Origin: Torpedo marmorata
Taxonomy: Eukaryota
Length of the DNA: 64,000 nt
NCBI GenBank assembly: GCA_977017645.1
Contig: OZ360219.1
Coordinates: 253,952,001-254,016,000 of the forward strand
Reading direction: 5' to 3'
Position numbers and translations under genes: made by a program
The notes under the pieces: model-generated
What the model was told of the DNA's origin: nothing
Seen by the model: the letters and a program-made list of their open reading frames with translations, nothing else
Databases searched by the model: none
Shown here: positions 1 to 64,000 of the stretch, piece by piece
How the letters are laid out: every line of letters begins with the position of its first letter
Position numbering within the stretch: the first letter of the stretch is position 1

Positions 1-695
1 AAGGTACTGTCCCTTTCCACCAATGCCCCATCAATGTGTGGTCTCTAGGCCTCCCTTTTCTAAAATCCACAATAAGATTTTTGATCTTCTTGTTCTGGCA
101 CCACCCAACCAGGTTCTTGATCTCTCTCCTGTATTCTGACTCATCATTTCCAGTTGTTTGGCCAACATCGGTGGTGTTGTCAGTGAATTTGTAGGTTGAG
201 TTGGAGATGAACTTGGCAACACAGTTATGGGTGTAGATTGTGGTTTTCAAACTTTTTCTTTCCACTCACATACCACCTTAAGTAATCCCTATGCCATAGG
301 TGCTCTGTGATTAGTAAGGGATTACTTAAGGTGGTATGTGAGTGGGGAAAAAAGGTTGAGAACCACTGCTCTAGACTCAATTGTTACTGAAATATTTTGC
401 TTGAGAAAAATTGACATTGGCCCATTTCCTTTGGAGTTATGAAACCGTGCACATAACGAGTAAATTAGGTACGATTAAAACAGTGGTTTTCAAACTTTTT
501 CTTTCCACTCACATACCACTTTAAGTAATCCCTTACTAATCACAGAACACCTATGGCATAGGGATTACTTAAGGTGGTATGTGAGTGGAAAGAAAAAGTT
601 TGAAAACCACTTGTGAAGTCTAAAACACAACTTTGGGGTGCCCCAGTGTTGATGGTCAGCGTGGAGGAGGTGATATTGTTGATCCAAAGTGATTG
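1..695 (-). mobile_element. Degenerate Rex1/Babar-type LINE RT fragment, interrupted by a hAT MITE at 238-612
   Basis: Minus-strand sequence on both sides of the MITE resembles the [23 protein letters not shown] region of the better-preserved copy at 705-1986 (ggggtgccccagtgttgat at 635-653; ttggcaacacagttatgggtgtaga at 213-237). Confidence 0.6.
238..612. mobile_element. Composite hAT(Charlie)-like MITE: two ~130-bp self-palindromic units in inverted orientation around a 112-bp spacer
   Basis: Units 240-368 and 481-611 are each bounded by CAGTGGTT(T/C)TCAA-type TIRs. The loop of unit 2 is the reverse complement of the loop of unit 1. The Charlie-type target CTCTAGAC lies at 369-376. Confidence 0.75.
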
Positions 696-704
696 AGGAA
701 TTCA

Positions 705-1986
705 AGGTACCAAAGAAGAGTAGTGTGGGCTGCCTCAACGACTACTGCCCAATAGCACTAACTTCTACTGTGATGAAATGCTTTGAGAGGCTGGTCATAG
801 ACAGAATTAACACGTACCTAAGCAAAGATCTAGACCCACTGCAATTCGCCTATCGTCACAATCGCTCCACAGCAGATGCAATATTGCTGGCTCTCCACTC
901 AGCTCTGGATCACCTCGAAAACAACAATTCATACATACAGCTGCTCTTCATCGACTACAGCTCGGCCTCAAATACCATTATTCCCTCAGTGCTGGTCAAG
1001 AAGCTACAAACTCTCGGCCTCTGTACCCCACTCTGCAACTGGATTCTTGACTTTCTCATCAGAAGACCACAGTCAGTACGAATTGGAAACAACATCTCCT
1101 CCTCACTGATTATCAACACAGGCGCACCCCAAGGATGCGTGCTTAGTCCACTGCTCTACTCGTTATACACCCATGACTGTGTGGCCAGGCACAATTCCAA
1201 TGCTATCTACAAGTTTGCCGATGACACCACAGTTGTCGGCATAATCACAAACGGCAATGAGGAAGCGTACAGGAGGGAGATAGATCAGCTCGGTTGAATG
1301 GTGTAACGACAACAACCTTGAGCTCAACGTCAGTAAAACCAAGGAGATGATTGTGGACTTCAGGAGGAAGTCAGGGGAACATGACCCAGTCCTCATCGAG
1401 GGCTCAGTAGTGGAAAGGGTCAAGAACTTCAAATTCCTGGTGTCAACATCTCCGAGGATCTGCCCTGGAGCCTCCACATTGATGCAATCACAAATAAGGC
1501 TCGTCAGCGGCTATACTTTGTGAAGTGTCTGAGTATATTCGGTATGCCACCGAAGACTCTCGTAAACTTCTACAGGTGTACCGTAGAGAGCATTCTGGCT
1601 GGTTGCATCACTGCCTGGTATGGAGGCGCCAACTCTCAGGACAAGAATAAACTCCAGAGGGTTGTTAACTCGGCCCGTGACATCACAGGCACCAGACTTC
1701 ACTCCATCGAGGACATCTACATGAGGCGGTGTCTTAAAAAAGCAGCCTCTGTCCTCAAAAACCCCACCACCCAGGCCATGCCCTCTTCACTCTGCTACCA
1801 TCGGGAAAAAGGTACAGGAGCCTAAAGACGAGCACTCAACGGCACAAGGACAGCTTCTTCCCCGCTGCCATCAGATTCCTGAATAATCAATGAACCAAAG
1901 ACACTGCCTTACTTTTCGTGCACTATTATTATATATTTTTTATAGTAATGTCGTAAGATGGTTATAATATGAATGTTTGCCTATGC
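705..1986 (+). mobile_element. Rex1/Babar-type non-LTR retrotransposon, 5'-truncated, frameshifted RT
   Basis: [55 protein letters not shown], then KARQRLYF and [12 protein letters not shown]. Frameshifts near 1292 and 1440 relative to the copy at 47320-48418. Confidence 0.85.
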
Positions 1987-2062
1987 CCCTCATGACTTTA
2001 TGGACTTCAATATGATCCCCTCTCAACCTCCTACCCTCTAACGAATACAGGCCTAGTTTTTC

Positions 2063-5014
2063 ATGTCTCTCAAGACAACTGTAATTTGGGAATCTTTAAA
2101 AGCATATTTAAGAGGTTTGATAATAAGTTTTTCGGCAAAAATTAGAAAAGATTATTTGAAAGAAGAAGAAAAATTGGAAGGGGAGATTGAATTTATGGAA
2201 AAAGATTTTCAAAGAAATAAAACAATTTTTAAGAGACAACGTTTAATTGGGAAAAAATTACATTATAATATATTACAAACTCGAAAAATAGAAAAATTAA
2301 TTGGTAGAACAAAGCAAAGATATTATGAATTGGGAGAAAGAGCACATAAAGTTTTAGCATGGCAATTAAAAAAAGAACAAGTTTCTAAAACTATAAATGC
2401 TATAAAGAAAAGTACCGGTGAAATAACTTATAAACCTCAAGAAATAAATAATTCATTTAGAGAGTATTATCAGAATTTATACACTTCGCAGATGAATCAA
2501 GATGTTACAAAAATTGATAATTTTTTATCTAAAATTACATTGCCTAAATTGAATAGTTTTAATAGAGATTTGTTAGATTTACCCATTACAATGAGAGAAG
2601 TAGGTGAAGCTTTATCGTCATTGAAAAGTGGTAAATCTCCTGGTGATGAAGGATTTCCGATAGAGTTTTATAAGAAGTTTAAAGATTTATTGATACCTAT
2701 ATATATGGAAGTGTTGACTCAAATAAAGGAAACTCATTTATTACCGAAAACATTTTTAAATGCTATTATTACAGTTATACCAAAGAAAGATAGAGATGTA
2801 TTAAAAACTGAGTCGTATAGACCTATATCACTGTTGAATGTAGATTATAAAATAATGGCAAAAATTTTGACAAATAGATTAGCTAAGTTCTTACCGTTTT
2901 TAATACATCCAGACCAAGCAGGATTTATTAAAAATAGATATTCGAAGGATAATATAGCAAGATTAATAAGTTTAATTAATTTACAAAAAAGGAAACAGGA
3001 TTTGCCGTTAGTGATAGCATTAGAGGCAGAAAAAGCATTTGATAGATTAGAATGGAATTTTTTATTTAAGGTTTTAGAGAAATATGGATTTGGAAATATT
3101 TTTATAAATTGGATTAAGACTATATATAAGGAACCTACAGCTAGAGTAATTACAAATGGTCAAATATCATCTAAATTTTCCTTGACACGATCAACAAGAC
3201 AAGGATGTCCTTTGTCACCTGCTTTGTTTGTATTGGCAATAGAACCGCTGGCTGAAATGATTAGGAAAGATATTAATATAAATGGGATTAAAGTAGGTGC
3301 AGAAGAACATAAAATTAGTTTGTTTGCAGATGATGTATTAATATATATGACGAAATCTATTGAATCGCTTCAACAATTAGATAAGATATTGAGGGAGTAT
3401 GGTGAGATATCTGGATATAAAATAAACTCGGATAAGAGTGAGATAATGGCTTTATCTCAAGGAGACTATACTAAATGTAAAGAAGTTACAAAATTTAAAT
3501 GGGCTAAAGAAGCAATTAAATATTTGGGAGTTAAAGTAGATACAAAATTGGAAAATTTATATAAATTAAATTATATACCTTTATTTCAGAAAATAAAGAA
3601 AGATTTGGAAAATTGGAAAGATTTACCTATAACTCTAATGGGAAGAGTGAATTGTATTAAAATGAATATTTTTCCAAGAGTTCAATATCTTTTTCAATCT
3701 ATACCTTTTGGTATTCCTCAAAAATTTTTCAAAGATTTAAAAATCATTGTTAGAAAGTTTTGATGGAAAGGAAAATTAGCAAGGGTAAGTATAGATAAAT
3801 TAACTTGGGAATACGAAATGGGTGGATTACAGCTTCCCAATTTTCAATATTACTATAAGGCAGCACAATTAAAATTTATTAATGAATTTTTTGACTTAAC
3901 TAAAAATACTGCTTGGATTAATATAGAATTGAGTAATATAGGGGAAAGATATAAGGAAGATATTATTTATAAATGGAATTCTAAATTATTATTAATTAAA
4001 AAGAAAAAATCACCGATTATTAAACATTTATTGGAAATTTGGACTCAGTTAGATTATGAGATAGGACGAAAAGGATCAATATCTTTAAATATGCCATTAT
4101 ATCAGAATTTATTGTTAGCTTTTTCTATTGATAACCAATTTTTAAAATTATGGTATCAAAAAGGAATTAAGAAGATTAAAGATTGCTTTGAGGCGGGAAG
4201 ATTTGTTACTTTTTCTAGGTTGAAAGAAAAATTTGGAATAATGGATAATACGATTTTGGCTTATTATCAGGTTAAAGGATTTTTAGTTGAGAAATTGGGG
4301 AATCAATTAATATCTCCTAGACAAGATGGATTAGAGTTACTAATTACTAATGGAAATGTTAATAAATTTATATCACAAATGTATAAACTACTTCAGAGAA
4401 AGATGCCTAAAGTAGGATTACATAAATCTAGATTAAATTGGGAGTCAGATTTAAATATTAGTATAGATGAACAACATTGGAAAGAATTATGTAAATTGAG
4501 TATGACTAAAATTATTAATGTTAGATATAGATTAGTACAATATAATTTTTTTCATCAATTATATATAACACCTAAAAAATTAAAGAAATTTAATCCGGCA
4601 TTATCAGATATGTGTTTTAGGTGTAAAGATGAAATAGGTTCTTTTGTACACTGTACATGGTCATGTTTAAAAATTCAAAATTTTTGGTCTAAAGTTAAGG
4701 ATTTTTTAGATAGAATTTTTAATATTACGATTCCAATGGATCCTATGGTATTTTTATTTGGAGATATTAAAAAAATTAGTATTAGAAATGGATTGAATAT
4801 GTATCAAATAGAATTTTTACGAATTGTGTTAGCGATTTCAAAAAAATGTATCGCTATTACTTGGAAATCAGATTTAGATTTGAATTTAGATAGACTACAT
4901 GCAGAATTACGTTCTTGTATACCATTGGAAAAAATTACATATAATTTACGAGATAAATATCATTTCTTTTTGAAAATTTGGAGCCCATATATGAGAATTA
5001 TGGGTATGAATTAA
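2063..5014 (+). pseudogene. L1 ORF2 (RT plus C-terminal CCHC region, no endonuclease) with one in-frame stop
   Basis: ORFs 2063-3763 and 3818-5014 share a frame, separated by TGA at 3761-3763. Motifs YRPISLLNVDYKI, TRQGCPLSP, LFADD, GGLQLPN, CFRC..GSFVHCTWSC. Confidence 0.9.
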
Positions 5015-5321
5015 TTCTCTAAAAGTTGGTACCGCTGACAAATGTAACCTCCAATATATAAGTAGAGTTAGCTTGTAATTGTTTTCTCCTCATTCTAACT
5101 CTTAAATCTTTATTATTCAATTCTATTCTTCTTTTTTCTTTTTAACTAATACCTCTTTTTTTTTTCTCTTTCCTTTTTTTTTATTAGAATAGTGTGGGAG
5201 GGTTGGGGAGGGAAGGGTGGGAGAGGGGAGGTAATATATCACATGTATTTTGAATGATATACTATTTTTGATTCATGTATTTTGTGATTTTAAAAGTTAA
5301 ATAAAATTATTTTAAAAAAAA
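2082..5321 (+). mobile_element. L1-clade LINE, 5'-truncated, with 3' UTR, poly(A) and 10-bp TSD
   Basis: TSD AAGACAACTG at 2072-2081 and 5322-5331. AATAAA plus A-tail at ~5300-5323. T-rich/G-rich 3' UTR. Confidence 0.92.
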
Positions 5322-5719
5322 AAGACAACTGGAAACAACTTCGTAAGCCTCTCCTGTACCTTTTCCAACTTTATAAACTCCTTCCTTTAGATAGGTGAAC
5401 AAAACTGCACACAATATCCCAAGTGTGGCCTAACCAAAGTCTTGAACAACTTCAACATGACGTCCAAACACGTATTCAGTACCCCAATCAATGAAGGCAA
5501 GCTTCCCCAACGTTCTCTTCCCTACTCTGTCTACCTGTGCTTCTATCTTTGAAGAGCTATATACCTGCACCCCTGGATACCTATGTTCTGTAACACTCTT
5601 TAGAGCACTGCTGTTAAAAGAGTAAGTCTTGCTCTGATTTGATTTACCCAAATGGAGCACTTTGTTTTTCTCCAAGTTGAAATGCATCTGCCATTCCTTA
5701 GCCCAGTTCCCCATCTGTG

Positions 5720-6150
5720 GATTCTTTCCCTCTCTCCACTACTCCCTCCAAACCCCCCATCCTATTTGGTTACGCCTTGTCTCCATCATACCAGTATTGT
5801 CACCTTCTCTTCTTATCAGATTCCAGCACTGGCAGCTTTTGTCCCTACCTATCACCCACCACAGTCTGCATGAGTGATCTTCCTCCACCTCACTCTTCTA
5901 CTTCCCTTGCTTTGCTCTCCTCTATCTGGCATCTGCCAGTTGACTGCTTCTGTCCGTGATTGTTCACCTCTTCCTGGTCCACCAATCCTCCACTAGTCCC
6001 GGCCTTACCCATCCAACTGTCCTTATACCAACTCTCTCCTCCACACTCTCAGCCCTGATGAATGATTCCGCAATGTTGACAATTCTTTTTTTATCCCCTC
6101 ACTGACGCTACTCGGCGTGCTGAGTTCCTCCGGCAAGATTGTGTATTGTT
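5720..6150 (+). mobile_element. Penelope-like element terminal remnant (pyrimidine-rich tract, decayed hammerhead-like motif, GCTGAGTTCCTCC tail)
   Basis: Same architecture as 54250-54795: ctgatga at ~6055 and gctgagttcctcc at ~6119. Confidence 0.5.
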
Positions 6151-6269
6151 TAAAAGGGATGGATTGTGTTCTCAGAATGGAAGGCCATAAGCAATTTATT
6201 AGCTTGTCAAGGTAAACCTGTTAACTTTAAAATTTGTTCACAGAGAGATGCCTTGAATATTGAATCTTG

Positions 6270-6524
6270 NNNNNNNNNNNNNNNNNNNNNNNNNNNNNNN
6301 NNNNNNNNNNNNNNNNNNNNNNNNNNNNNNNNNNNNNNNNNNNNNNNNNNNNNNNNNNNNNNNNNNNNNNNNNNNNNNNNNNNNNNNNNNNNNNNNNNNN
6401 NNNNNNNNNNNNNNNNNNNNNNNNNNNNNNNNNNNNNNNNNNNNNNNNNNNNNNNNNNNNNNNNNNNNNNNNNNNNNNNNNNNNNNNNNNNNNNNNNNNN
6501 NNNNNNNNNNNNNNNNNNNNNNNN
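6270..6524. other. Assembly gap
   Basis: Run of N. Confidence 1.
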
Positions 6525-6740
6525 CACAGTAACAGGTCCTGGCCCACAATCCTGCGCTGCCCAAATACACCTGTGTGACCAAATAATACCATACTAGCCC
6601 CGTACGTCTTTGGAATGAGGGAGGAAACTGAGCACCTGGAGGAAACCAATTCAGACATGGGAAGAATGTACAAACTCCATACAGACAGCACCAGGTTTGA
6701 TCCCAGGTGCTGACCACTAAACTAATGGTGCTGCCCCATA
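6525..6740 (-). mobile_element. V-SINE (HE1-like) copy
   Basis: Reverse complement resembles the SINE at 10835-11080 (V-domain and gggcc..ctgttactgtg tail). Confidence 0.7.
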
Positions 6741-8340
6741 CAATATATAATGGAGATTCAACTGGTGACGTTTGTTCTAACTTTGAAAGAACACCTACCA
6801 CAGTGGGTTCTGGCCAAAAGTCTTTAAGAGATGAAGCAACCTGAATTGTTCAGTGAACTCTGGACAGAGGTAGACAGAAATCATGTTTCTTAACATAAAC
6901 AATAATCAGTAGCCAGCCATTCTTCTTTTCTTCCTTAGCTCATCTGTGAGTTAACTGAACCAATTGAAACACAACACACTACCCCAACATATATGATCTT
7001 GCTTGCAAATTCCAACTATGGCTCTCATTTTGGAATTACTATTAAAATCATACAATTTATGGAAGTAGTTATTAAAAGCACCAGTATTTGCATTTCAAAA
7101 GTATATTCTGAGCTATGAAGCACATTTTTTAAACAAACGTATTCTCAGGATATGTATTGATGTTGCCGAAAAGACCAATATTTATTGCTCACTCAATGCT
7201 GTCGTTGAGAAGATGGTAGCAAACTCATGCTATGAATGAATCTATTTCTGCAGTGCTCTTGCATTAGGATTCTACGTCTGAGGTCTAGTGTTTTGGAAAT
7301 AATTTAATTTATTTATTCCTGCATGTTTTTACTAAGTCATCATTCATCTCTAACTGTCTACTTGTCTTTTATATATCAGTTGAAAGTCAGTGAGTCTGGA
7401 GTCACAGAGTCCAGACCAGGAAAGGAGAACAGATTACCAAAGATGTTAATGGACCAAATTACTTTCTCGTGGTTTCATCATAATCTTTAATAACTGTGAA
7501 CATAACAGGATTTTAATTCCAGATTTATTTAATATTTGAATTTAAATTCCCTGCTGCTGAGGTGCGATTTCAAATCATGTCCCTGAATCAATATTTGAGC
7601 TTCTGAATTCTAAGTACTTTAAGTAATTTGACCACCAAGCCACTAAGCCTCACTGAGATTTCAAAAGGCATTGCTTAAATTACTCTCTTTTGTTTCATGA
7701 CAAAATATATTGCTTTGATTCTCTATCTATAATGATCTCTGTCCGGACAATATATGGGAATTTTGGAAAGGATCTCAGTATTTATCAGCAGGAGAGGAAA
7801 TATTGCCTGCTCCTCACTCCTCTTCTTTGTTCTGTGGTATTTGGGTGATAAGAATGGAGTTGTACTGTGATATAAAGGCTGATCATGCTCAGTACTGAGA
7901 CTCAAACAAGAAGAGTAATTGCTAGATTTAAATGCTGGAGATCGTTCGGGAAGTGGGTGCGACAGAGGCTGAGGTAATGGCTTCCATCAAGTATCTCTGG
8001 GGTCCACGCCATGAAGTAGTCAAGTGACATGGAGGTCTGAGAGGAGTGATGTGCGGCCATGGGCCAGGTCTGCTCTGGAGGAGCCAAAGGGCCATTGCTT
8101 AGGGTCGATGGTCAAAGGTCCCCTATGAGGCCACAAGCACTGATGGGATTCAGGACTGGGGGGATGGAGGGGGGGGGGGTTTGGCAGGGGAATGGGATGG
8201 AGAATAGACCTTCTGAAAATCTGCATGGGCTCTGATGTCTTCAGGGAATTGGGACCAGAAGCACAATAGAGAGCACACAGCTGGATATGAAGGCATTAGG
8301 GGGCAGTGGACCACATTTGAGGAAGCAGCATGATCTCTGC

Positions 8341-8341
8341 T

Positions 8342-8425
<84 letters not shown>
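8341..8425. repeat. (CTTT)n microsatellite
   Basis: About 21 perfect tetramer units. Confidence 0.98.
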
Positions 8426-10834
8426 TTGAATGGTATGCAAAAGAAAACTTTTTACTCTATCTCAGTGCACGTGACAATAATAAATAACTGGAATAAATCT
8501 AATCCAATGTTGGAAGGGGAACGGAAGCATTTCTCATTACTTATTTGGGAGGAAAGGAGATCAAAGGGATAAATGGTACCATGGCTAAGTACTGTTGGGC
8601 TACCTATTGCTGTCATGCTCCACCCAGTTGGGTTCTTTACATCATTCACTTTAGATCAATGTGCTCAAAAATAATCTTGACAGCTGCTAGTCAGTGAAAG
8701 GTACACCTTAAATGGGGAAAAAATGTCCATGCCTCGTTGTAGCTCTTGAATCTGACATAATTTGGCTCAAATCATAGGTAACAGAATGACTGATGTTTGC
8801 AAATCCCGTACAGCAGCTCTGTCATTCAGGAATCAGGCAGCTTGGTCTATGGTTGTGTGATCAAGTCACTTTTGGTAATGGGATATTGAAGATCCCCAGC
8901 AAGACACATCCTGTGCCTTGCTATTTCCAATAATTGATCACTGATTCTTAAGGTTTCATGGCTTTTGAAGTTAATGCTGATGACTTGCAAGGCTGTGTAC
9001 CATTGTGCCACCACCTTTTGTGGGTCTGTTCTACTGCTGACACAGAATGTATTCCTGATGAGGGATCTGGCACAATATCAACTATGATTCTCTGCTAATA
9101 ACAACGTTAAGCTATTCTTTGACTAGTCTTTGGGACGTCTTTCTGTTTAGACATTGGATGTTAGTGAGGAAGGTTTTACAAAATCAGAGAGTGTTGGAGA
9201 AACTTCCCCAGTTATGGGTGGTCCTTCCAGTTCTGTGTTTTCTCTCTGCTTCTCAGATGAGTTATAACTGAGTGGGTTGCTGGGCCAATTCAGGGGCAAT
9301 GTAAGAGTCTAGCATGCAGACCAGATCAAGTACAGAGGACAGATTTTCTCACTGAAGGTCACGAGGGAAACAGTTAGGCTTTTATTCAGGATTTATCCAG
9401 GAACATCATGGTCATCATTTTTGTGAACGTGTTTTCTATCCTGGGATTCTTCCCTCTTTCTTGGTCTGCTCCTCCAATCCATATTATGACAACCTCTGAG
9501 TGTGATGCTCATTTGACACACTGAAGAACATTGGAGAAAGGTTGAGTGGTGAGATGAAATGTTCGCTCAGTGATGTTCACTCCCTCAGGCCTCTCTTGAC
9601 ACTTGAGACTGAAATGGGCAGAAGCATGCGAGGGAACATGAGTCAAAAATGATTTCTGAGCTGTAAAGTATGACTACCATAGTGATCCCATCCAATTGTT
9701 TTGAAACACGTTGCTCTTTGTTGAGACATCCGTTCTGGTCATTGTGCACCTTGAAGTGGTTAGTTGAGGCATGCATTGAACCACTTGAGAGATTTCTCAT
9801 TGCTGGATGTACATGCACTTCACTGTGTTGAACTTTTTGCCTTTCCATACATTTCCCTTCCCATTACATGGTTCTCACCTCGTAACCACAAACTGCAATC
9901 ACACAATGGAATTTTTTTTTTTGCACATTATGCAACTCAATTTCAATAAAATAGCCAATCACAAAGGAAGATTAATTGCAATTTTCATGGCCCAACTCTC
10001 TCCTTCAGGTTTCTCCTTCCATCTGATTGGATTGAGGACATGTACAGTAGCCCGTGATCGATGCTATTGGATGTTGTTTCTGTGATTCTGAATGACATGG
10101 CCACTCCATAACTGTTTATCTAAATGGGAACAGCTGAACAGGTGCCATGGCAGGAGGCCCAAACTGAAATCTCTCAGATGGATACTTTGTAAGTAAAATA
10201 TATTTATGTTGTAACTACTCATCCTGAGAAGCCAAATCCCACAGTATTTCATGCTACGCAATCCCCGATGGCTTACTGAGCACTTGCTACTCCACACCGC
10301 ATGACCACTTCCCTACCCTGTCCCAATGATTGGCTACATAGAGTCCCAACACTGAAGGAAAATCCAAGCCTCCACCCCAAAGAATACACCTTCCTAACCT
10401 CCTTGCTGATCCCTTATCCAGTTTCCTCAGATTTCTTAACTGATGTTCAACCACTGATCCAATCCTTGTAGACTCTTGCTCCAGCTCAGCATCCAGTCAT
10501 GACCCATGCCCTCCTGTTGATCCTAACTCACCTTTAAAATAATAATTCCTTCAAGACTCCATGTCTCCTGCATCAGATTTCCCTACAACTTGGGGACCCA
10601 GATCTGCGTCTTAACTGATTTCCTTTGCATACTCTGCAAAGGTAGAGTGCACACGAGAAAAGGCTAACTTTTGTTTGTTTTTATCTGGTCTTTATTGGTC
10701 TTTATCTGAAGGAGAGGAATTAATGCTAAGTCCCATTCCATTCTCGTTTAGTTCTGGGTAACAGACCTTAGTTCCCGGAGGACGTAAAATACAGGTTTTC
10801 CATGGATTATTTAAAATAATAAAAGGAATAATTG

Positions 10835-11084
10835 GTGTGGCACGGTTGGCATAGCGGTTAGCGCAATGCTGTTACAGTGCCAGCGATTGGGACCAGGGTT
10901 CGAATCCCGCACTGTCTGTAAGGAATTTAAACGTTCTTCCTGTGTCTGCATGGGTTTTCCTGGGGACTCCGGTTTCCTCCCACCATTCGAAACGTACAGG
11001 GGGTTGTAGGATAATTGGGTGTAATTGGACAGCACGGGCTCGTGGGCCAAAATGGCCTATTACCGTGCTGTGTGTCTAAATTTT
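10835..11084 (+). mobile_element. tRNA-derived V-SINE (HE1-like) with CR1-type tail
   Basis: A-box-like TGGCATAGCGG, B-box GGTTCGAATCC, V-domain gtgtctgcatgggttttcc..ctccggtttcctcccacc, tail gggccaaaatggcctattaccgtgctgt. Confidence 0.8.
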
Positions 11085-11962
11085 TTTATTAAAAAATATA
11101 TATTTTATTTAAAATTTTAAATCACTCGATAATACATATTATAAAATGCAAAATTATCAAAATACATGTGATATATTTTCACCCCCCCTTCCTCCCTTCC
11201 CTCCCTAACCCTCCCACCCTTACTATTCTAATAAGATAGAAAGAAAGAAAGAAAGAAAAAGATAAAGTAAGGAGAATGTCAATCTAAAAAGAACACGTAT
11301 AAGCTAATTTTATTGTGGAACCCAGGTTCGCCATTCAGATCTGATATCCAGAGATCTTCAAATCCTTAAACCCACAGTTTTTATATATGGGCTCCATATT
11401 TTAAAAAAGAAATGATATTTGTTATGTAAATTATAAGTAATTTTTTCAAGTGGTATAGCTGAACGAAGTTCTGCATGCCATCTCTCTAACCCTAAATCTA
11501 CATCAGATTTCCATGTAATAGCAATGCATTTCTTTGAAACAGCTAAAGCAATTCACAAAAATTCTATTTGCTACATATTTAATCTCATTTTAGTACTAAT
11601 TCTTTTAATATCTCCAAACAAAATATCATAGGATCCATTGGGAGTGTAATTCTTAATACTTTGTCTAAAAACTTTTTAACTTTCAACCAGAAATCATATA
11701 TCTTTGGACAAAGCCATGTAGAATGTAAAAAAGAACCTTCCTCTCTATTACATCTAAAACATAAACCTGATAATGTCGGATTAAATTTCTTTAATTTCTT
11801 AGGTGTTAAATATAATTGATGCAAAAAGTTATATTGCACCAACCTATATCTAACGTTAATAAACTTTGTCATACTTTGTTTACATATTTCTTTCCAATGT
11901 TCCTCATCTATCGTTACATTCAAATCTGATTCCCATTTTAATCTTGATTTATGAATTCCTAA
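11085..11962 (-). mobile_element. L1 3' fragment (related to 2082-5321) inserted into the SINE tail
   Basis: ORF 11585-11923 aligns with the C-terminus of 3818-5014 (INVRYRLVQYNF.HQLY.TPKKLKKFNP). 17-bp TSD CTGTGTGTCTAAATTTT at 11068-11084 and 11963-11979. Confidence 0.9.
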
Positions 11963-12824
11963 CTGTGTGTCTAAATTTTAAAAAAAATTGTAGTACTGAG
12001 TTCATGAACAAAAGTTCATGGTTTACTGCACATCTTGCCTTCACCAGGAATTTCTAGGGAATGTACTCTTCCAATGAAACTGCAGCTTTTGCTGATAAGT
12101 TTTGTGTGACACTAAAAGGCACAGCAAATATTTCAGATACCCATACTAAGACTTTATAGATGCAAAAATAATCAAATGAGGAATGGAATATTGGTCTTTA
12201 TCTGAAGGAGAGAAAGTAATGCTTAGTCCCATTCCATTCTCGTTTAGTTCTGGGTAACAGACCTTAAGTCCCAGAGGAGGTAAAATACAGGTTTTCTATG
12301 GATTATTTAAAATAATAAAAGGAATAATTGCAATTCTACTGGTGCTGGATTTCACAACAGGGGAGACACAATCTCAAAATTAGATCAGAAGTATAATTGG
12401 GAATAATTTTTTCACTCCAAAGATAGTAGAAACATAGAATAGAATAGAATAGGCTTCACTGCTGTAAGTTTTGGATGAGTTAAAATGTTCAAAACTGAGG
12501 TAGTAAGAAAGCAGAGGATAACAGAGTCAAGCAAATTCAATGGAGTGATTGATAGGCCATTACTGAAATTGTATCATAGAACAGACTAGGGAGCTGAATA
12601 TGCAAGTGGTTTTACAAAGTTTTCAATGAAGGATTATCTCCATGTGACAAGCTTAATTCATAAAAGGTATTGTCACCTTCTTTTGATCTAGCTGATTGAC
12701 TGATCTAAAAGTAAAACTCTTGATACACTTTGGCCATGCCATTTAGCATTAATCAACATCACTCTTACCAGTAGTTCAGCTGATAGTGATATTGCCTCCA
12801 AAAGAGAAGTTTTTTTTAAAATGA

Positions 12825-13593
12825 CCGTATATGCCGGCGTAGAGAATGATTCATGTATAGGATGATCCCTGGAATTTCCACCTAAAATGTAGCTTATGAT
12901 CGATACCTTGCTGTATAAGATGACCCCCAAGTCTGGCACTTACCACTGACTACTGACCAGTGCAGTGATGCTGTCACAATATTTTAATACCAAATTACCC
13001 TGCAAAGGTTTTAATTTTATTAGCATATTTTAAAATAAACCACTGTCGGTTCATTTAACAGGCCATTTAAAGCCTCTACAGAGCCAACCCCGCGGGGGAG
13101 CGCTTAGACTTCATTGATAATAACAGGACACGTACTAGATTGGGCTTATTCATGGATGTCATTGCCTGATACAGTGAACTTTAATGTTTTTTCCAATGCT
13201 ATGAAATTGAGGAAGTACCCAGACTGTGGATTGCCCCACTGAAAGGGCAATGGCTCTCAATGCGCGCGCAATCTGAGAGGCTCCCGGAATAGAGGTGAGC
13301 CAGAAACGGTGCGCGCAGTTTTTGTAAACATCACGTCCGCAACTAAACTTCCTTTCTTTTCACTGTCACCATTTGCGTGGAGGTGAGCTAGGTTGTCAGC
13401 ACGAGGAAGGTGGTTGAGTGAGCCTAGGAGACAGGGGATGGGGATAGGATATGGAGGGGGAGGGTGAAGATGGCAGTGGTGTTGCGACTTCGCTGTCAAG
13501 GTTCGGATTTTAAACTCGGAGTATAGACGACCCTCGATTTTTGAGGTGACATTTTTAAGTTTCAAGAATCGTCCTATACGCTGGCATATATGG
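12825..13593. mobile_element. Degenerate TcMar (Tc2/pogo-like) non-autonomous element
   Basis: TIRs CCGTATATGCCGGCGTA / TACGCTGGCATATATGG, followed by TA on the right. Same TIR class as 41192-41926. Confidence 0.6.
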
Positions 13594-13659
13594 TAAATTA
13601 AATTAGACATACAAAATGGTAATAGGCCCCTCCACCCCAAGAGCCTATGCCACCCAATT

Positions 13660-13905
13660 GGGGGCGTAGCCAGGTTCTAAATTTAGGGGGAGCGAGCACA
13701 TAAAAAAGGTGCCACGACACATACCAGATGGTGAGTCAGTGGTTGAATGGCGGGCTTAACAGATTTTTCGGCAGCGTTGGACCGGGGGTGTGGCGGCGGC
13801 ATTAGACCGGGGCAGGGGGGGTGGCGGCGGCGTCGGACCGGGGCGGGGGGTGTGGGGGGGGGGGGCGGCAGCGGCGTCGGACCGGTGAGGGGGGGGGGGG
13901 GAAGT
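13660..13905 (+). repeat. G-rich imperfect tandem repeat (GGCGGCGGCGTCGGACCGGGG...) following a GGGGCGTAGCCAGG transposon-like end
   Basis: Four ~30-35-bp units at 13768-13900 with long G runs. Confidence 0.6.
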
Positions 13906-14265
13906 CGCCACTTTTGAAAAAAGTGATTTGAGAATTACATCTAAGTCAAACCCTAGTGCAGTGCTAAACTTTCAGTGATGTCAAGCGTCCTGTTAATCTG
14001 AAGTTGTTTTCTATCTTAGGTGGATGTAAAAGAACACATGGAACCATGTCAAAGATGAGCAGAAGAATTACCCAGTGACTTGGTAAATATTTATCTATTA
14101 TTCAACATCATTAAAATAGGTCATCTTGCCTTTGCCACATTAACATTGTGGAATCTTGTTACCACACTGACTATTTTGTTCTATTCATCACAATATTGAC
14201 TAAATTTAAAATGTACCTCATACATTGGAAAGTAATTAGGAATTCCAAGATCTTTAAAGATACTA

Positions 14266-14726
14266 CAATACGTTTCCCCGTATCCGAAGTTCTGAATACC
14301 GAAAAGATCCAAAAACCAAACTTTTTTGTGGTGCCAACATGACGTTACAAGTTGAAAAAAATTTATCAGCCGACTTGCCCATGTGGGGCTCTGATGCTCT
14401 GTTGGCACCATTTTGATAAAAACAGAGCTCTCGTGTACTGTATAAAGATATACCGGTAGTTGCAAATGGCAAAAAGGTCTGCAGATAGCACTATGGATGT
14501 CAGTGAAAAGAAAAGTAGGAAGCGTTTATGTTTGTCTTTTTGGTACGTATTAAACATTATTTCATTCTCGAAAAGCCTGCCATTGTTTTTTGTTGTTGTT
14601 TAACCGCTGATACAAGTATCTGCTGATGCTACTGAGCTGCTTAAAGCCATTATTCCGATAACGGAAAAAACCCAATAACCGAAAAACGTCCGGTCCCAAG
14701 CATTTCGGATATGGGGAACCATATTG
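14266..14726. mobile_element. Tigger/pogo-type MITE (Tigger4/MER46-like end)
   Basis: TIR CAATACGTTTCCCCGTATCCGAA / TTCGGATATGGGGAACCATATTG with TA TSD at 14264-14265 and 14727-14728. The end motif ATCCGAAATGCTTGGGACC is on the minus strand. Confidence 0.75.
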
Positions 14727-15729
14727 TAGATAAATGTATGCATGCCTATCCTTTCTTTCTGTTCATAGTACAGTATAGTTGCCTCTCCACTTTCTTACAT
14801 GACTACATTTATCCGTTCCTAATTTTTCTTTACAGCAACAGTCCTTGGGATCTTCTGATATCTCCAGGCTAATTTTCTATTGGAAACTCCAATCCAATTC
14901 AATAGAAAGAACTGCAGACCTCAGGAGATTCTGTGGCACATCACAAAGCCTGGTAACCCTATTTTTATATTCAGTAATTATGAAGATATTTTATGAGAAA
15001 AGGCATATTGTAAAAATAAAAGTAAATATTAAATCAAGCATAACTACAATCAAACATTAACAGAATCATCACTTCAATCAAACATTTAATAGCTTTAAAA
15101 AGTGTATGCAGCAAAAAAATAAAGCTTAACCATTTTAATAAAAATGCACATCTGCTGTTGGAGAAAAAAATATTAAAAACACATTCAATATAAAATTGTT
15201 AAATTGACCATTAAACTGTTTCCAAATGAAATCATTTTAAGCCACCGTACTATAAAAACCTAACCATTAAAGCAAAAAAAAGCAACAAAAAAGCGCTTCT
15301 GTCAGTTTATGTGTACAGTTATGGTATAGAATTATAAAATTACAGTCACACAGTATAGAAAGGTATCAGTCAGTTCATTGCATTTGTGCTGGATCTTTTC
15401 AAAGACTAATTTAGCTAATCTCAGTCACCCATTCTTGTTCCCATTCAGGTACTTTTTTCCCCGTCAAATAATCTTGCCATTTTGTTATTCCAGATCCTAC
15501 CTATTCATAGCATGTTTTTCAATGCATTTCTTTATCAATCACCTTAAAACTATGCCTTGTAGTTTTGTATTAAATTATGGACTCGGTGTGAATGTAGATG
15601 GCACCAAGATTCAAGGTGCCAGTCACTACTTTTCCATCTCATTTTGACCTCTCCATAGATGCAAATAACCACCACTGGTGTCCCTCAATCTCTCCTGGAC
15701 TTCACTTTACCACACATCTTGCCTTCTGT

Positions 15730-15900
15730 TTTCACCTCTCCCACCTTCTGCAACTTAAAACTTGTTTCATTTCTAGCTTTTCCAGTCTTGATGGAACATT
15801 AACCCAGTTTCCCTCCCCAGAGAGGTGGCCTGACCTGCTTAGTCATTTCAGCATTTTCTCTTCACGTTCAGATTTTCAGCATCTGCAGTATTTTCCTTGT
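15730..15900 (+). mobile_element. Penelope-like terminal remnant
   Basis: ttccagtcttgatg...cctgacctgcttagtcatttcagcat...cagcatctgcagt tail shared with the other copies. Confidence 0.45.
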
Positions 15901-16741
15901 GGGAGAACTTGCAGATTTATTGAGAATAAAGGCTTTGGGTGGCTTTCTTTAGGTTTCTGAGCATTAGTAACAAGACCAAACTTGATCATACACAGTTCCT
16001 CGATACACCTGACAATAAACAATTTAATTTAAATCATACCTCCTATCTGTCAGCATGGAAAGGCAGCATGGATAATAAATTTCACGTGCTTCAAATAATA
16101 CTTGCAAAACTAATTTTCAGTTTATTTGAAAGATACAGAATGTGTTAAATATTCACAAGATTATTAGGAAAAAGCTTCGATATAGACCTGCTGCTGCTAA
16201 GATGTACAGTGGGAAAGTCTGTGCACTGTAGATGCTCAGAATGCACAGATGTGCTTAAAAACCCTGACCCAGTTCTCTGAGTTTGAAACATCATTTAAAG
16301 CCCAGGCTTCTGTAACAGTCTGAAGTCTTCATGTGAAAAGTTCATTGACGACAGTAAACTGAAAATTAAGGCATAAATGAAACTCTGTCATTGTGTTGCT
16401 TTTAATTTTCTTTAATTCACTAATTTCAGCTGAAAATGTTCAATTATTGACAAATGAAAATAAAGTATTTCAGAAAGTTTATAAAGCGATTCAGTTCGTT
16501 TACCTGTGGGACGGTGAAATGCTAATATGCTTATATCAGTCTTAATCATAATATATTTTTGCATTTAAAATCATCTATATAACTGTTGGCACAAAAGAGC
16601 ACTTGACAATAGGTCAATGCAAAGCATTAATTAATGTATGTGAGATTTAACCATGAGCAAATGCAGATCACAGCCAAGAGCATTAGCCATAATCTCATTA
16701 TTGTACTATTAGCTATTTTTTTCAATCTATTATTCATTATT

Positions 16742-16990
16742 ATTGGTCACCCAGCTTTTGGAAAGATATCATTAAGCTGGAAAGGTTGCAGAAAAGATTC
16801 ACAAGAATATTACTGGGATTCTCCAATTTTGGGGATGCTAGATAGGCTGGGATTTTTCTCCCTGAAGTGTGTGAAGCTGAGCAAGGGAACTAATAGAGGG
16901 GAAAGATTTAAAAGGAGCCTGAGGGGCATCTTTTTCAGATAGATACAAGTTGGGCAAAGGGCCCGTTTCCATGCTGTAAAACTATGACTC
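16742..16990 (+). mobile_element. CR1 3' end fragment
   Basis: WSP..KDI.KLERLQKRFTRIL-like remnant and tail gggcaaagggcccgtttccatgctgta. Confidence 0.65.
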
Positions 16991-17735
16991 ATTGTCTACT
17001 TTTTAGGTGTCCAGTCTTTGGTACAGGTTCCAGGTTGATTATGTAACTTCAGAAAATGACAATTTTTATGACTGAAACATGGTTATTTCCATATAAATTT
17101 CCAATCAGGAATGGACTGCTATAAAATCTCATGTCCATTTTATAAACAGTCAATAGCACAAATGAGCTACCTAGGAATTCTGTGAGTCAGATAGCATCTG
17201 TGGAAGCCAATGTTTCAGGTCAAAATCCTGCATCAGGACAGAAAGCGTAAAGAGGAGATAGCCAGTGTGGAGTGGAGGTAGGAGGCAGGAGCTGGCAAAT
17301 GACAAGTTCAAGATTATTTTATTGTCATGTAATAAAACAGATGTAAGATTACACAAAATTGCATTTTGTCTGCCAGGTGAATCCAGGAGAGGAGGAGTTT
17401 TGAGTAGATGGGGGCAGGTGGGGAGGGAAGGGAGAGGGGATAGGGGACCCAGTGTGTTAATGTGTGGATGATGAGCAGATAGGTGGGGAGGGAAAATAAA
17501 TAACCAACTGGGACACAGGGGGATGGGGTTGTCTTTGGAAAGGTGTGTGAAAGGAGCTGCGTAGATCAGAGGGAAAGAGAAAGGAACAGAGGGGATGTGG
17601 GTTACCCAAAATTGGAGAATCAAATATCCCTTTACTGCCAGGTTGGGGCCAAACACAAACAGGAACAGCATCCATATTCTGCCTAGACCATCTACAACTA
17701 AATGGCATGAAGATTGAAATCAACGATTTTAGTTC

Positions 17736-17869
17736 NNNNNNNNNNNNNNNNNNNNNNNNNNNNNNNNNNNNNNNNNNNNNNNNNNNNNNNNNNNNNNNNN
17801 NNNNNNNNNNNNNNNNNNNNNNNNNNNNNNNNNNNNNNNNNNNNNNNNNNNNNNNNNNNNNNNNNNNNN
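17736..17869. other. Assembly gap
   Basis: Run of N. Confidence 1.
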
Positions 17870-18142
17870 CCCCCTGTTACTTAGTTTCTTTATCATCCCC
17901 CACATAGTTCCATCTTCCTCAATCCACTGGGTCCCATATCCCCTATCCCCTCCCCCTATGCTTCCCATCTGCCCACCATTCCTCCATTATCTGAGTCCAT
18001 TCATCACATTAATTTCTTATCAGATTCCATAATCTGCAGTGCTTTGTTGTCTCGAGACCCGTTTTCGAAAAAGGGTCCCAAGCAGAAATGTTGATTGTCT
18101 ATTTCCCTCTGATGCACCATCAATAACTCCAAAGACTAGAAG

Positions 18143-19955
18143 TTAGACAGGAACAGGTAGGTTGCAGGCTTTTATAAAATGGAAGAATCTGATGACCCCG
18201 GGGTGGCAGAGGTCGCTGTGGAGGGCTTGTAGGCGGTCTATTTGTGCGCTGGCACATGTTCCACGGGTAAGGGCATCTGGTGGCTCATTGAATTTACCGG
18301 GCTGGTACATCGTAATTGTAGGTGGAAAGTTCAATTCTCCACCTCAGAATCTTGTCGTTCTTAATTTTACCTCGCTGTTGGTTATTGAACATAAACGCAA
18401 CTGAACGTTGGTCAGTTAGCAAGGTAAACCGTTTTCCGGCGAGGTAGTGCCTCCAGTGCCGCACCGCCTCAACAATGGTTTGGGCCTCTTTCTCGACAGA
18501 GGAGTGTCGGATTTCTGGGCCCTGGAGGGTGCGGGAAAAGAAAGCTACGGGTCTGCCCACTTGGTTGAGGGTGGCGGCCAGGGCGAAATCGGACACATCG
18601 CTCTCCACCTGGAACGGGGTGGATTCGTCCACAGCGTGCATCGCGGCCTTGGCGATGTCCGCTTTGATGCGGCTGAAGGCCGAACGGGCCTTTGACGTCA
18701 GGGGAAAATAGGTGAATTTGATGAGGGGGTGGGCCTTGTCCGCATAATTGGGGACCCACTGGGCATAATAGTAAAAGAAGCTTAAGCACCTTTTCAGGGC
18801 TTTGAGGCTGTGGGGTAGTGGGAGTTCCAACAGGGGGCGCATGCGGTCTGGATCTGGGCCAATCACTCCATCCTGTATGACACTGCCAAGGATGGCCAGG
18901 TGTGTTGTGCCAAAAACGCATTTATCCTTATTATAAGTAACGTTAAGGAGCTTGGTGGTCTGAAGGAATTTTTAGAGGTTGGCTTCATGATCCTGTAGGT
19001 CATGGCCGCAAATGGTGATATTATCCAGATACGGGAATGTGGCCTGCAGCTCGTACTGGTCGACCATGCGGTCCATCTCCCGCTGGAAGACCGAGACCCT
19101 GTTGGTGACAACAAAGGGAACCCTCAGGAAATGATAGAGGCGGCCAGCTGCCTCGAAGGCAGTGTATTGGCTGTTTTCCGGTCGGATGGGGAGTTGGTGG
19201 TATGCCGACTTTAAGTCGATGGTGGAGAATACCCGGTATTGGGTGATCTGGTTCACCATGTCGGCTATGCGGGGGAGGGGGTACGCATCCAGCTGCATAT
19301 ATCTGTTGCTGGTCTGACTATAATCGATGACCATCCTGTTCTTTTCCCCATTTTTTACCACTACCACTTGTGCTCTCCAGGGGCTGGTGCTCGCTTCGAT
19401 GATCCCCTCCTTCAACAGCCATTGCACTTCCGACCTGATAAAGGCCCTGTCTCCGGCACTGTATCTCCTACTTTTGGTGGCCACGAGTTTTCAGTCGGGG
19501 GTACGATTAGCGAACAAAGGTGGGGGGGCGTTCCAGAGGGTAGAAAGGCCGAAGGTCACGCGTGGTGGGCGGTCGGCGAGTTGCTGGCTGGACGCGATGG
19601 GAGGGGGACCCGGGGAGCTTCTGTGGGTGAGTTGCAATGGGTGGTTTACAAACTGCGGATTACAGATGGTAAGAGAGGGATGGGGCCCATTGTACTCCAA
19701 CGTCACGCTTTTAAGGAGCTGTGTCATGACTAGTAATTTAAAGTTTTTATATTCTGTGCCCAGTACAGTCAGGGTCACTACATAGTACCCGCGGATCTCT
19801 GCTGTGTGGGACTTGGAAGCCATGGAGACTTTGTGGCTTACTGGCATTACTGCGAGTCGGTAACGCTGTACCGTGTCGGGGTGTATAAAGCTCTCCGTGC
19901 TCCCACTGTCGAAAAGGCAGCTCGTCCTGTGGCCATCCACCTCAATGTCCATCAT
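18143..19955 (-). pseudogene. Mag-like pol: protease, RT, RNase H, start of integrase zinc finger (frameshifted)
   Basis: LFDSGSTESF (PR); IDLKSAYHQL and YLDNITI (RT); ESDVSDFALAA..EKEAQ..TDQRSV (RH); LHSDLCHPG (IN N-terminus), then the deletion. Confidence 0.88.
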
Positions 19956-20060
19956 CGATCTGGCCAGTTGATGGAGGCTCCCTTGATCGAGAGTGATGGA
20001 GGCCAGTACAGAGTTGCTGTTGGATTCTGTAGGGGTGATGCGATGCTCGGGTGTTCGGTC

Positions 20061-20284
20061 CCAAGATGGCAGACCCCATGGTCCTCACACGGCGCTGCCG
20101 GGTTGGGAAGATGGCATCGTCTAAGATGGCGGCCCCCATGGTTTGCACGCGGCGCTCCTGGGTTGGGAAGATGGTGTTGTCCAAGATGGCAGCCCCCATG
20201 GTTCGCACGCGGCGCTGCTGGGTTGGGAAGATGACGTCATCCAAGATGGCGGCGCCCTCTGCTCGAACGCGGCGCTGCTGGGTC
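20061..20284. repeat. 60-bp tandem repeat, ~3.7 copies, between gag and protease
   Basis: C(C/T)AAGATGGC recurs at 20061, 20121, 20181 and 20241. Confidence 0.92.
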
Positions 20285-21080
20285 TAGCGGGCGGTTGGGA
20301 CTTACAGACATTCGCGTAGTGCCCCTTCTTCCTGCAGTTATCGCAGACCGCGTCTTTTGCCGGGCAGCGTTTCCGGGGGTGCTTATCCAATCCGCAGAAG
20401 TAGCACTTCGGCTGGTTGCAGGTCATAGTAGCCGTTGTCGAGTCGGTAACGGAACGTGGCGGTGTTCCACAGGCTTGCGACCCTCCTGCTTCCCAAGACG
20501 GCGGCGCCCGCGGCAACCACAGAGTGGCCGCGCTATCGGCCGAGTATGCGTCCATGTTTTGGAGGGCCACTTCTAATGTGTCCGCTAGGTTTACAGCCCT
20601 CCACAAGTCGAGCTCACCTTGCTCCAACAGTCTCTGCCTTATGTAGTTCGATCGGATACCGGCAACATAGGCATCCCTTATGAGGTCCTCTGTGTACGTC
20701 GCAGCCGTAACGGCCGCACAGTTGCAGGCCCGTCCGAGGGTTTGCAGGGCTAGTAGGTACTCATCACTCGATTTCCCAGGTCGCTGTTTTCGGGTAGGTA
20801 GGAGATGTCTTATGTAGACTTGGTTTACCTTCCTCAGGTACTGGCCTTTTAGCGTGTCCATAGCCTCCTGGTAAGATTCAGCATCCCTGATCATCAAGTA
20901 CACCCGGGGCCTGACCCGGGAATGTAGTAGTTGTAGTTTGTCGTCTTCCGATTGGACGACAGTAGCGGAGACCCTCAAGAATGTCTCGAAACAACACAGC
21001 CAGTGTTCGAAACAGTTGGATGCTTCTGGTGATCAAGGATCTAGCTCCAACTTTTCCAGTTTCAGGTACTGGTCAATTAT
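20121..21080 (-). pseudogene. Mag-like gag with two CCHC zinc knuckles
   Basis: LIRDAYVAGIRSNYIRQRLLE; CYFCGLDKHPRKRC and CDNCRKKGHYANVC. Upstream LEKLELDP*SPEA contains a stop. Confidence 0.85.
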
Positions 21081-22210
21081 TGAAAACAATGTGAATAAAA
21101 TTGATGCACCATCAATAACTCCAAAGACTAGAAGTTAGACAGGAACTGATAGGCTTTTATTCACATTGGAATGGATGTACACTCCTGGTGGTCGTCTGAG
21201 CTGGAATGGGGAGGGAGCTGTGGCACAATAGCCTTTATTCAGGGGTCTGTGGGAGGAGCCACAGGTACAGCCATTAAGGGGCATGTCCAGACGACCATGA
21301 ACATATCTACATGCATTTACAGTGGTTTATCACACCCTCCATGGACGTGGACCTGCTTAGACCCTCCAGCTTCTCAATGTCTGCTCAAAGTTCCATCATC
21401 TGCAATTCTTGTGTTATTCTAGATACAGACATACTAAATATTTGGTAGCATTGGGATTTATGATACATTCAAAGGCATGTCGGTGCAACATTTGGTGCTG
21501 TCAAATCATTATTTGATAGCTGTATTGCAGAACACAATCCAAAAACATCTATTTTAGGTGTTTGATGGTTATACTGTGGAATGCATAATGGAATATTCCT
21601 TTAAGGCACTTGACAGCGTGTGAAGCACTGTAACTGTGGAATGTGTCTAAATTAAGCAAAGCACTCCTCCATGATTTTGGTTCTCCCTTGAAGGTAGGGC
21701 TTTAATGGCAACAACCCACAGTATTCCTTTCAGAGAGAACGACACATAGTTCAACCCAAGTAATATTTTAAATGAGAACTATGCATAGTTCAAAATGAGA
21801 GAAGCCTTAAATGTTTGCTGCATCAATACTGTATATTTTTTACCAGAATAAAGCTAGTTTATAATATTGAATTAGCTGCAAATTTAATGTTTATAGATGA
21901 CAATGTAATGAGTTATTAAGCAAATTTTGCAGGTGAGGTTTACAGATTTGTTAAAACATTTTACCAATTTAAAACGAGAATTGAATGTGAATTTCTACTA
22001 AATTAACTACACTTTATCATTCAAAATGTTTCAATGATAGTAGGATGACCATTTAAAAAAATGTTTTCTACCTATTTTCCCAAGATCAGGCAACATACAG
22101 TATCTTTGACTCCATCATGCCCCAAATGGATTGTCTATCTTGTAATTCAAAAGCTGGGATGTTCCTGCTTGTGGATACCTCCTTCGAAACCAATGATGCT
22201 GATTTGTTAA

Positions 22211-22951
22211 TGTAGCGACTTCGACCAATAAAATAGTCGCTTGGAGGCTAAGTTAGGCATTTGTCTGCGACGCGTTTTCATTTATTTCCAATACAAGTTC
22301 AGTTGTATTTAAATTCTTTATTTTTAACACACAAAACTTGTAACCATCTTCTTTAATGTTCTATGAAAAGTCTTTAAGTAATGTTCTATGTGGCTGATTC
22401 TTAATAACAAAATATTCATATAAAAGTTAACGTGGCTTAACGATGCTTAACGATCTTTAACGATGTTCAACGATATTCAACATAGTTCAACGATCTTTAA
22501 CGTCTTGATGATGCTTAACTTTCTTTAACGCTGGCTTGACGTGTTTTAAAGGTGTTTTAAACGGTCGACAGAAATTGTCGACACCTAACTTACCCTCCTC
22601 AGATTTCCAACTGACGACTTGCGCGGGGGAACCTATATTTAAATGTACGAAGATCCCACCCGCGCATGCTCCGTTGTGCACGCGCTGGCCCCGGCTCCAA
22701 CCGTTCGCTGCCAGCACTGAGCCAAGTGCACGTGTCGACCCAGTCCATGGCCCATGCGCACTGGCGGACGCGCCAGCCCCGGCTGAAGCCGCTGCCGCTG
22801 AACCAACCGCGCATGCGCCGCCACGTTCCGGCTCCGTAAGCGGTGCCGGCCCTCGCGCATGCGGCCTACGGGAAGAGGCCTACGCACCCTGGGACACCGC
22901 CAGTGCCCGAGGCCAAAACAGCAGGTAAGTACTGAGCCTATGGCTCTTACA
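22211..22951 (-). repeat. 3' LTR of the BEL element
   Basis: 741 bp, near-identical to 27354-28095. Contains a 10-bp T(T/C)AACGATNN tandem array (~22427-22520) and a CpG-rich U3. Confidence 0.95.
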
Positions 22952-23215
22952 CCGGCCCCTAATTATTATAATGAGATGTAACGTCTCTAATAATAATTAC
23001 ATAACTATAATCTATTATATAACAATTAACTACATAACATTCGAACGTTACACAGGTCTCTTTTCATCTTCACTTCCACTCTGAAGTCCGTGTAGTGGGA
23101 AAAGTACAAAACACAAAAATCCAACAAAATAAAGGCAGTTTGTACTTATTAAAGTTCCTCCGTCTACTGTAGAATCCATGAGCCAAACCGTTGACCAGCA
23201 AACCTCAGATCTTCC

Positions 23216-24210
23216 TCAGACAGAATAGACACAGCTTTCCTTTTTGAATTTAACACAAGGCACTTCTTCAACATGTCGTTTCACTTTATTTCTTTTTTCA
23301 GTATTCCACTTCTTTTGTGAGGAATTTAAACTCTTAGAACTGGAATTTGAATATTTATTTGATCCTTTCGATTTTAAACAGGTCTGTTTAACCACTCTGG
23401 TTTCTATTGCCTTTTCCTGCAATTCCAAATCCAATTTTGCAACTTTCAATTCCGTCTCAGTTCTTTCCGAGAAATTAATAATTTGATCTGAAGTCAAAAT
23501 ATCATGTGATACGTTAATATTTCCATTGTCAATCCTGTTGCGACAAACTTGAAATTTTTTAATTTCTTCGTCTTGCTTGTTACATTTCTGCAATGCAATA
23601 TCACATTCTTTCTGCATTGTTAATTGTTTTGTGTTATTAATCAATAACTTGTTCTCTTTCAAAACATTAATCTCTTCCTCCAACCTTTAACATTTTGATA
23701 ATGCTGAATCTCTTTCCTCGATAACTGTATTCATTTCTTCAGCAGTTATTCTTTTCTTCCGTTTTCTGACTTTGCGAGTTTTACTTACAATTAAATCTTT
23801 CTGTTTACTGTTTTCTTGATTATCTAATATTTCCAATTCCCCTTTCAACATTTTGTTCTCTGAATTCAATTGCATTAGATTATCATTCGCATTATTCTTT
23901 ATTCCATCAGCACAATTTTCTGTGTTTTCCAGTTTTACATCACATTGTAATCTTTCTTCGTTAGCTTTGTCTGTTGTAATCTCTGAACTACAAAATCTAC
24001 ATTCAGATTTGTTTTCAGTCACTTGTTTTATTCCTGTATTGGATTCAATTACACATGAATGATCAATAGTATTATTTGCAACATTTTCTAATACTTCACT
24101 TTCATCCATTTCTGACGAAATTAATTCCTTCAATGTTGTTTTAAATACCATTGATTTATTTTCACATTGATCTGTTTTCTTTTTTTCAAAAGTGATTTTC
24201 TTATTCACGG
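23216..24210 (-). pseudogene. MIPOL1: MIPOL1-like coiled-coil segment fused in frame after the BEL protease (one TAA at 23687-23689)
   Basis: RITAEEMNTVIEERDSALSKC*RLEEE matches my recollection of vertebrate MIPOL1 RITAEEMSALIEERDAALSKCKRLEQE. KLDLELQEKAIETRVVKQT resembles KFKLELQEKETEAKIAEKT. Intronless. Not verified by search. Confidence 0.65.
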
Positions 24211-26974
24211 TTTTTTGCTCTTCGCTTAACTCTTCAACTTTCACAACCGAAATTCTATTAATATTTATCGCTAACTGTTCCTGAGCAATATCATTATTTC
24301 TTTCCAGTGGTCCATTGATTGTCCAACCAAACTTGGTTCTAATAGCGTAAGGTCCATTCCTTTTACTCAATATTACTTCTTTCGGTTCCAAAACCTTTGG
24401 CACATCTGAACCAATCAGCATTTCTATCTCAGAATTAATTTCAGGTAAATAAACCTTCCACAGATAAGCTAAATGATGGATATCCCTTTGATGAGGAATA
24501 TTTCCTTCATTCACAGGCATAGTCTTCTGAGTATATACACTTGGAAGATCACAACATTTTTTGTCATCCAATCCAGCAACCTCTAAGCCTGAAACAATGT
24601 TAGTTTCAACAACCCTTTCTTGTCCCATGGTTTTTAACATAATTCTTGATCTTCTTCCTTGAATATTAAGTTTATTCATTAGTCCTTCCGTGCAAAAAGA
24701 AGCAGTGCTGCCTGGATCTAAAAATGCATATGTTTTTACTATTACATCCCCTTTCTTGGCCTTGACTTGTACAGGCACTATTGAAAGTTTGCAGTTATCC
24801 ACACCGGCCCCAGTAAGACCACTTGTCTGAACCGAGGTTATAACATTATTTTCTGTTGTTTCCTTTGTTTCTGTTTGCTCTTTTCCCAATTCCTTGTTTC
24901 TGTTATGGATATGCAAAATTCTAGGATGTTTCAAATTGCATATGTTACAATTAATTCGCTTCTCACAGTTTTTACTGATGTGTCCTTTACACAAACAGCT
25001 AAAACATATTCCATTTTCCTTTAAGAAAGCGATCTTTTCCTTATGTTCCTTCTTTTCCAATCGTAAACACATTTCCAAAGCATGTCCACCTTTACAGAAC
25101 AAACAACTCTTTTCATTAGGCAAACTTTCCTTTACCTTATTTACTTTGTCCTTTTCTTTACTTATAACTTGCACATTAGTAGCAAAAGTACTCCTTTTTA
25201 CTTTCGGACTAGACTGTGTGTTAAACTTCCTTACATCTTTGCCCATTGAATTATCTCTGGTATTTCCATATAGTGGATCTGTTTCAACGTACACCCGTCG
25301 TTCAAGAAAATTTACCAAATCCTTTAAGGTAATTTTTCGACCGTAATCTACTTGTAAATCACAAGCCAAATTTCTCCATCTATCCCATAACTTATAAGGT
25401 AATTTTTCTAAGATGATTCGCATATTACTATGCACATCCAGCTCACGAATATTATCGATTTCTTCCATAGCATTACAACATCCTCTTAAAAACAGAGTAT
25501 ACTCTTGCAGAGCCTTTACATCATTTTGTTTTATTGATGTCCAATTAAGAGCTTTATCCATATAAGCTAAAGCAATTCGATGCTTGTTGCCAAAATATTG
25601 TTCCAATAAAGCCTTAGCTTTGTCTAATCCTCTTTCTGAAGACATTTGTTTACAACTCTTTACCAGTTCTTTTGGATGTCCCTTTGTGAACATTTCCAAA
25701 TAATAAAGACATTCATCACGATCTTGACATTTATCTTCAATATTGCGTTTGAAAGATCTCATAAATGATTGATATTGAAGTGGATCACCATCAAAGGTTT
25801 GTATCTCTTTTTTGGGTAAAGAAGAGAGAGACTGTAACTGAAACAATGATGCAGCAATTTCATTTTGTCTTTCCTTGGACGACAATACATTGCTCTGTTC
25901 ACTGTTTCTTGTTGCATGCAATGTATCTGGAAACCTCACTGGTGTAGTTTCTTCCATACTTCTGATGCTTGACTCATATAACAAAGAAGCTGCTTCGTTC
26001 GACCGAACCCAAGCCGCAGCTTTGCTTTCAGATGTTACTATTGGTACATGTGACTCGATACCAATATGCTCTTGATAGGTTTGTCCTTGTATATGCAAGT
26101 TTTGTATCCTTGGTTCTAAAATATCTATCCTTTTGGTTGGTTTCTTTTCCTGTGACTCCTTTTTTAAATATGACCTTTTATTATCAGACAATTTAGATAA
26201 TTTACTGCTAGCACCAGATACCATTGAGCCTTCTATTGCTTTCTTTTCTGCCTTGGCAATAGCAATGTTTGCTTCTAGCTCCTGCTGTTCTTTTCTCTGC
26301 CTTAGTTGCTCCTTCTCTTGTCTTAGCTGCTCCTTTAGCTGTTTCTCATTTTGTCTTAGCTGCTCCTTTACCTGCTCCCCCTTTTGTCTTAGCTGCTCCT
26401 TTAGCTGCTCCTCCTTTTGTCTTAGCTGCTCCTCCTCTTCTTCCAAAATATATTTATCCTTAAGCGTTTTTTGTTGTGCAAGAAGAGCGGCCAATCGAAC
26501 ATCAATCTTTGTATGTGACGATGCAGAACTTGAAGTACGAGAAACTCTGGAGCTCGAACCAGAACTTCTTTTGCTTCTCCTGCTTTCAGCATTTGAGACA
26601 CTGTCACTTGCTTGTATTTCGTCCTGCAGTTCATATGTTGTCTTCATACTTACCTCTTTATCCAATTCGAATTGTATATCCTTTGCATCTTCAACCACTT
26701 CAATTTCTTCATCATTTGTTGACACAATTTCAGCCATTTCCAAGTTATCTTCTTGTTCATTTAATGAGGCTGCCTCTTCATCCTTTGCCTGCTTCAATCT
26801 TTCGATAAGAACCCTTTTATTTCCTCTTATGTCCTTTTTCATTCGCTTCAATTCTTCTTTAATATCCGCAACCTTCATGTCTTCAATACGTTGGTCCTCA
26901 ACAGCAACATCAGCGGTTGCTGCGTCAGCTGCTGATGTATCAGTAGCTGCTGTATCAGAGGCTGCTGCGGCCAT
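23687..26974 (-). CDS. SAP domain - BEL Gag (coiled coil, DUF1759-like, three Cys/His knuckles) - aspartic protease - coiled-coil fusion protein
   Basis: Open frame 27037-23687, likely ATG at 26974 (AAAATGG). SAP MKVADIKEELKR..DIRGNKRVLIERLK; FDGDPLQYQSFMRSF; CLFCKGGHALEMC, CFSCLCKGHISKNC, CNICNLKHPRILH; AFLDPGSTASF; GPYAIRTKFGWTINGP. The frame continues to 23216 past one TAA. Confidence 0.85.
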   Translation of the reverse strand: MAAAASDTAATDTSAADAATADVAVEDQRIEDMKVADIKEELKRMKKDIRGNKRVLIERLKQAKDEEAASLNEQEDNLEMAEIVSTNDEEIEVVEDAKDIQFELDKEVSMKTTYELQDEIQASDSVSNAESRRSKRSSGSSSRVSRTSSSASSHTKIDVRLAALLAQQKTLKDKYILEEEEEQLRQKEEQLKEQLRQKGEQVKEQLRQNEKQLKEQLRQEKEQLRQRKEQQELEANIAIAKAEKKAIEGSMVSGASSKLSKLSDNKRSYLKKESQEKKPTKRIDILEPRIQNLHIQGQTYQEHIGIESHVPIVTSESKAAAWVRSNEAASLLYESSIRSMEETTPVRFPDTLHATRNSEQSNVLSSKERQNEIAASLFQLQSLSSLPKKEIQTFDGDPLQYQSFMRSFKRNIEDKCQDRDECLYYLEMFTKGHPKELVKSCKQMSSERGLDKAKALLEQYFGNKHRIALAYMDKALNWTSIKQNDVKALQEYTLFLRGCCNAMEEIDNIRELDVHSNMRIILEKLPYKLWDRWRNLACDLQVDYGRKITLKDLVNFLERRVYVETDPLYGNTRDNSMGKDVRKFNTQSSPKVKRSTFATNVQVISKEKDKVNKVKESLPNEKSCLFCKGGHALEMCLRLEKKEHKEKIAFLKENGICFSCLCKGHISKNCEKRINCNICNLKHPRILHIHNRNKELGKEQTETKETTENNVITSVQTSGLTGAGVDNCKLSIVPVQVKAKKGDVIVKTYAFLDPGSTASFCTEGLMNKLNIQGRRSRIMLKTMGQERVVETNIVSGLEVAGLDDKKCCDLPSVYTQKTMPVNEGNIPHQRDIHHLAYLWKVYLPEINSEIEMLIGSDVPKVLEPKEVILSKRNGPYAIRTKFGWTINGPLERNNDIAQEQLAININRISVVKVEELSEEQKTVNKKITFEKKKTDQCENKSMVFKTTLKELISSEMDESEVLENVANNTIDHSCVIESNTGIKQVTENKSECRFCSSEITTDKANEERLQCDVKLENTENCADGIKNNANDNLMQLNSENKMLKGELEILDNQENSKQKDLIVSKTRKVRKRKKRITAEEMNTVIEERDSALSKC
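26285..26436 (-). repeat. 33-bp coding tandem repeat (EQLRQKEEQLK-like, 4-5 copies) in the Gag coiled coil
   Basis: Repeated ttagctgctcc units. Confidence 0.8.
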
Positions 26975-27353
26975 TTTACTCGTCTTGTTCCTCTTTCCTT
27001 CAAGCATACACAATACCAGCCAAACAACAGTCCCCAATGGACCAGCGGCAGCAATTCCAATCTGTGTTCTTACTTACTAAAGATACACAGAAGGAGTCCA
27101 CACACTTATGCCAACCACTTCAAATGACTGTAATGTGCTGCAATCCACAACGAGTTTTTTTATCTTCTTTCCTTCTATTTTCTGTTCCAAACAGCCAGCT
27201 CTTTATTGACTATGTAGATTGCGGTGACTTCGATCCAACGTTGGTCACCTGGAGGCTAAGTGTGGTCCTTATGTATCTGGAAACCTCACTGACCCTCCTA
27301 ACATCTCCTTCCTATCCTATTTTCCGTTTCAACAAAAATTTCTGTCGACTTAA

Positions 27354-28095
27354 TGTAGCGACTTCGACCAATAAAAATAGTCGCTTGGAGGCTAAGTTAG
27401 GCATTTGTCTGCGACGCGTTTTCATTTATTTCCAATACAAGTTCAGTTGTATTTAAATTCTTTATTTTTAACACACAAAACTTGTAACCATCTTCTTTAA
27501 TGTTCTATGAAAAGTCTTTAAGTAATGTTCTATGTGGCTGATTCTTAATAACAAAATATTCATATAAAAGTTAACGTGGCTTAACGATGCTTAACGATCT
27601 TTAACGATGTTCAACGATATTCAACATAGTTCAACGATCTTTAACGTCTTGATGATGCTTAACTTTCTTTAACGCTGGCTTGACGTGTTTTAAAGGTGTT
27701 TTAAACGGTCGACAGAAATTGTCGACACCTAACTTACCCTCCTCAGATTTCCAACTGACGACTCGCGCGGGGGAACCTATATTTAAATGTACGAAGATCC
27801 CACCCGCGCATGCTCCGTTGTGCACGCGCTGGCCCCGGCTCCAACCGTTCGCTGCCAGCACTGAGCCAAGTGCACGTGTCGACCCAGTCCATGGCCCATG
27901 CGCACTGGCGGACGCGCCAGCCCCGGCTGAAGCCGCTGCCGCTGAACCAACCGCGCATGCGCCGCCACGTTCCGGCTCCGTAAGCGGTGCCGGCCCTCGC
28001 GCATGTGGCCTACGGGAAGAGGCCTACGCACCCTGGGACACCGCCAGTGCCCGAGGCCAAAACAGCAGGTAAGTACTGAGCCTATGGCTCTTACA
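27354..28095 (-). repeat. 5' LTR of the BEL element
   Basis: 742 bp. On the minus strand: TATA-like TTTAAATATAG (~27777-27787), Inr-like TCAGTT (27753-27758), splice donor GTAAGT (27737). Confidence 0.95.
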
Positions 28096-31000
28096 GTTAA
28101 TTACAGAGGACACAGGCTTAATTGCTGCAGAAATAAACTTGAGCCGATGAATAGCTTGCATTCCAAAATCTGGATTCCAAACTCTGTCAGACACATGTCC
28201 CCAGCACTCAAGGCTTTTAATCCTGTATCTATCATGTTTCGTCATATTTTAGTGAAATGTTTGTTTATGAAATACCACATTTTATGATATTTTAAAACCA
28301 TTTTAATGTTGGGAAGTGTTATGTATACAAATTGCATTTAATCCTTGCTGTCCTTTATTGAGCATTCAAGAAACAGGCTAGAGGCACACAATTTAACTGA
28401 CCACCAAGTTTCCATTAAAAGGACTCAGGCAGAGTTATTTCATGTTTGGTGGTAAAACTGAATCAAGCTTGATTTTTACCCATCATTGATTGGGTCACAA
28501 AAAATATTAATATTATAATGTAAACACGACTTCTTAAAATTTTCCACACTACACTTGGAAAACATTGGTAAATTTGCATGGAAATTTAGTTTTCAAACAT
28601 ATATACAACACCAATAAATGGTCAGGGATGTTAAAGTAAATTATTTAAAATGGACTTTGTACAAAGCATCTTCCTTCAAAATATTCACATAAAAATGTTT
28701 TATGTTACATTTATGTAAAATAACAATCTTAAATGATTGAAACATATGGCATTGTAATCTAAATATGAATCCCTAATGTATTCTTTGAAAAAAAAACTGA
28801 ATACTGATTTTTGACACCATTTGTCACAGATGTGTAATGTAGCATTGCATTTCCTGAAGCAAATGCAAGAGGGAAGATTAAAATTTAGCAGGAAAGAAAA
28901 GTGAGTCATCTCTGATGGATTTTGGATGCAAATAGTGTTGGTATACAGAGCAGAAAATATCATGCAACAGTAAATGAGGCCCTGCAAAAGCATATTTCCC
29001 TTGCAGTCATCATGAAAGCCTCCCCACGCACTATCCACACGAGCTTAAGTTTCAAGCCCATGGCTGCTGACACATCTGGGCTCACATCCTGCTGATTTTG
29101 CATTTCTAATCCTACCCAAAGTGCAAAGTTACAAAGTGCACAGCTAGGGCCCATAAGATTGATCTGGGTGCATGCTATGTCTATTAAGGGCAAAAAGCAG
29201 CTTTCAGAACCCCCATAGTTCACTAAAAGACCAGTCTAGTTGATAAATAGGCTTCCTTTTTGCAATATTCCATTGATGATCCTGGCCTTTGAAATTACAT
29301 CAGAAGCTATCCTGATACTTGAGAAACTTCCACTAAAAGAACCCACAGGACTCTATCATCAACTTCCCTTTAATCTTTGCTGAAGTCTTGATCTTGCCTA
29401 CAGGACAACCCTAAAGGGGTGAATTCCCCCATTTTTATGAATGACATCAATTTAGCCTGAGTGAAGTGGATGTGGCTGGGATTGGGGATCAGTGGTAGGG
29501 AGAAGGCTGCATTGTGGTAATTGGGTACTAGAGTTGTGATCTTAGTGATTAGGATCAGTATATATTTCCCCTCTGCATGCAGATTTAAGTGAGTTTGGGG
29601 GTTTTAGCTGACACAAGTATGACCTCGAGGATACTTTAGCCTCTTAGTTTCACAGCACTTGTGGTATATGTTAGGAGCTAACATACCGCAAGAGGCTGAA
29701 AAATGAAGTTCAGTTGTGCCATGTTGGAAAAGGGGCTGTGGAGTTTGCCCCAGACAGATCAAAGACCAGACATCAGTCTGCAACTTTGTATGAGGGCATT
29801 CAAAGGTATTAGTTTAAAGAAAAAAATATCCTTTTAAATTCAGGCATCCAGGCCAAAATCCCAGCCTTGAGCCACAGTGGATGGGGCGCTACATGCAATA
29901 CTCAATTTGTTCAAGTTCATGGCGTCTATTCATTTCTGAATTGTTCTGAGAAATAAGGATGCCGACTACTGAGCTGCTGCACATAGGCCTGTCCATGACC
30001 CAGCTCTTGCTTGATTTGGGACAGATAGAGGCTTTGGTAGCACATCCTCAAATCTCAGCCCCAAACCCCTTGTCATACACTCCCCCCGCTCTCTCTCTCT
30101 CTCTCACACAAGCGCACGCGCACGCACATGCACACACTCAAATGGACTTCAGCCTAGTCCATGGCGCTTACAGGAAACATCCAAAGAATTTTGGGAGATC
30201 TGTATCGGTTCAACCCTTGCTTTGTAGGTAACATTTGAATAGCTGGAGAGACCTATTGCAGGTTCAATTCTGGTTCTTACCTGGAGCACAGGGGGAGTTG
30301 AAATAAATAGTACTAAGCTTGGATGGAAATGAACAAGTTACAGATTTCCTGCAGACTTACCATTCTCCAGCAGTCCTAGTTCAGAAAACATTGACTACTT
30401 TTGGATTTGAAGAACTGTAAGCATGGGACAGGTGACAACACTCTCTGATAGAGTTCCATTGCAAGAGCTTGCATTCAATTTGAACTGAGATGAATCAGCT
30501 ATTCGTTCTAATTTTAATAAATTAGCCACACTCATTTGGTGATTGTTAATTTCCCACAATTTGTAATAATAGGTCCTTCATGAAATGGGGAATGACGTAA
30601 AATAACTGAACAAATCAACGTTTATCAAGTGCAGTGAATGCAATACCAATATATTGTCATATGGGAGACAACTCTGATAAAACATAAAATTCAGAATTAA
30701 CAGTTGTTATGCATATCTCTTTGGGAAAACAGCTCAAATCATGAATAACATTATAATCAATAACTATTTTGTACTTTTTGTTGAAACACTGAGTGCTGAT
30801 TACATCTTCAAGGGAGATTGGATAGGAGGAGTTTACTGAAGACATGGTATTAACTTCAGAGAAATACTATGGTTACCCAAGGGGCCTTTGACAATAATGT
30901 GATTTTAATATTGTTAATTCAATTGTGTGATGCTGCTGGGCTTAGTAACCCCACTGAGACAGTTCTGTTGCAGTCATCCTGAGCATTTACCATCAAAATT

Positions 31001-31339
31001 ACAATTGAAAGTGGGCAGAAAGAAACCCAAATCCTTTTAAACTACTCATTCTCTAACTCGTACATGTTGACTAGCATTTTGTTCTCCTCTTATTTCTTCT
31101 CAATGGACAGTAAAAATTTAGATTCCAAGGATGTTAGATTCTTGACTGATTTTTTTTCCACTGAAAGTTTCCTGCATCAATCTATATTGTGCCATCTTCT
31201 GCACATCCAGCAACCACAGAAGCAACAGAACTGATCATCATTTGAAAAGAGCCAAATCTTGCATTTCTAGTTTCTCAAAGTACTTCACAGGAGTATATTG
31301 ATACAGGCTTATATATTGATAAGGAGATATTAGGATAGG

Positions 31340-31700
31340 TCATGCAATCAGGGAAACATGCAGCACAGATATACTGTAGGCTCTTCAGTCCACTGAGTCA
31401 CCATTATGCAATAGTATACACAAATCTTACATGAATCCCATTTTACTCCCTCAACATTCCCATTAACTTCTACTGGATTCGCCCACTCACCTATGCACTG
31501 GAGCGAATTACAGTGGCCAATTAACTGACCAGGCCATTCATCCTTGAGATGTGGAAGGAAATCACAGCACCCAAAGAAAATAAATTGGGTCACAGCGAGA
31601 ACATGGAAAGTCTACACAGGTAGCACAGGTGGTCAGGATCGAGGCCAAGTCTCCAGAGCTGCGAGGCAGTAGCTCCACTAATTCTGCCATGGTACCATCG
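31340..31700 (-). mobile_element. Degenerate V-SINE
   Basis: gtggccaattaactgacc..gagatgtggaaggaaatcacagcaccc..caggatcgaggcc resembles the reverse complement of the V-SINE body. Confidence 0.55.
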
Positions 31701-31751
31701 ACAAACCACAGAAATTCAATGACCAGACAGGTAAAGCAGCATGTGCATTGT

Positions 31752-33610
31752 ATAGAACCATAGAACCTTATAGCACAGAAACAAGCCCTTCGGCCCTTCT
31801 AGTCTGTGCCGAACCATTTTTCTGCCTAGTCCCACTGACCTGCATCCAGTCCATAGCCCTCCATACCTCTTCTATCCATGTACCTGTCCAAATTCTTCTT
31901 AAATGTGTAAATTGAGCCTGCATTCACCACGTCAGCTGGCAGCTCGTCCACACTCCCACCGCTCTCTGTGTAAAGTAATTCCCCCTCATGTTCCCCCTAA
32001 ACTTTTCCCCTTTCACTCTTAACCCATGTCCTCTGGTTTGTATCTCACCTACCCTCAGTGGAAAAAGCCTATCTACATTGACTCTGTCTATCCCCCTCAT
32101 AATTTTAAATACCTCTATCAAACCTCCCCTCATTCTTCTACGCTCCAGGGAATAAAGTCCTAACCTGTTTAACCTTTCCCTTTGTCAGTTCCTGAATTCC
32201 GGGCAACATCCGAGCAATGCGACTCCTCCCCCTTTCATCCCCTCCGTTCTATCGTGTCTAAAGCAACAGAAGCCCAGAACATTGAGCTGCCAGTCCTGCC
32301 CCTCCTCCACTCCTCCATCTGGTCTGGCACTCTGGTTCCCCTCCCCCTGCAAATCTAGTTTAAACCCCCAGAGCAGTACCAGCAACCCTTCCTGCAAAGA
32401 TATTAGTCCACTTCCAGTTCAGGTGCAATCCGTCCTGTTGGAACAGGTCCCACCTTCTCTGGAAGAGAGCCCAATAATCCAGAAACCTGAATCCCTCCCT
32501 CCTGCACCATGTTTTTTGCCACGTGTTAAGCTGCATTATCCTCATATTTCTAACCTCACCAGCACGTGGCATGGGTAGCAATCCTGAGATCACAATCCTG
32601 GAGGTCCTGTCCTTCAACCTAGCACCTAACTCCCTGAACTCTCCTTGCAGGACCTCCTCACCTTTCTGACCCACGTCATTGGTCCCTACATGGACCACGA
32701 TATCTGGCTGCTCACCCTCCCTCCTGAGAATGCTGTGAACTCGATCTGAGATATCTCAGACCCTGGCACCAGGGAGGCAACATACCACCCAGGATACTCG
32801 ATCTCTTCCACAGAACCTCTTATCTTTCCCCTAACTATAGAATCCTGTATCACTATAGCTCACCTCTTCTCCTCCCTTCCCTTCTTTGACACAGGACCAG
32901 ACTCAGTGCCAGAGACCTGACTGCAGTGGCTTGTCCCTGGTATGTTGTCCCCCCTAATAGTATCCAAAATAGTATACGTTATTGAGGGGAACGGCCACAG
33001 GGGTGCCCTGCACTGCCTGCCTGTTCCCTTTCCCTCTCCTGACTGTCACCCATCTACCCTCCTCCTGCCTCCTAGGTGTGATAGTGCCCCTGTAACTCCT
33101 GTCTATCACCCCCTCTGCCTCCCGAATGATCCAGAGTTCATCCAACTCCAGCTCCAATTCCTAAACACGGTTTGTCAGGAGCTGCAGCTGGATGCACTTC
33201 TCGCAGATGAAGTCGTCAGGGATACTGCTGGCTTCCCTGATGACCCACATTTTGCAAGAGGAGCATTCCTCTACCTTGGCTGCCATTCCCACTGTCTATG
33301 ATGAGAGGAAAAAAATAATGATATATAAAACCTGCCCTTACCTGTGCCTACCTGCTGAATCCTTTTTGTTCTTTGAATAGGGTGGCTCTTTCTTACTTCA
33401 ACTCCTGCACCACCACCTCGGCCTCTTCTTGTCTAAGCCCCTTGAGCCAAAGCCTTACCACTCTGACTCAGTCCACTCTGACGATGCCCGCTCCCTCAAT
33501 GACTGCTCCACTGCACAGTCCCTCACTTTTATAGTGATGTTTGGGTCACCTGACCTCGATTGCCATTCAACTGTTGAACTCAATTGCCCAACTCAATCTC
33601 AATCTTAAAA
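31752..33610 (-). mobile_element. CR1 LINE retaining ORF1 (zinc finger/leucine zipper plus SGNH esterase), with most of ORF2 deleted
   Basis: ORF1 remnants ELELELDELWIIREAE and VHVGTNDVG..DGLHLN. Endonuclease start GQDWQLNV..GGGVALL is joined at ~32185 to the RT C-terminus RGGLIEVFKIMRG..TRGH. 3' tail (GGTTCTAT) at 31752-31768. Confidence 0.85.
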
Positions 33611-34654
33611 TTAAATTCCTACCTTGATTATTTGAGAACAGAAAGAGTGGTAGAGATTGAAAGAGAGAAAATGCATGAGGAAGGAAATTTCAAGATATAG
33701 TTCTAAGTAGAGTGTTATGGACCATGACTGACCATTTGGACTGCGGACGGTCAGCAGGAAGGATGAAGTCTTTTGGAGTATACACTGGGGCCAGGTACTG
33801 AAAGAGTTAACTTCCCCAGGACTTGGTGTACCCAGACAGAGAGAGAGACAAGCTGTAGACAAAGATACATTGTTGCACTTTTGGTGTACCCAGACAGAGA
33901 GAGACCAGAGAGAGAGAGAGACAGACTGTGGACAAGATACATTTGTTGCACTTTTGCAAAAAGCAGGTGTAGATCTCTGCAAGAAGCAGACAGTTGTAAG
34001 TTGCAAAGGCTAGAGGACACAGCCAAATCCAGGCTTGTGCAAGTCAGAGAAAAGACTGGCAGGATAGCACATGGCCTCCTGTCTCAGAGAAATTCTGAGA
34101 AAAAGCAACTTCTGTGGAGAACAGGCGTGAGATCAGCGAGACTAGCTGTGAGATTGAAGCATACGCCTAAATCAGTGGTATACTGATCTGAACTTGCAAT
34201 CCTTATGAACATACCAGAAGGGGACGTCATCAGAGAAGAAAACAAGTATTTGTAAGCATAAACAGTCATTGTCTCTCTCCAACGTTCATTCAGAAGTACT
34301 TCTACCAGACACGGAGCTGAATTTGAAGCCTGAACTTAGAGAGTGAATTTTGTAGACTGTATTGTCTTTTTTTTTGACTGACTTGTTTTTTTATGACTGA
34401 CCTGGGGTTTTTTTTTTGGGGAAAGTTTTTCCATTTTTACATAAGGGTTGGGCACAGACTGTAATGGTCTGGGTTTTACACACACACACACACACACACA
34501 CACCTTTTAGATAAGAATAGTGTTTATAGACGTTTATAGTGGGGTTAATTGTTGTGAAATTATATGTTTTATTGTCTTTAATAAATATAAATTTCAATTT
34601 TACCCCTTTTGCATTGCGTCTTCTGTCATTGCTGGTTTGATTTTGTAACAAAAT

Positions 34655-34672
34655 TGGGGGCTCGTCCGGGAT
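34655..34672 (+). promoter_or_regulatory. Primer-binding site complementary to tRNA-Pro
   Basis: TGGGGGCTCGTCCGGGAT, the canonical tRNA-Pro PBS. Complementarity appears to extend through TTGAA. Confidence 0.92.
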
Positions 34673-34781
34673 TTGAATCAAAATCCATCTTGGTAATTGA
34701 AGGAATCCCAGTTTGGTTTAAGGCATTCCTTTTGTAAAGCTAATTAAAAGCTTGTGTGTGTGTAACGAAAAACCAACAACA

Positions 34782-37700
34782 ATGGATGTAGAACAATTTT
34801 TGGAATCACCTGAACCTGATACTTTAAAAAAGGCGAAAAAGGAACAGTTAGTGGCTATAGCAACAGAGTTGGGCATTGCTTCTGTAAAACCATCTATGAA
34901 AAAGGCAGAGATTGGGAGAAAAATTGTCAAATACTATATAAAAGAAAATAATTTGAGGAGAGCGTGTTAGAGCAGTTTCCCAAGGGTAAACCTTCTGAAA
35001 ACATACAATTGGAAATAAAGAAATTGGAATTGGAACAAAAGAACAGAGAATTGGAACAAAGGAAATTAGAATTGGAGGTAGACAGGGAACAAAAGAAATT
35101 AGAATTGGAATTGGAACAAAGGAAATTAGAATTGGAGGTAGCCAGGGAACAGAAGAGATTAGACTTGGAGAACGAGGAGAAAAATAGGATATATATGCTG
35201 GAAAAGAAAAAGTTGGAAAATGAGAGGAGACAAGAAGAGCGCCAAGATCAAATTCGTCATCCTGCTGAGGGGTTTTTGGCTAGTAGAGAAGTTAGGTTGG
35301 TTCCTCCATTTGAGGAGGCAGAAATAGATAAGTACTTCCAACATTTTGAGAAAGTGGCTGTGAAATTAAAATGGCCACAAGACCAATGGTCTCTTATGTT
35401 ACAAAGTGTAATTAAAGGAAAAGCTCAGCAAGCTTATTGTACTCTTACCATGGAGCAAGCTGCTGATTATGAAAAGGTGAAAAAGGCTATACTCCAGGCT
35501 TATGAGTTAGTTCCAGAGGCTTATAGACAGAAGTTTAGAAATTTAAAAAGATCAGCAACCCAATCTTATACAGAGTTTGCCTATGAAAAAGTTGTGTGTT
35601 TTGACAGGTGGTGCACATCTAAGGCAGTAAACAATGATTACAATCAATTGATAGAATTGATAATAATCGAGGAGATAAAAAGGTGTGTTCCTGAGGATAT
35701 TAAGGCATACTTAGATGAAAAGGAGGTGAAAACTTGGCAAGATTCAGCTAAGTTAGCAGATGAATATGCTTTAACCCACAAGCCTAAGTGGACGTCAGGT
35801 AGAATTTTCCAAAAGGTCACTGTGGATAATCAGAAGCAAGTAGAAAGTAAATTTGGAAGTGGTGTTAAGGAAAGGGATGAAGGAAAGTGGAAAAGGGAAA
35901 ACAATTCGGGTCCCATTTGCCACTACTGTAGGAAGGCTGGTCATATGCTAGCAAGCTGTCCAGTGTTGAAAAAGAAGAGAGAAAAGGATGCAACACCTAA
36001 TGCTTGTATTCAGAGTGAGAAGATGTATAACACCCAGGAAGGAGATAAATTTACTGACAAAGTTAAAGATGTATTTAAACCTTTTGTGACTGATGGTTTT
36101 GTTTCTGTTAAGGCAGGATCAAAACAAGTTCCAGTGAAAATCTTGAGAGATACTGGAGCTGCTCAGTCACTTGTGTTAGATAGTGTCTTGGAATTTTGTG
36201 AAGCTACTGACACTGGTGACATAAATTTAATTAAAGCAATTGGTGGTGAGGTTGAGTCCATTCCTTTGCACAAAATAGTATTGGACTCAGACTTGGTGGA
36301 AGGACCAGTTATAATAGGAGTGAAATCAGAGTTGCCAGTAGAAGGAGTCTCACTGTTGTTAGGCAATGACTTGGCCAAGGGTAAAGTAGTTCCTGCAGTG
36401 CGAATGACCACTAAGCCAGTCATTGATAAGTCAGAGAAAGACTCTGATATTTATCCGGCATGTGCCATAACCAGGGCCATGTCTAAGAAAAATGTCACTG
36501 TAGAGAAGGCAGTGGAAAATAACTTGGTAAAAGAAAAAGACACTGATAATCAAGAAAACCTGGAAAAGGTTGAGCAATCTCCTATGTTACACCCATCCAC
36601 TGATAAGACACCTAAAGGCACAGATTTGTCACTATCCCGACAGGAGTTAATAGCAAGGCAAAAGGACGATCCTGATCTTGTTGAGGTGAGGGATAAGGTT
36701 CTCTCTGAAGAGGAGATTAAAAAGGTGCCAGTAGGTTATTATGAAAAAGATGGGGTGTTGATGAGAAAGTGGAGACCACGTGATGTTCCTGCCAATGAAG
36801 AATGGGCAGTAGTGCAGCAGGTTGTGATCCCTAAAGTATATAGGGATGCAATAATAACTTTGGCTCATAGTACACCCTTAGGTGGTCATCTTGGGGTGAA
36901 GAAAACTATACGGAAGATAATGAAACAATTTTATTGGCCCAGTTTAAGAAGGGAGGTTGTAAGCTTTTGCCGGGCCTGTCACACTTGTCAGGTGGTGGGT
37001 AAACCTAATCAGGGTCCCCCGGTGGCACCCTTGCAACCTATCCCTGCTTTCAGTGAGCCTTTCTCGAGAGTAATTGTGGACTGTGTTGGCCCATTGCCCA
37101 AAACCAAAGCGGGGAATGAATATTTGTTAACAATTATGTGTGCAGCCACCAGATTTCCAGAGGCCATTCCTCTGAGAAACATAAAAGCAAAGTCAATTGT
37201 AAAGGCTATGGTAAAGTTTTTCACCTTGGTAGGTTTGCCAAGGGAAATTCAATCAGATCAGGGCAGTAATTTCATGTCAGGCGTTTTCCAACAAGTGGTT
37301 GATGGACTTGGAGTTAAACAGATTGTATCCTCTGCGTACCATCCAGAAAGTCAAGGGGCCTTGGAGAGGTTCCATTCGACTTTGAAAACCATGATTAGAA
37401 CCTATTGTTGTGAAAAGGAAAAGGATTGGGATGAGGGGGTTCATTTGTTGTTATTTGCAGCGAGGGAGTCTGTCCAAGACTCACTTGGTTTTAGTCCATT
37501 CGAGTTAGTTTTCGGACATGAGGTGAGAGGTCCTTTAAGATTATTAAAAGAACAGTGGATTAATCATGATGTGCATTTAAATCTGTTAGATTATGTTTCC
37601 AAATTTAAGGATTGATTACATAGGGCTTGTGAGATGGCAAAGGAGAATTTAAAGGCCACTCAACAGAGAATGAAGGTTTGGTATGATCGAAAGGCGAAGA

Positions 37701-39420
37701 TGAGAACTTTTAAACCTGGTGAGAACGTATTAGTTCTGTTTCCCATCCATTCAAATCCTCTTAGGGCTAGATTTTCAGGACCCTATAGAGTTAAGTCAAA
37801 AATTAATGATGTCACCTATGTCATAGAAACACCTAATCGCAGACGAGACACACAGGTCTGTCATGTGAATATGATTAAGCCATATTTTGAACAGGTGCCA
37901 CACAAAGGGACTGAAAATTTACCAGAGGTACTGGTTATTGATCAGGGTAAGGAGGAGACAGATGAAACCAGTTTCAGAGAGGGTCATGGGACACAGAAAT
38001 TAATAAGCCCGAGGTTAGAAAATTCCATGATTTTGCGCAATCTGGAGACAAAGTTGGCTCATCTGAAAACTTCAGAAAAGGAAGAGATGAGTCAGTTATT
38101 TTTAAAATTTATAAGTTTATTTCCTGATGTGCCTCAGAAAATTTCCATCGCTTATCATGATGTGGATGTAGGAGATGCAAGACCGATAAAACAGCATCCC
38201 TATCGAATCAATGCGGAAAAGTGCAAACTGGTAGATCAGGAAATTGACTACATGGTAAAGAACAATATCATTCGAAAGTCTACTTCCAATTGGAGTTCCC
38301 CTTGTGCCGAAGCCTGATGGAACGGTTAGGTTTTGTACTGATTATAGGAAAGTAAATGCTGTAACCAAGACAGATGCTTATCCTATTCCGAGAATAGACG
38401 ATTGTATAGACAAGGTGGGGAAGGCCAAATTTCTTACAAAAATTGACTTATTAAAAGGATACTGGTGTGTTCCTTTAACAAAAAGGGCTAGGGAGATTTC
38501 TGTATTCGTAACACCTTCTGGGCTGTATGCGTATAATGTTATGCCTTTTGGTATGAAGAATGCTCCAGGAACATTTCAGAGAATGATTAATTCAGTAATT
38601 CAGGGTTTGAAAAACACAGGTGCTTACATTGATGATTTAATTGTAAGTAGTGAGACCTGGGAAGAGCATGTCTTTGAGCTAAAACAATTGTTCGAACGAC
38701 TGTCCAAAGCAAAACTCACAGTTAATTTAAGTAAAAGTGAGTTTGGACATTTATCTGGGTTATGTAGTAGGACAGGGGCAGTTGGCGCCAGTAGAGGCAA
38801 AGGTTGTCGCTATTTCCGAGTTCCCTGTTCCAACTGGTAAGAAAACTCTGAGGAGGTTCCTGGGAATGATTGGCTACTACCGCAAGTTCTGTAAAAACTT
38901 TGCTGATCTTGCGCTCCCTCTCACAAATTTGCTTAGAAAGAAAGAAAAATTTGTATGGTCAACAGGTTGTCAGGAAGCATTTGTCAAATTGAAAGCCATG
39001 TTATGCCACCAACCTGTGCTTAAATCACCTAATTTAGAACAGCCGTTTTCTTTAGCCGTGGATGCCAGTGATGAAGCTGTGGGTGCGGTGCTGTTACAGA
39101 AGAAGAACGAAGAGGACATTGACCATCCGGTATCCTACTTCTCGAAGAAGTTCAATGATCATCAAAGGAATTATTCAACTATAGAAAAAGAGTTGTTGGC
39201 TCTTGTGTTGGCTCTACAACACTTTGATGTGTATATCTGTACAGCTCAAAAACCACTCATAGTATATACTGACCATAATCCATTGGTTTTCCTTTGTAAA
39301 ATGAAAAATAAGAATCGACGGTTGTTGAATTGGAGTCTAATTTTGCAAGAATATAATTTGGTAATCACACATATAAAAGGGAAAGATAATGTAATTGCTG
39401 ATTGTCTTTCTAGATGTTAA
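34782..39420 (+). pseudogene. Gmr1-like polyprotein: SCAN-related capsid, CCHC, protease, integrase, RT, RNase H; four disruptions
   Basis: AYELVPEAYRQKFRNL..LADEY; CHYCRKAGHMLASC; LRDTGAAQS; AHS..GHLG..CHTC, IVDCVGPLP, SDQGSNF, GALERFH, FSGPY; TDYRKVN, YIDD; VDASDEAVG, EKELLA, ADCLSR. Frameshift ~34940, stop 37613-37615, deletions ~38305 and ~38750. Confidence 0.92.
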
Positions 39421-40549
39421 ACTTTATCAATGAAAATAGTTCATATTTTGTATTTGTGGATGAACATTGTAGATTTTGTTTATATTCTGACACCTCAATT
39501 ACTTTCCTAAATTTTGTTCTTGCAGACCAAAATTTCCTTTGTGGGTGGGAGGTGTTATGGACCATGACTGACCATTTGGACTGCGGACGGTCAGCAGGAA
39601 GGATGAAGTCTTTTGGAGTATACACTGGGGCCAGGTACTGAAAGAGTTAACTTCCCCAGGACTTGGTGTACCCAGACAGAGAGAGAGACAAGCTGTGGAC
39701 AAAGATACATTGTTGCACTTTTGGTGTACCCAGACAGAGAGAGACCAGAGAGAGAGAGAGAGATAGACTGTGGACAAGATACATTTGTTGCACTTTTGCA
39801 AAAAGCAGGTGTAGATCTCTGCAAGAAGCAGACAGTTGTAAGTTGCAAAGGCTAGAGGACACAGCCAAATCCAGGCTTGTGCAAGTCAGAGAAAAGACTG
39901 GCAGGATAGCACATGGCCTCCTGTCTCAGAGAAATTCTGAGAAAAAGCAACTTCTGTGGAGAACAGGCGTGAGATCAGCGAGACTAGCTGTGAGATTGAA
40001 GCATACGCCTAAATCAGTGGTATACTGATCTGAACTTGCAATCCTTATGAACATACCAGAAGGGGACGTCATCAGAGAAGAAAGCAAGTATTTGTAAGCA
40101 TAAACAGTCATTGTCTTTCTCCAACGTTCTTTCAGAAGTACTTCTACCAGACACAGAGCTGAATTTGAAGCCTGAACTTAGAGAGTGAATTTTGTAGACT
40201 GTATTATCTTTTTTTTTGACTGACTTGTTTTTTTATGACTGACCTGGGGTTTTTTTTTGGGGGAAAGTTTTTCCATTTTTACATAAGGGTTGGGCACAGA
40301 CTGTAATGGTCTGGGCTTTACACACACACACCTTTTAGATAAGAATAGTGTTTATAGATGTTTATAGTGGGGTTAATTGTTGTGAAATTATATGTTTAAT
40401 TGTGTTTAATAAATATAAATTTCAATTTTACCCCTTTTGCATTGCGTCTTCTGTCGTTGCTGGTTTGATTTTGTAACAAAAGACAGACACCATGGTGCGG
40501 AGATGGAATTCTGTGAGGCATAGATGTCCAGAATTGGGACAACAATATG

Positions 40550-40690
40550 ATCTTGGCAGGCACACCAGAGACTGCAGCTGCTGGAATCTGGAGCAAAGAA
40601 TAATCTGCTGGAGGAACTCAACGGGCTGAGCAGCATCCCGGGGAGAAAACGAATTGTTGACATTTCGGGCAGGAATCCTTCATTAAGTAT
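40550..40690 (-). mobile_element. Penelope-like terminal remnant with decayed hammerhead-like motif
   Basis: ctgctggaggaactca..agcagcatc..gacatttcgggcaggaatccttcatt; the reverse complement is aatgaaggattcctgcccgaaatgtc. Confidence 0.55.
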
Positions 40691-40867
40691 TCTTTGCAGG
40701 TATTAAGAGTTGAATCAGTTAGCAGAATTAGAGAGGGGTAAAACCACAGTAGGATACAAGCAGACAGCAGTAACTGAACCAATTTCCTTGTCTTTACCAC
40801 AGTAGAATGGCACAACAGTTGTCCAATATACAAAGTTTTACAGATGGCCCGTATAATTTAAACATTT

Positions 40868-41092
40868 TAAATTTAAAGATACAGCACAGTAACAGGCCCT
40901 TCCGGCCCACGAGCCCGCACTTCCCAAATATGTGACCAATGAACCCACCAACCCCATACATCTTTGGCACGTGAGAGGAAACCGGAGCCCCCAGAGGAAA
41001 CCCACACAGACACCGCGAGAACGTCTTATCGAACCCGGGTCATTGACACTGTAATAGTGTTGCACTAACCGCTAAGATAACCGTGCTGCCCT
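40868..41092 (-). mobile_element. V-SINE copy
   Basis: Reverse complement begins gggcagcacggttatcttagcggttagtgcaac..ggttcga, with V-domain and CR1-like tail. Confidence 0.75.
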
Positions 41093-41191
41093 AATAATAG
41101 TGCATATTGATGAGGGTTAAATGACTAGTGCTTGCCATCATTGTTCCAATTTGGTGCAATTCTGCAGCTGGTATTGCCAATATTTAAATTA

Positions 41192-41926
41192 CCGTATATT
41201 TCGGCGTATAAGTCGACCGGCAGATAAGTTGACCCCCCTTTTTCAGCCTCATTTTAATGGTTTTATGGTATATCCGGCATATAAGTCGACCCCCAATTTT
41301 CAGGCTGTCCGGGCCTCCCAGCAACAACCCAAAATTTGTTACAACACCCCAAACGCCAAGTAACAAAGCTGTAAATTAAGCAAGTACCGGTAAGTAAAAA
41401 AAACAGTAAAAAAAACCTTTGCTTCTGGCCGGGAAGGTGCAGGTGCGGCGACGTCTTTCTCCTGAGCAGGTGCGGCGACGTCTTTCTCCCGAGCAGGAGC
41501 GGGGAGCTCGTTCTCCCGAGCAGGAGCGGGGACGTCTTTCTCCCGAGCAGGAGCGGGGACGTCTTTCTCCCGAGCAGGAGCGCGGAGCTCGTTCTCCCGG
41601 GTAGGAGTGGGGACCTCGGACTCTACAATTGTAGAATGTCTGGGTGGTTTATGGCGGCGCCCGGCGGTGGGGAGGTGTCAGGGAGCGGCGGCGCCGGCGG
41701 TGTGGAGGTGCTTCCTGCGTCGACCTATACGCCGAATCGGTTTTTCATGGGTCGACTTATACGCCGAATCGTGTTTTCAAGGGTCGACTTATACGCCGAA
41801 TCAGCGTGAACTGGATTTTGAGCTGATTTTAAGGTCTCAAAAGTATATCCGGCGTATAAGTCGACCCCCGTTTTTTGAGACATTTTTGAGGGTTTCAATG
41901 GTCGACTTATACGCTGAAATATACGG
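41192..41926. mobile_element. TcMar (Tc2/pogo-like) MITE with subterminal repeats and an internal 27-bp minisatellite
   Basis: TIR CCGTATATTTCGGCGTATAAGTCGACC / GGTCGACTTATACGCTGAAATATACGG, TA TSD. Multiple GTCGACTTATACGCCG copies. TTCTCCCGAGCAGGAGCGG repeats at ~41437-41600. Confidence 0.88.
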
Positions 41927-42639
41927 TAACTCACAGAATAAGATTCAAATGGAAATTGTGGGAGATGCAGGTAGCAGATTTCAAATGACTAATAAATTTA
42001 AAAAACGAACTAAACCTTTCCAATGACTAGATCATTATAAAACACATTTAAAATATTTACAGTGCCTTGCTAATTTAAAACAACTTCCTGAAAAATTTCC
42101 AAGATTTTTAAACATCTCTCCAATGGCTTGTTCATTTAAAGTTTCTCAAAGGTTGTAAAAGTTTGTAAAGATTTTGATTTTTTTTTCTGAAGGTTTACAC
42201 AGTCTCTTTCTTTGGCAGAATGAATCTTTTACCCCAATGTCAATCTTGTTATGATTTTGATTGGCAGGGCAAGCCTTGGTTGCCGCAATTTAATGCCTCA
42301 TGAAACAATAATGCGGGAGCAGCTGCCGTGAAACATTTTGCAATATTTGGCACCAGTATTCACTGGGAGGCTTGTTGAAGAAGATGACTGCAGTTTTTAT
42401 TGAACCAGAAGCAAATGCTGTTTGCTTATCACCGATCACAAAACTAAGGTAATTAATTTCAAATAATAATGGTTAATCACATTGATTTAAATAAAAGAGC
42501 AAAATACAATTACTCCGCTTTGTATCAGTTAATAGCTAAACATTCGGATGAGGTTCTTATTGGGTAATCTTTATTCAGTTTTGTCTTCCATATCAAATTT
42601 CATCGACTGCCTGAGATGATGCCCATCTTTGTTCTCGTA

Positions 42640-43580
42640 GATCACAGATGCAACTCAGAAATAGGCCTAACTCATCCATGCCGACCAACCTGCCTTCCTG
42701 AGCTCATACCATTTACCTGCATTCAGCCCATATCCCTCTCATCCTTTCCTGTCTATGAATCTGTCCAAATGTCTTTTAAACATTGTAATTGTAACCACCA
42801 CTACCTCTCTCATTCCAAATATCCAGTGCCCTCTGTGGAAAAACGTACCCTTCAGGTCCCCATTAAATCTGCTCATCCTTCTCGTTATTTATTCCCCTCT
42901 CTTGGGAAAAAGACTAACAATTCACCTTATCTATACCCCACATGATTATACAGTATATTCCAGGGAAAAAAGTCCCAGCCTATCCAGTCACTCCTGATCG
43001 TGAAATTTTTCTGCACCCTCTCTTGCTTAATCATCTTATGGCTTGGCTTCGCGAACGAAGATCCAGGAAGGATCGTAGACATGGCATGTCCTTCGAGCCT
43101 GCACAATGTTTTTTTTTACGTGGAGTGCAGTGTGTGCAGTACTGGCCGGGGTTTATCTGCCATGGCCTAGCAAGCTTGGACGGTGACAGCCAGGTCCTCG
43201 GGTCGTAGGTGTTACGTCAGAGTGTCCTTCTCCTAGATGGATGGCCTGATGAGGCTAATGAGCCCCATCTGCTTAATTATATCCTTCCTGTAATATCGCA
43301 ACATGAACTGCATACAATATTTCAGATGTGGTCTCATCAGTGTCCTGTACAGGTACAACATGATGTTCCATCTCTTGTACTTACTGTCCCATTTGATGAA
43401 GGGAAGTGTGCCATATACCTTCTTCACCATTGTATCTATGTGCATAACCACTTTCAGGGAACTATGCGCTTGTATCCTTGTGTCTCTCTCTCTTCTACAT
43501 CATTGCCCAAGGCCACTGTCTTGCCCTGGTTTAATTTCCCAAAATGCAACACTTCACACTTGTCTGAATTAAATTCTGTC
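42640..43580 (-). mobile_element. CR1 3' fragments interrupted by a short insert (~43030-43270) resembling an RTE-type terminus
   Basis: ORF 43233-43451(-) LYRTLMRPHLKYCMQF..YRKDI is a CR1 RT C-terminus. The insert assignment is tentative. Confidence 0.6.
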
Positions 43581-45339
43581 TCATCAGGCACCTGAAGGAG
43601 GGCTTAGGCCCAAAACATCGACTGCTGTTGGCTTTCATTGGATGGTACATGCCCTGCTGAGTTTCTCCAGCACTTTTGTGTACTGTCATAGAATCATTGA
43701 ATGATATTGTGCAGAAACAGGCCCATCAACCTGCATAGACCATTAAATTCCCATTTACATTGATCCCATTTTATTCTCTCCATGTGTCCATCAGGTTTTC
43801 CCAGATTCTACTACTCACCACACAAAAAGAAGAAATTTACTGTGCCAAATTGATCTGTGGGCAAGCTCATAGCCTTGCTCATTGATCCACTCCCAGCTTG
43901 ATGTGCTTGGAGCATAGAGTTGCTTATCAAAGTTCAAGGTTTCTTTATTTTCATGGATACAAATTACACTAAATTAGTTTTCTTCACCTTGTAAAGGCAC
44001 GCCGACATGCCGCTAGTCGAGCACCTCCATCAAGAAGAGAAAGGGAATCAAATGAGTGTTCCTTCATAGACATCACGTGTCCGTAGATCCCACCACCTCC
44101 TCTGATGCCACCACCTCCGGTACCCCCGTAACTCCCACATGCTTGGCCTCCTGTCCATTCCAGCGGTGAACCTGAGCTCCAGGCATCCAAGTCACCCTCC
44201 TCGGCCCCTGGGTCTGACCCCCCCCCCCAGTACATTCAGGAAGCTGTCGATGCCTGAAGCCTTTTGGGAGCCCCGCTTGCCATTGGCACCCTCACGAATC
44301 CCCATCCTGATACCTGTCCTGATTCCCCTGAACCAATCTCCAGCAGCCCCCAGCCTGATCTGAGGTCTTCAGCCACTGAGCCCCTCGCTGGTCCGCTGCT
44401 GTGGTCTCTTCTCCCAGACTTCTCCTTCTTGGCAGGGTGGGATTCTCCCGCTTGGGTGCCCTGCGCCGATCTACTGGTCCCTGGAGCCCACAACCCTCGT
44501 GCTCTAGGTGCCACCATCTCAGGCATGCAACTCCGTGGGTTCTCCGATATAAAAAATAAGTCACCAGCCCTTTTCCACAGGCAGTTTAAACCTGTACAGG
44601 GCCATCGGGCATGTCTACCATCGGGCAGTAGGACACCTGGAAGACACATCTCCACTTTCCGCTCCTCCCAGGTCAACTCTATTTACTCTACCCTGCTGAT
44701 TCTCCTTCCATCCTGTTCCCACTTGTTCCTCTCAACCTCCTTTCTTTTTCCACCAGCTCCACATTGCCTTTACCTTCTGCATAATAAAAGAAAATTGCTG
44801 CCAGGAGCCTCACACAATCTCCACTCACTTGTGCAGTTTAAAATCACTTTTTCATCATTATGCAATTTCTAGACCATTGTCTCTGCTTTGAGACAACACA
44901 GAATTTCACTGCCCATGGCGTAAAACAATGTTTGATCTTGGACATAAATCTTCACATTTACCTTTATATTTACATCCCCGCTTTCCAAATAGCAAGCAGG
45001 AGAAAACGCGTGGCATCAGAATATAGGCCCAGGGCCTGAGATGCGATATAAACCAACACTTGTTCAAACCTGTACACGTAGTGTACAAACTTTGTGTTAC
45101 CGGTTCATGCATATAATTGCAGAGCAGACTTACATCTTATGCAGAACCCAGCCAGACCTCATTGCAGTGATAAAGTTAATTAGACTCTCTACAGGACCCA
45201 AGTTTCTTGAATAGCTACATCCAGGTGAAACTTAACTGGAGCAATTAAACCAGTCTGTATCTTTTAAATAGAGGGAGCATTCAAGAAAAGGTGGAAGTGA
45301 GTGTGGCAATGTATGGAGCTTGGTCAAACAGACATGCCA

Positions 45340-45481
45340 TGAAACTCGAAAGTCTGAAGACACTGTGATTGTAGTAAAAACACAGAAATGCCGGAGGAAC
45401 TCAGTAGGTCTCACAGTGTCCATAGGAGGTAAAGGTATGTAACCAATGTTTCGGGCCTGAGCCCTTCCTCAAGGTAAGAGT
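45340..45481 (-). mobile_element. Short Penelope-like terminal unit with the best-preserved hammerhead-like motif
   Basis: Minus strand: acc TTGAGGA A GGGC tcag GCCC GAAA catt ggt. Flanked by CATGCCA at 45333-45339 and 45482-45488. Confidence 0.6.
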
Positions 45482-47319
45482 CATGCCACATGGTTGGTGA
45501 ATTGGGATTTTTACCTGTTGCACTTGATGTCTTTATTTGAGGAGGTGGAAAGTGAGGAGTGAAGCAAGTTATCAACTGTGATGGACTTGGCCAGTAGGTC
45601 TTGCAGGCACACATTTTTAAAAGTAGTGGGAGGAGCTGATTCTGGATTGGAAAGCAGGGAACCTGTTGCAAAGCTTCATTGAAGTCATATCCATGGTTGT
45701 GGTCATTGAAAGTATCTTCAAATGTAAGGCCATTAACCTCACAGTCCTCAGTGCACCAATCCTCCATTAATCACCCGCCTCTCATCTCTATCAGTTATAA
45801 CTCAAACATAGCACCATAACCTTCGTAGTGTTGCAGTTCTACAGCAAATCCACATTTCATGGACTGCACGAACTGGCCATTGCGCTCGATCTCTCTCTCT
45901 CTCTCTCTCCTATTTACAGACACTGTGTGGGAGGTGGGACCTGCACAGATGCACAGAGTAACTCCACATGCGTGAGTGATGTGTAGCTAGGGCTGGAGGG
46001 GAGAGGAGGAGGGTGCCATTGATGGTGATGTTGCACACACCCTGCTGAGGGGGATTCAGATGAGGGCAATAACAAGGTGGTGTCAAACTCACATGTGCAG
46101 CCAACGGGGAAGCCAGCAATCATTGCAAAGCTGTCTGTTTGCTCTCTTGAAAGAGAGACTGAGATGCAAATGGCTCCAATAGAATTGTGAGACTCCTTGA
46201 ACCTTATGGAAAAGTGAAGTGAGATATGTTGTCAATATCTCCAACTCCTGCGTAGAAGTAGCCTGATGCATACAATTTTATACTTACCTTGACCTTGATA
46301 GCCTCTAGCACAGAGGTCACTGAATAACCTTTTTGTGTTCTGGCTGAAGCATACATAATTTTTTCAGTGAAGATCCCCTTATTTAATTGTAGGTATCTCA
46401 CATATTGCACCTCACTGAGGTGGACTGAGGAGAATTATTCCCTTGGTGGAGGAATTCTCTTGCTGAGGGCCCATTTTGTTTTTCTCTTTCTGTGATTATG
46501 AGCAGGCTATCCTCCTCTCTATTCCCTTTTCTTAGTCTCTTTATCCTACAGTTCTCTGTATCAACTGTATGTTAGTGAACAACAGGCATTGCTGAAACTT
46601 GAAGCAAACACAAACTCCTCATAGATCTTACAACCCCAAAAGGATACTGGAAGCATCAAACACTAGTTTAGTCTAACCAACACTCCATCAAAATGGGTCA
46701 GCAAATTACTTGCAAGTAAATAGCGCAGGTGGAGGGGTAAGAGATAGACATCCTTCATGTTGCCAAGTACTTGATCCGCCTTGTATATTGAATGCATGGT
46801 TCTTCTTTAATCATTGAGGCTCAGTGAAGCAGGATTAGCATTAAATTAGTGTGGCATGCTGATTGATGACAATTTCTCAATTCTCTCGGCCTCTTCTGGA
46901 TGAGTATATCGTGAGCACTCATGCACTTCTCCCAATATAGCAGCCAACTCAATTTGTGGTACAAATATGTGTACTTGCATTTGTATCACACACTAATAAA
47001 TTGGTACCTGTAATCTTTAAACAGCAGTCACGACATAACTGAGTCTTACAGCTCATTAACACTCTGCCTTTACCCCAGACCATCTCTGAACTATTGCAAG
47101 TTACTTTTTTTTGCACGAGGGTTACTGTGAATTTTTATTATCTATCTAACTTATGTATTTATTGTCTTTTTAATTTAATTATGTATGCTATTATACTTTT
47201 TACAAATACCTGTTTGGCTGCAGCAAGCAAGAATTTTAGTGAAAAAGTACATAGTACAATATAAATGACAATAAACTCATGATCATTATTAATGCTGTTT
47301 GAAGCACATCGCAAGAGAG

Positions 47320-48418
47320 TCAGAATCAGAATCAGAATCAGAATTTATTGTCATGAACAAGTCATGAAATTCGGTGTTTTGCGGAAGCATCATAGTGCAA
47401 ACATTCATATTATAAAAAAATATATAAATAATAGTGCATGAAAAGTAAGGCAGTGTCTTTGGTTCATTGATTATTCAGGAATCTGATGGCAGCGGGGAAG
47501 AAGCTGTCCTTGTGCCGTTGAGTGCTTGACTTTAGACTCCTGTACCTTTTTCCCAGAGTGAAGAGGGCATGGCCGGGGTGGTGGGGGTCTTTGATGATTG
47601 AGGCTGCTTTTTTAAGACACCGCCTCATGTAGATGTCCTCGATGGAGTGAAGTCTGGTGCCTGTGATGTCACAGGCCAAGTTAACAACCCTCTGGAGTTT
47701 ATTCTTGTCCTGAGAGTTGGCGCCTCCATACCAGGCAGTGATGCAACCAGCTAGAATGCTCTCCATGGTACACCTGTAGAAGTTTACGAGAGTCTTCGGT
47801 GACATACCGAATCTCCTCAGACTCCTCACAAAGTATAGCCGCTGGTGAGCCTTATTTGTGATTGCATCAACGTGGAGGTTCCAGGACAGATTCGCGGAGA
47901 TGTTGACACCCAGGAATTTGAAGTTCTTGACCCTCTCCACTACTGAGCCCTCGATGAGGACTGGGTCATGTTCCCCTGACTTCCTCCTGAAGTCCACAAT
48001 CATCTCCTTGGTTTTGCTGACGTTGAGCTCAAGGTTGTTGTCGTTACACCATTCAACGAGCTTATCTATCTCCCTCCTGTACGCTTCCTCATTGCCGTTT
48101 GTGATTCTGCCGACAACTGTGGTGTCATCGGCAAACTTGTATATGGCATTGGAATTGTGCCTGGCCACACAGTCATGGGTGTATAATGAGTAGAGCATTG
48201 GGCTAAGCACGCATCCTTGGGGTGCGTCTGTGTTGATAATCAGTGAGGAGGAGACATTGTTTCCAATTCGTACTGACTGTGGTCTTCTGATGAGAAAGTC
48301 AAGGATCCAGTTGCAGAGTGGGGTACAGAGGCCTAGAGTTTGTAGCTTCTTGATCAGCACTGAGGGAATAATGGTATTGAAGGCCGAGCTGTAGTCAATG
48401 AAGAGCAGCCGTATGTAT
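47320..48418 (-). mobile_element. Rex1/Babar-type LINE, 5'-truncated, with (TTCTGA)n tail
   Basis: ORF 47464-48360 (298 aa) [29 protein letters not shown]. Highly similar to 705-1986. Tail repeats at 47320-47345. Confidence 0.9.
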
Positions 48419-49019
48419 ACGGTGATGAAGATGATAAAGTAAAGCTTTCAAAACAGGAAGTTGTTCTGTAGAGAAACATAAAAACTGCAAATCTTGAGTG
48501 AACAATGAGAAGCTGGAAGGAGTCCATGGTCAGGCAGCATCCATGGGCCAGTCCTTCTGACTTTAGTCTCATTCTGAGATAAGATAAGACTTTTTCTTGG
48601 AGTAGTTCCAAAACCTGCTGCCACAGCAGACTGAGAAGATGTTACTGAAGGGAGACCATGAGTGTCATGTGTGAGATGGACCATTGGGTGTCTCGTAAGG
48701 ACAGTTGGGTCCAGTGCTCATCATGGCTAAAGTCAGTTGTGGAAGGATCTGAATTATGTCATTTGTTTGCAGGGACCATGTTTTTGAAAGCACTTCTGCC
48801 TTAGTGAGAGATCTAGAAGCCAATCACACTCTGGGGTTCACTGTTCTCACCTGAGCAGGCCAATGTTCAGAATGGACTTTGCAAATGGTCATTTTTAATT
48901 TCCATCAGTCCTGAAGTGAATTATACAAGTTCAATCAAAGGGAGATTGGGAGTTTATAGAGCAACATGTCAGGAAACAGAAAGTACCTTTCAGAAATGTC
49001 TGATAAACTAATGTCCTTG

Positions 49020-49696
49020 TGTTATATGTGGATTCTGGAGGAACATGTGGCCTCCCTGTCTGTCTGGAACATTTTGGATTGCGGATGGTCACGTGACCTC
49101 CCTGTCTGAAACTTATTTGGAAGTCGCATCACCTGCCAATCAAGGATGAACTCCGGCCACCCATTAGTTGCACACCTTACCGTTGGCTCATTTAAATGAC
49201 TCAGTGTCATCATTGGCCAGACGCCCAGCTCAGAACAGTATAAAACATCGATGCATACCACATTTCTCTCTCTCTCTGCCTCTTGATCCAAGTCCCGGAC
49301 ATCGGTCCATGCCAGGTCGCTACTGTGGACATCGTTGGAGGAGTCGTGGGTAACGTGTGCACTACACTTAAGTTGAGCCATAGTACTGCGATAGATCAGT
49401 GCTTGTCGAGAGCTGCACCTCCGTTGGTACAGGGGATCAGGAGTGTGTTTGAAAGTCCCTGTCTGTGAAGTGTGTACACGTGCTGGAGCGTGTAGAAGAT
49501 AGGTGGCCACTGGTATCAGAGTCCAACCTGGGTCCGATGTGAATGTCTATATAGTTGTTTAGTAGTAGAGTAATTAAGTATCATTTGACATCTTCCCCTG
49601 TTTGTCTCCCGTGTGTTCAATAAAGTTATCTTTGATTGTAAAACCAAACCCATCTCTCTGTGAACCCAGCGAACCTGATACTTTCCAAACACAACA
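49020..49696 (+). mobile_element. Solo LTR (677 bp)
   Basis: TGTT...AACA. 5-bp TSD CCTTG at 49015-49019 and 49697-49701. TATAAAA 49239-49245, AATAAA 49619-49624. Confidence 0.85.
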
Positions 49697-50252
49697 CCTT
49701 GGGAGAAAAAAAGCCTTCACTTGACAAACAAGCTTGAGCAAACTAAATTGACTCCTCAGGTGGAGCCAGAAGCTTTACAAAGTATGCTAGTTCATCTCTG
49801 GGAAATGCCAGAGGGATCATCAGCTGAAAAGGAGGCAAGCAAAAGTTTTCAGAGCAATAATCTGGTTTGGCAATAGAGCATTACAAAGCTTTAGAAGAGG
49901 AATATTAAATGGAGTCTCAACAGTTGGGAGAGGCAGTAAGGCAGAAGAAACTGTGCAGGAATAAAATCGCAGACGTACAACAAGCCAGAAATAAACCAAA
50001 GAAAACACTCAGCAGAGAGGACGGCCCCATGATTGGCTCCAGAATGTCGTTTGCTGACATAAAGGAAATAATTTAAACATTAGAATCACTGATGCTCAAG
50101 TTTTTTTTGGGATCCCAGGACATTATGTTTGTTGAATTGGACAAAAGTTTGGTAAGGATAATGAGATTATTGTCATACACATTGTACAATGTACATAATC
50201 ACCAAAATTCTTACTTGCTGTAGCGAAAAGGTTGCAGAATTGGTGTTGGAAT

Positions 50253-51405
50253 TGTAACAGATGTGTTAATGTTAATATTAATATTTAAAGTTAAGTTATA
50301 GAATTATATATCTTAGTAAGGTTAGTTGTGGGCTGGTACAGGGTCACACACAGGTCACAGCACATTTGCAGGAAAAAAAACCATTACTCAGAGGGAGAGT
50401 TCAGTTTGAAGTCGCCGCGTCTACGAAGACAAAAGCCAATAATGAAACAGAAGTGCATTTAAGTGATTTAAGGACAATGTGTGGTTTTTAAAAGCCTTAT
50501 GATAGCAGCTGTTGCAAACTCAAGTGCCATTTGAGTGACATGTGCCAGACTATTCGGAGTCGTAATCACTTATAATCTTGGAACAGAGATGAGGTCAGAT
50601 GTTTTGTGGATGTAAGTGATTTTGAAGAAAGGCATGAGGTAATGCTTTTGAAAATGAAACTAAAACTGTGGTGATGTAATGTCACATGATGTCAGAGAGA
50701 TATATAATGAAAGGAGAGAGACATTTTGAAACAGATTGAACCAGACTGCACCAGACTGAAGAAACTCTGACACTTTGGAAGGACAAAGAAAAAGTCTGAA
50801 GAACTTTGATATTCTGGAAAGGCAGAATCATTTTATGAGCAGTGATCTCTGAAGTGGATGGAGGTGCTGTTTCTGTGTATTATCCTTATCATAGGAGATA
50901 CACTTTAAAATTGTTTCTAAGAAAAGAGGACATCACCGTATGTTACTCCTGATTAAGAAAGAAATCATCGTGAAGATCACAGTTCCGTAACCCTAACAAG
51001 ATAGGGGGAAACTTGTGAACACACTCGTCTGAAGACTATCTCTGAAAGACAAGTCATCAAAAGACGTGTGAGTTTGAAAGAAATCGAATGCTCCATTCTT
51101 GCTTTATAATAACTTCTGAATCACAATTTAAAAGGGATCCTGAAGTTCAACAAAAGAAGTTGGAAACTGGACTTTAAAAATTGACTTTTTCAGATTTAAG
51201 TTTAAGCTGAAATAGTTTGGACTTTAACACACACACATTTACATTTGCACATAGTGGGGTTTAAGTTAGAGTTAAGTTTAGAGATAAGTAATATATTTTA
51301 TTAATTGTTTAAATAAAAAAAACTATTTTTGAATTTACCATTGTCTGGTTCATCTTCCATTGCTGTTCCTTTATTAGTACTAACAGGGTTTGTTAGTTCG
51401 TAACA
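50253..51405 (+). mobile_element. Solo LTR (1153 bp), U5 resembling the Gmr1-like LTRs
   Basis: TGTAACA...GTAACA. 4-bp TSD GAAT at 50249-50252 and 51406-51409. (CA)n, ATAGTGGGGTT and AATAAA occur in the same order as in the 33713 LTR. Confidence 0.8.
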
Positions 51406-53954
51406 GAATGGAGTCAAGGAAGAGAAGTTGAGGATTGATCAATGGTTACCCAACTTGTGGAGAGTATATTTAAGATGGACTCAAGAACACGGAAAGATTT
51501 GAAAGCATTTACCACATATGAGATGGCATTGCTCCAATACAATGGAGGAAGGGCATGAACAAACATAAGACCAGTTGGGGTAAGAAGCAAGCAAGCTGAA
51601 GTGATCATTAGTTGTTGGTGAGACTAGTCTAAAACCAGGAATGTAAACAGTAAAGCAGTCTCAAGACCAGAATGAACTCCGCACTAAGAAACCAGGGAGC
51701 AAAAAAATTGTTACAATGGTTGATGGAAACAAGAGAAATACTGAACAAAAGAGGGATGTTTAGAGGGGCACATGCCAACTCCCATCATTCTAGTTGCCCG
51801 TCACATATATTTCTGAGAGAACTTCAGATTGAGAACATTGAGTCCACAAAAGATGCATCATGTAAATTAAAAACAAGGAATTTCATTCATCATCTGAGCA
51901 ATGAAAAATCCAAACCTTGGCAACCAACAGACCAAGGGTTATCTCTGTGTGTTGTACACCCCCAGAGCAGGACTTCAGGAGGTGAGTTTTGGTGGAGATA
52001 GAGGCCCAGTTGCATCTAATAATGATGGGTTCACATCAAAGTTTCAAAGGGAAAGGTGGGAAGGAGAGAAGCAGAATTTAAAAGCTGATAGAAATGATGG
52101 AAAGTCAGGATGTAAAGTGGGATGAAACCAATGGCAAGTTAATGGAAAATTCCCAGAAATAACAAAAGAGACATTGTTGCTATTGAATTCATGGCACCCA
52201 GTTTCAAACCAACATTTATTTTTGTATCTGTCATGGTTATTTAATAAAGTAATTGAATTTAATGTCAAGGTTTACGTAGACTGTATAGCTATACAAGTAA
52301 TCCAGTTTGATGTTTTCAAAGTTATGCAAATAATCTTGTATATCAACAAATTAAAAGAAGGATGCCAGACCAAATATTAATGCAGTACACATGAAGAAGT
52401 GAATTGTTGGAGTCATCATTGCTCAAAGTAGAGTTTGGTCAGTTAATGAAGTGACCAGGAGCTCAAGTCAATTCATAACTGGTTGAATTTGCTAATTTGT
52501 ATCACATGGTGACTCTTATTGTAGTCAGATAATGCATTTAGTTGACAGTCATGGCCTTCAGTAAAAGGATATTCTGTTTTTGTAGCTCTACTCTGATTTA
52601 TTTCCTCATACAGAGAGGAACAGAAAAAAAAACATCGGCTACACATTTCTGTCCATTGAATTTTACTGGCTATATGTCCAATCCCCAAGCTTATTTACGT
52701 CCCATCAATTGTAGCCTGTCAGCTTTTGGTCTTCCACGTTTATCAACCATGTGCAATTTGCAAATTCAGCCATCGTGTCTGCAACCCCCCTTTCCAAACC
52801 ATGTCACAATATAGTACATTAAAAAAATTCCAATGGCGATTTCTGGGAAACCTAATGAGTACCATGCTTCCAAATTAATGGCAATCCTTGTACCACCAAT
52901 ATTGATGTTCAATTGACTGGCCAACAGCAATTCCATTAAACAATATTTCTACTGACTATTTTCAGGTCCAGCTTTAATAGAGAAAACTGTCATCAATTGT
53001 TTTCTAAAACCCAGGCATAGCTCTACTCCTTCATTGTGTTCCAGGCAAAATGCAGAAATGTAATTCTGAACAGAGTGTATAACTATACTTTGAGTTTTCC
53101 TTGTAAACTTCGTGTTATGTCATGTCATGATATCATCAGTTCAGAAAGAGAAGATAACAGCACAATTAGAATTCCTGTCCACAGTTACAACTTTTCCTGC
53201 ACAGGGAGAGGAAGCATATATAATAGTAGCCTTTAAATGAGATAAATTCTGAGCAACACTTCCCAAGTACCACTGCAGAACCCGAAGTAAAAAGGAAGAA
53301 ACAAATGCGTGTGTCATGACCATGCCAATCTGTGGCAGTTTCTTCAGAATGAAAATGTGGAATTTATCGACAATACACAGGCAAAAATCATGTCAATCAA
53401 GAGACTGAGGGGCAGGCAACCTGCACCATTGATTCAGCCTCTTTTGTGGCTATAATTCTTCTATAAACCAATTGTTATCACCTGTGCCTGTCAAGTCAAT
53501 CAGACCTTTCTGATTGAATGAACTTGAATTTCTATCATTAGGTAAATAAATGCTTGAGATGGCAGTGATTAAAAATCTGCCTGTTCTTTCTAATTTTTTT
53601 GAGATTTTGTTCTACAGTTTTGCAATTATGGACCTTTTTTTATAATTTGCAAATTCAATGTCTGTAGTTACATTTCAGGGAAAAATACTTTCACCCAATC
53701 GCCACTCGTCCCTTCAGCCACAACCAACCTGCAATGTTTTTTTCCCCTGCACGACTTGACCTCATCCAATTAACATAGCTCAGAGTGGAGCAAATCAGAT
53801 CTAGAAATAAAGCCTACATTTGTTACTGCTGCACAGTGTTGGACAACCTAAAATTAATCCTTCTCCAGTGAGTGTGAATTAAAGAGAAAATGAACATTTT
53901 TTTCCATTCTTGATGATCTTCATACTTGTTTGAATAACAAGTAATGATGGATTA

Positions 53955-54795
53955 ATTCTATATCACTTCCAACCTCATCTCTGCTCTCAATGTGTCTTCC
54001 TGTACATCAGCAAGGCCAAGCATAGACTGGGTGACCATTTTGCCAACCACCTGTGCTCTGCGTGCAATAGCCATCTTGAGCTCCTGGTTGGAAGCCATTT
54101 TAACTCACCTCCCCATTCCTATACTAACCTGTCTCTCCTTGGCTTCTGCCACAGCCAGGGTGAGGCCAAACACAAAAGACAACAGCATATCATATTCTGA
54201 CTGAGTCGTCTACAATCCATGGCATGAACATGAATTTTCTAATATCAGGTAACCCAAACCTCTTCTGTTCATTCCTCTCTCCTTCTGATCTACCCAGATC
54301 CCCTCATGCAGACCCTCCTTCACACCCCCACCCACTCTTGCCCCTATTACCCAGTTTCTTTCCTCTCACCCATCAAATTCAACCTGCGTAATACTCACAT
54401 ACCTAAACCATTGGGACACCTATCCCCTCCTACTGTTCCCATCTGCTCACCATCCCTCCCTTATCTGATTCCACTCCTCACCTTATTTTCTTAAAAGATT
54501 TCATGATCTGCAGCCCTCTGATGTCTTCAATTATCGTCTCCCAGTTTCTGTTGCTATCTCCATCCTCTTGTCACCCACCTGCCTCCCTCTGCTCATAAAC
54601 CTCTCCTCACCTGGATACAATGAATGCTTTCCAGCTCCTGCCTCATTTCCTTTCCCTCACCTCTTTATGCTGGCTTTCTCCCCTTGACACACTCTATCCT
54701 GATGCAAGTTCTTGACCTGAAACGTTGACCATCCTTTAACTCCATAGATCCTGCCTGACTTGCTGAGTTCTTCCAGTAAATCATTGTTTTTTCTA
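53955..54795 (+). mobile_element. Penelope-like element 3' part: decayed GIY-YIG endonuclease, pyrimidine tract, hammerhead-like terminus
   Basis: ~53990-54252 reads LYISKAKHRLGDHFANHL..HFNSP.HS..LSLLG..QQHIIF*L..LQ..MN.EFSN across frameshifts. ctgatg..gaaacgttgac at 54699-54729. Confidence 0.75.
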
Positions 54796-55847
54796 CAAAT
54801 TAGTTCTTGACTGGTACTTCCTAGAGAACTGTAGCAGAGTGGTTCCACTCCAAGTTAGTAACTGTGCACTTAGGCTATGATTTGGAGAGATCAATTACAC
54901 TGATGGCAATGGAATTTGGTTCAGTCCATGAAATCATCTCAAATAAAACATCAGTAGTATTGGTTTACTAATATCTTTTGGGAAGGAAATCAGATGTTAT
55001 TTGGCTTGACATGCATGTAATTCCAGACCCACAGCAATATTGATTCTGAACAACTTTGTAAATTGGCTTGGCAAACCACTCAGGGCATGATAAGAATGAC
55101 ATAACATAGACTCTCCATTATGCACCTGGGCACTAGATTTAAACAAGTCAAAGGGACACCCTGCCCAAATGATCCTCCCCAATATTGCAGGGTTTGTGTA
55201 TGTATTTGGTGAATTGAACTGCAGACTAAACAAGCATCTGACTATATGGGAACAGAAAATGCTGGAACTATTCAGCAGGTCCAGCAACCTTGCAAAGGGA
55301 CAAACAAAGTAAACCTTCCTTTCAAAAGATCTAGTTAACTTCATCTTCACTAATCTACTTGTTGCAAATGCATCTAATATATCAGTAGTGGTAGGAATGA
55401 CCATGCACGGTCTTTGTTGAGACTGCGTATCATTTTCACATCCACTCTATCAAATTGATCTCTCAGATTCATATCGCATCATTGCCTTGCTCCAACCGAA
55501 TGAAGTGTGAATGGAATTATTGATGCTGCATAATTTGGCTAAGAATGGTATTAAGGAGCCATTTAAAAAAAAGTAGATGAGAATCACAGAAGAATCTCTC
55601 AACGAACTGAAGTCATATCTTTTCTGGAGAGGGATAGCAATAATTTTTGATGGCCAATCATCACACTCTCCCAGAGGTCATTGCAGGTGTATTCAAGAGG
55701 AATGCCCCAGGCCTAACCATCATCAGTCATGTGACTTCCCCCTCCGCCATTAAATTAAAAGTACAATAGTTTATTGATGCTTGTAGATTTAGTCTGTTAC
55801 ATTCCCAGCTCATTTGAAGACACATGAGAAATATGCTGGAATGTGGA

Positions 55848-56033
55848 GCAAAATACAATCTGCTGGAGGAACTCAGCAGGTTGAGCAGCATAAGTGGGAG
55901 GAAAAGCGTGGTTTATATTCCAGGCAGGATCTCTTCACCAGTCATGATGAAGGGTTCCGGCCCAAAACGACAATTCTTTTTTTCCTCCTGATGCTGCTCA
56001 ACCCGCTGAGGTCCTCCAGCAGACTGTGTTTTG
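55848..56033. repeat. Inverted pair of Penelope-like termini forming a hairpin
   Basis: caaaatacaatctgctggaggaactcagcaggttgagcagcat versus atgctgctcaacccgctgaggtcctccagcagactgtgttttg, with a hammerhead-like motif at 55940-55970. Confidence 0.7.
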
Positions 56034-56196
56034 ATAATGAACCAGTTTGTGTCTGCATGCAACAAGATCTAGGTGACATTCAAGGGCAATTGGAAACAGG
56101 TGTAACCTGGTGTCCTTGCCAGTATTCACTCTGTGCACTCTGTGCATGATGAATGGCTCACCAGTGAAGAGTAGATCCTGCATTACCTTATTGGAA

Positions 56197-57405
56197 CCCA
56201 AAGCCCTGGAACACCTGGACAGCAAAGATGCATACATCAGAATGCTCTTTATCGACTACAGTTCGGCATTCAACACCATAATCCCCTCAAAATAGAACAG
56301 CAAACTCCAAGACCTGGGCCTCAATACCCCACTGTGTAATTGGATCCTGGATTTCCTCATCTCCAGACCCCAATCAGTGAGGACTGGTGAGAACATCTCC
56401 TCCACAATCTCCATCAGTACCGCAGCACCACAGGGATGTTCTTAGCCCCCTGCTCTACTCACTATACACCTATGACTGTGTGGCTCAGAACGACAACAAC
56501 ACCATTTACAAATTCGCAGACGATGCCACAGGAGTGGGGTTGTAAAAAAAGCAGCAATAAGTCAGCATACAGGAGGGAGATTGAAAGCTTGGCTGAATGG
56601 TGCACCAACAGCAACCTTGCACTCAATGTCACCAAAACCAAGGAGCTTATTGTTGACTTCAGGAAGGGAAAACCAGAGGTGTATGATCCAGTGATCATTG
56701 GGGGATCAGAGGTGGATAGGGTGAGCAAATTTAAGTTCTTCACAGTCACTATCTCAGAGGATCTTTCCTGAACCCAACACACTAATGGCATCATGAAGAA
56801 AGCACATCAGCATCTCTACTTCCTCAGGAGTTTGCGGAGGTTTGGTATGCCATCTGAAACCCTTGCAAACTTCTACAGATGTGCGGTGAAAGTGTGCTGA
56901 CCGGCTAGTCTGCTCTGGGGACACCAATGCCCCTGAGCGGAAAGCCCTGCAAAAGGTAGTGGACACAGCCCAGGACATCACAGGCAAAACCCTCCCCACC
57001 ATTGAGACCATCTACAGGGATCGCTGCCGTCGGAGAGCAGCAGCAATCATCAAGGATCCGCACCACCCAGCACACGCCTTGTTCTTGCTGCTACCATCAG
57101 AAAAGAGGTATAGGTGCCACAAGACTCTCACCACCAGGTTCAAGAACAGCTGCTATCCCTCTAACATCAGACTCCTCAACAACAAACTCAGAGACTCATT
57201 TAAGGACTCTTACTTTTGCACTTTATTGATTTTTTTCCTCTCTCTGTAATGCACAGTTAGTTTGTTTACATTTCTTTATTTGTTTACAGGTTTAGCATCT
57301 TCTTGAGGACAGGTTTTTGCACTGCCAATAATTGGTAATTCTGCTTCGCCTGCAGGAAAAAGAATCTTAGGGTTTCATGTATGTACTCTGACAATAAATC
57401 TGAAC
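56197..57405 (+). mobile_element. Rex1/Babar-type LINE (second subfamily), degenerate
   Basis: [59 protein letters not shown]. 3' UTR ends acaataaatctga. Confidence 0.85.
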
Positions 57406-58182
57406 TTTTTTGGAGGGTGTTCAACATGTCATGGAACAGCATGTAGTAAGAAGAAGCAGAAAGGGAAACATTTGACGAAAGAAGCAGGGAAAAAATAAAT
57501 AAGTATTCTTCACAGACATGGAAAAAGAACAGCAGCACAATAAATATTACTGTGCACAACAGTTTAAAGATTAATGCAGGGTATATAGGTTAGCGGAGGA
57601 TTATGCTGATAGAATCTCAGTGTCTGTCCACACACCGCAGCTGCTTCCTTGTTCTGGCTCCTGATCGATATGCTACATGAAGCCTTTTTCAAGCGATAAC
57701 TTTGATGTCTACGATGGGTTTGCATGGAAGGAATGACAATGAAAACAGATTTCACCCTTGAAGAAATTAGCAGACATCAAAGTTAAGGGTTGACCAAGGC
57801 ATATGCCACGGGGTAGATTTTAAATTTCATTATTGGGCGGTGAACTCAGTTTTGTCGATCAGCCACCTGTTACACAGCCTGCTCTCTTATCAAGCAGAAT
57901 GAGTAATGACAGGCTGATCTACATTACTGAGCACATCGCACGCTTGTAAAAGCTAGAAGCTAAACTTTAAGTAATGAACTATGACTAGCCTGGAAGAGTT
58001 AGCTGGTTATAGATTGGGGACAGCAATTTTCCTTGATTGCTTTGAGCTAGGAAAAGGTAGGGGCCAGGGAGCAACAACTTCAAGAAAGAGGTTCTGCAAG
58101 AGAGCACTATGCATTGACCACAGTTCAAGGTGCTTGTCCATAAATGCTGTACAACAGATTGAGGAGTCTTTCCTCTCCACGA

Positions 58183-61100
58183 TGTTACAAACTCAATCCA
58201 GCAACGACAGAAGACGCAATGCAAAAGGGGTAAAATTGAAATTTATATTTATTAAAGACAATTAAATATATCATTTCTTAACAATTAACCCCACTATAAA
58301 CGTCTATAATCACTATTCTTATCTAACGTTGTGTGTGTGTGTATGTGTAGCCCAGGCCATTACAATCTGTGCCCAACCCTCAAGAAAAAAAAAATAGAAA
58401 GCCTTCCCCAAAACCCCAGGTCAGTCATAAAAATAAGTCAGTCCCAAAAATACAGTCCACAAAAAATCACTATATTCAGGGTCCAAATTCAGCTCTGTGC
58501 GCTGGCACGAAGGACTTCTTAATGGACATTGGAGAGAGAGACATTGACTGTTTAAGCTTACAAATCTTGGTCTGCTATATCCTTCCGATCACTTTCCCTT
58601 TTGGTAGGTGCATGAGGGTTGCTGTTCCAAATCAGTATACCACTGATAGAGGCTTGTATTTGGATCTCACAGCCTGTCTCGCTGATCTCACGGCTGTTCT
58701 CCACGAAAGTTGCTTTAAATCAGTCTTTTACTGAAAAAGGAGGCCATGTGCTCTTCTCCACAGCCTTTCTATCTGGAATGCACGAGCCTCTGGTTTTGCT
58801 GTTGTTGCTCCAGCCTTTTGCAACTCCAAACTGAATGCTTTTTGCAGAGGTTTGCACCTGCTTTTGCAAAAGTGCAACAAAGTATCTTTTCCACAGCCTG
58901 TCTCTCTCTCTTTCTGAGCACAGCCAGTCCTGGGCAAGTTAACTCTTTTAGTACCTGGTCCCAGTGTGTACTCAAAAAACTTCATCCTTCCTGCTTACTG
59001 TCCGCAGTCCAAATGGTCAGTCATGGTCCATAACACCTCCCACCCACAAAGAAAATGTTTGTCTGCAAGAACAAAATTTTAGAAATTAATTGAGGTGTCA
59101 CAATGTAAACAAAATCCATAATGTTCATCCAAAAACACAAAAATATGAACTATTTTCATTTAGAAAGTTTAGCATCTGGAAAGACAATCAGCAATTACAT
59201 TATCTTTCCCTTTTATATGTTATCATTAAATCATATTCTTGCAAAATTAGACTCCAATTCAACAACTGTCTATTCTTTTTTTTCATTTTACAAAGAAAAA
59301 CCAATGGATTATGGTCAGTATACACTTGAGTGGTTTTTAAGCTGTACAGATATGCACATCAAAGTGCTGTAGAGCCAACACAAGAGCTAACAACTCTTTT
59401 TCTATGTTTGGTTGAATAATTTTTTTGATGATCATTGAACTTCTTCGAGAAGTAGGATGGTCAATGTCCTCTTCGTTCCTTCTCTGTAACAGCACCGCAC
59501 CCACAGCTTCATCGCAGGCATCCACGGCTAAAGAAAATGGCTTTTCTAAATCAGGTGACTGAAGCACAGGTTGGTGGCATAAAATTGCTTTCAATTTGAC
59601 AAATGCTTCCTGACAACCTGTTGACCATACAAATTTTTCTCCCGTTCTAAGCAAATTTGTGAGAGGGAGCGCAAGATCTGCAAAGTTTTTACAGAACTTG
59701 CGGTAGTAGCCAATCATTCCCAGGAACCTCCTCAGAGTTTTCTTACCAGTTGGAACAGGGAACTCAGAAATAGTCACAACCTTGGCCAATACTGGCACCA
59801 ACAGCCCCTGTCCTACTACATAACCCAGATACATAACAGTTGCATGTCCAAACTCACTTTTACTAAAATTAACTGTGAGATTTGCTTTTGACAGTCGTTC
59901 AAACAATTGTTTTAACTCAAAGACATGCTCTTCCCAGGTGTCACTACTTACTCATCAATGTAAGCACCTGTGTTTTTCAACCCTTGAATTACTGAATTAA
60001 TCATTCTCTGAAATGTTCCTGGAGCATTCTTCATACCAAAAGGCAAAACATTATACTCATACAGCCCAAAAGGTGTTACGAATGCAGAAATCTCCCTAGC
60101 CCTTTTTGTCAAAGGAACACACCAGTATCCTTTCAATAAGTCAATTTTTGTAAGAACTTTAGCCTTCCCCACCTTGTCTATACAATCGTCTATTCTAGGA
60201 ATAGGATAAGCATCTGTCTTTGTTACAGCATTTACTTTCCTATAATCAGTGCAAAACCTAACCGTTCCATCAGGCTTAGGCACTAAAACACAAGGGGAAC
60301 TCCAATTGGAAGTAGACTTTCGAATGCTACTGTTCTTTACCATGTAGTCAATTTCCTGATCTACCACTTTGCACTTTTCCGCATTGATTTGATAGGGATG
60401 CTTTTTATCGGTCTTGCATCTCCTACATCCACATCATGATAGGTGATGGAAATTTTTTGAGGCACATTGGGAAATAAATTCATAAATTTTAAAAATAACT
60501 GACTCATCTCTTCCTTTTTGGAAGATTTGAGATTTGCCAACTTTATCTCCAGATTGCGAAAAATCATGGAATTTTCTAACCTCGGGCTTATCAATTTCTG
60601 TGTCCCATGACCCTCTCTGAAACTGGTTTTATCTGTCTCCTCCTTACTCTGGTCGATACCCAGCACCTCTGCTAAATGTTCAGTCTCTTTGTGCGGCACC
60701 TGTTCAAAATATGACTTAATCATATTCACATGACAGACCTGTGTGTCTAGTCCGCAATTAGGTGTTTCTATGACATCAGTGACCTCATTAATTTTAGACT
60801 TAACTCTATAGGGTCCTGAAAATCTAGCCCCAAGAGGATTTGAATGTGTGGGAAACAGAACTAATACGTTCTCACTAGGTTTAACAGTTCTCATCTTGGC
60901 CTTTCGATCATACCAAACCTTTATTCTCTGTTGAGTGGCCTTTAAAGTCTCCTTTGCCATCTCACAAGCTTTATGCAACCGTATCCTTAAATTTGGAAAC
61001 ATAATCCAACAAATTTAAATGCACATCACTATTGATCCACTGTTCTTTTAATAACCTTAAAGACCTCTCACCTCATGTCTGAAAACTAACTCGAATGGAC

Positions 61101-64000
61101 TAAAACCAAATGATTCGTGGACAGATTCCCTCGCTGCAAATAACAGCAAATGAACCCCCTCATCCCAATCCTTTTCCTTCTCACAACAATAAGTTCTATT
61201 CATATTTTTCAAAGTCGAATGGAACCTCTCGAAGGCCCCTTGACTTTCTGGATGGTATGCAGAGGATACAATCTGTTTAACTCCAAGTCTATCAACCACT
61301 TGTTGGAATACGCCTGACATGAAATTACTACCCTGATCTGATTGAATTTCCCTTGGCAAACCTACCAAGGTGAAAAACTTTACCATAGCCTTTAAATTAC
61401 CTTTGCCTTAATGTTTCTCAGAGGAATGGCCTCTGGAAATCTGGTGGCTGGACACATAATTGTTAACAAATACTCATTCTCCGCTTTGGTTTTGGGCAAT
61501 GGACCAACACAGTCCACAATCACTCTCGAGAATGGCTCACTGAAAGCAGGGATAGGTTGCAAGGGTGCCACCGGGGGACCCTGATTAGGTTTACCCACCA
61601 CCTGACAAGTGTGACAGGCCCGGCAAAAGCTTACAACATCCCTTCTTAAACTGGGCGAATAAAATTGTTTCATTATCTTCCGTATAATTTTCTTCACCCC
61701 AAGGTGACCACCTAAGGGTGTGCTATGAGCCAAAGTTATTATTTTGTCCCTATATACTTTAGGGATCACAATCTGATGCACTACTGCCCATTCTTCATTG
61801 GCAGGAACATCACATGGTCTCCACTTTCTCATCAACACCCCACCTTTTTCATAATAACCAACTGGCACCTTCTTAATCTCCTCTTCAGAGAGAACCTTAT
61901 CCCTCACCTCAGAAAAATCAGGATCCTCCTTTTGCCTTGCTATTAGCTCCTGTCGGGATAGTGACAAATCAGTGCCTTTACGTGTCTTATCAGTGTATGG
62001 GTCTATCACAGGAGATTGCTCAACTTTTTCCAGGTGTTTTTGATTATCACCGAATTTTTCTTTCACCAATTTATTTTCCACTGCCTTCTCTACAGTGAAA
62101 TTTTTCTTAGACATGGCCCTGGTTATGGCACATGCCGGATAAATATCAGAGTCCTCCTCTGACTTATCAATGACTGGCTCTGTGGTCATTTGCACTGCAG
62201 GAACTACTTTACCCTCAGCCAAGTCATTGCCTAGCAACAGTGAGACTCCTTCTACTGGCAACTCTGATTTCACTCCTGCTATAACAGGTCCTCCCACCAA
62301 GGCTGATTTCAGCACTATTTTGTGAAAATGAATGAACTCAACATCAGCCCCAATTCCTTTAATTAAATTCATTTCACCGGTGTCAGTGGCTTCACAAAAT
62401 TCCAAGACACTATCTAACACAAGTGACTGAGCAGCTCCAGTATCTCGCAAGATTTTCACTGGAACTTGCTTTGATCCTGCTTTAACTGAAACAAAACCAT
62501 CAGTTTAAATACATCCCTAACTTTGTCAGTAAATTTGTCTCCTACCTGGGTGTAATGCCTCTCCTCACTCTGAATACAAGCATTAGGTGTTGCATCCTTT
62601 TCTCTCTTCTTTTTCAACACTGGACAGCTTGCTAGCATATGACCAGCCTTCCTACAGTAGTGGTAAATGGGACACGAAAGGTTTTCACTTTTCCACTTTC
62701 CTTCATCTCTTTCCTTAACACAACTTCCAAATTTACTTTCCACTTGCTTGGGATTATCCACAGTGCCCTTTTGGAAAATTCTGCCTGACGTCCACTTAGA
62801 CTTGTGGGTTAAAGTATATTCATCTGCTAACTTAGCTGAATTTTGCCAAGTTTTCACCTCATTTTCATCTAAGTATGCCTTAATATCCTCAGGAACACAC
62901 CTTTTTATCTCCTCAATTGTTTACCGCCTTAGATGTGCACCACCGTTCAAAAGACACAACCTTTTCATAGGCAAACTCGGTGTAAAATTGGGTTGCTGAT
63001 CTTTTTAAATTTCTAAACTTCTGACTATAAGTCTCTGGAACTAACTCATAAGCCTGGAGTTTAGCCTTTTTCACCATTTCATAATCAGCAGCTTGCTCTG
63101 TGGTAAGAGTAGAATAAGCTTGCTGAGCTTTTCCTTTAATTACACTTTGTAACACAAGAGACCATTTGTCTAGTGGCCATTTTAATTTCACAGCCACCTT
63201 TTCAAAATGTTGGAAGTACTTATCTATTTCCGCCTCCTCAAATGGAGGAACCAACCTAACTTCACTAGTGGCCAAAAACCTCTCAACAGGACCACAAATT
63301 TGATCTTGGGTTTCTTCTTGTCTCCTCTCATTTTCCAACTTAATCTTTTCCAGCTCATATTGCCTAATTTTCTCCTCTGCCTCCAAGTCTAATCTCTTTT
63401 GTTCCAATTCCCTGTCTAATTTCTTTTGTTCCCTGGCTACCTCCAAGTCTAAACTCTTTTGTTCTAATTCCAATTTCTTTAGTTCCAACTGTATGTTTTC
63501 AGATGGTTTACCCTTGGGAAACTGCTCTAACACGCTCTCCTCAAACTTTTTCCCTTTTATATAGTATTTGGCAAGTTTTCTCTCAATCTCCGCCTTTTTC
63601 ATTGATGGTTTTACAGAAGCAATGCCCAACTCTGTTGCTATAGCCACTAACTGTTCGTTTTTAGGTTTTTTAAAGTATCAGGTTCGGGTGATTAAAAAAA
63701 AATTCTATCTCCAGTGTTGCTGGTTTATGTTACACACACACTAGCTTTTAACTAGCTTTACAAAAGAATGTCTTAAACCAGACTGGGATTCCTTCAATTA
63801 CCAAGATGGATCTTGATTCAAATCCTTGGACAAGCCCCCAATTTGTTACAAACTCAAACCAGCAACGACAGAAGATGCAATGCAAAAGGGGTAAAATTGA
63901 AATTTATATTTATTAAAGACAATTAAATATATAATTTCTTAACAATTAACCCCACTATAAACGTCTATAATCACTATTCTTATCTAAAGTGTGTGTGTGT
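58183..64000 (-). mobile_element. Second Gmr1-like Gypsy element (same family as 33713-40478), inverted, more degenerate, 5' LTR runs off the window
   Basis: 3' LTR 58183-59035, PPT 59036-59047, degenerate tRNA-Pro PBS 63822-63840, 5' LTR from 63844. ORF fragments are collinear with copy 1. Confidence 0.93.
59170..63720 (-). pseudogene. Fragmented Gmr1-like gag-PR-IN-RT-RH
   Basis: ORFs 62913-63647, 62456-62857, 61392-62459, 61057-61386, 60361-61002, 59948-60367 and 59337-59906 each match the first copy. Confidence 0.9.

Follow-up and report, generated by a model that had tools for sequence, protein, structure and literature searches.

A pol-less BEL/Pao family of Torpedo marmorata with BRCA1, MIPOL1 and Elongin A sequence in its Gag-protease frame and a probable circular-RNA source for the MIPOL1 piece

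In the 64,000-nt stretch of Torpedo marmorata DNA analyzed here (hereafter the window), an LTR element carries a Gag-protease frame that continues, in place of a polymerase, into sequence of another kind. Where does this sequence come from, and why has its frame stayed open? A preliminary description took it for a host MIPOL1-like coiled coil captured from mRNA. The element proves to be one member of a BEL/Pao LTR family that lacks pol; its parts are listed in Table 1.

Table 1. Parts of the window copy, from the 5' to the 3' side of the element (window coordinates; aa, residues of the frame).
Feature	Position	Strand	Remark
Target-site duplication, 5' side	28096..28100		GTTAA on the + strand
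5' LTR, 742 nt	27354..28095	-	TG...CA ends
LTR-internal 13 nt	27708..27720	-	complementary to primer-site position
Primer-site position	27337..27349	-	without TGG tRNA-type start; complementary to 27708-27720
Leader remnant	27146..27270	-	84-88% like helper's LTR end and primer site
Gag	24845..26974	-	3' edge approximate
Gag SAP domain	aa 30-63	-
Gag 33-nt tandem repeats	26297-26461	-
Gag DUF1759	aa 394-534	-	at family cut-off, E 1.6e-5
Gag three Cys/His knuckles	from 25105	-	motif search
Aspartic protease and eroded first codons of RT region	24220..24844	-	edges approximate
Protease motif DPGS	aa 753	-	identical motif in pol-bearing copy
Captured spliced BRCA1 piece	23799..24219	-	small exon and start of large exon, in frame
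Captured MIPOL1 piece, exons 7-8-9 then 3-4	23382..23798	-	older copies extend to exon 5
MIPOL1 back-splice joint	between 23538 and 23537	-
Stop codon	23687..23689	-	private to window copy, 1/38 aligned close copies
Captured spliced Elongin A remnant	23165..23381	-	5' edge approximate
One-base frameshift in Elongin A remnant	near 23241	-	private, 1/36 scored copies
Final codons and stop of original BEL pol	23149..23164	-
Polypurine tract	22952..22961	-	identical in pol-bearing copies
3' LTR, 741 nt	22211..22951	-
Target-site duplication, 3' side	22206..22210

Two substitutions and one indel separate the LTRs of the window copy (742 vs 741 nt), and the 5-bp GTTAA duplication, within the 4-6 bp typical of BEL/Pao, is present at both ends, in agreement with the preliminary description. 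Gag, which contains DUF1759 and three Cys/His knuckles, and the aspartic protease form one frame, as in BEL/Pao. From 26974 to 23216 this frame runs for 1,253 steps with a single internal stop, at codon 1096; the other two frames over the same span contain 88 and 134 stops. The long frame described earlier therefore exists, but a second break, the frameshift, lies near its end. Since this frameshift is private, members of the family do not usually terminate at 23216. The internal TAA, for which copies with and without it had been envisaged, is likewise private. Similarity to pol-bearing BEL copies stops at about 24215, just past the protease, as had been noted, and the YVDD and ADA[SC] motifs of a pol-bearing copy were not found in the window frame. 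Pfam and motif searches of the window element detected no reverse transcriptase (RT), RNase H (Peptidase_A17), integrase or DUF5641. The sister copy L191 has all four. Without them, the window element is a non-autonomous BEL/Pao derivative.

The sequence that follows Gag-protease is intronless and comes from three host genes, BRCA1, MIPOL1 and Elongin A, each of which is single-copy and occupies one intron-containing locus. The whole tail after 24210 had been assigned to MIPOL1. This holds for the middle piece, but the stretch before it is BRCA1 (E 7.6e-56) and the stretch after it is Elongin A. Two other readings of the stretch before MIPOL1, further MIPOL1 or another coiled coil (Atlas search) and a JIP zipper (Pfam JIP_LZII, E 0.01), were overturned by the BRCA1 match. 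A protein-database search with the tail gave the expected MIPOL1 matches, the best from cartilaginous fishes (E 1e-17); among the 120 listed of 123 hits, all named ones were MIPOL1 except one. This single entry is mislabelled and has identical Pfam families. A generic coiled coil is ruled out by these protein hits and by the nucleotide identity to host exons. Pfam gave no family for the tail, nor for a true MIPOL1, and its scan is hence uninformative on the tail. No protein spanning two cargo genes within the best stretch was found among the top 150 of 736 hits.

Identity to the host grades from about 95% down to about 75% across the copies. In older copies it amounts to 91-98% over the host exons; younger ones are eroded. 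Up to 4 and 5 spliced exons are joined in the copies (BRCA1 and Elongin A searches, respectively). The Pfam Elongin_A region (E 5.5e-16) is kept in older copies and lost in the window and in sampled young copies; in the latter, only about 220-230 nt match the host Elongin A piece. Of 20 sampled copies, 19 retain all three pieces. In two variant copies, BRCA1 is itself preceded by a 5' Elongin A piece. Intronless exon joints, together with a single-locus host gene with introns, bear out the proposal that host MIPOL1 was captured at the RNA level.

The MIPOL1 blocks had been described as intronless and shuffled. They are intronless, but their order is not random, because the end of exon 9 meets the start of exon 3 exactly at the splice sites and in frame. 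In older copies, host exons 7-8-9-3-4-5 are represented by 587 contiguous nt at 93-96% identity (4 of 20 are shorter or at 88-89%). Alignments run gap-free over the 9|3 joint in the window copy, in 18 of 20 sampled copies and in 21 of 22 older ones; at the control joints 9|10 and 2|3, the alignment of older copies stops at the exon edge. Host exons 3-9 sum to 780 nt, and no in-frame stop occurs right round the circle that they would form. Captured MIPOL1 is confined to these exons, amounts to three quarters of one lap, and never exceeds one lap. Because at most one lap is present in the element, rolling-circle copying is not shown. No poly(A) was found at the four cargo joints examined. The exon 9-exon 3 joint is the signature of a back-spliced circular RNA, and the MIPOL1 piece was likely copied from such a circle.

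The family is large and has continued to insert. Genome-wide, the cargo motif gave 16,523 exact and 25,274 near matches, which rules out a one-off accident; the helper-pol motif gave 3,021 and the controls 0. An exact 5-bp target duplication flanks 21 of 27 two-LTR copies, with many distinct duplications, as expected of the multi-copy family that had been suggested, and identical LTR pairs occur in 3 of 20 sampled copies. An autonomous partner sharing the LTR had also been predicted. A pol-bearing partner exists, but it shares the gag-protease region (90-95% identical between cargo and pol-bearing copies) far more than the window LTR (about 70%, in short stretches only). The window LTR ends in CA, those of young helpers in TA. 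With this low LTR similarity and the differing ends, the pol-bearing copies compared may not be the exact helper of the window copy. Helper-type LTRs (85-91%) occur in 6 of 20 sampled copies having LTR pairs less than 1% apart, and the majority of the very young cargo copies sampled bear them. The two families have an identical polypurine tract and LTR start. A two-clade split of cargo and pol-bearing copies was rejected in the protease tree (AU p 0.00026); protease sequence has been exchanged between the lineages. The missing pol and the young insertions suggest that reverse transcriptase and integrase are likely borrowed in trans from the pol-bearing sister family. In a comparison of four runs from three organisms, a 930-nt contig from another organism's run bridges protease, BRCA1 and MIPOL1 with 23 differences; it demonstrates presence elsewhere, not expression.

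The selection that the long open frame had suggested was analyzed separately for the frame and for the protein. Gag (dN/dS 0.23-0.33) and protease (0.21-0.42) are under purifying selection. A tally of 2 of 38 copies with intact gag is set aside, being confounded by the way the 33-nt repeats align. The young cargo pieces gave 0.53, 0.93 and 0.98, the BRCA1 value of 0.53 having a bootstrap interval of 0.30-0.96, just below 1. Older-lineage cargo gave 0.41-0.64 with wide intervals (0.41 for Elongin A). In all 6 gene-by-group tests, the cargo matched the neutral simulation in its number of amino-acid changes, in its BLOSUM score and in how many hydrophobic residues were lost (smallest P 0.055). 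The cargo nevertheless contains 0 fixed stops in 354 codons with 205 fixed substitutions; the neutral mean was 10.4, and none of 20,000 neutral runs was stop-free. All 8 fixed cargo deletions are multiples of 3, a count that omits indels at ragged local-alignment ends (BRCA1 bins 40-43, MIPOL1 bin 47, Elongin A bins 40-42), indels seen in fewer than 38 of 40 copies and a 9-nt host-side loss. Shared cargo stops cluster in the last 15 or so codons; deeper in the cargo there are two stop positions, each common to 2 of 19 sampled copies. Since the amino acids drift close to neutrally and yet about 10 expected stops are absent and all counted deletions are in frame, what is selected in the cargo is the open frame, not the host protein. 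The suggestion of selection thus holds for the frame; for the host-derived domain itself it finds no support. There may still be weak protein-level constraint, because the BRCA1 interval lies just under 1 and the older values have wide intervals.

The anatomy, host origin, exon joints and copy numbers given above are direct observations, and the data likewise show continued insertion, purifying selection on gag and protease, constraint on the cargo limited to its frame, and protease exchange between the cargo and pol-bearing lineages. We consider it probable, at roughly 0.8, that this is a pol-less BEL/Pao family in frame with BRCA1, Elongin A and MIPOL1, the last likely copied from a circular RNA, and that the cargo is kept as an open frame rather than a conserved protein. 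In this reading the element likely makes particles of its own from its Gag-protease and likely obtains RT and integrase in trans from the pol-bearing family. Capture may have occurred by template switching of reverse transcriptase onto co-packaged host RNAs, for which support is weak because the junction microhomologies are only about 2-5 nt (judged by eye, with no null model). A 17-nt piece of an old LTR start at the MIPOL1/Elongin A joint would point to at least two rounds of capture. The protease may also cleave the cargo. Translation almost to the old pol stop might spare the genomic RNA decay by the nonsense-mediated or long-3'UTR route; alternatively, the open frame might favour packaging in cis. 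Host coding sequence in sense would then serve as ready-made stop-free filler, and the MIPOL1 circle is stop-free all round. This reason for the open frame, decay protection or cis packaging, is the weakest step, with about an even chance of being right.

Other routes to the same structure can be considered. The 9-3 joint could derive from a linear RNA, by a since lost tandem duplication of exons 3-9, by trans-splicing or exon repetition, or by a polymerase jump that chanced on both exon edges. The element does hold less than one lap, exons 9 and 2 both terminate in AG, which provides a 2-nt microhomology, and the exon 9-3 host circle itself is known only from the DNA joint. Against this, both break points lie on splice sites, captured MIPOL1 stays within exons 3-9, and exon 10 is single-copy in the genome. 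Every MIPOL1 exon occurs once within the 400 kb spanning the host gene, where no exon 3 copy follows exon 9; a genomic exon duplication as the source of the order was accordingly rejected for this region. We regard a linear source as very unlikely. It is rather unlikely, though less strikingly so, that each piece was retroposed on its own, as a DNA pseudogene or element, before nested integration and deletion, instead of template switching, joined them. MIPOL1 adjoins the first base of a stretch that agrees with the old-type LTR start at 16 of 17 nt, an arrangement expected of an integration joint, and the two variant copies reflect later rearrangement; but neither poly(A) nor target duplication was found at the four joints shown, every piece is sense and in frame, and pol is replaced rather than interrupted. 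Joining at the DNA level would alter the route of one joint, not the nature of the family.

The cargo may also be a working protein of the element, by analogy with gag-onc retroviruses. In this case the MIPOL1 coiled coil, standing in for RT and integrase, would promote dimerisation of Gag-protease, or the Elongin A box of older copies would have recruited a host ubiquitin ligase; in Elongin A this box binds Elongin BC. The frame has remained open through about 20% divergence, the three pieces persist, and the dN/dS values of the BRCA1 piece and of the Elongin_A region in older copies are below 1. However, the protein-level measures were neutral throughout, 45 and 81 nt have gone from inside the MIPOL1 piece, and the Elongin_A domain is missing from the window and sampled young copies. 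Cargo amino-acid change is indistinguishable from the neutral expectation with stops forbidden, which lends no support to the gag-onc-like function proposed earlier, and we consider a working protein unlikely. Selection for an open frame is the reading that we retain.

The priming of reverse transcription deserves a separate comment. BEL/Pao elements are expected to carry a tRNA-type primer binding site downstream of the 5' LTR. None of the 27 two-LTR copies has a TGG start at this position, in a comparison based on the TGG start alone. The primer-site position instead pairs over 13 nt with a stretch inside the LTR (Table 1), and self-priming of the element on its own RNA is possible. In the folded 5' RNA, the LTR pairing site is taken up by a local hairpin instead of the long-range pair. 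The pairing makes tRNA-free priming in BEL/Pao testable.

There is a slightly better than even chance for a broader picture: the copying of an endlessly open circular RNA of the host, along with BRCA1 and Elongin A, into the frame of a particle gene; a family still inserting, about 8:1 over its helper and perhaps at least 2% of the 6.2-Gb genome; host sequence as pure translatable filler; and a whole BEL lineage that may self-prime instead of using tRNA. If true, a mode of selection on the reading frame without protein function would be at work, and the graded copies are a natural experiment that separates selection for an open frame from selection on the protein. Host fragments in tens of thousands inside a likely silenced repeat also raise the question of whether anti-element small RNAs reach BRCA1, MIPOL1 and Elongin A.

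Acutely transforming retroviruses have a defective genome with host coding sequence fused to gag and require a helper; the present element differs in having no env and a host part without detected protein-level selection. Each ingredient of the family has a precedent in maize Bs1, mouse circRNA pseudogenes or Gag-only partners; no literature report of the whole combination at this scale was found. Among Gag-bearing, pol-less plant Copia/Gypsy elements, TR-GAG (PMC4350172) needs an autonomous partner and is defined without protease, and RLG_Quinta has its partner in RLG_Cereba (PMC11302176); host cargo is not reported in the available text of either article. The window copy, at 5.9 kb and with a protease under selection, falls outside TR-GAG (<4 kb, Gag only, no protease). 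Bs1 is an LTR element with three transduced host genes, described as a new chimeric gene, and likewise combines fragments of three unlinked host genes in a hybrid frame (PMC13317346, PMC5131818). The present family differs in being a vertebrate BEL/Pao with one back-spliced piece, behind a selected Gag-protease, in more than 25,000 copies with near-neutral cargo. Tan et al. 2016 (PMC5131818) described LTR-mediated retroposition in animals, in which part of the element frame gives way to host mRNA, often in frame and as multi-gene chimeras, with further rounds as non-autonomous elements; these are young individual retrocopies with a median 6-bp microsimilarity, and the main text does not use the word "circular". 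Here too intronless host sequence replaces part of the frame between two LTRs, but the family is long-lived and massive, with shorter microhomology and frame selection. Retrocopy surveys may mistake one such amplified capture for selective gene retention. MIPOL1 stands first among the five most retrocopied cartilaginous-fish genes in bioRxiv 10.64898/2026.06.26.734816, read there as retrocopies shaped by selection; its main text contains none of "circular", "back-splic", "chimeric", "BRCA1" and "Elongin". The present family could account for that statistic, if the species is in that set. Dong et al. 2016 (PMC4897178) described 33 high-confidence mouse circRFWD2 copies with a non-colinear exon joint and LTR-rich flanks, and left the mechanism open. 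Like circRNA-derived retrocopies, the MIPOL1 piece has its joint on splice sites, no exons outside the circle and no poly(A), whereas its joint lies inside the coding frame of a complete LTR element at about 750 times the copy number. The present family would thus offer a concrete route from circular RNA to heritable DNA, with a product in coding frame and in tens of thousands of copies.

The element observed in the window is real. Between its LTRs, of 742 and 741 nt, there are two substitutions and a single indel; GTTAA is duplicated on both sides; and the frame running from 26974, 1,253 steps long, is interrupted by just one internal stop, at codon 1096. The young LTR element of the preliminary description, with its intact duplication and long single-stop frame, was thus borne out. 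Pfam assigned SAP and DUF1759 domains to this frame, along with a weak aspartyl protease match; downstream of the protease it found no domain. The tail of the frame matched MIPOL1, with rays and sharks best (E 1e-17).

Features located in the window and the evidence for each
Feature	Position	Strand	Evidence
BEL element, window copy	22211-28095	(-)	LTR pair and flanking duplication
Primer-site position / LTR-internal partner	27337-27349 / 27708-27720		complementarity
MIPOL1 exon 9/3 joint	23538/23537	(-)	alignment across joint

A search of the genome with shark MIPOL1 revealed copies in which residues 214-342 are directly followed by residues from 83. Host MIPOL1 is a single locus on contig C40, where 10 exons (numbered as in this analysis) were mapped across 325 kb. 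The end of exon 9 and the start of exon 3 have the same phase, and exons 3-9 (780 nt) make a circle closed in frame without a stop. Older copies carry 587 contiguous nt at 93-96% identity, running from inside exon 7 through exons 8, 9, 3 and 4 into exon 5; in 4 of 20 older copies the stretch is shorter or the identity is 88-89%. The 9/3 joint was gap-free in the window, in 18 of 20 sampled copies and, with 75-79 of 78-80 nt identical, in 21 of the 22 older copies. At the control joints 9/10 and 2/3, older copies align no further than the exon edge. No second copy of exon 3 was found downstream of exon 9 at the host locus, and the element holds less than one lap of the exon 3-9 circle. The proposed capture of MIPOL1 was therefore confirmed, the host exons being contiguous without introns. 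The blocks, previously described as shuffled and intronless, are indeed intronless, but their order is that of an exact exon 9/3 back-splice. The simplest reading of these alignments is that a putative circular RNA served as the template for the MIPOL1 piece.

The stretch between the protease and MIPOL1 is BRCA1 (69% to Narcine in an older copy, E 7.6e-56; 60% over 142 aa in the window), and that after MIPOL1 is Elongin A (Pfam E 5.5e-16), followed by the final codons of BEL pol. Both host genes were found in the genome, and their closest database relatives are from Narcine bancroftii (82% and 89%, respectively, in large exons), which points to a batoid host. In older copies up to four BRCA1 and five Elongin A exons are joined without introns, mostly at 91-98%, and the joints show microhomology of about 2-5 nt. 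At the MIPOL1/Elongin A joint lies a stub that agrees with the LTR start of the older subfamily in 16 of 17 nt, and the cargo would therefore have been assembled in at least two rounds. Where host and Narcine residues differ, older copies agree with the host at 16, with Narcine at 9 and with neither at 1 in BRCA1, and at 11, 1 and 1 in Elongin A. This fact places capture after or near the host/Narcine split. At the start of the large BRCA1 exon (contig C61) the host lacks 9 nt present in Narcine and the element, and the element therefore retains an older host state. Two variant cargo copies, L233 and L234, have a 5' Elongin A piece ahead of BRCA1; among 21 candidates, this piece was found only in these two besides the host.

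In the 6.2-Gb genome, a 23-nt motif of the MIPOL1 piece had 16,523 exact and 25,274 near matches (at most two mismatches), and the reversed cargo motif, used as a control, had none. A 23-nt pol motif, common to 16 of 17 pol-bearing copies tested, had 3,021 matches. Four cargo copies were present in 580 kb picked independently of the element, all within the 400 kb around MIPOL1, which loosely corresponds to about 40,000 copies genome-wide; the other 180 kb, where BRCA1 and Elongin A lie, contained none. Taken as full copies of 5.9 kb, 25,000 copies would amount to about 2.4% of the genome, some copies being truncated. The four cargo copies around MIPOL1 lie within introns of the host gene itself (C40, 64.32-64.52 Mb), which may be chance. 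On contig C1 (1498301-1518179), five motif matches at a regular spacing of 4,964 nt suggest a tandem array of the element.

Both LTRs were recovered in 27 of the 40 copies composed of the window copy and the 39 closest fetched copies; the remaining 13, with incomplete or nonmatching ends, were not counted. Of these 27 copies, with LTR pairs 0.3-2.2% apart, 21 have an exact 5-bp duplication of their own, three have one with a single mismatch and three have none. In 20 copies sampled stepwise from the first 100 exact motif matches, all three cargo genes were present in 19, identical LTRs in three and an unbroken frame of >1,260 codons in three. The identical LTRs and unbroken frames show that insertion was ongoing until very recently.

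Of 6,618 Peptidase_A17 candidates, at least 150 were scored matches. Pol-bearing copies of a sister family with frames of 2,018-2,134 aa and LTR pairs 97-100% alike have the complete BEL domain set. They are 90-95% identical to the window across gag-protease, ending at 24215; older cargo copies are just 72-79% identical there. The polypurine tract and LTR start are common to cargo and pol-bearing copies. In the 48-row protease tree (six rows were left out for short matches), young pol-bearing copies were nested among young and intermediate cargo copies, and a cargo-versus-pol split was rejected (AU p 0.00026, 34 rows). The front half was therefore exchanged between the lineages, in one or both directions. 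Judged from target duplications, the LTRs of three young pol-bearing copies (L191, L193 and L198) end in TA instead of CA, and several young cargo copies likewise end in TA.

TGG was not found after the 5' LTR in any of the 27 two-LTR copies. The first 25 nt at this position contain a perfect LTR-internal complement of 10-17 nt in 23 copies and of just 7-8 nt in four; 2 of 2,000 shuffles matched the window's 13 nt. A complement of 10-11 nt was present in all seven young sampled copies checked, and the pol-bearing copies, with other sequence, still have a complementary 10-nt pair (6 of 6). Primer-site pairs (the window and L191-L200) differ in sequence among the cargo, pol-bearing and older subfamilies and are all complementary. 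It is possible, from this complementarity, that a BEL family is primed without tRNA. The predicted fold, which places the LTR pairing site within a local hairpin, counts against self-priming. The complementarity of primer site and LTR is reminiscent of Tf1, which is self-priming. Among the literature matches listed, no earlier report of self-priming in BEL/Pao was found.

The TAA at codon 1096 is private to the window (1 of 38 aligned close copies; two others were left out for large insertions), as is a 1-base frameshift near 23241. In the cargo of the 38 copies, 13 stops and 6 frameshifts occur, each confined to one copy. A stop 15 nt upstream of the old pol stop is common to 30 of 40 close copies, another about 13 codons upstream of it occurs in 10 of 19 sampled copies, and two positions deeper in the cargo each carry a stop in 2 of 19. 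The 205 fixed substitutions in 354 cargo codons include no stop; simulation with a matching spectrum gave a mean of 10.4 stops and no zero-stop run in 20,000. Fixed cargo deletions, excluding ragged alignment ends, calls in fewer than 38 of 40 copies and the 9-nt host-side loss, were multiples of three in 8 of 8 cases.

When the commonest codon per column was compared with a natural reference, dN/dS was 0.23-0.33 in gag and 0.21-0.42 in protease, every interval being below 1. For young cargo against the host it was 0.53 (0.30-0.96) in BRCA1, 0.93 (0.51-1.90) in MIPOL1 and 0.98 (0.45-2.34) in Elongin A, and for the cargo of older copies 0.41-0.64, with intervals spanning 1. In a simulation forbidding stops, amino-acid changes in two copy groups matched neutrality both in number and in severity (smallest P 0.055). 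The selection suggested for the family holds for the open frame, and gag and protease are under purifying selection; the cargo's amino acids drift close to neutrality. The gag-onc reading is not supported, because cargo changes match neutrality once stops are forbidden. Fixed changes from the host are enriched in G>A, C>T and C>A in young copies and led by A>G in older ones.

The cargo behaves as filler under a demand for translatability. We consider it about an even chance (roughly 0.5) that the open frame serves a putative function in RNA survival or cis packaging. The main alternative is a putative structural role, for which bulk would be required and sequence irrelevant. As to origin, the BEL reverse transcriptase would have switched onto host RNAs in the particle, the MIPOL1 circle included, with pol being replaced. 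The element would have kept production of Gag and protease and later been shortened through in-frame deletions. Mobility in trans, as proposed earlier, is upheld as the likely route, with reverse transcriptase and integrase probably coming from the sister family.

The window also contains other retroelement sequence. An 887-aa frame with SCAN and integrase domains (34952-37615, +) is another LTR-type element, and reverse-transcriptase and integrase fragments of others lie at 2057-3763 (+), 47464-48447 (-) and 61392-62504 (-). A 303-aa frame with a Cys/His knuckle (20121-21032, -) is Gypsy gag-like by eye and had no Pfam match. It also looks like residues 1-185 of the Narcine BRCA1 model P0125, a part that could be a mis-joined exon.

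No published description of the present family was found in a search of mostly open literature, with Repbase and Dfam outside its scope. According to the available text of a 2026 preprint, MIPOL1 heads the retrocopied genes of cartilaginous fishes, and its main text, as available, gives no LTR or circular reading of these retrocopies (bioRxiv 10.64898/2026.06.26.734816). As far as the consulted portions of the papers go, Bs1 (PMC13317346, PMC5131818), LTR-mediated retroposition (PMC5131818), circRNA-derived pseudogenes (PMC4897178) and Gag-bearing partners (PMC4350172, PMC11302176) each share one aspect of the present family.

Follow-up and report, generated by a model that had tools for sequence, protein, structure and literature searches.

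How does the Gag protein of a retrotransposon come to begin with a host-type DNA-binding domain, and what might the element do with it? This question is raised by a minus-strand open reading frame of 1095 amino acids in a 64,000-nt stretch of the 6.2 Gb genome of Torpedo marmorata (hereafter the window). The frame starts at position 26974, runs downward through Gag and protease, and opens with a peptide that fits the SAP consensus, as the initial annotation had stated. That annotation had also proposed that the domain was captured from SLTM or a related gene of the SAFB family, and that it either tethers Gag to AT-rich chromatin or acts as a decoy.

The window element and its SAP domain

The reading frame belongs to a young non-autonomous BEL/Pao retrotransposon of 5.9 kb (Table 1), with LTRs identical at 739/741 positions and a 5-bp target-site duplication at its borders. 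Its BEL/Pao features are the TG..CA ends of the LTRs, the short duplication, a DUF1759 Gag core, zinc knuckles and a protease. RT, Pao RNase H (PF05380) and integrase, which occur in this order in the relatives L086, L064 and L060, are absent from the window copy; a foreign tail of about 1050 nt follows the protease, and the Gag frame stops inside this tail at 23687-23689. Contigs of RNA run X1, which carry no strand or level information, cover the element too, and no RNA holder is listed for it.

Table 1. Positions of the features of the window element (numbering of the 64,000-nt window).
Feature	Position	Strand	Basis or remark
5′ LTR (TGT...ACA)	27354..28095	-	739/741 identical to 3′ LTR, one gap
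3′ LTR	22211..22951	-	compared with 5′ LTR
Target-site duplication GTTAA	28096..28100	.	second copy at 22206-22210
Primer-site position	27337..27349	-	13 nt complementary to 27708-27720 within the LTR
Remnant of SLTM 5′UTR, up to the captured start codon	26975..27005	-	comparison with host UTR
SLTM-derived coding piece: Ala-rich leader, SAP, five exon 2 codons	26774..26974	-
Former SLTM exon 1/2 junction within the coding piece	~26789/26788	-
SAP domain, Pfam PF02037, aa 30-63	26786..26887	-	Pfam match and fold model
Acidic linker, shorter in the window subfamily	26606..26773	-
Ancestral BEL Gag N-region: DSVS motif, Ser-rich stretch, coiled coil	26240..26605	-	similar motif in SAP-less BELs
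DUF1759 Gag core	25373..25795	-	Pfam, aa 394-534
Cys/His zinc-knuckle region, approximate	24911..25105	-	read from translation
Aspartic protease with DPGS, approximate	24280..24790	-	translation; DUF1758/Asp_protease matches on relative L097
Foreign tail in place of RT, RNase H and integrase	23166..24214	-	boundaries set against pol-bearing L086
Polypurine tract	22952..22960	-

Pfam recognises the SAP domain at 28.3 bits (cut-off 23.9, E 1.3e-6). An AlphaFold model adopts the helix-extended loop-helix fold with a pLDDT of 88 when built from a 17-row alignment, which included SLTM rows and so favours a SAP fold; the model from the single sequence is one long uninformative helix. The best Foldseek matches of the SAP model are SAP-containing proteins (rmsd 0.5-1.0 A), with E values of only 0.27-2 because the model has 51 residues. 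Unlike the proteins of the SAFB family, which combine SAP, RRM and ER repeats, the window Gag carries the SAP alone. Word-indexed protein searches with the window SAP gave no match and an Atlas search with residues 1-130 gave no usable one, since the window copy is too diverged.

The BEL family of the window element is large. A DNA search yielded 599 first-look candidates, among which 40 of the 40 scored matches were 96-100% identical. In a PF02037 search of the genome, all 150 scored matches lay above the cut-off, among 29,045 loose candidates that are not to be read as copy numbers; nine of the ten best loci are Gag relatives and one is an hnRNPU-like host gene.

BEL/Pao LTR retrotransposons typically possess a tRNA primer-binding site. 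In this family, the corresponding position pairs with the LTR itself: in the window, the bases directly after the 5′ LTR are complementary to an internal segment of that LTR. Both sides of the pair covary across five subfamilies (the window; L086, L063, L078, L183 and others), and the best match has p <= 0.03 in 17/20 copies. The pair looks like self-priming of the Tf1 type, here in a BEL element; in the literature searched, self-priming was mentioned for chromoviruses and not for BEL elements.

Other elements share the window. Two related LTR elements, 91-95% alike, lie at 33700-40500 (plus strand) and 58200-64000 (minus strand), and contain a SCAN domain, a zinc knuckle, an integrase and an RNase H. 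In the plus-strand copy the integrase comes before the RNase H, an order that we take to be Gmr1-like. Two RT-element copies (683-1930 and 47427-48447) show an ALKBH8_N match after the RT, a pairing also present in L081, and AT-rich, LINE-like RT fragments occupy 2057-5014.

Origin of the captured segment

A HMMER search with the window SAP returned 28 matches. Six of these are short N-termini of the SLTM type, and three of the six bear the name SLTM in their sources. With one of these N-termini as query, a subfamily (E, near-host) with the same Gag and a near-SLTM SAP was retrieved from the genome; with the N-terminus of an E copy as query, the 120 matches listed of 405 were all SLTM, ray SLTMs being on top. 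The host SLTM gene itself lies at G000:C68, and its best exon is 96% identical to Narcine.

At the DNA level, the E copy L021 matches 38 nt of the 5′UTR and exon 1 of host SLTM with 89.9% identity over 189 nt; in this copy, exon 1 is followed directly by the initial 16 nt of exon 2. The intervening 1184-nt intron, confirmed in the host gene by a GT..AG joint of this length in run X1, is missing, and the source was therefore a spliced mRNA. The 5′ breakpoint is identical in 4/5 SAP-intact E copies checked, the fifth having a small deletion there; at the switch points, the sister family F is too diverged to display the pre-capture sequence. With columns as the yardstick, near-host copies have the host residue at 41/42 codons. 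They differ from the host UTR at 3/38 nt, and window-type copies at 11/31 nt. Among copies selected by their linker and not by their SAP, 37/43 match the host at 100 or more of 126 nt.

These comparisons identify host SLTM as the donor, and the resemblance of the Gag N-terminus to SLTM thus holds in the DNA. By DNA sequence as well as by the codons used, every subfamily is nearer to SLTM than to SAFB or to the hnRNPU-like gene; of 111 nt compared, the window copy shares 72 with SLTM, 55 with SAFB and 48 with the hnRNPU-like gene. As a candidate donor, SAFB was ruled out by the DNA and codon comparison, made with exon 1 of one of two SAFB-like genes; a grouping of the derived SAPs with SAFB on the SAP DNA tree gave a p-AU of 0.046. 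These two genes lie about 1 Mb apart on G000:C54, near 17.15 and 18.17-18.21 Mb, and exon 1 was found for one of them.

The flanks of the domain fared unequally. The Ala-rich leader does descend from SLTM, and is expanded in the window copy. The stretch 'DNLE...VST', which had been equated with an SLTM 'DNIELTVST', was misassigned: ray SLTM reads DNIQLSET there. In near-host copies an NLE stretch is found about 30 residues after the SAP, and it stands near the SAP in the window type because a deletion shortened the gap.

The captured sequence also dates the event. The motif 'RCIT' is present in five skate/ray-type rows, and in 0/7 shark/chimaera and 0/4 bony-vertebrate rows. Since its Cys is found in rays only, the capture took place after the split between rays and sharks. 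The longer Ala leader is common to Narcine and the window host, which suggests that the capture probably occurred within electric rays.

Distribution and history of the capture

Forty 10-kb elements can be ranged in a graded series, E, EB, B and finally the window type A, with C/D in addition. The SAP co-occurs with RT, Pao RNase H and integrase in single elements (e.g. L086 and L064). Pol-bearing SAP copies are found in E, A and C/D, and no RT was seen in the B copies examined; autonomous relatives, to which the initial annotation had pointed for comparison, do carry the SAP.

Among 40 DUF1759 loci picked regardless of the SAP, 19 constitute family F, which has a different N-terminus without a match to SLTM. 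An SLTM N-terminus was matched by 0/25 metagenome BEL loci, about nine of which reach into the Gag N-terminal region. The domain, absent from sister family F and from 25/25 of these outgroup loci, is very probably not ancestral to the BEL lineage. With 20 metagenome BELs as the root of a 42-row RT tree, from which three rows with an RT far from Gag and rows below 140 aa were left out, F is sister to one SAP clade (support 98/87), and the tree shows a single gain of the SAP. One change also suffices for the tree of Gag proteins (56 rows; 10 excluded for shortness), its basal support being weaker. One metagenome contig, L139, has a BEL RT that falls inside the SAP clade, is 75% identical and lacks its 5′ region.

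The SAP DNA tree is a ladder that starts from SLTM with E and passes through EB to B, A and C/D. The near-host group also lies at the base of the Gag DNA tree, and B contains the window-type copies in the Gag tree as well as in the SAP tree. Gag and pol histories differ, which indicates that recombination is common.

On amino acids, the phylogeny is less telling. The protein-only tree of 42 columns gives no resolution and draws the derived copies toward generic SAP outgroups, and the C/D amino acids are as near to an hnRNPU-like SAP (17.6/37) as to SLTM (17.4/37). An ancestral transposon SAP, or one from another host gene that merely resembles SLTM, could be read into such data, yet DNA, synonymous codons and 5′UTR point to SLTM in every subfamily, the SLTM exon junction is present, and sister family and outgroups are without SAP. 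We regard an origin outside SLTM as extremely improbable; it is refuted for the near-host and B copies, within the latter of which window-type copies nest.

A more intricate history can also be drawn, in which an older capture took in SLTM exons 1-4, and a second copying from SLTM mRNA, limited to the first 205 nt, followed later in the near-host subfamily. It is compatible with any function of the SAP, and we hold it as tentative and somewhat unlikely. A profile of SLTM exons 2-4 matches C-type linkers with a best E of 1e-4, 0/30 control frames falling below E 2, and near-host linkers can be aligned to exons 2 and 3 without a shift of register, the identity being about 45% (per-copy p 0.002-0.39, the copies not being independent). 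Moreover, synonymous change in the SAP exceeds that in the rest of Gag solely in pairs with the near-host group (p 0.006-0.04). However, correction for GC and CpG lowers this excess to p 0.016-0.18, CpG/GC drift accounting for part of it. In addition, the intermediates form a stepwise ladder, the near-host group is basal on the Gag DNA tree, and a genome search with exons 2-4 gave only three host exons among 107 candidates. From the linker matches, the acidic linker may possibly, on a weak signal, be a decayed trace of exons 2-4.

SLTM is not the only mRNA that this family has sampled. The foreign tail contains a MIPOL1-like fragment (Atlas MIPOL1 clusters at 0.96, on the relative L079); the host MIPOL1 locus was not found in a DNA search, in which 30/30 loci were element copies, and PDB gave no match. 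The two host-derived modules that had been proposed are therefore present in the window copy, the second on Atlas evidence only, and the count falls short for the family, which has further captures. In L252, L253, L256, L265, L068 and L067, a chimera stands in place of pol. It joins the C-terminus of TACC with pieces of a class I tRNA synthetase and a class V aminotransferase, and a remnant of Pao RNase H lies between them. The family often transduces mRNAs, in the way that excerpts of PMC5131818 describe. Since it takes up many mRNA pieces, capture by itself implies no use; the SLTM piece is special because it begins Gag in frame and has persisted in pol-bearing copies.

Constraint on the SAP and its possible role

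We defined a SAP core of 14 columns from 62 unrelated SAP repeats, which were retrieved with the window SAP and may favour its scores. Changes affect 1/14 core versus 13/23 other columns in B (p 0.004), 3/14 versus 14/23 in the window type (p 0.04) and 4/14 versus 16/23 in C/D (p 0.02); the core is avoided in EB, B, A and C/D alike (p 0.004-0.04; p 0.001-0.007 for class-changing changes). The residue is the same in 17/17 rows at nine columns, among them Gly, Lys, Arg and four hydrophobics, and the window type retains a net positive charge in its SAP. As changes avoid the core, the fold has been kept and the identity to SLTM, which drifts from 41/42 to 22-26/42 residues, has not. The invariant Gly is presumably the same residue as G29 of SAF-A. 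In the SAF-A SAP, this Gly is needed for DNA binding, as reported for G29A in excerpts of PMC9114059.

Rates of change give a more mixed picture. SAP dN/dS is 0.3-0.55 in most pairs versus 0.6-1.5 in the linker and middle region, a difference that partly reflects raised dS and is drawn from 28-41 codons, EB being represented by three copies. Between near-host and B copies, SAP dN is 0.23 versus about 0.15 for the rest of Gag, so that the amino acids of the SAP do not change more slowly. On the window-type branch they change faster (p 0.004), and the window-type SAP (Pfam 28 bits) has lost one hydrophobic core residue; the window type may thus be relaxing.

A sub-lineage (L104, L106, L122, L134, L136, L137 and L246-L265) has lost the SAP through a precise in-frame deletion of 147 nt and retains the SLTM UTR and start codon; six SAP-deleted copies share one junction. 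The deletion junction has 145 exact matches versus 19 for the intact near-host (E) junction, such numbers depending on age. RT is present in 1/20 SAP-deleted copies and in another one (L170) from a separate set. Since these copies are mostly without RT, most could have used helper Gag. The amplification of this mostly pol-less lineage counts against the importance of the SAP. In addition, the 200-nt insertion flanks show no AT enrichment, with 0.584 (n=61) against a background of 0.573 (p 0.69) and against 0.550 (n=15) for the SAP-less F (p 0.26).

Altogether, the Gag N-terminus is the 5′ end of a spliced SLTM mRNA, likely acquired by template switching, and we think it somewhat probable that the SAP works as a generic DNA or chromatin anchor. 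The piece is made of 38 nt of UTR, the start codon, the whole of exon 1 with the SAP and 16 nt of exon 2, and would have been joined to Gag by template switching during reverse transcription. By a putative DNA binding, the SAP would then anchor Gag or the pre-integration complex on DNA or chromatin. The window copy is a late, diverged, pol-less descendant that would be mobilised in trans. In excerpts of PMC6021111, p12 of MLV Gag tethers the pre-integration complex to chromatin, a precedent for the proposed anchor. The same excerpts describe a chromatin-binding sequence in foamy-virus Gag. We propose both as functional analogues of a Gag-borne tethering module, with the difference that they are short viral nucleosome-binding peptides of tested function, whereas the SAP is a folded host domain with a putative tethering role.

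Several of the observations above count against an anchor: the flanks without AT bias, the amplified SAP-deleted lineage, a SAP dN that is not below the rest of Gag, the faster change and lost core residue of the window type, and the many other captures. In a rival reading, the element gained a strong host 5′UTR and start codon, the SAP riding along under a weak constraint because a misfolded N-terminus would harm Gag. The SAP-deleted copies, with their 145 exact matches, kept the UTR and the ATG, SAP dN equals the linker level, the flanks lack an AT bias, and many other mRNAs were captured in the family. However, each of the four derived subfamilies retains an in-frame SAP whose Gly-Lys and Arg-Leu surface residues never vary, while the linker accepts indels freely; the deleted copies could rely on helper Gag; and the captured UTR itself has drifted by 16-37%. 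We judge a mere passenger unlikely.

As a decoy, the Gag SAP would occupy chromatin sites or partners in competition with SLTM/SAFB and thereby weaken repression by the SAFB family. According to excerpts of PMC10901741, SAFB1, SAFB2 and SLTM bind and suppress L1, and LTR elements in mouse and fly, and excerpts of PMC9114059 describe isolated SAF-A domain mutants as dominant negatives. Derived copies also converge on SAFB-like loop residues without using SAFB codons (same-codon share 0.19 versus 0.63 for SLTM). However, the repression rests on binding to A-rich transposon RNA in the former source (PMC10901741, excerpts), and the capture included no RRM and no ER-repeat region. Furthermore, SLTM identity has drifted while generic SAP positions were kept, which is the opposite of what mimicry predicts. 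We consider a decoy quite improbable and, of the two proposed functions, the pattern of residues favours the tether, since the generic core is kept while SLTM identity is lost. A bolder scenario, to which we give only a small chance, would combine these elements: a self-priming BEL took a DNA-binding module, a start codon and a UTR from a repressor family, re-copied them more than once, and now docks on SAFB-occupied chromatin or blunts SAFB repression. If true, successive stages in the retuning of a host domain for a parasite would be preserved side by side in the genome.

Compared with the SLTM/SAFB family, the SAP, the leader, the start codon and part of the 5′UTR descend from SLTM, whereas RRM and ER repeats are missing and the protein is a Gag and not an SLTM paralogue. 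Retroviral oncogene transduction also captures spliced host sequence and fuses it to gag. Such v-onc fusions usually come after gag and cripple the virus, whereas the SLTM piece precedes gag and is fixed in a germline-replicating lineage. In the LTR-mediated retroposition of cellular mRNA of Tan et al. 2016 (PMC5131818, excerpts), partial intron-less host mRNAs likewise lie within LTR elements, multi-gene chimeras occur, and a BEL element borders one mosquito case; in the present family, the MIPOL1-like, TACC and tRNA-synthetase inserts are of the same kind. In the published cases, internal ORFs give way to the retrocopy and the resulting chimeras are non-autonomous, whereas Gag here owes its start codon and first domain to the SLTM piece, in frame and in pol-bearing copies, with a core conserved across subfamilies. 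As an accessory module, SAP is known from other transposon classes, namely Zisupton DNA transposons and the Chlamys Penelope-like element, for which excerpts of PMC8557442 name no host donor; in the BEL family, the donor gene, the exon junction and the lineage have all been established. SAP in other transposons (PMC8557442, in part) and LTR capture of mRNA are thus already known. In the literature searched, which covered few subscription journals and neither Repbase nor Dfam, no BEL Gag was described as carrying a piece of SLTM or a SAP.

The capture of host domains by transposons is usually inferred from distant similarity. In the present case, a single genome holds the donor exon, the lost intron, both breakpoints, and descendants from 98% down to about 55% amino-acid identity, and this ladder of copies shows which residues of a stolen domain a retrotransposon retains. 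As the donor family is reported to repress retrotransposons, tether and decoy are directly testable with isolated domains. More generally, mRNA capture by LTR elements can give pol-bearing elements a lasting domain, and not just dead chimeras.
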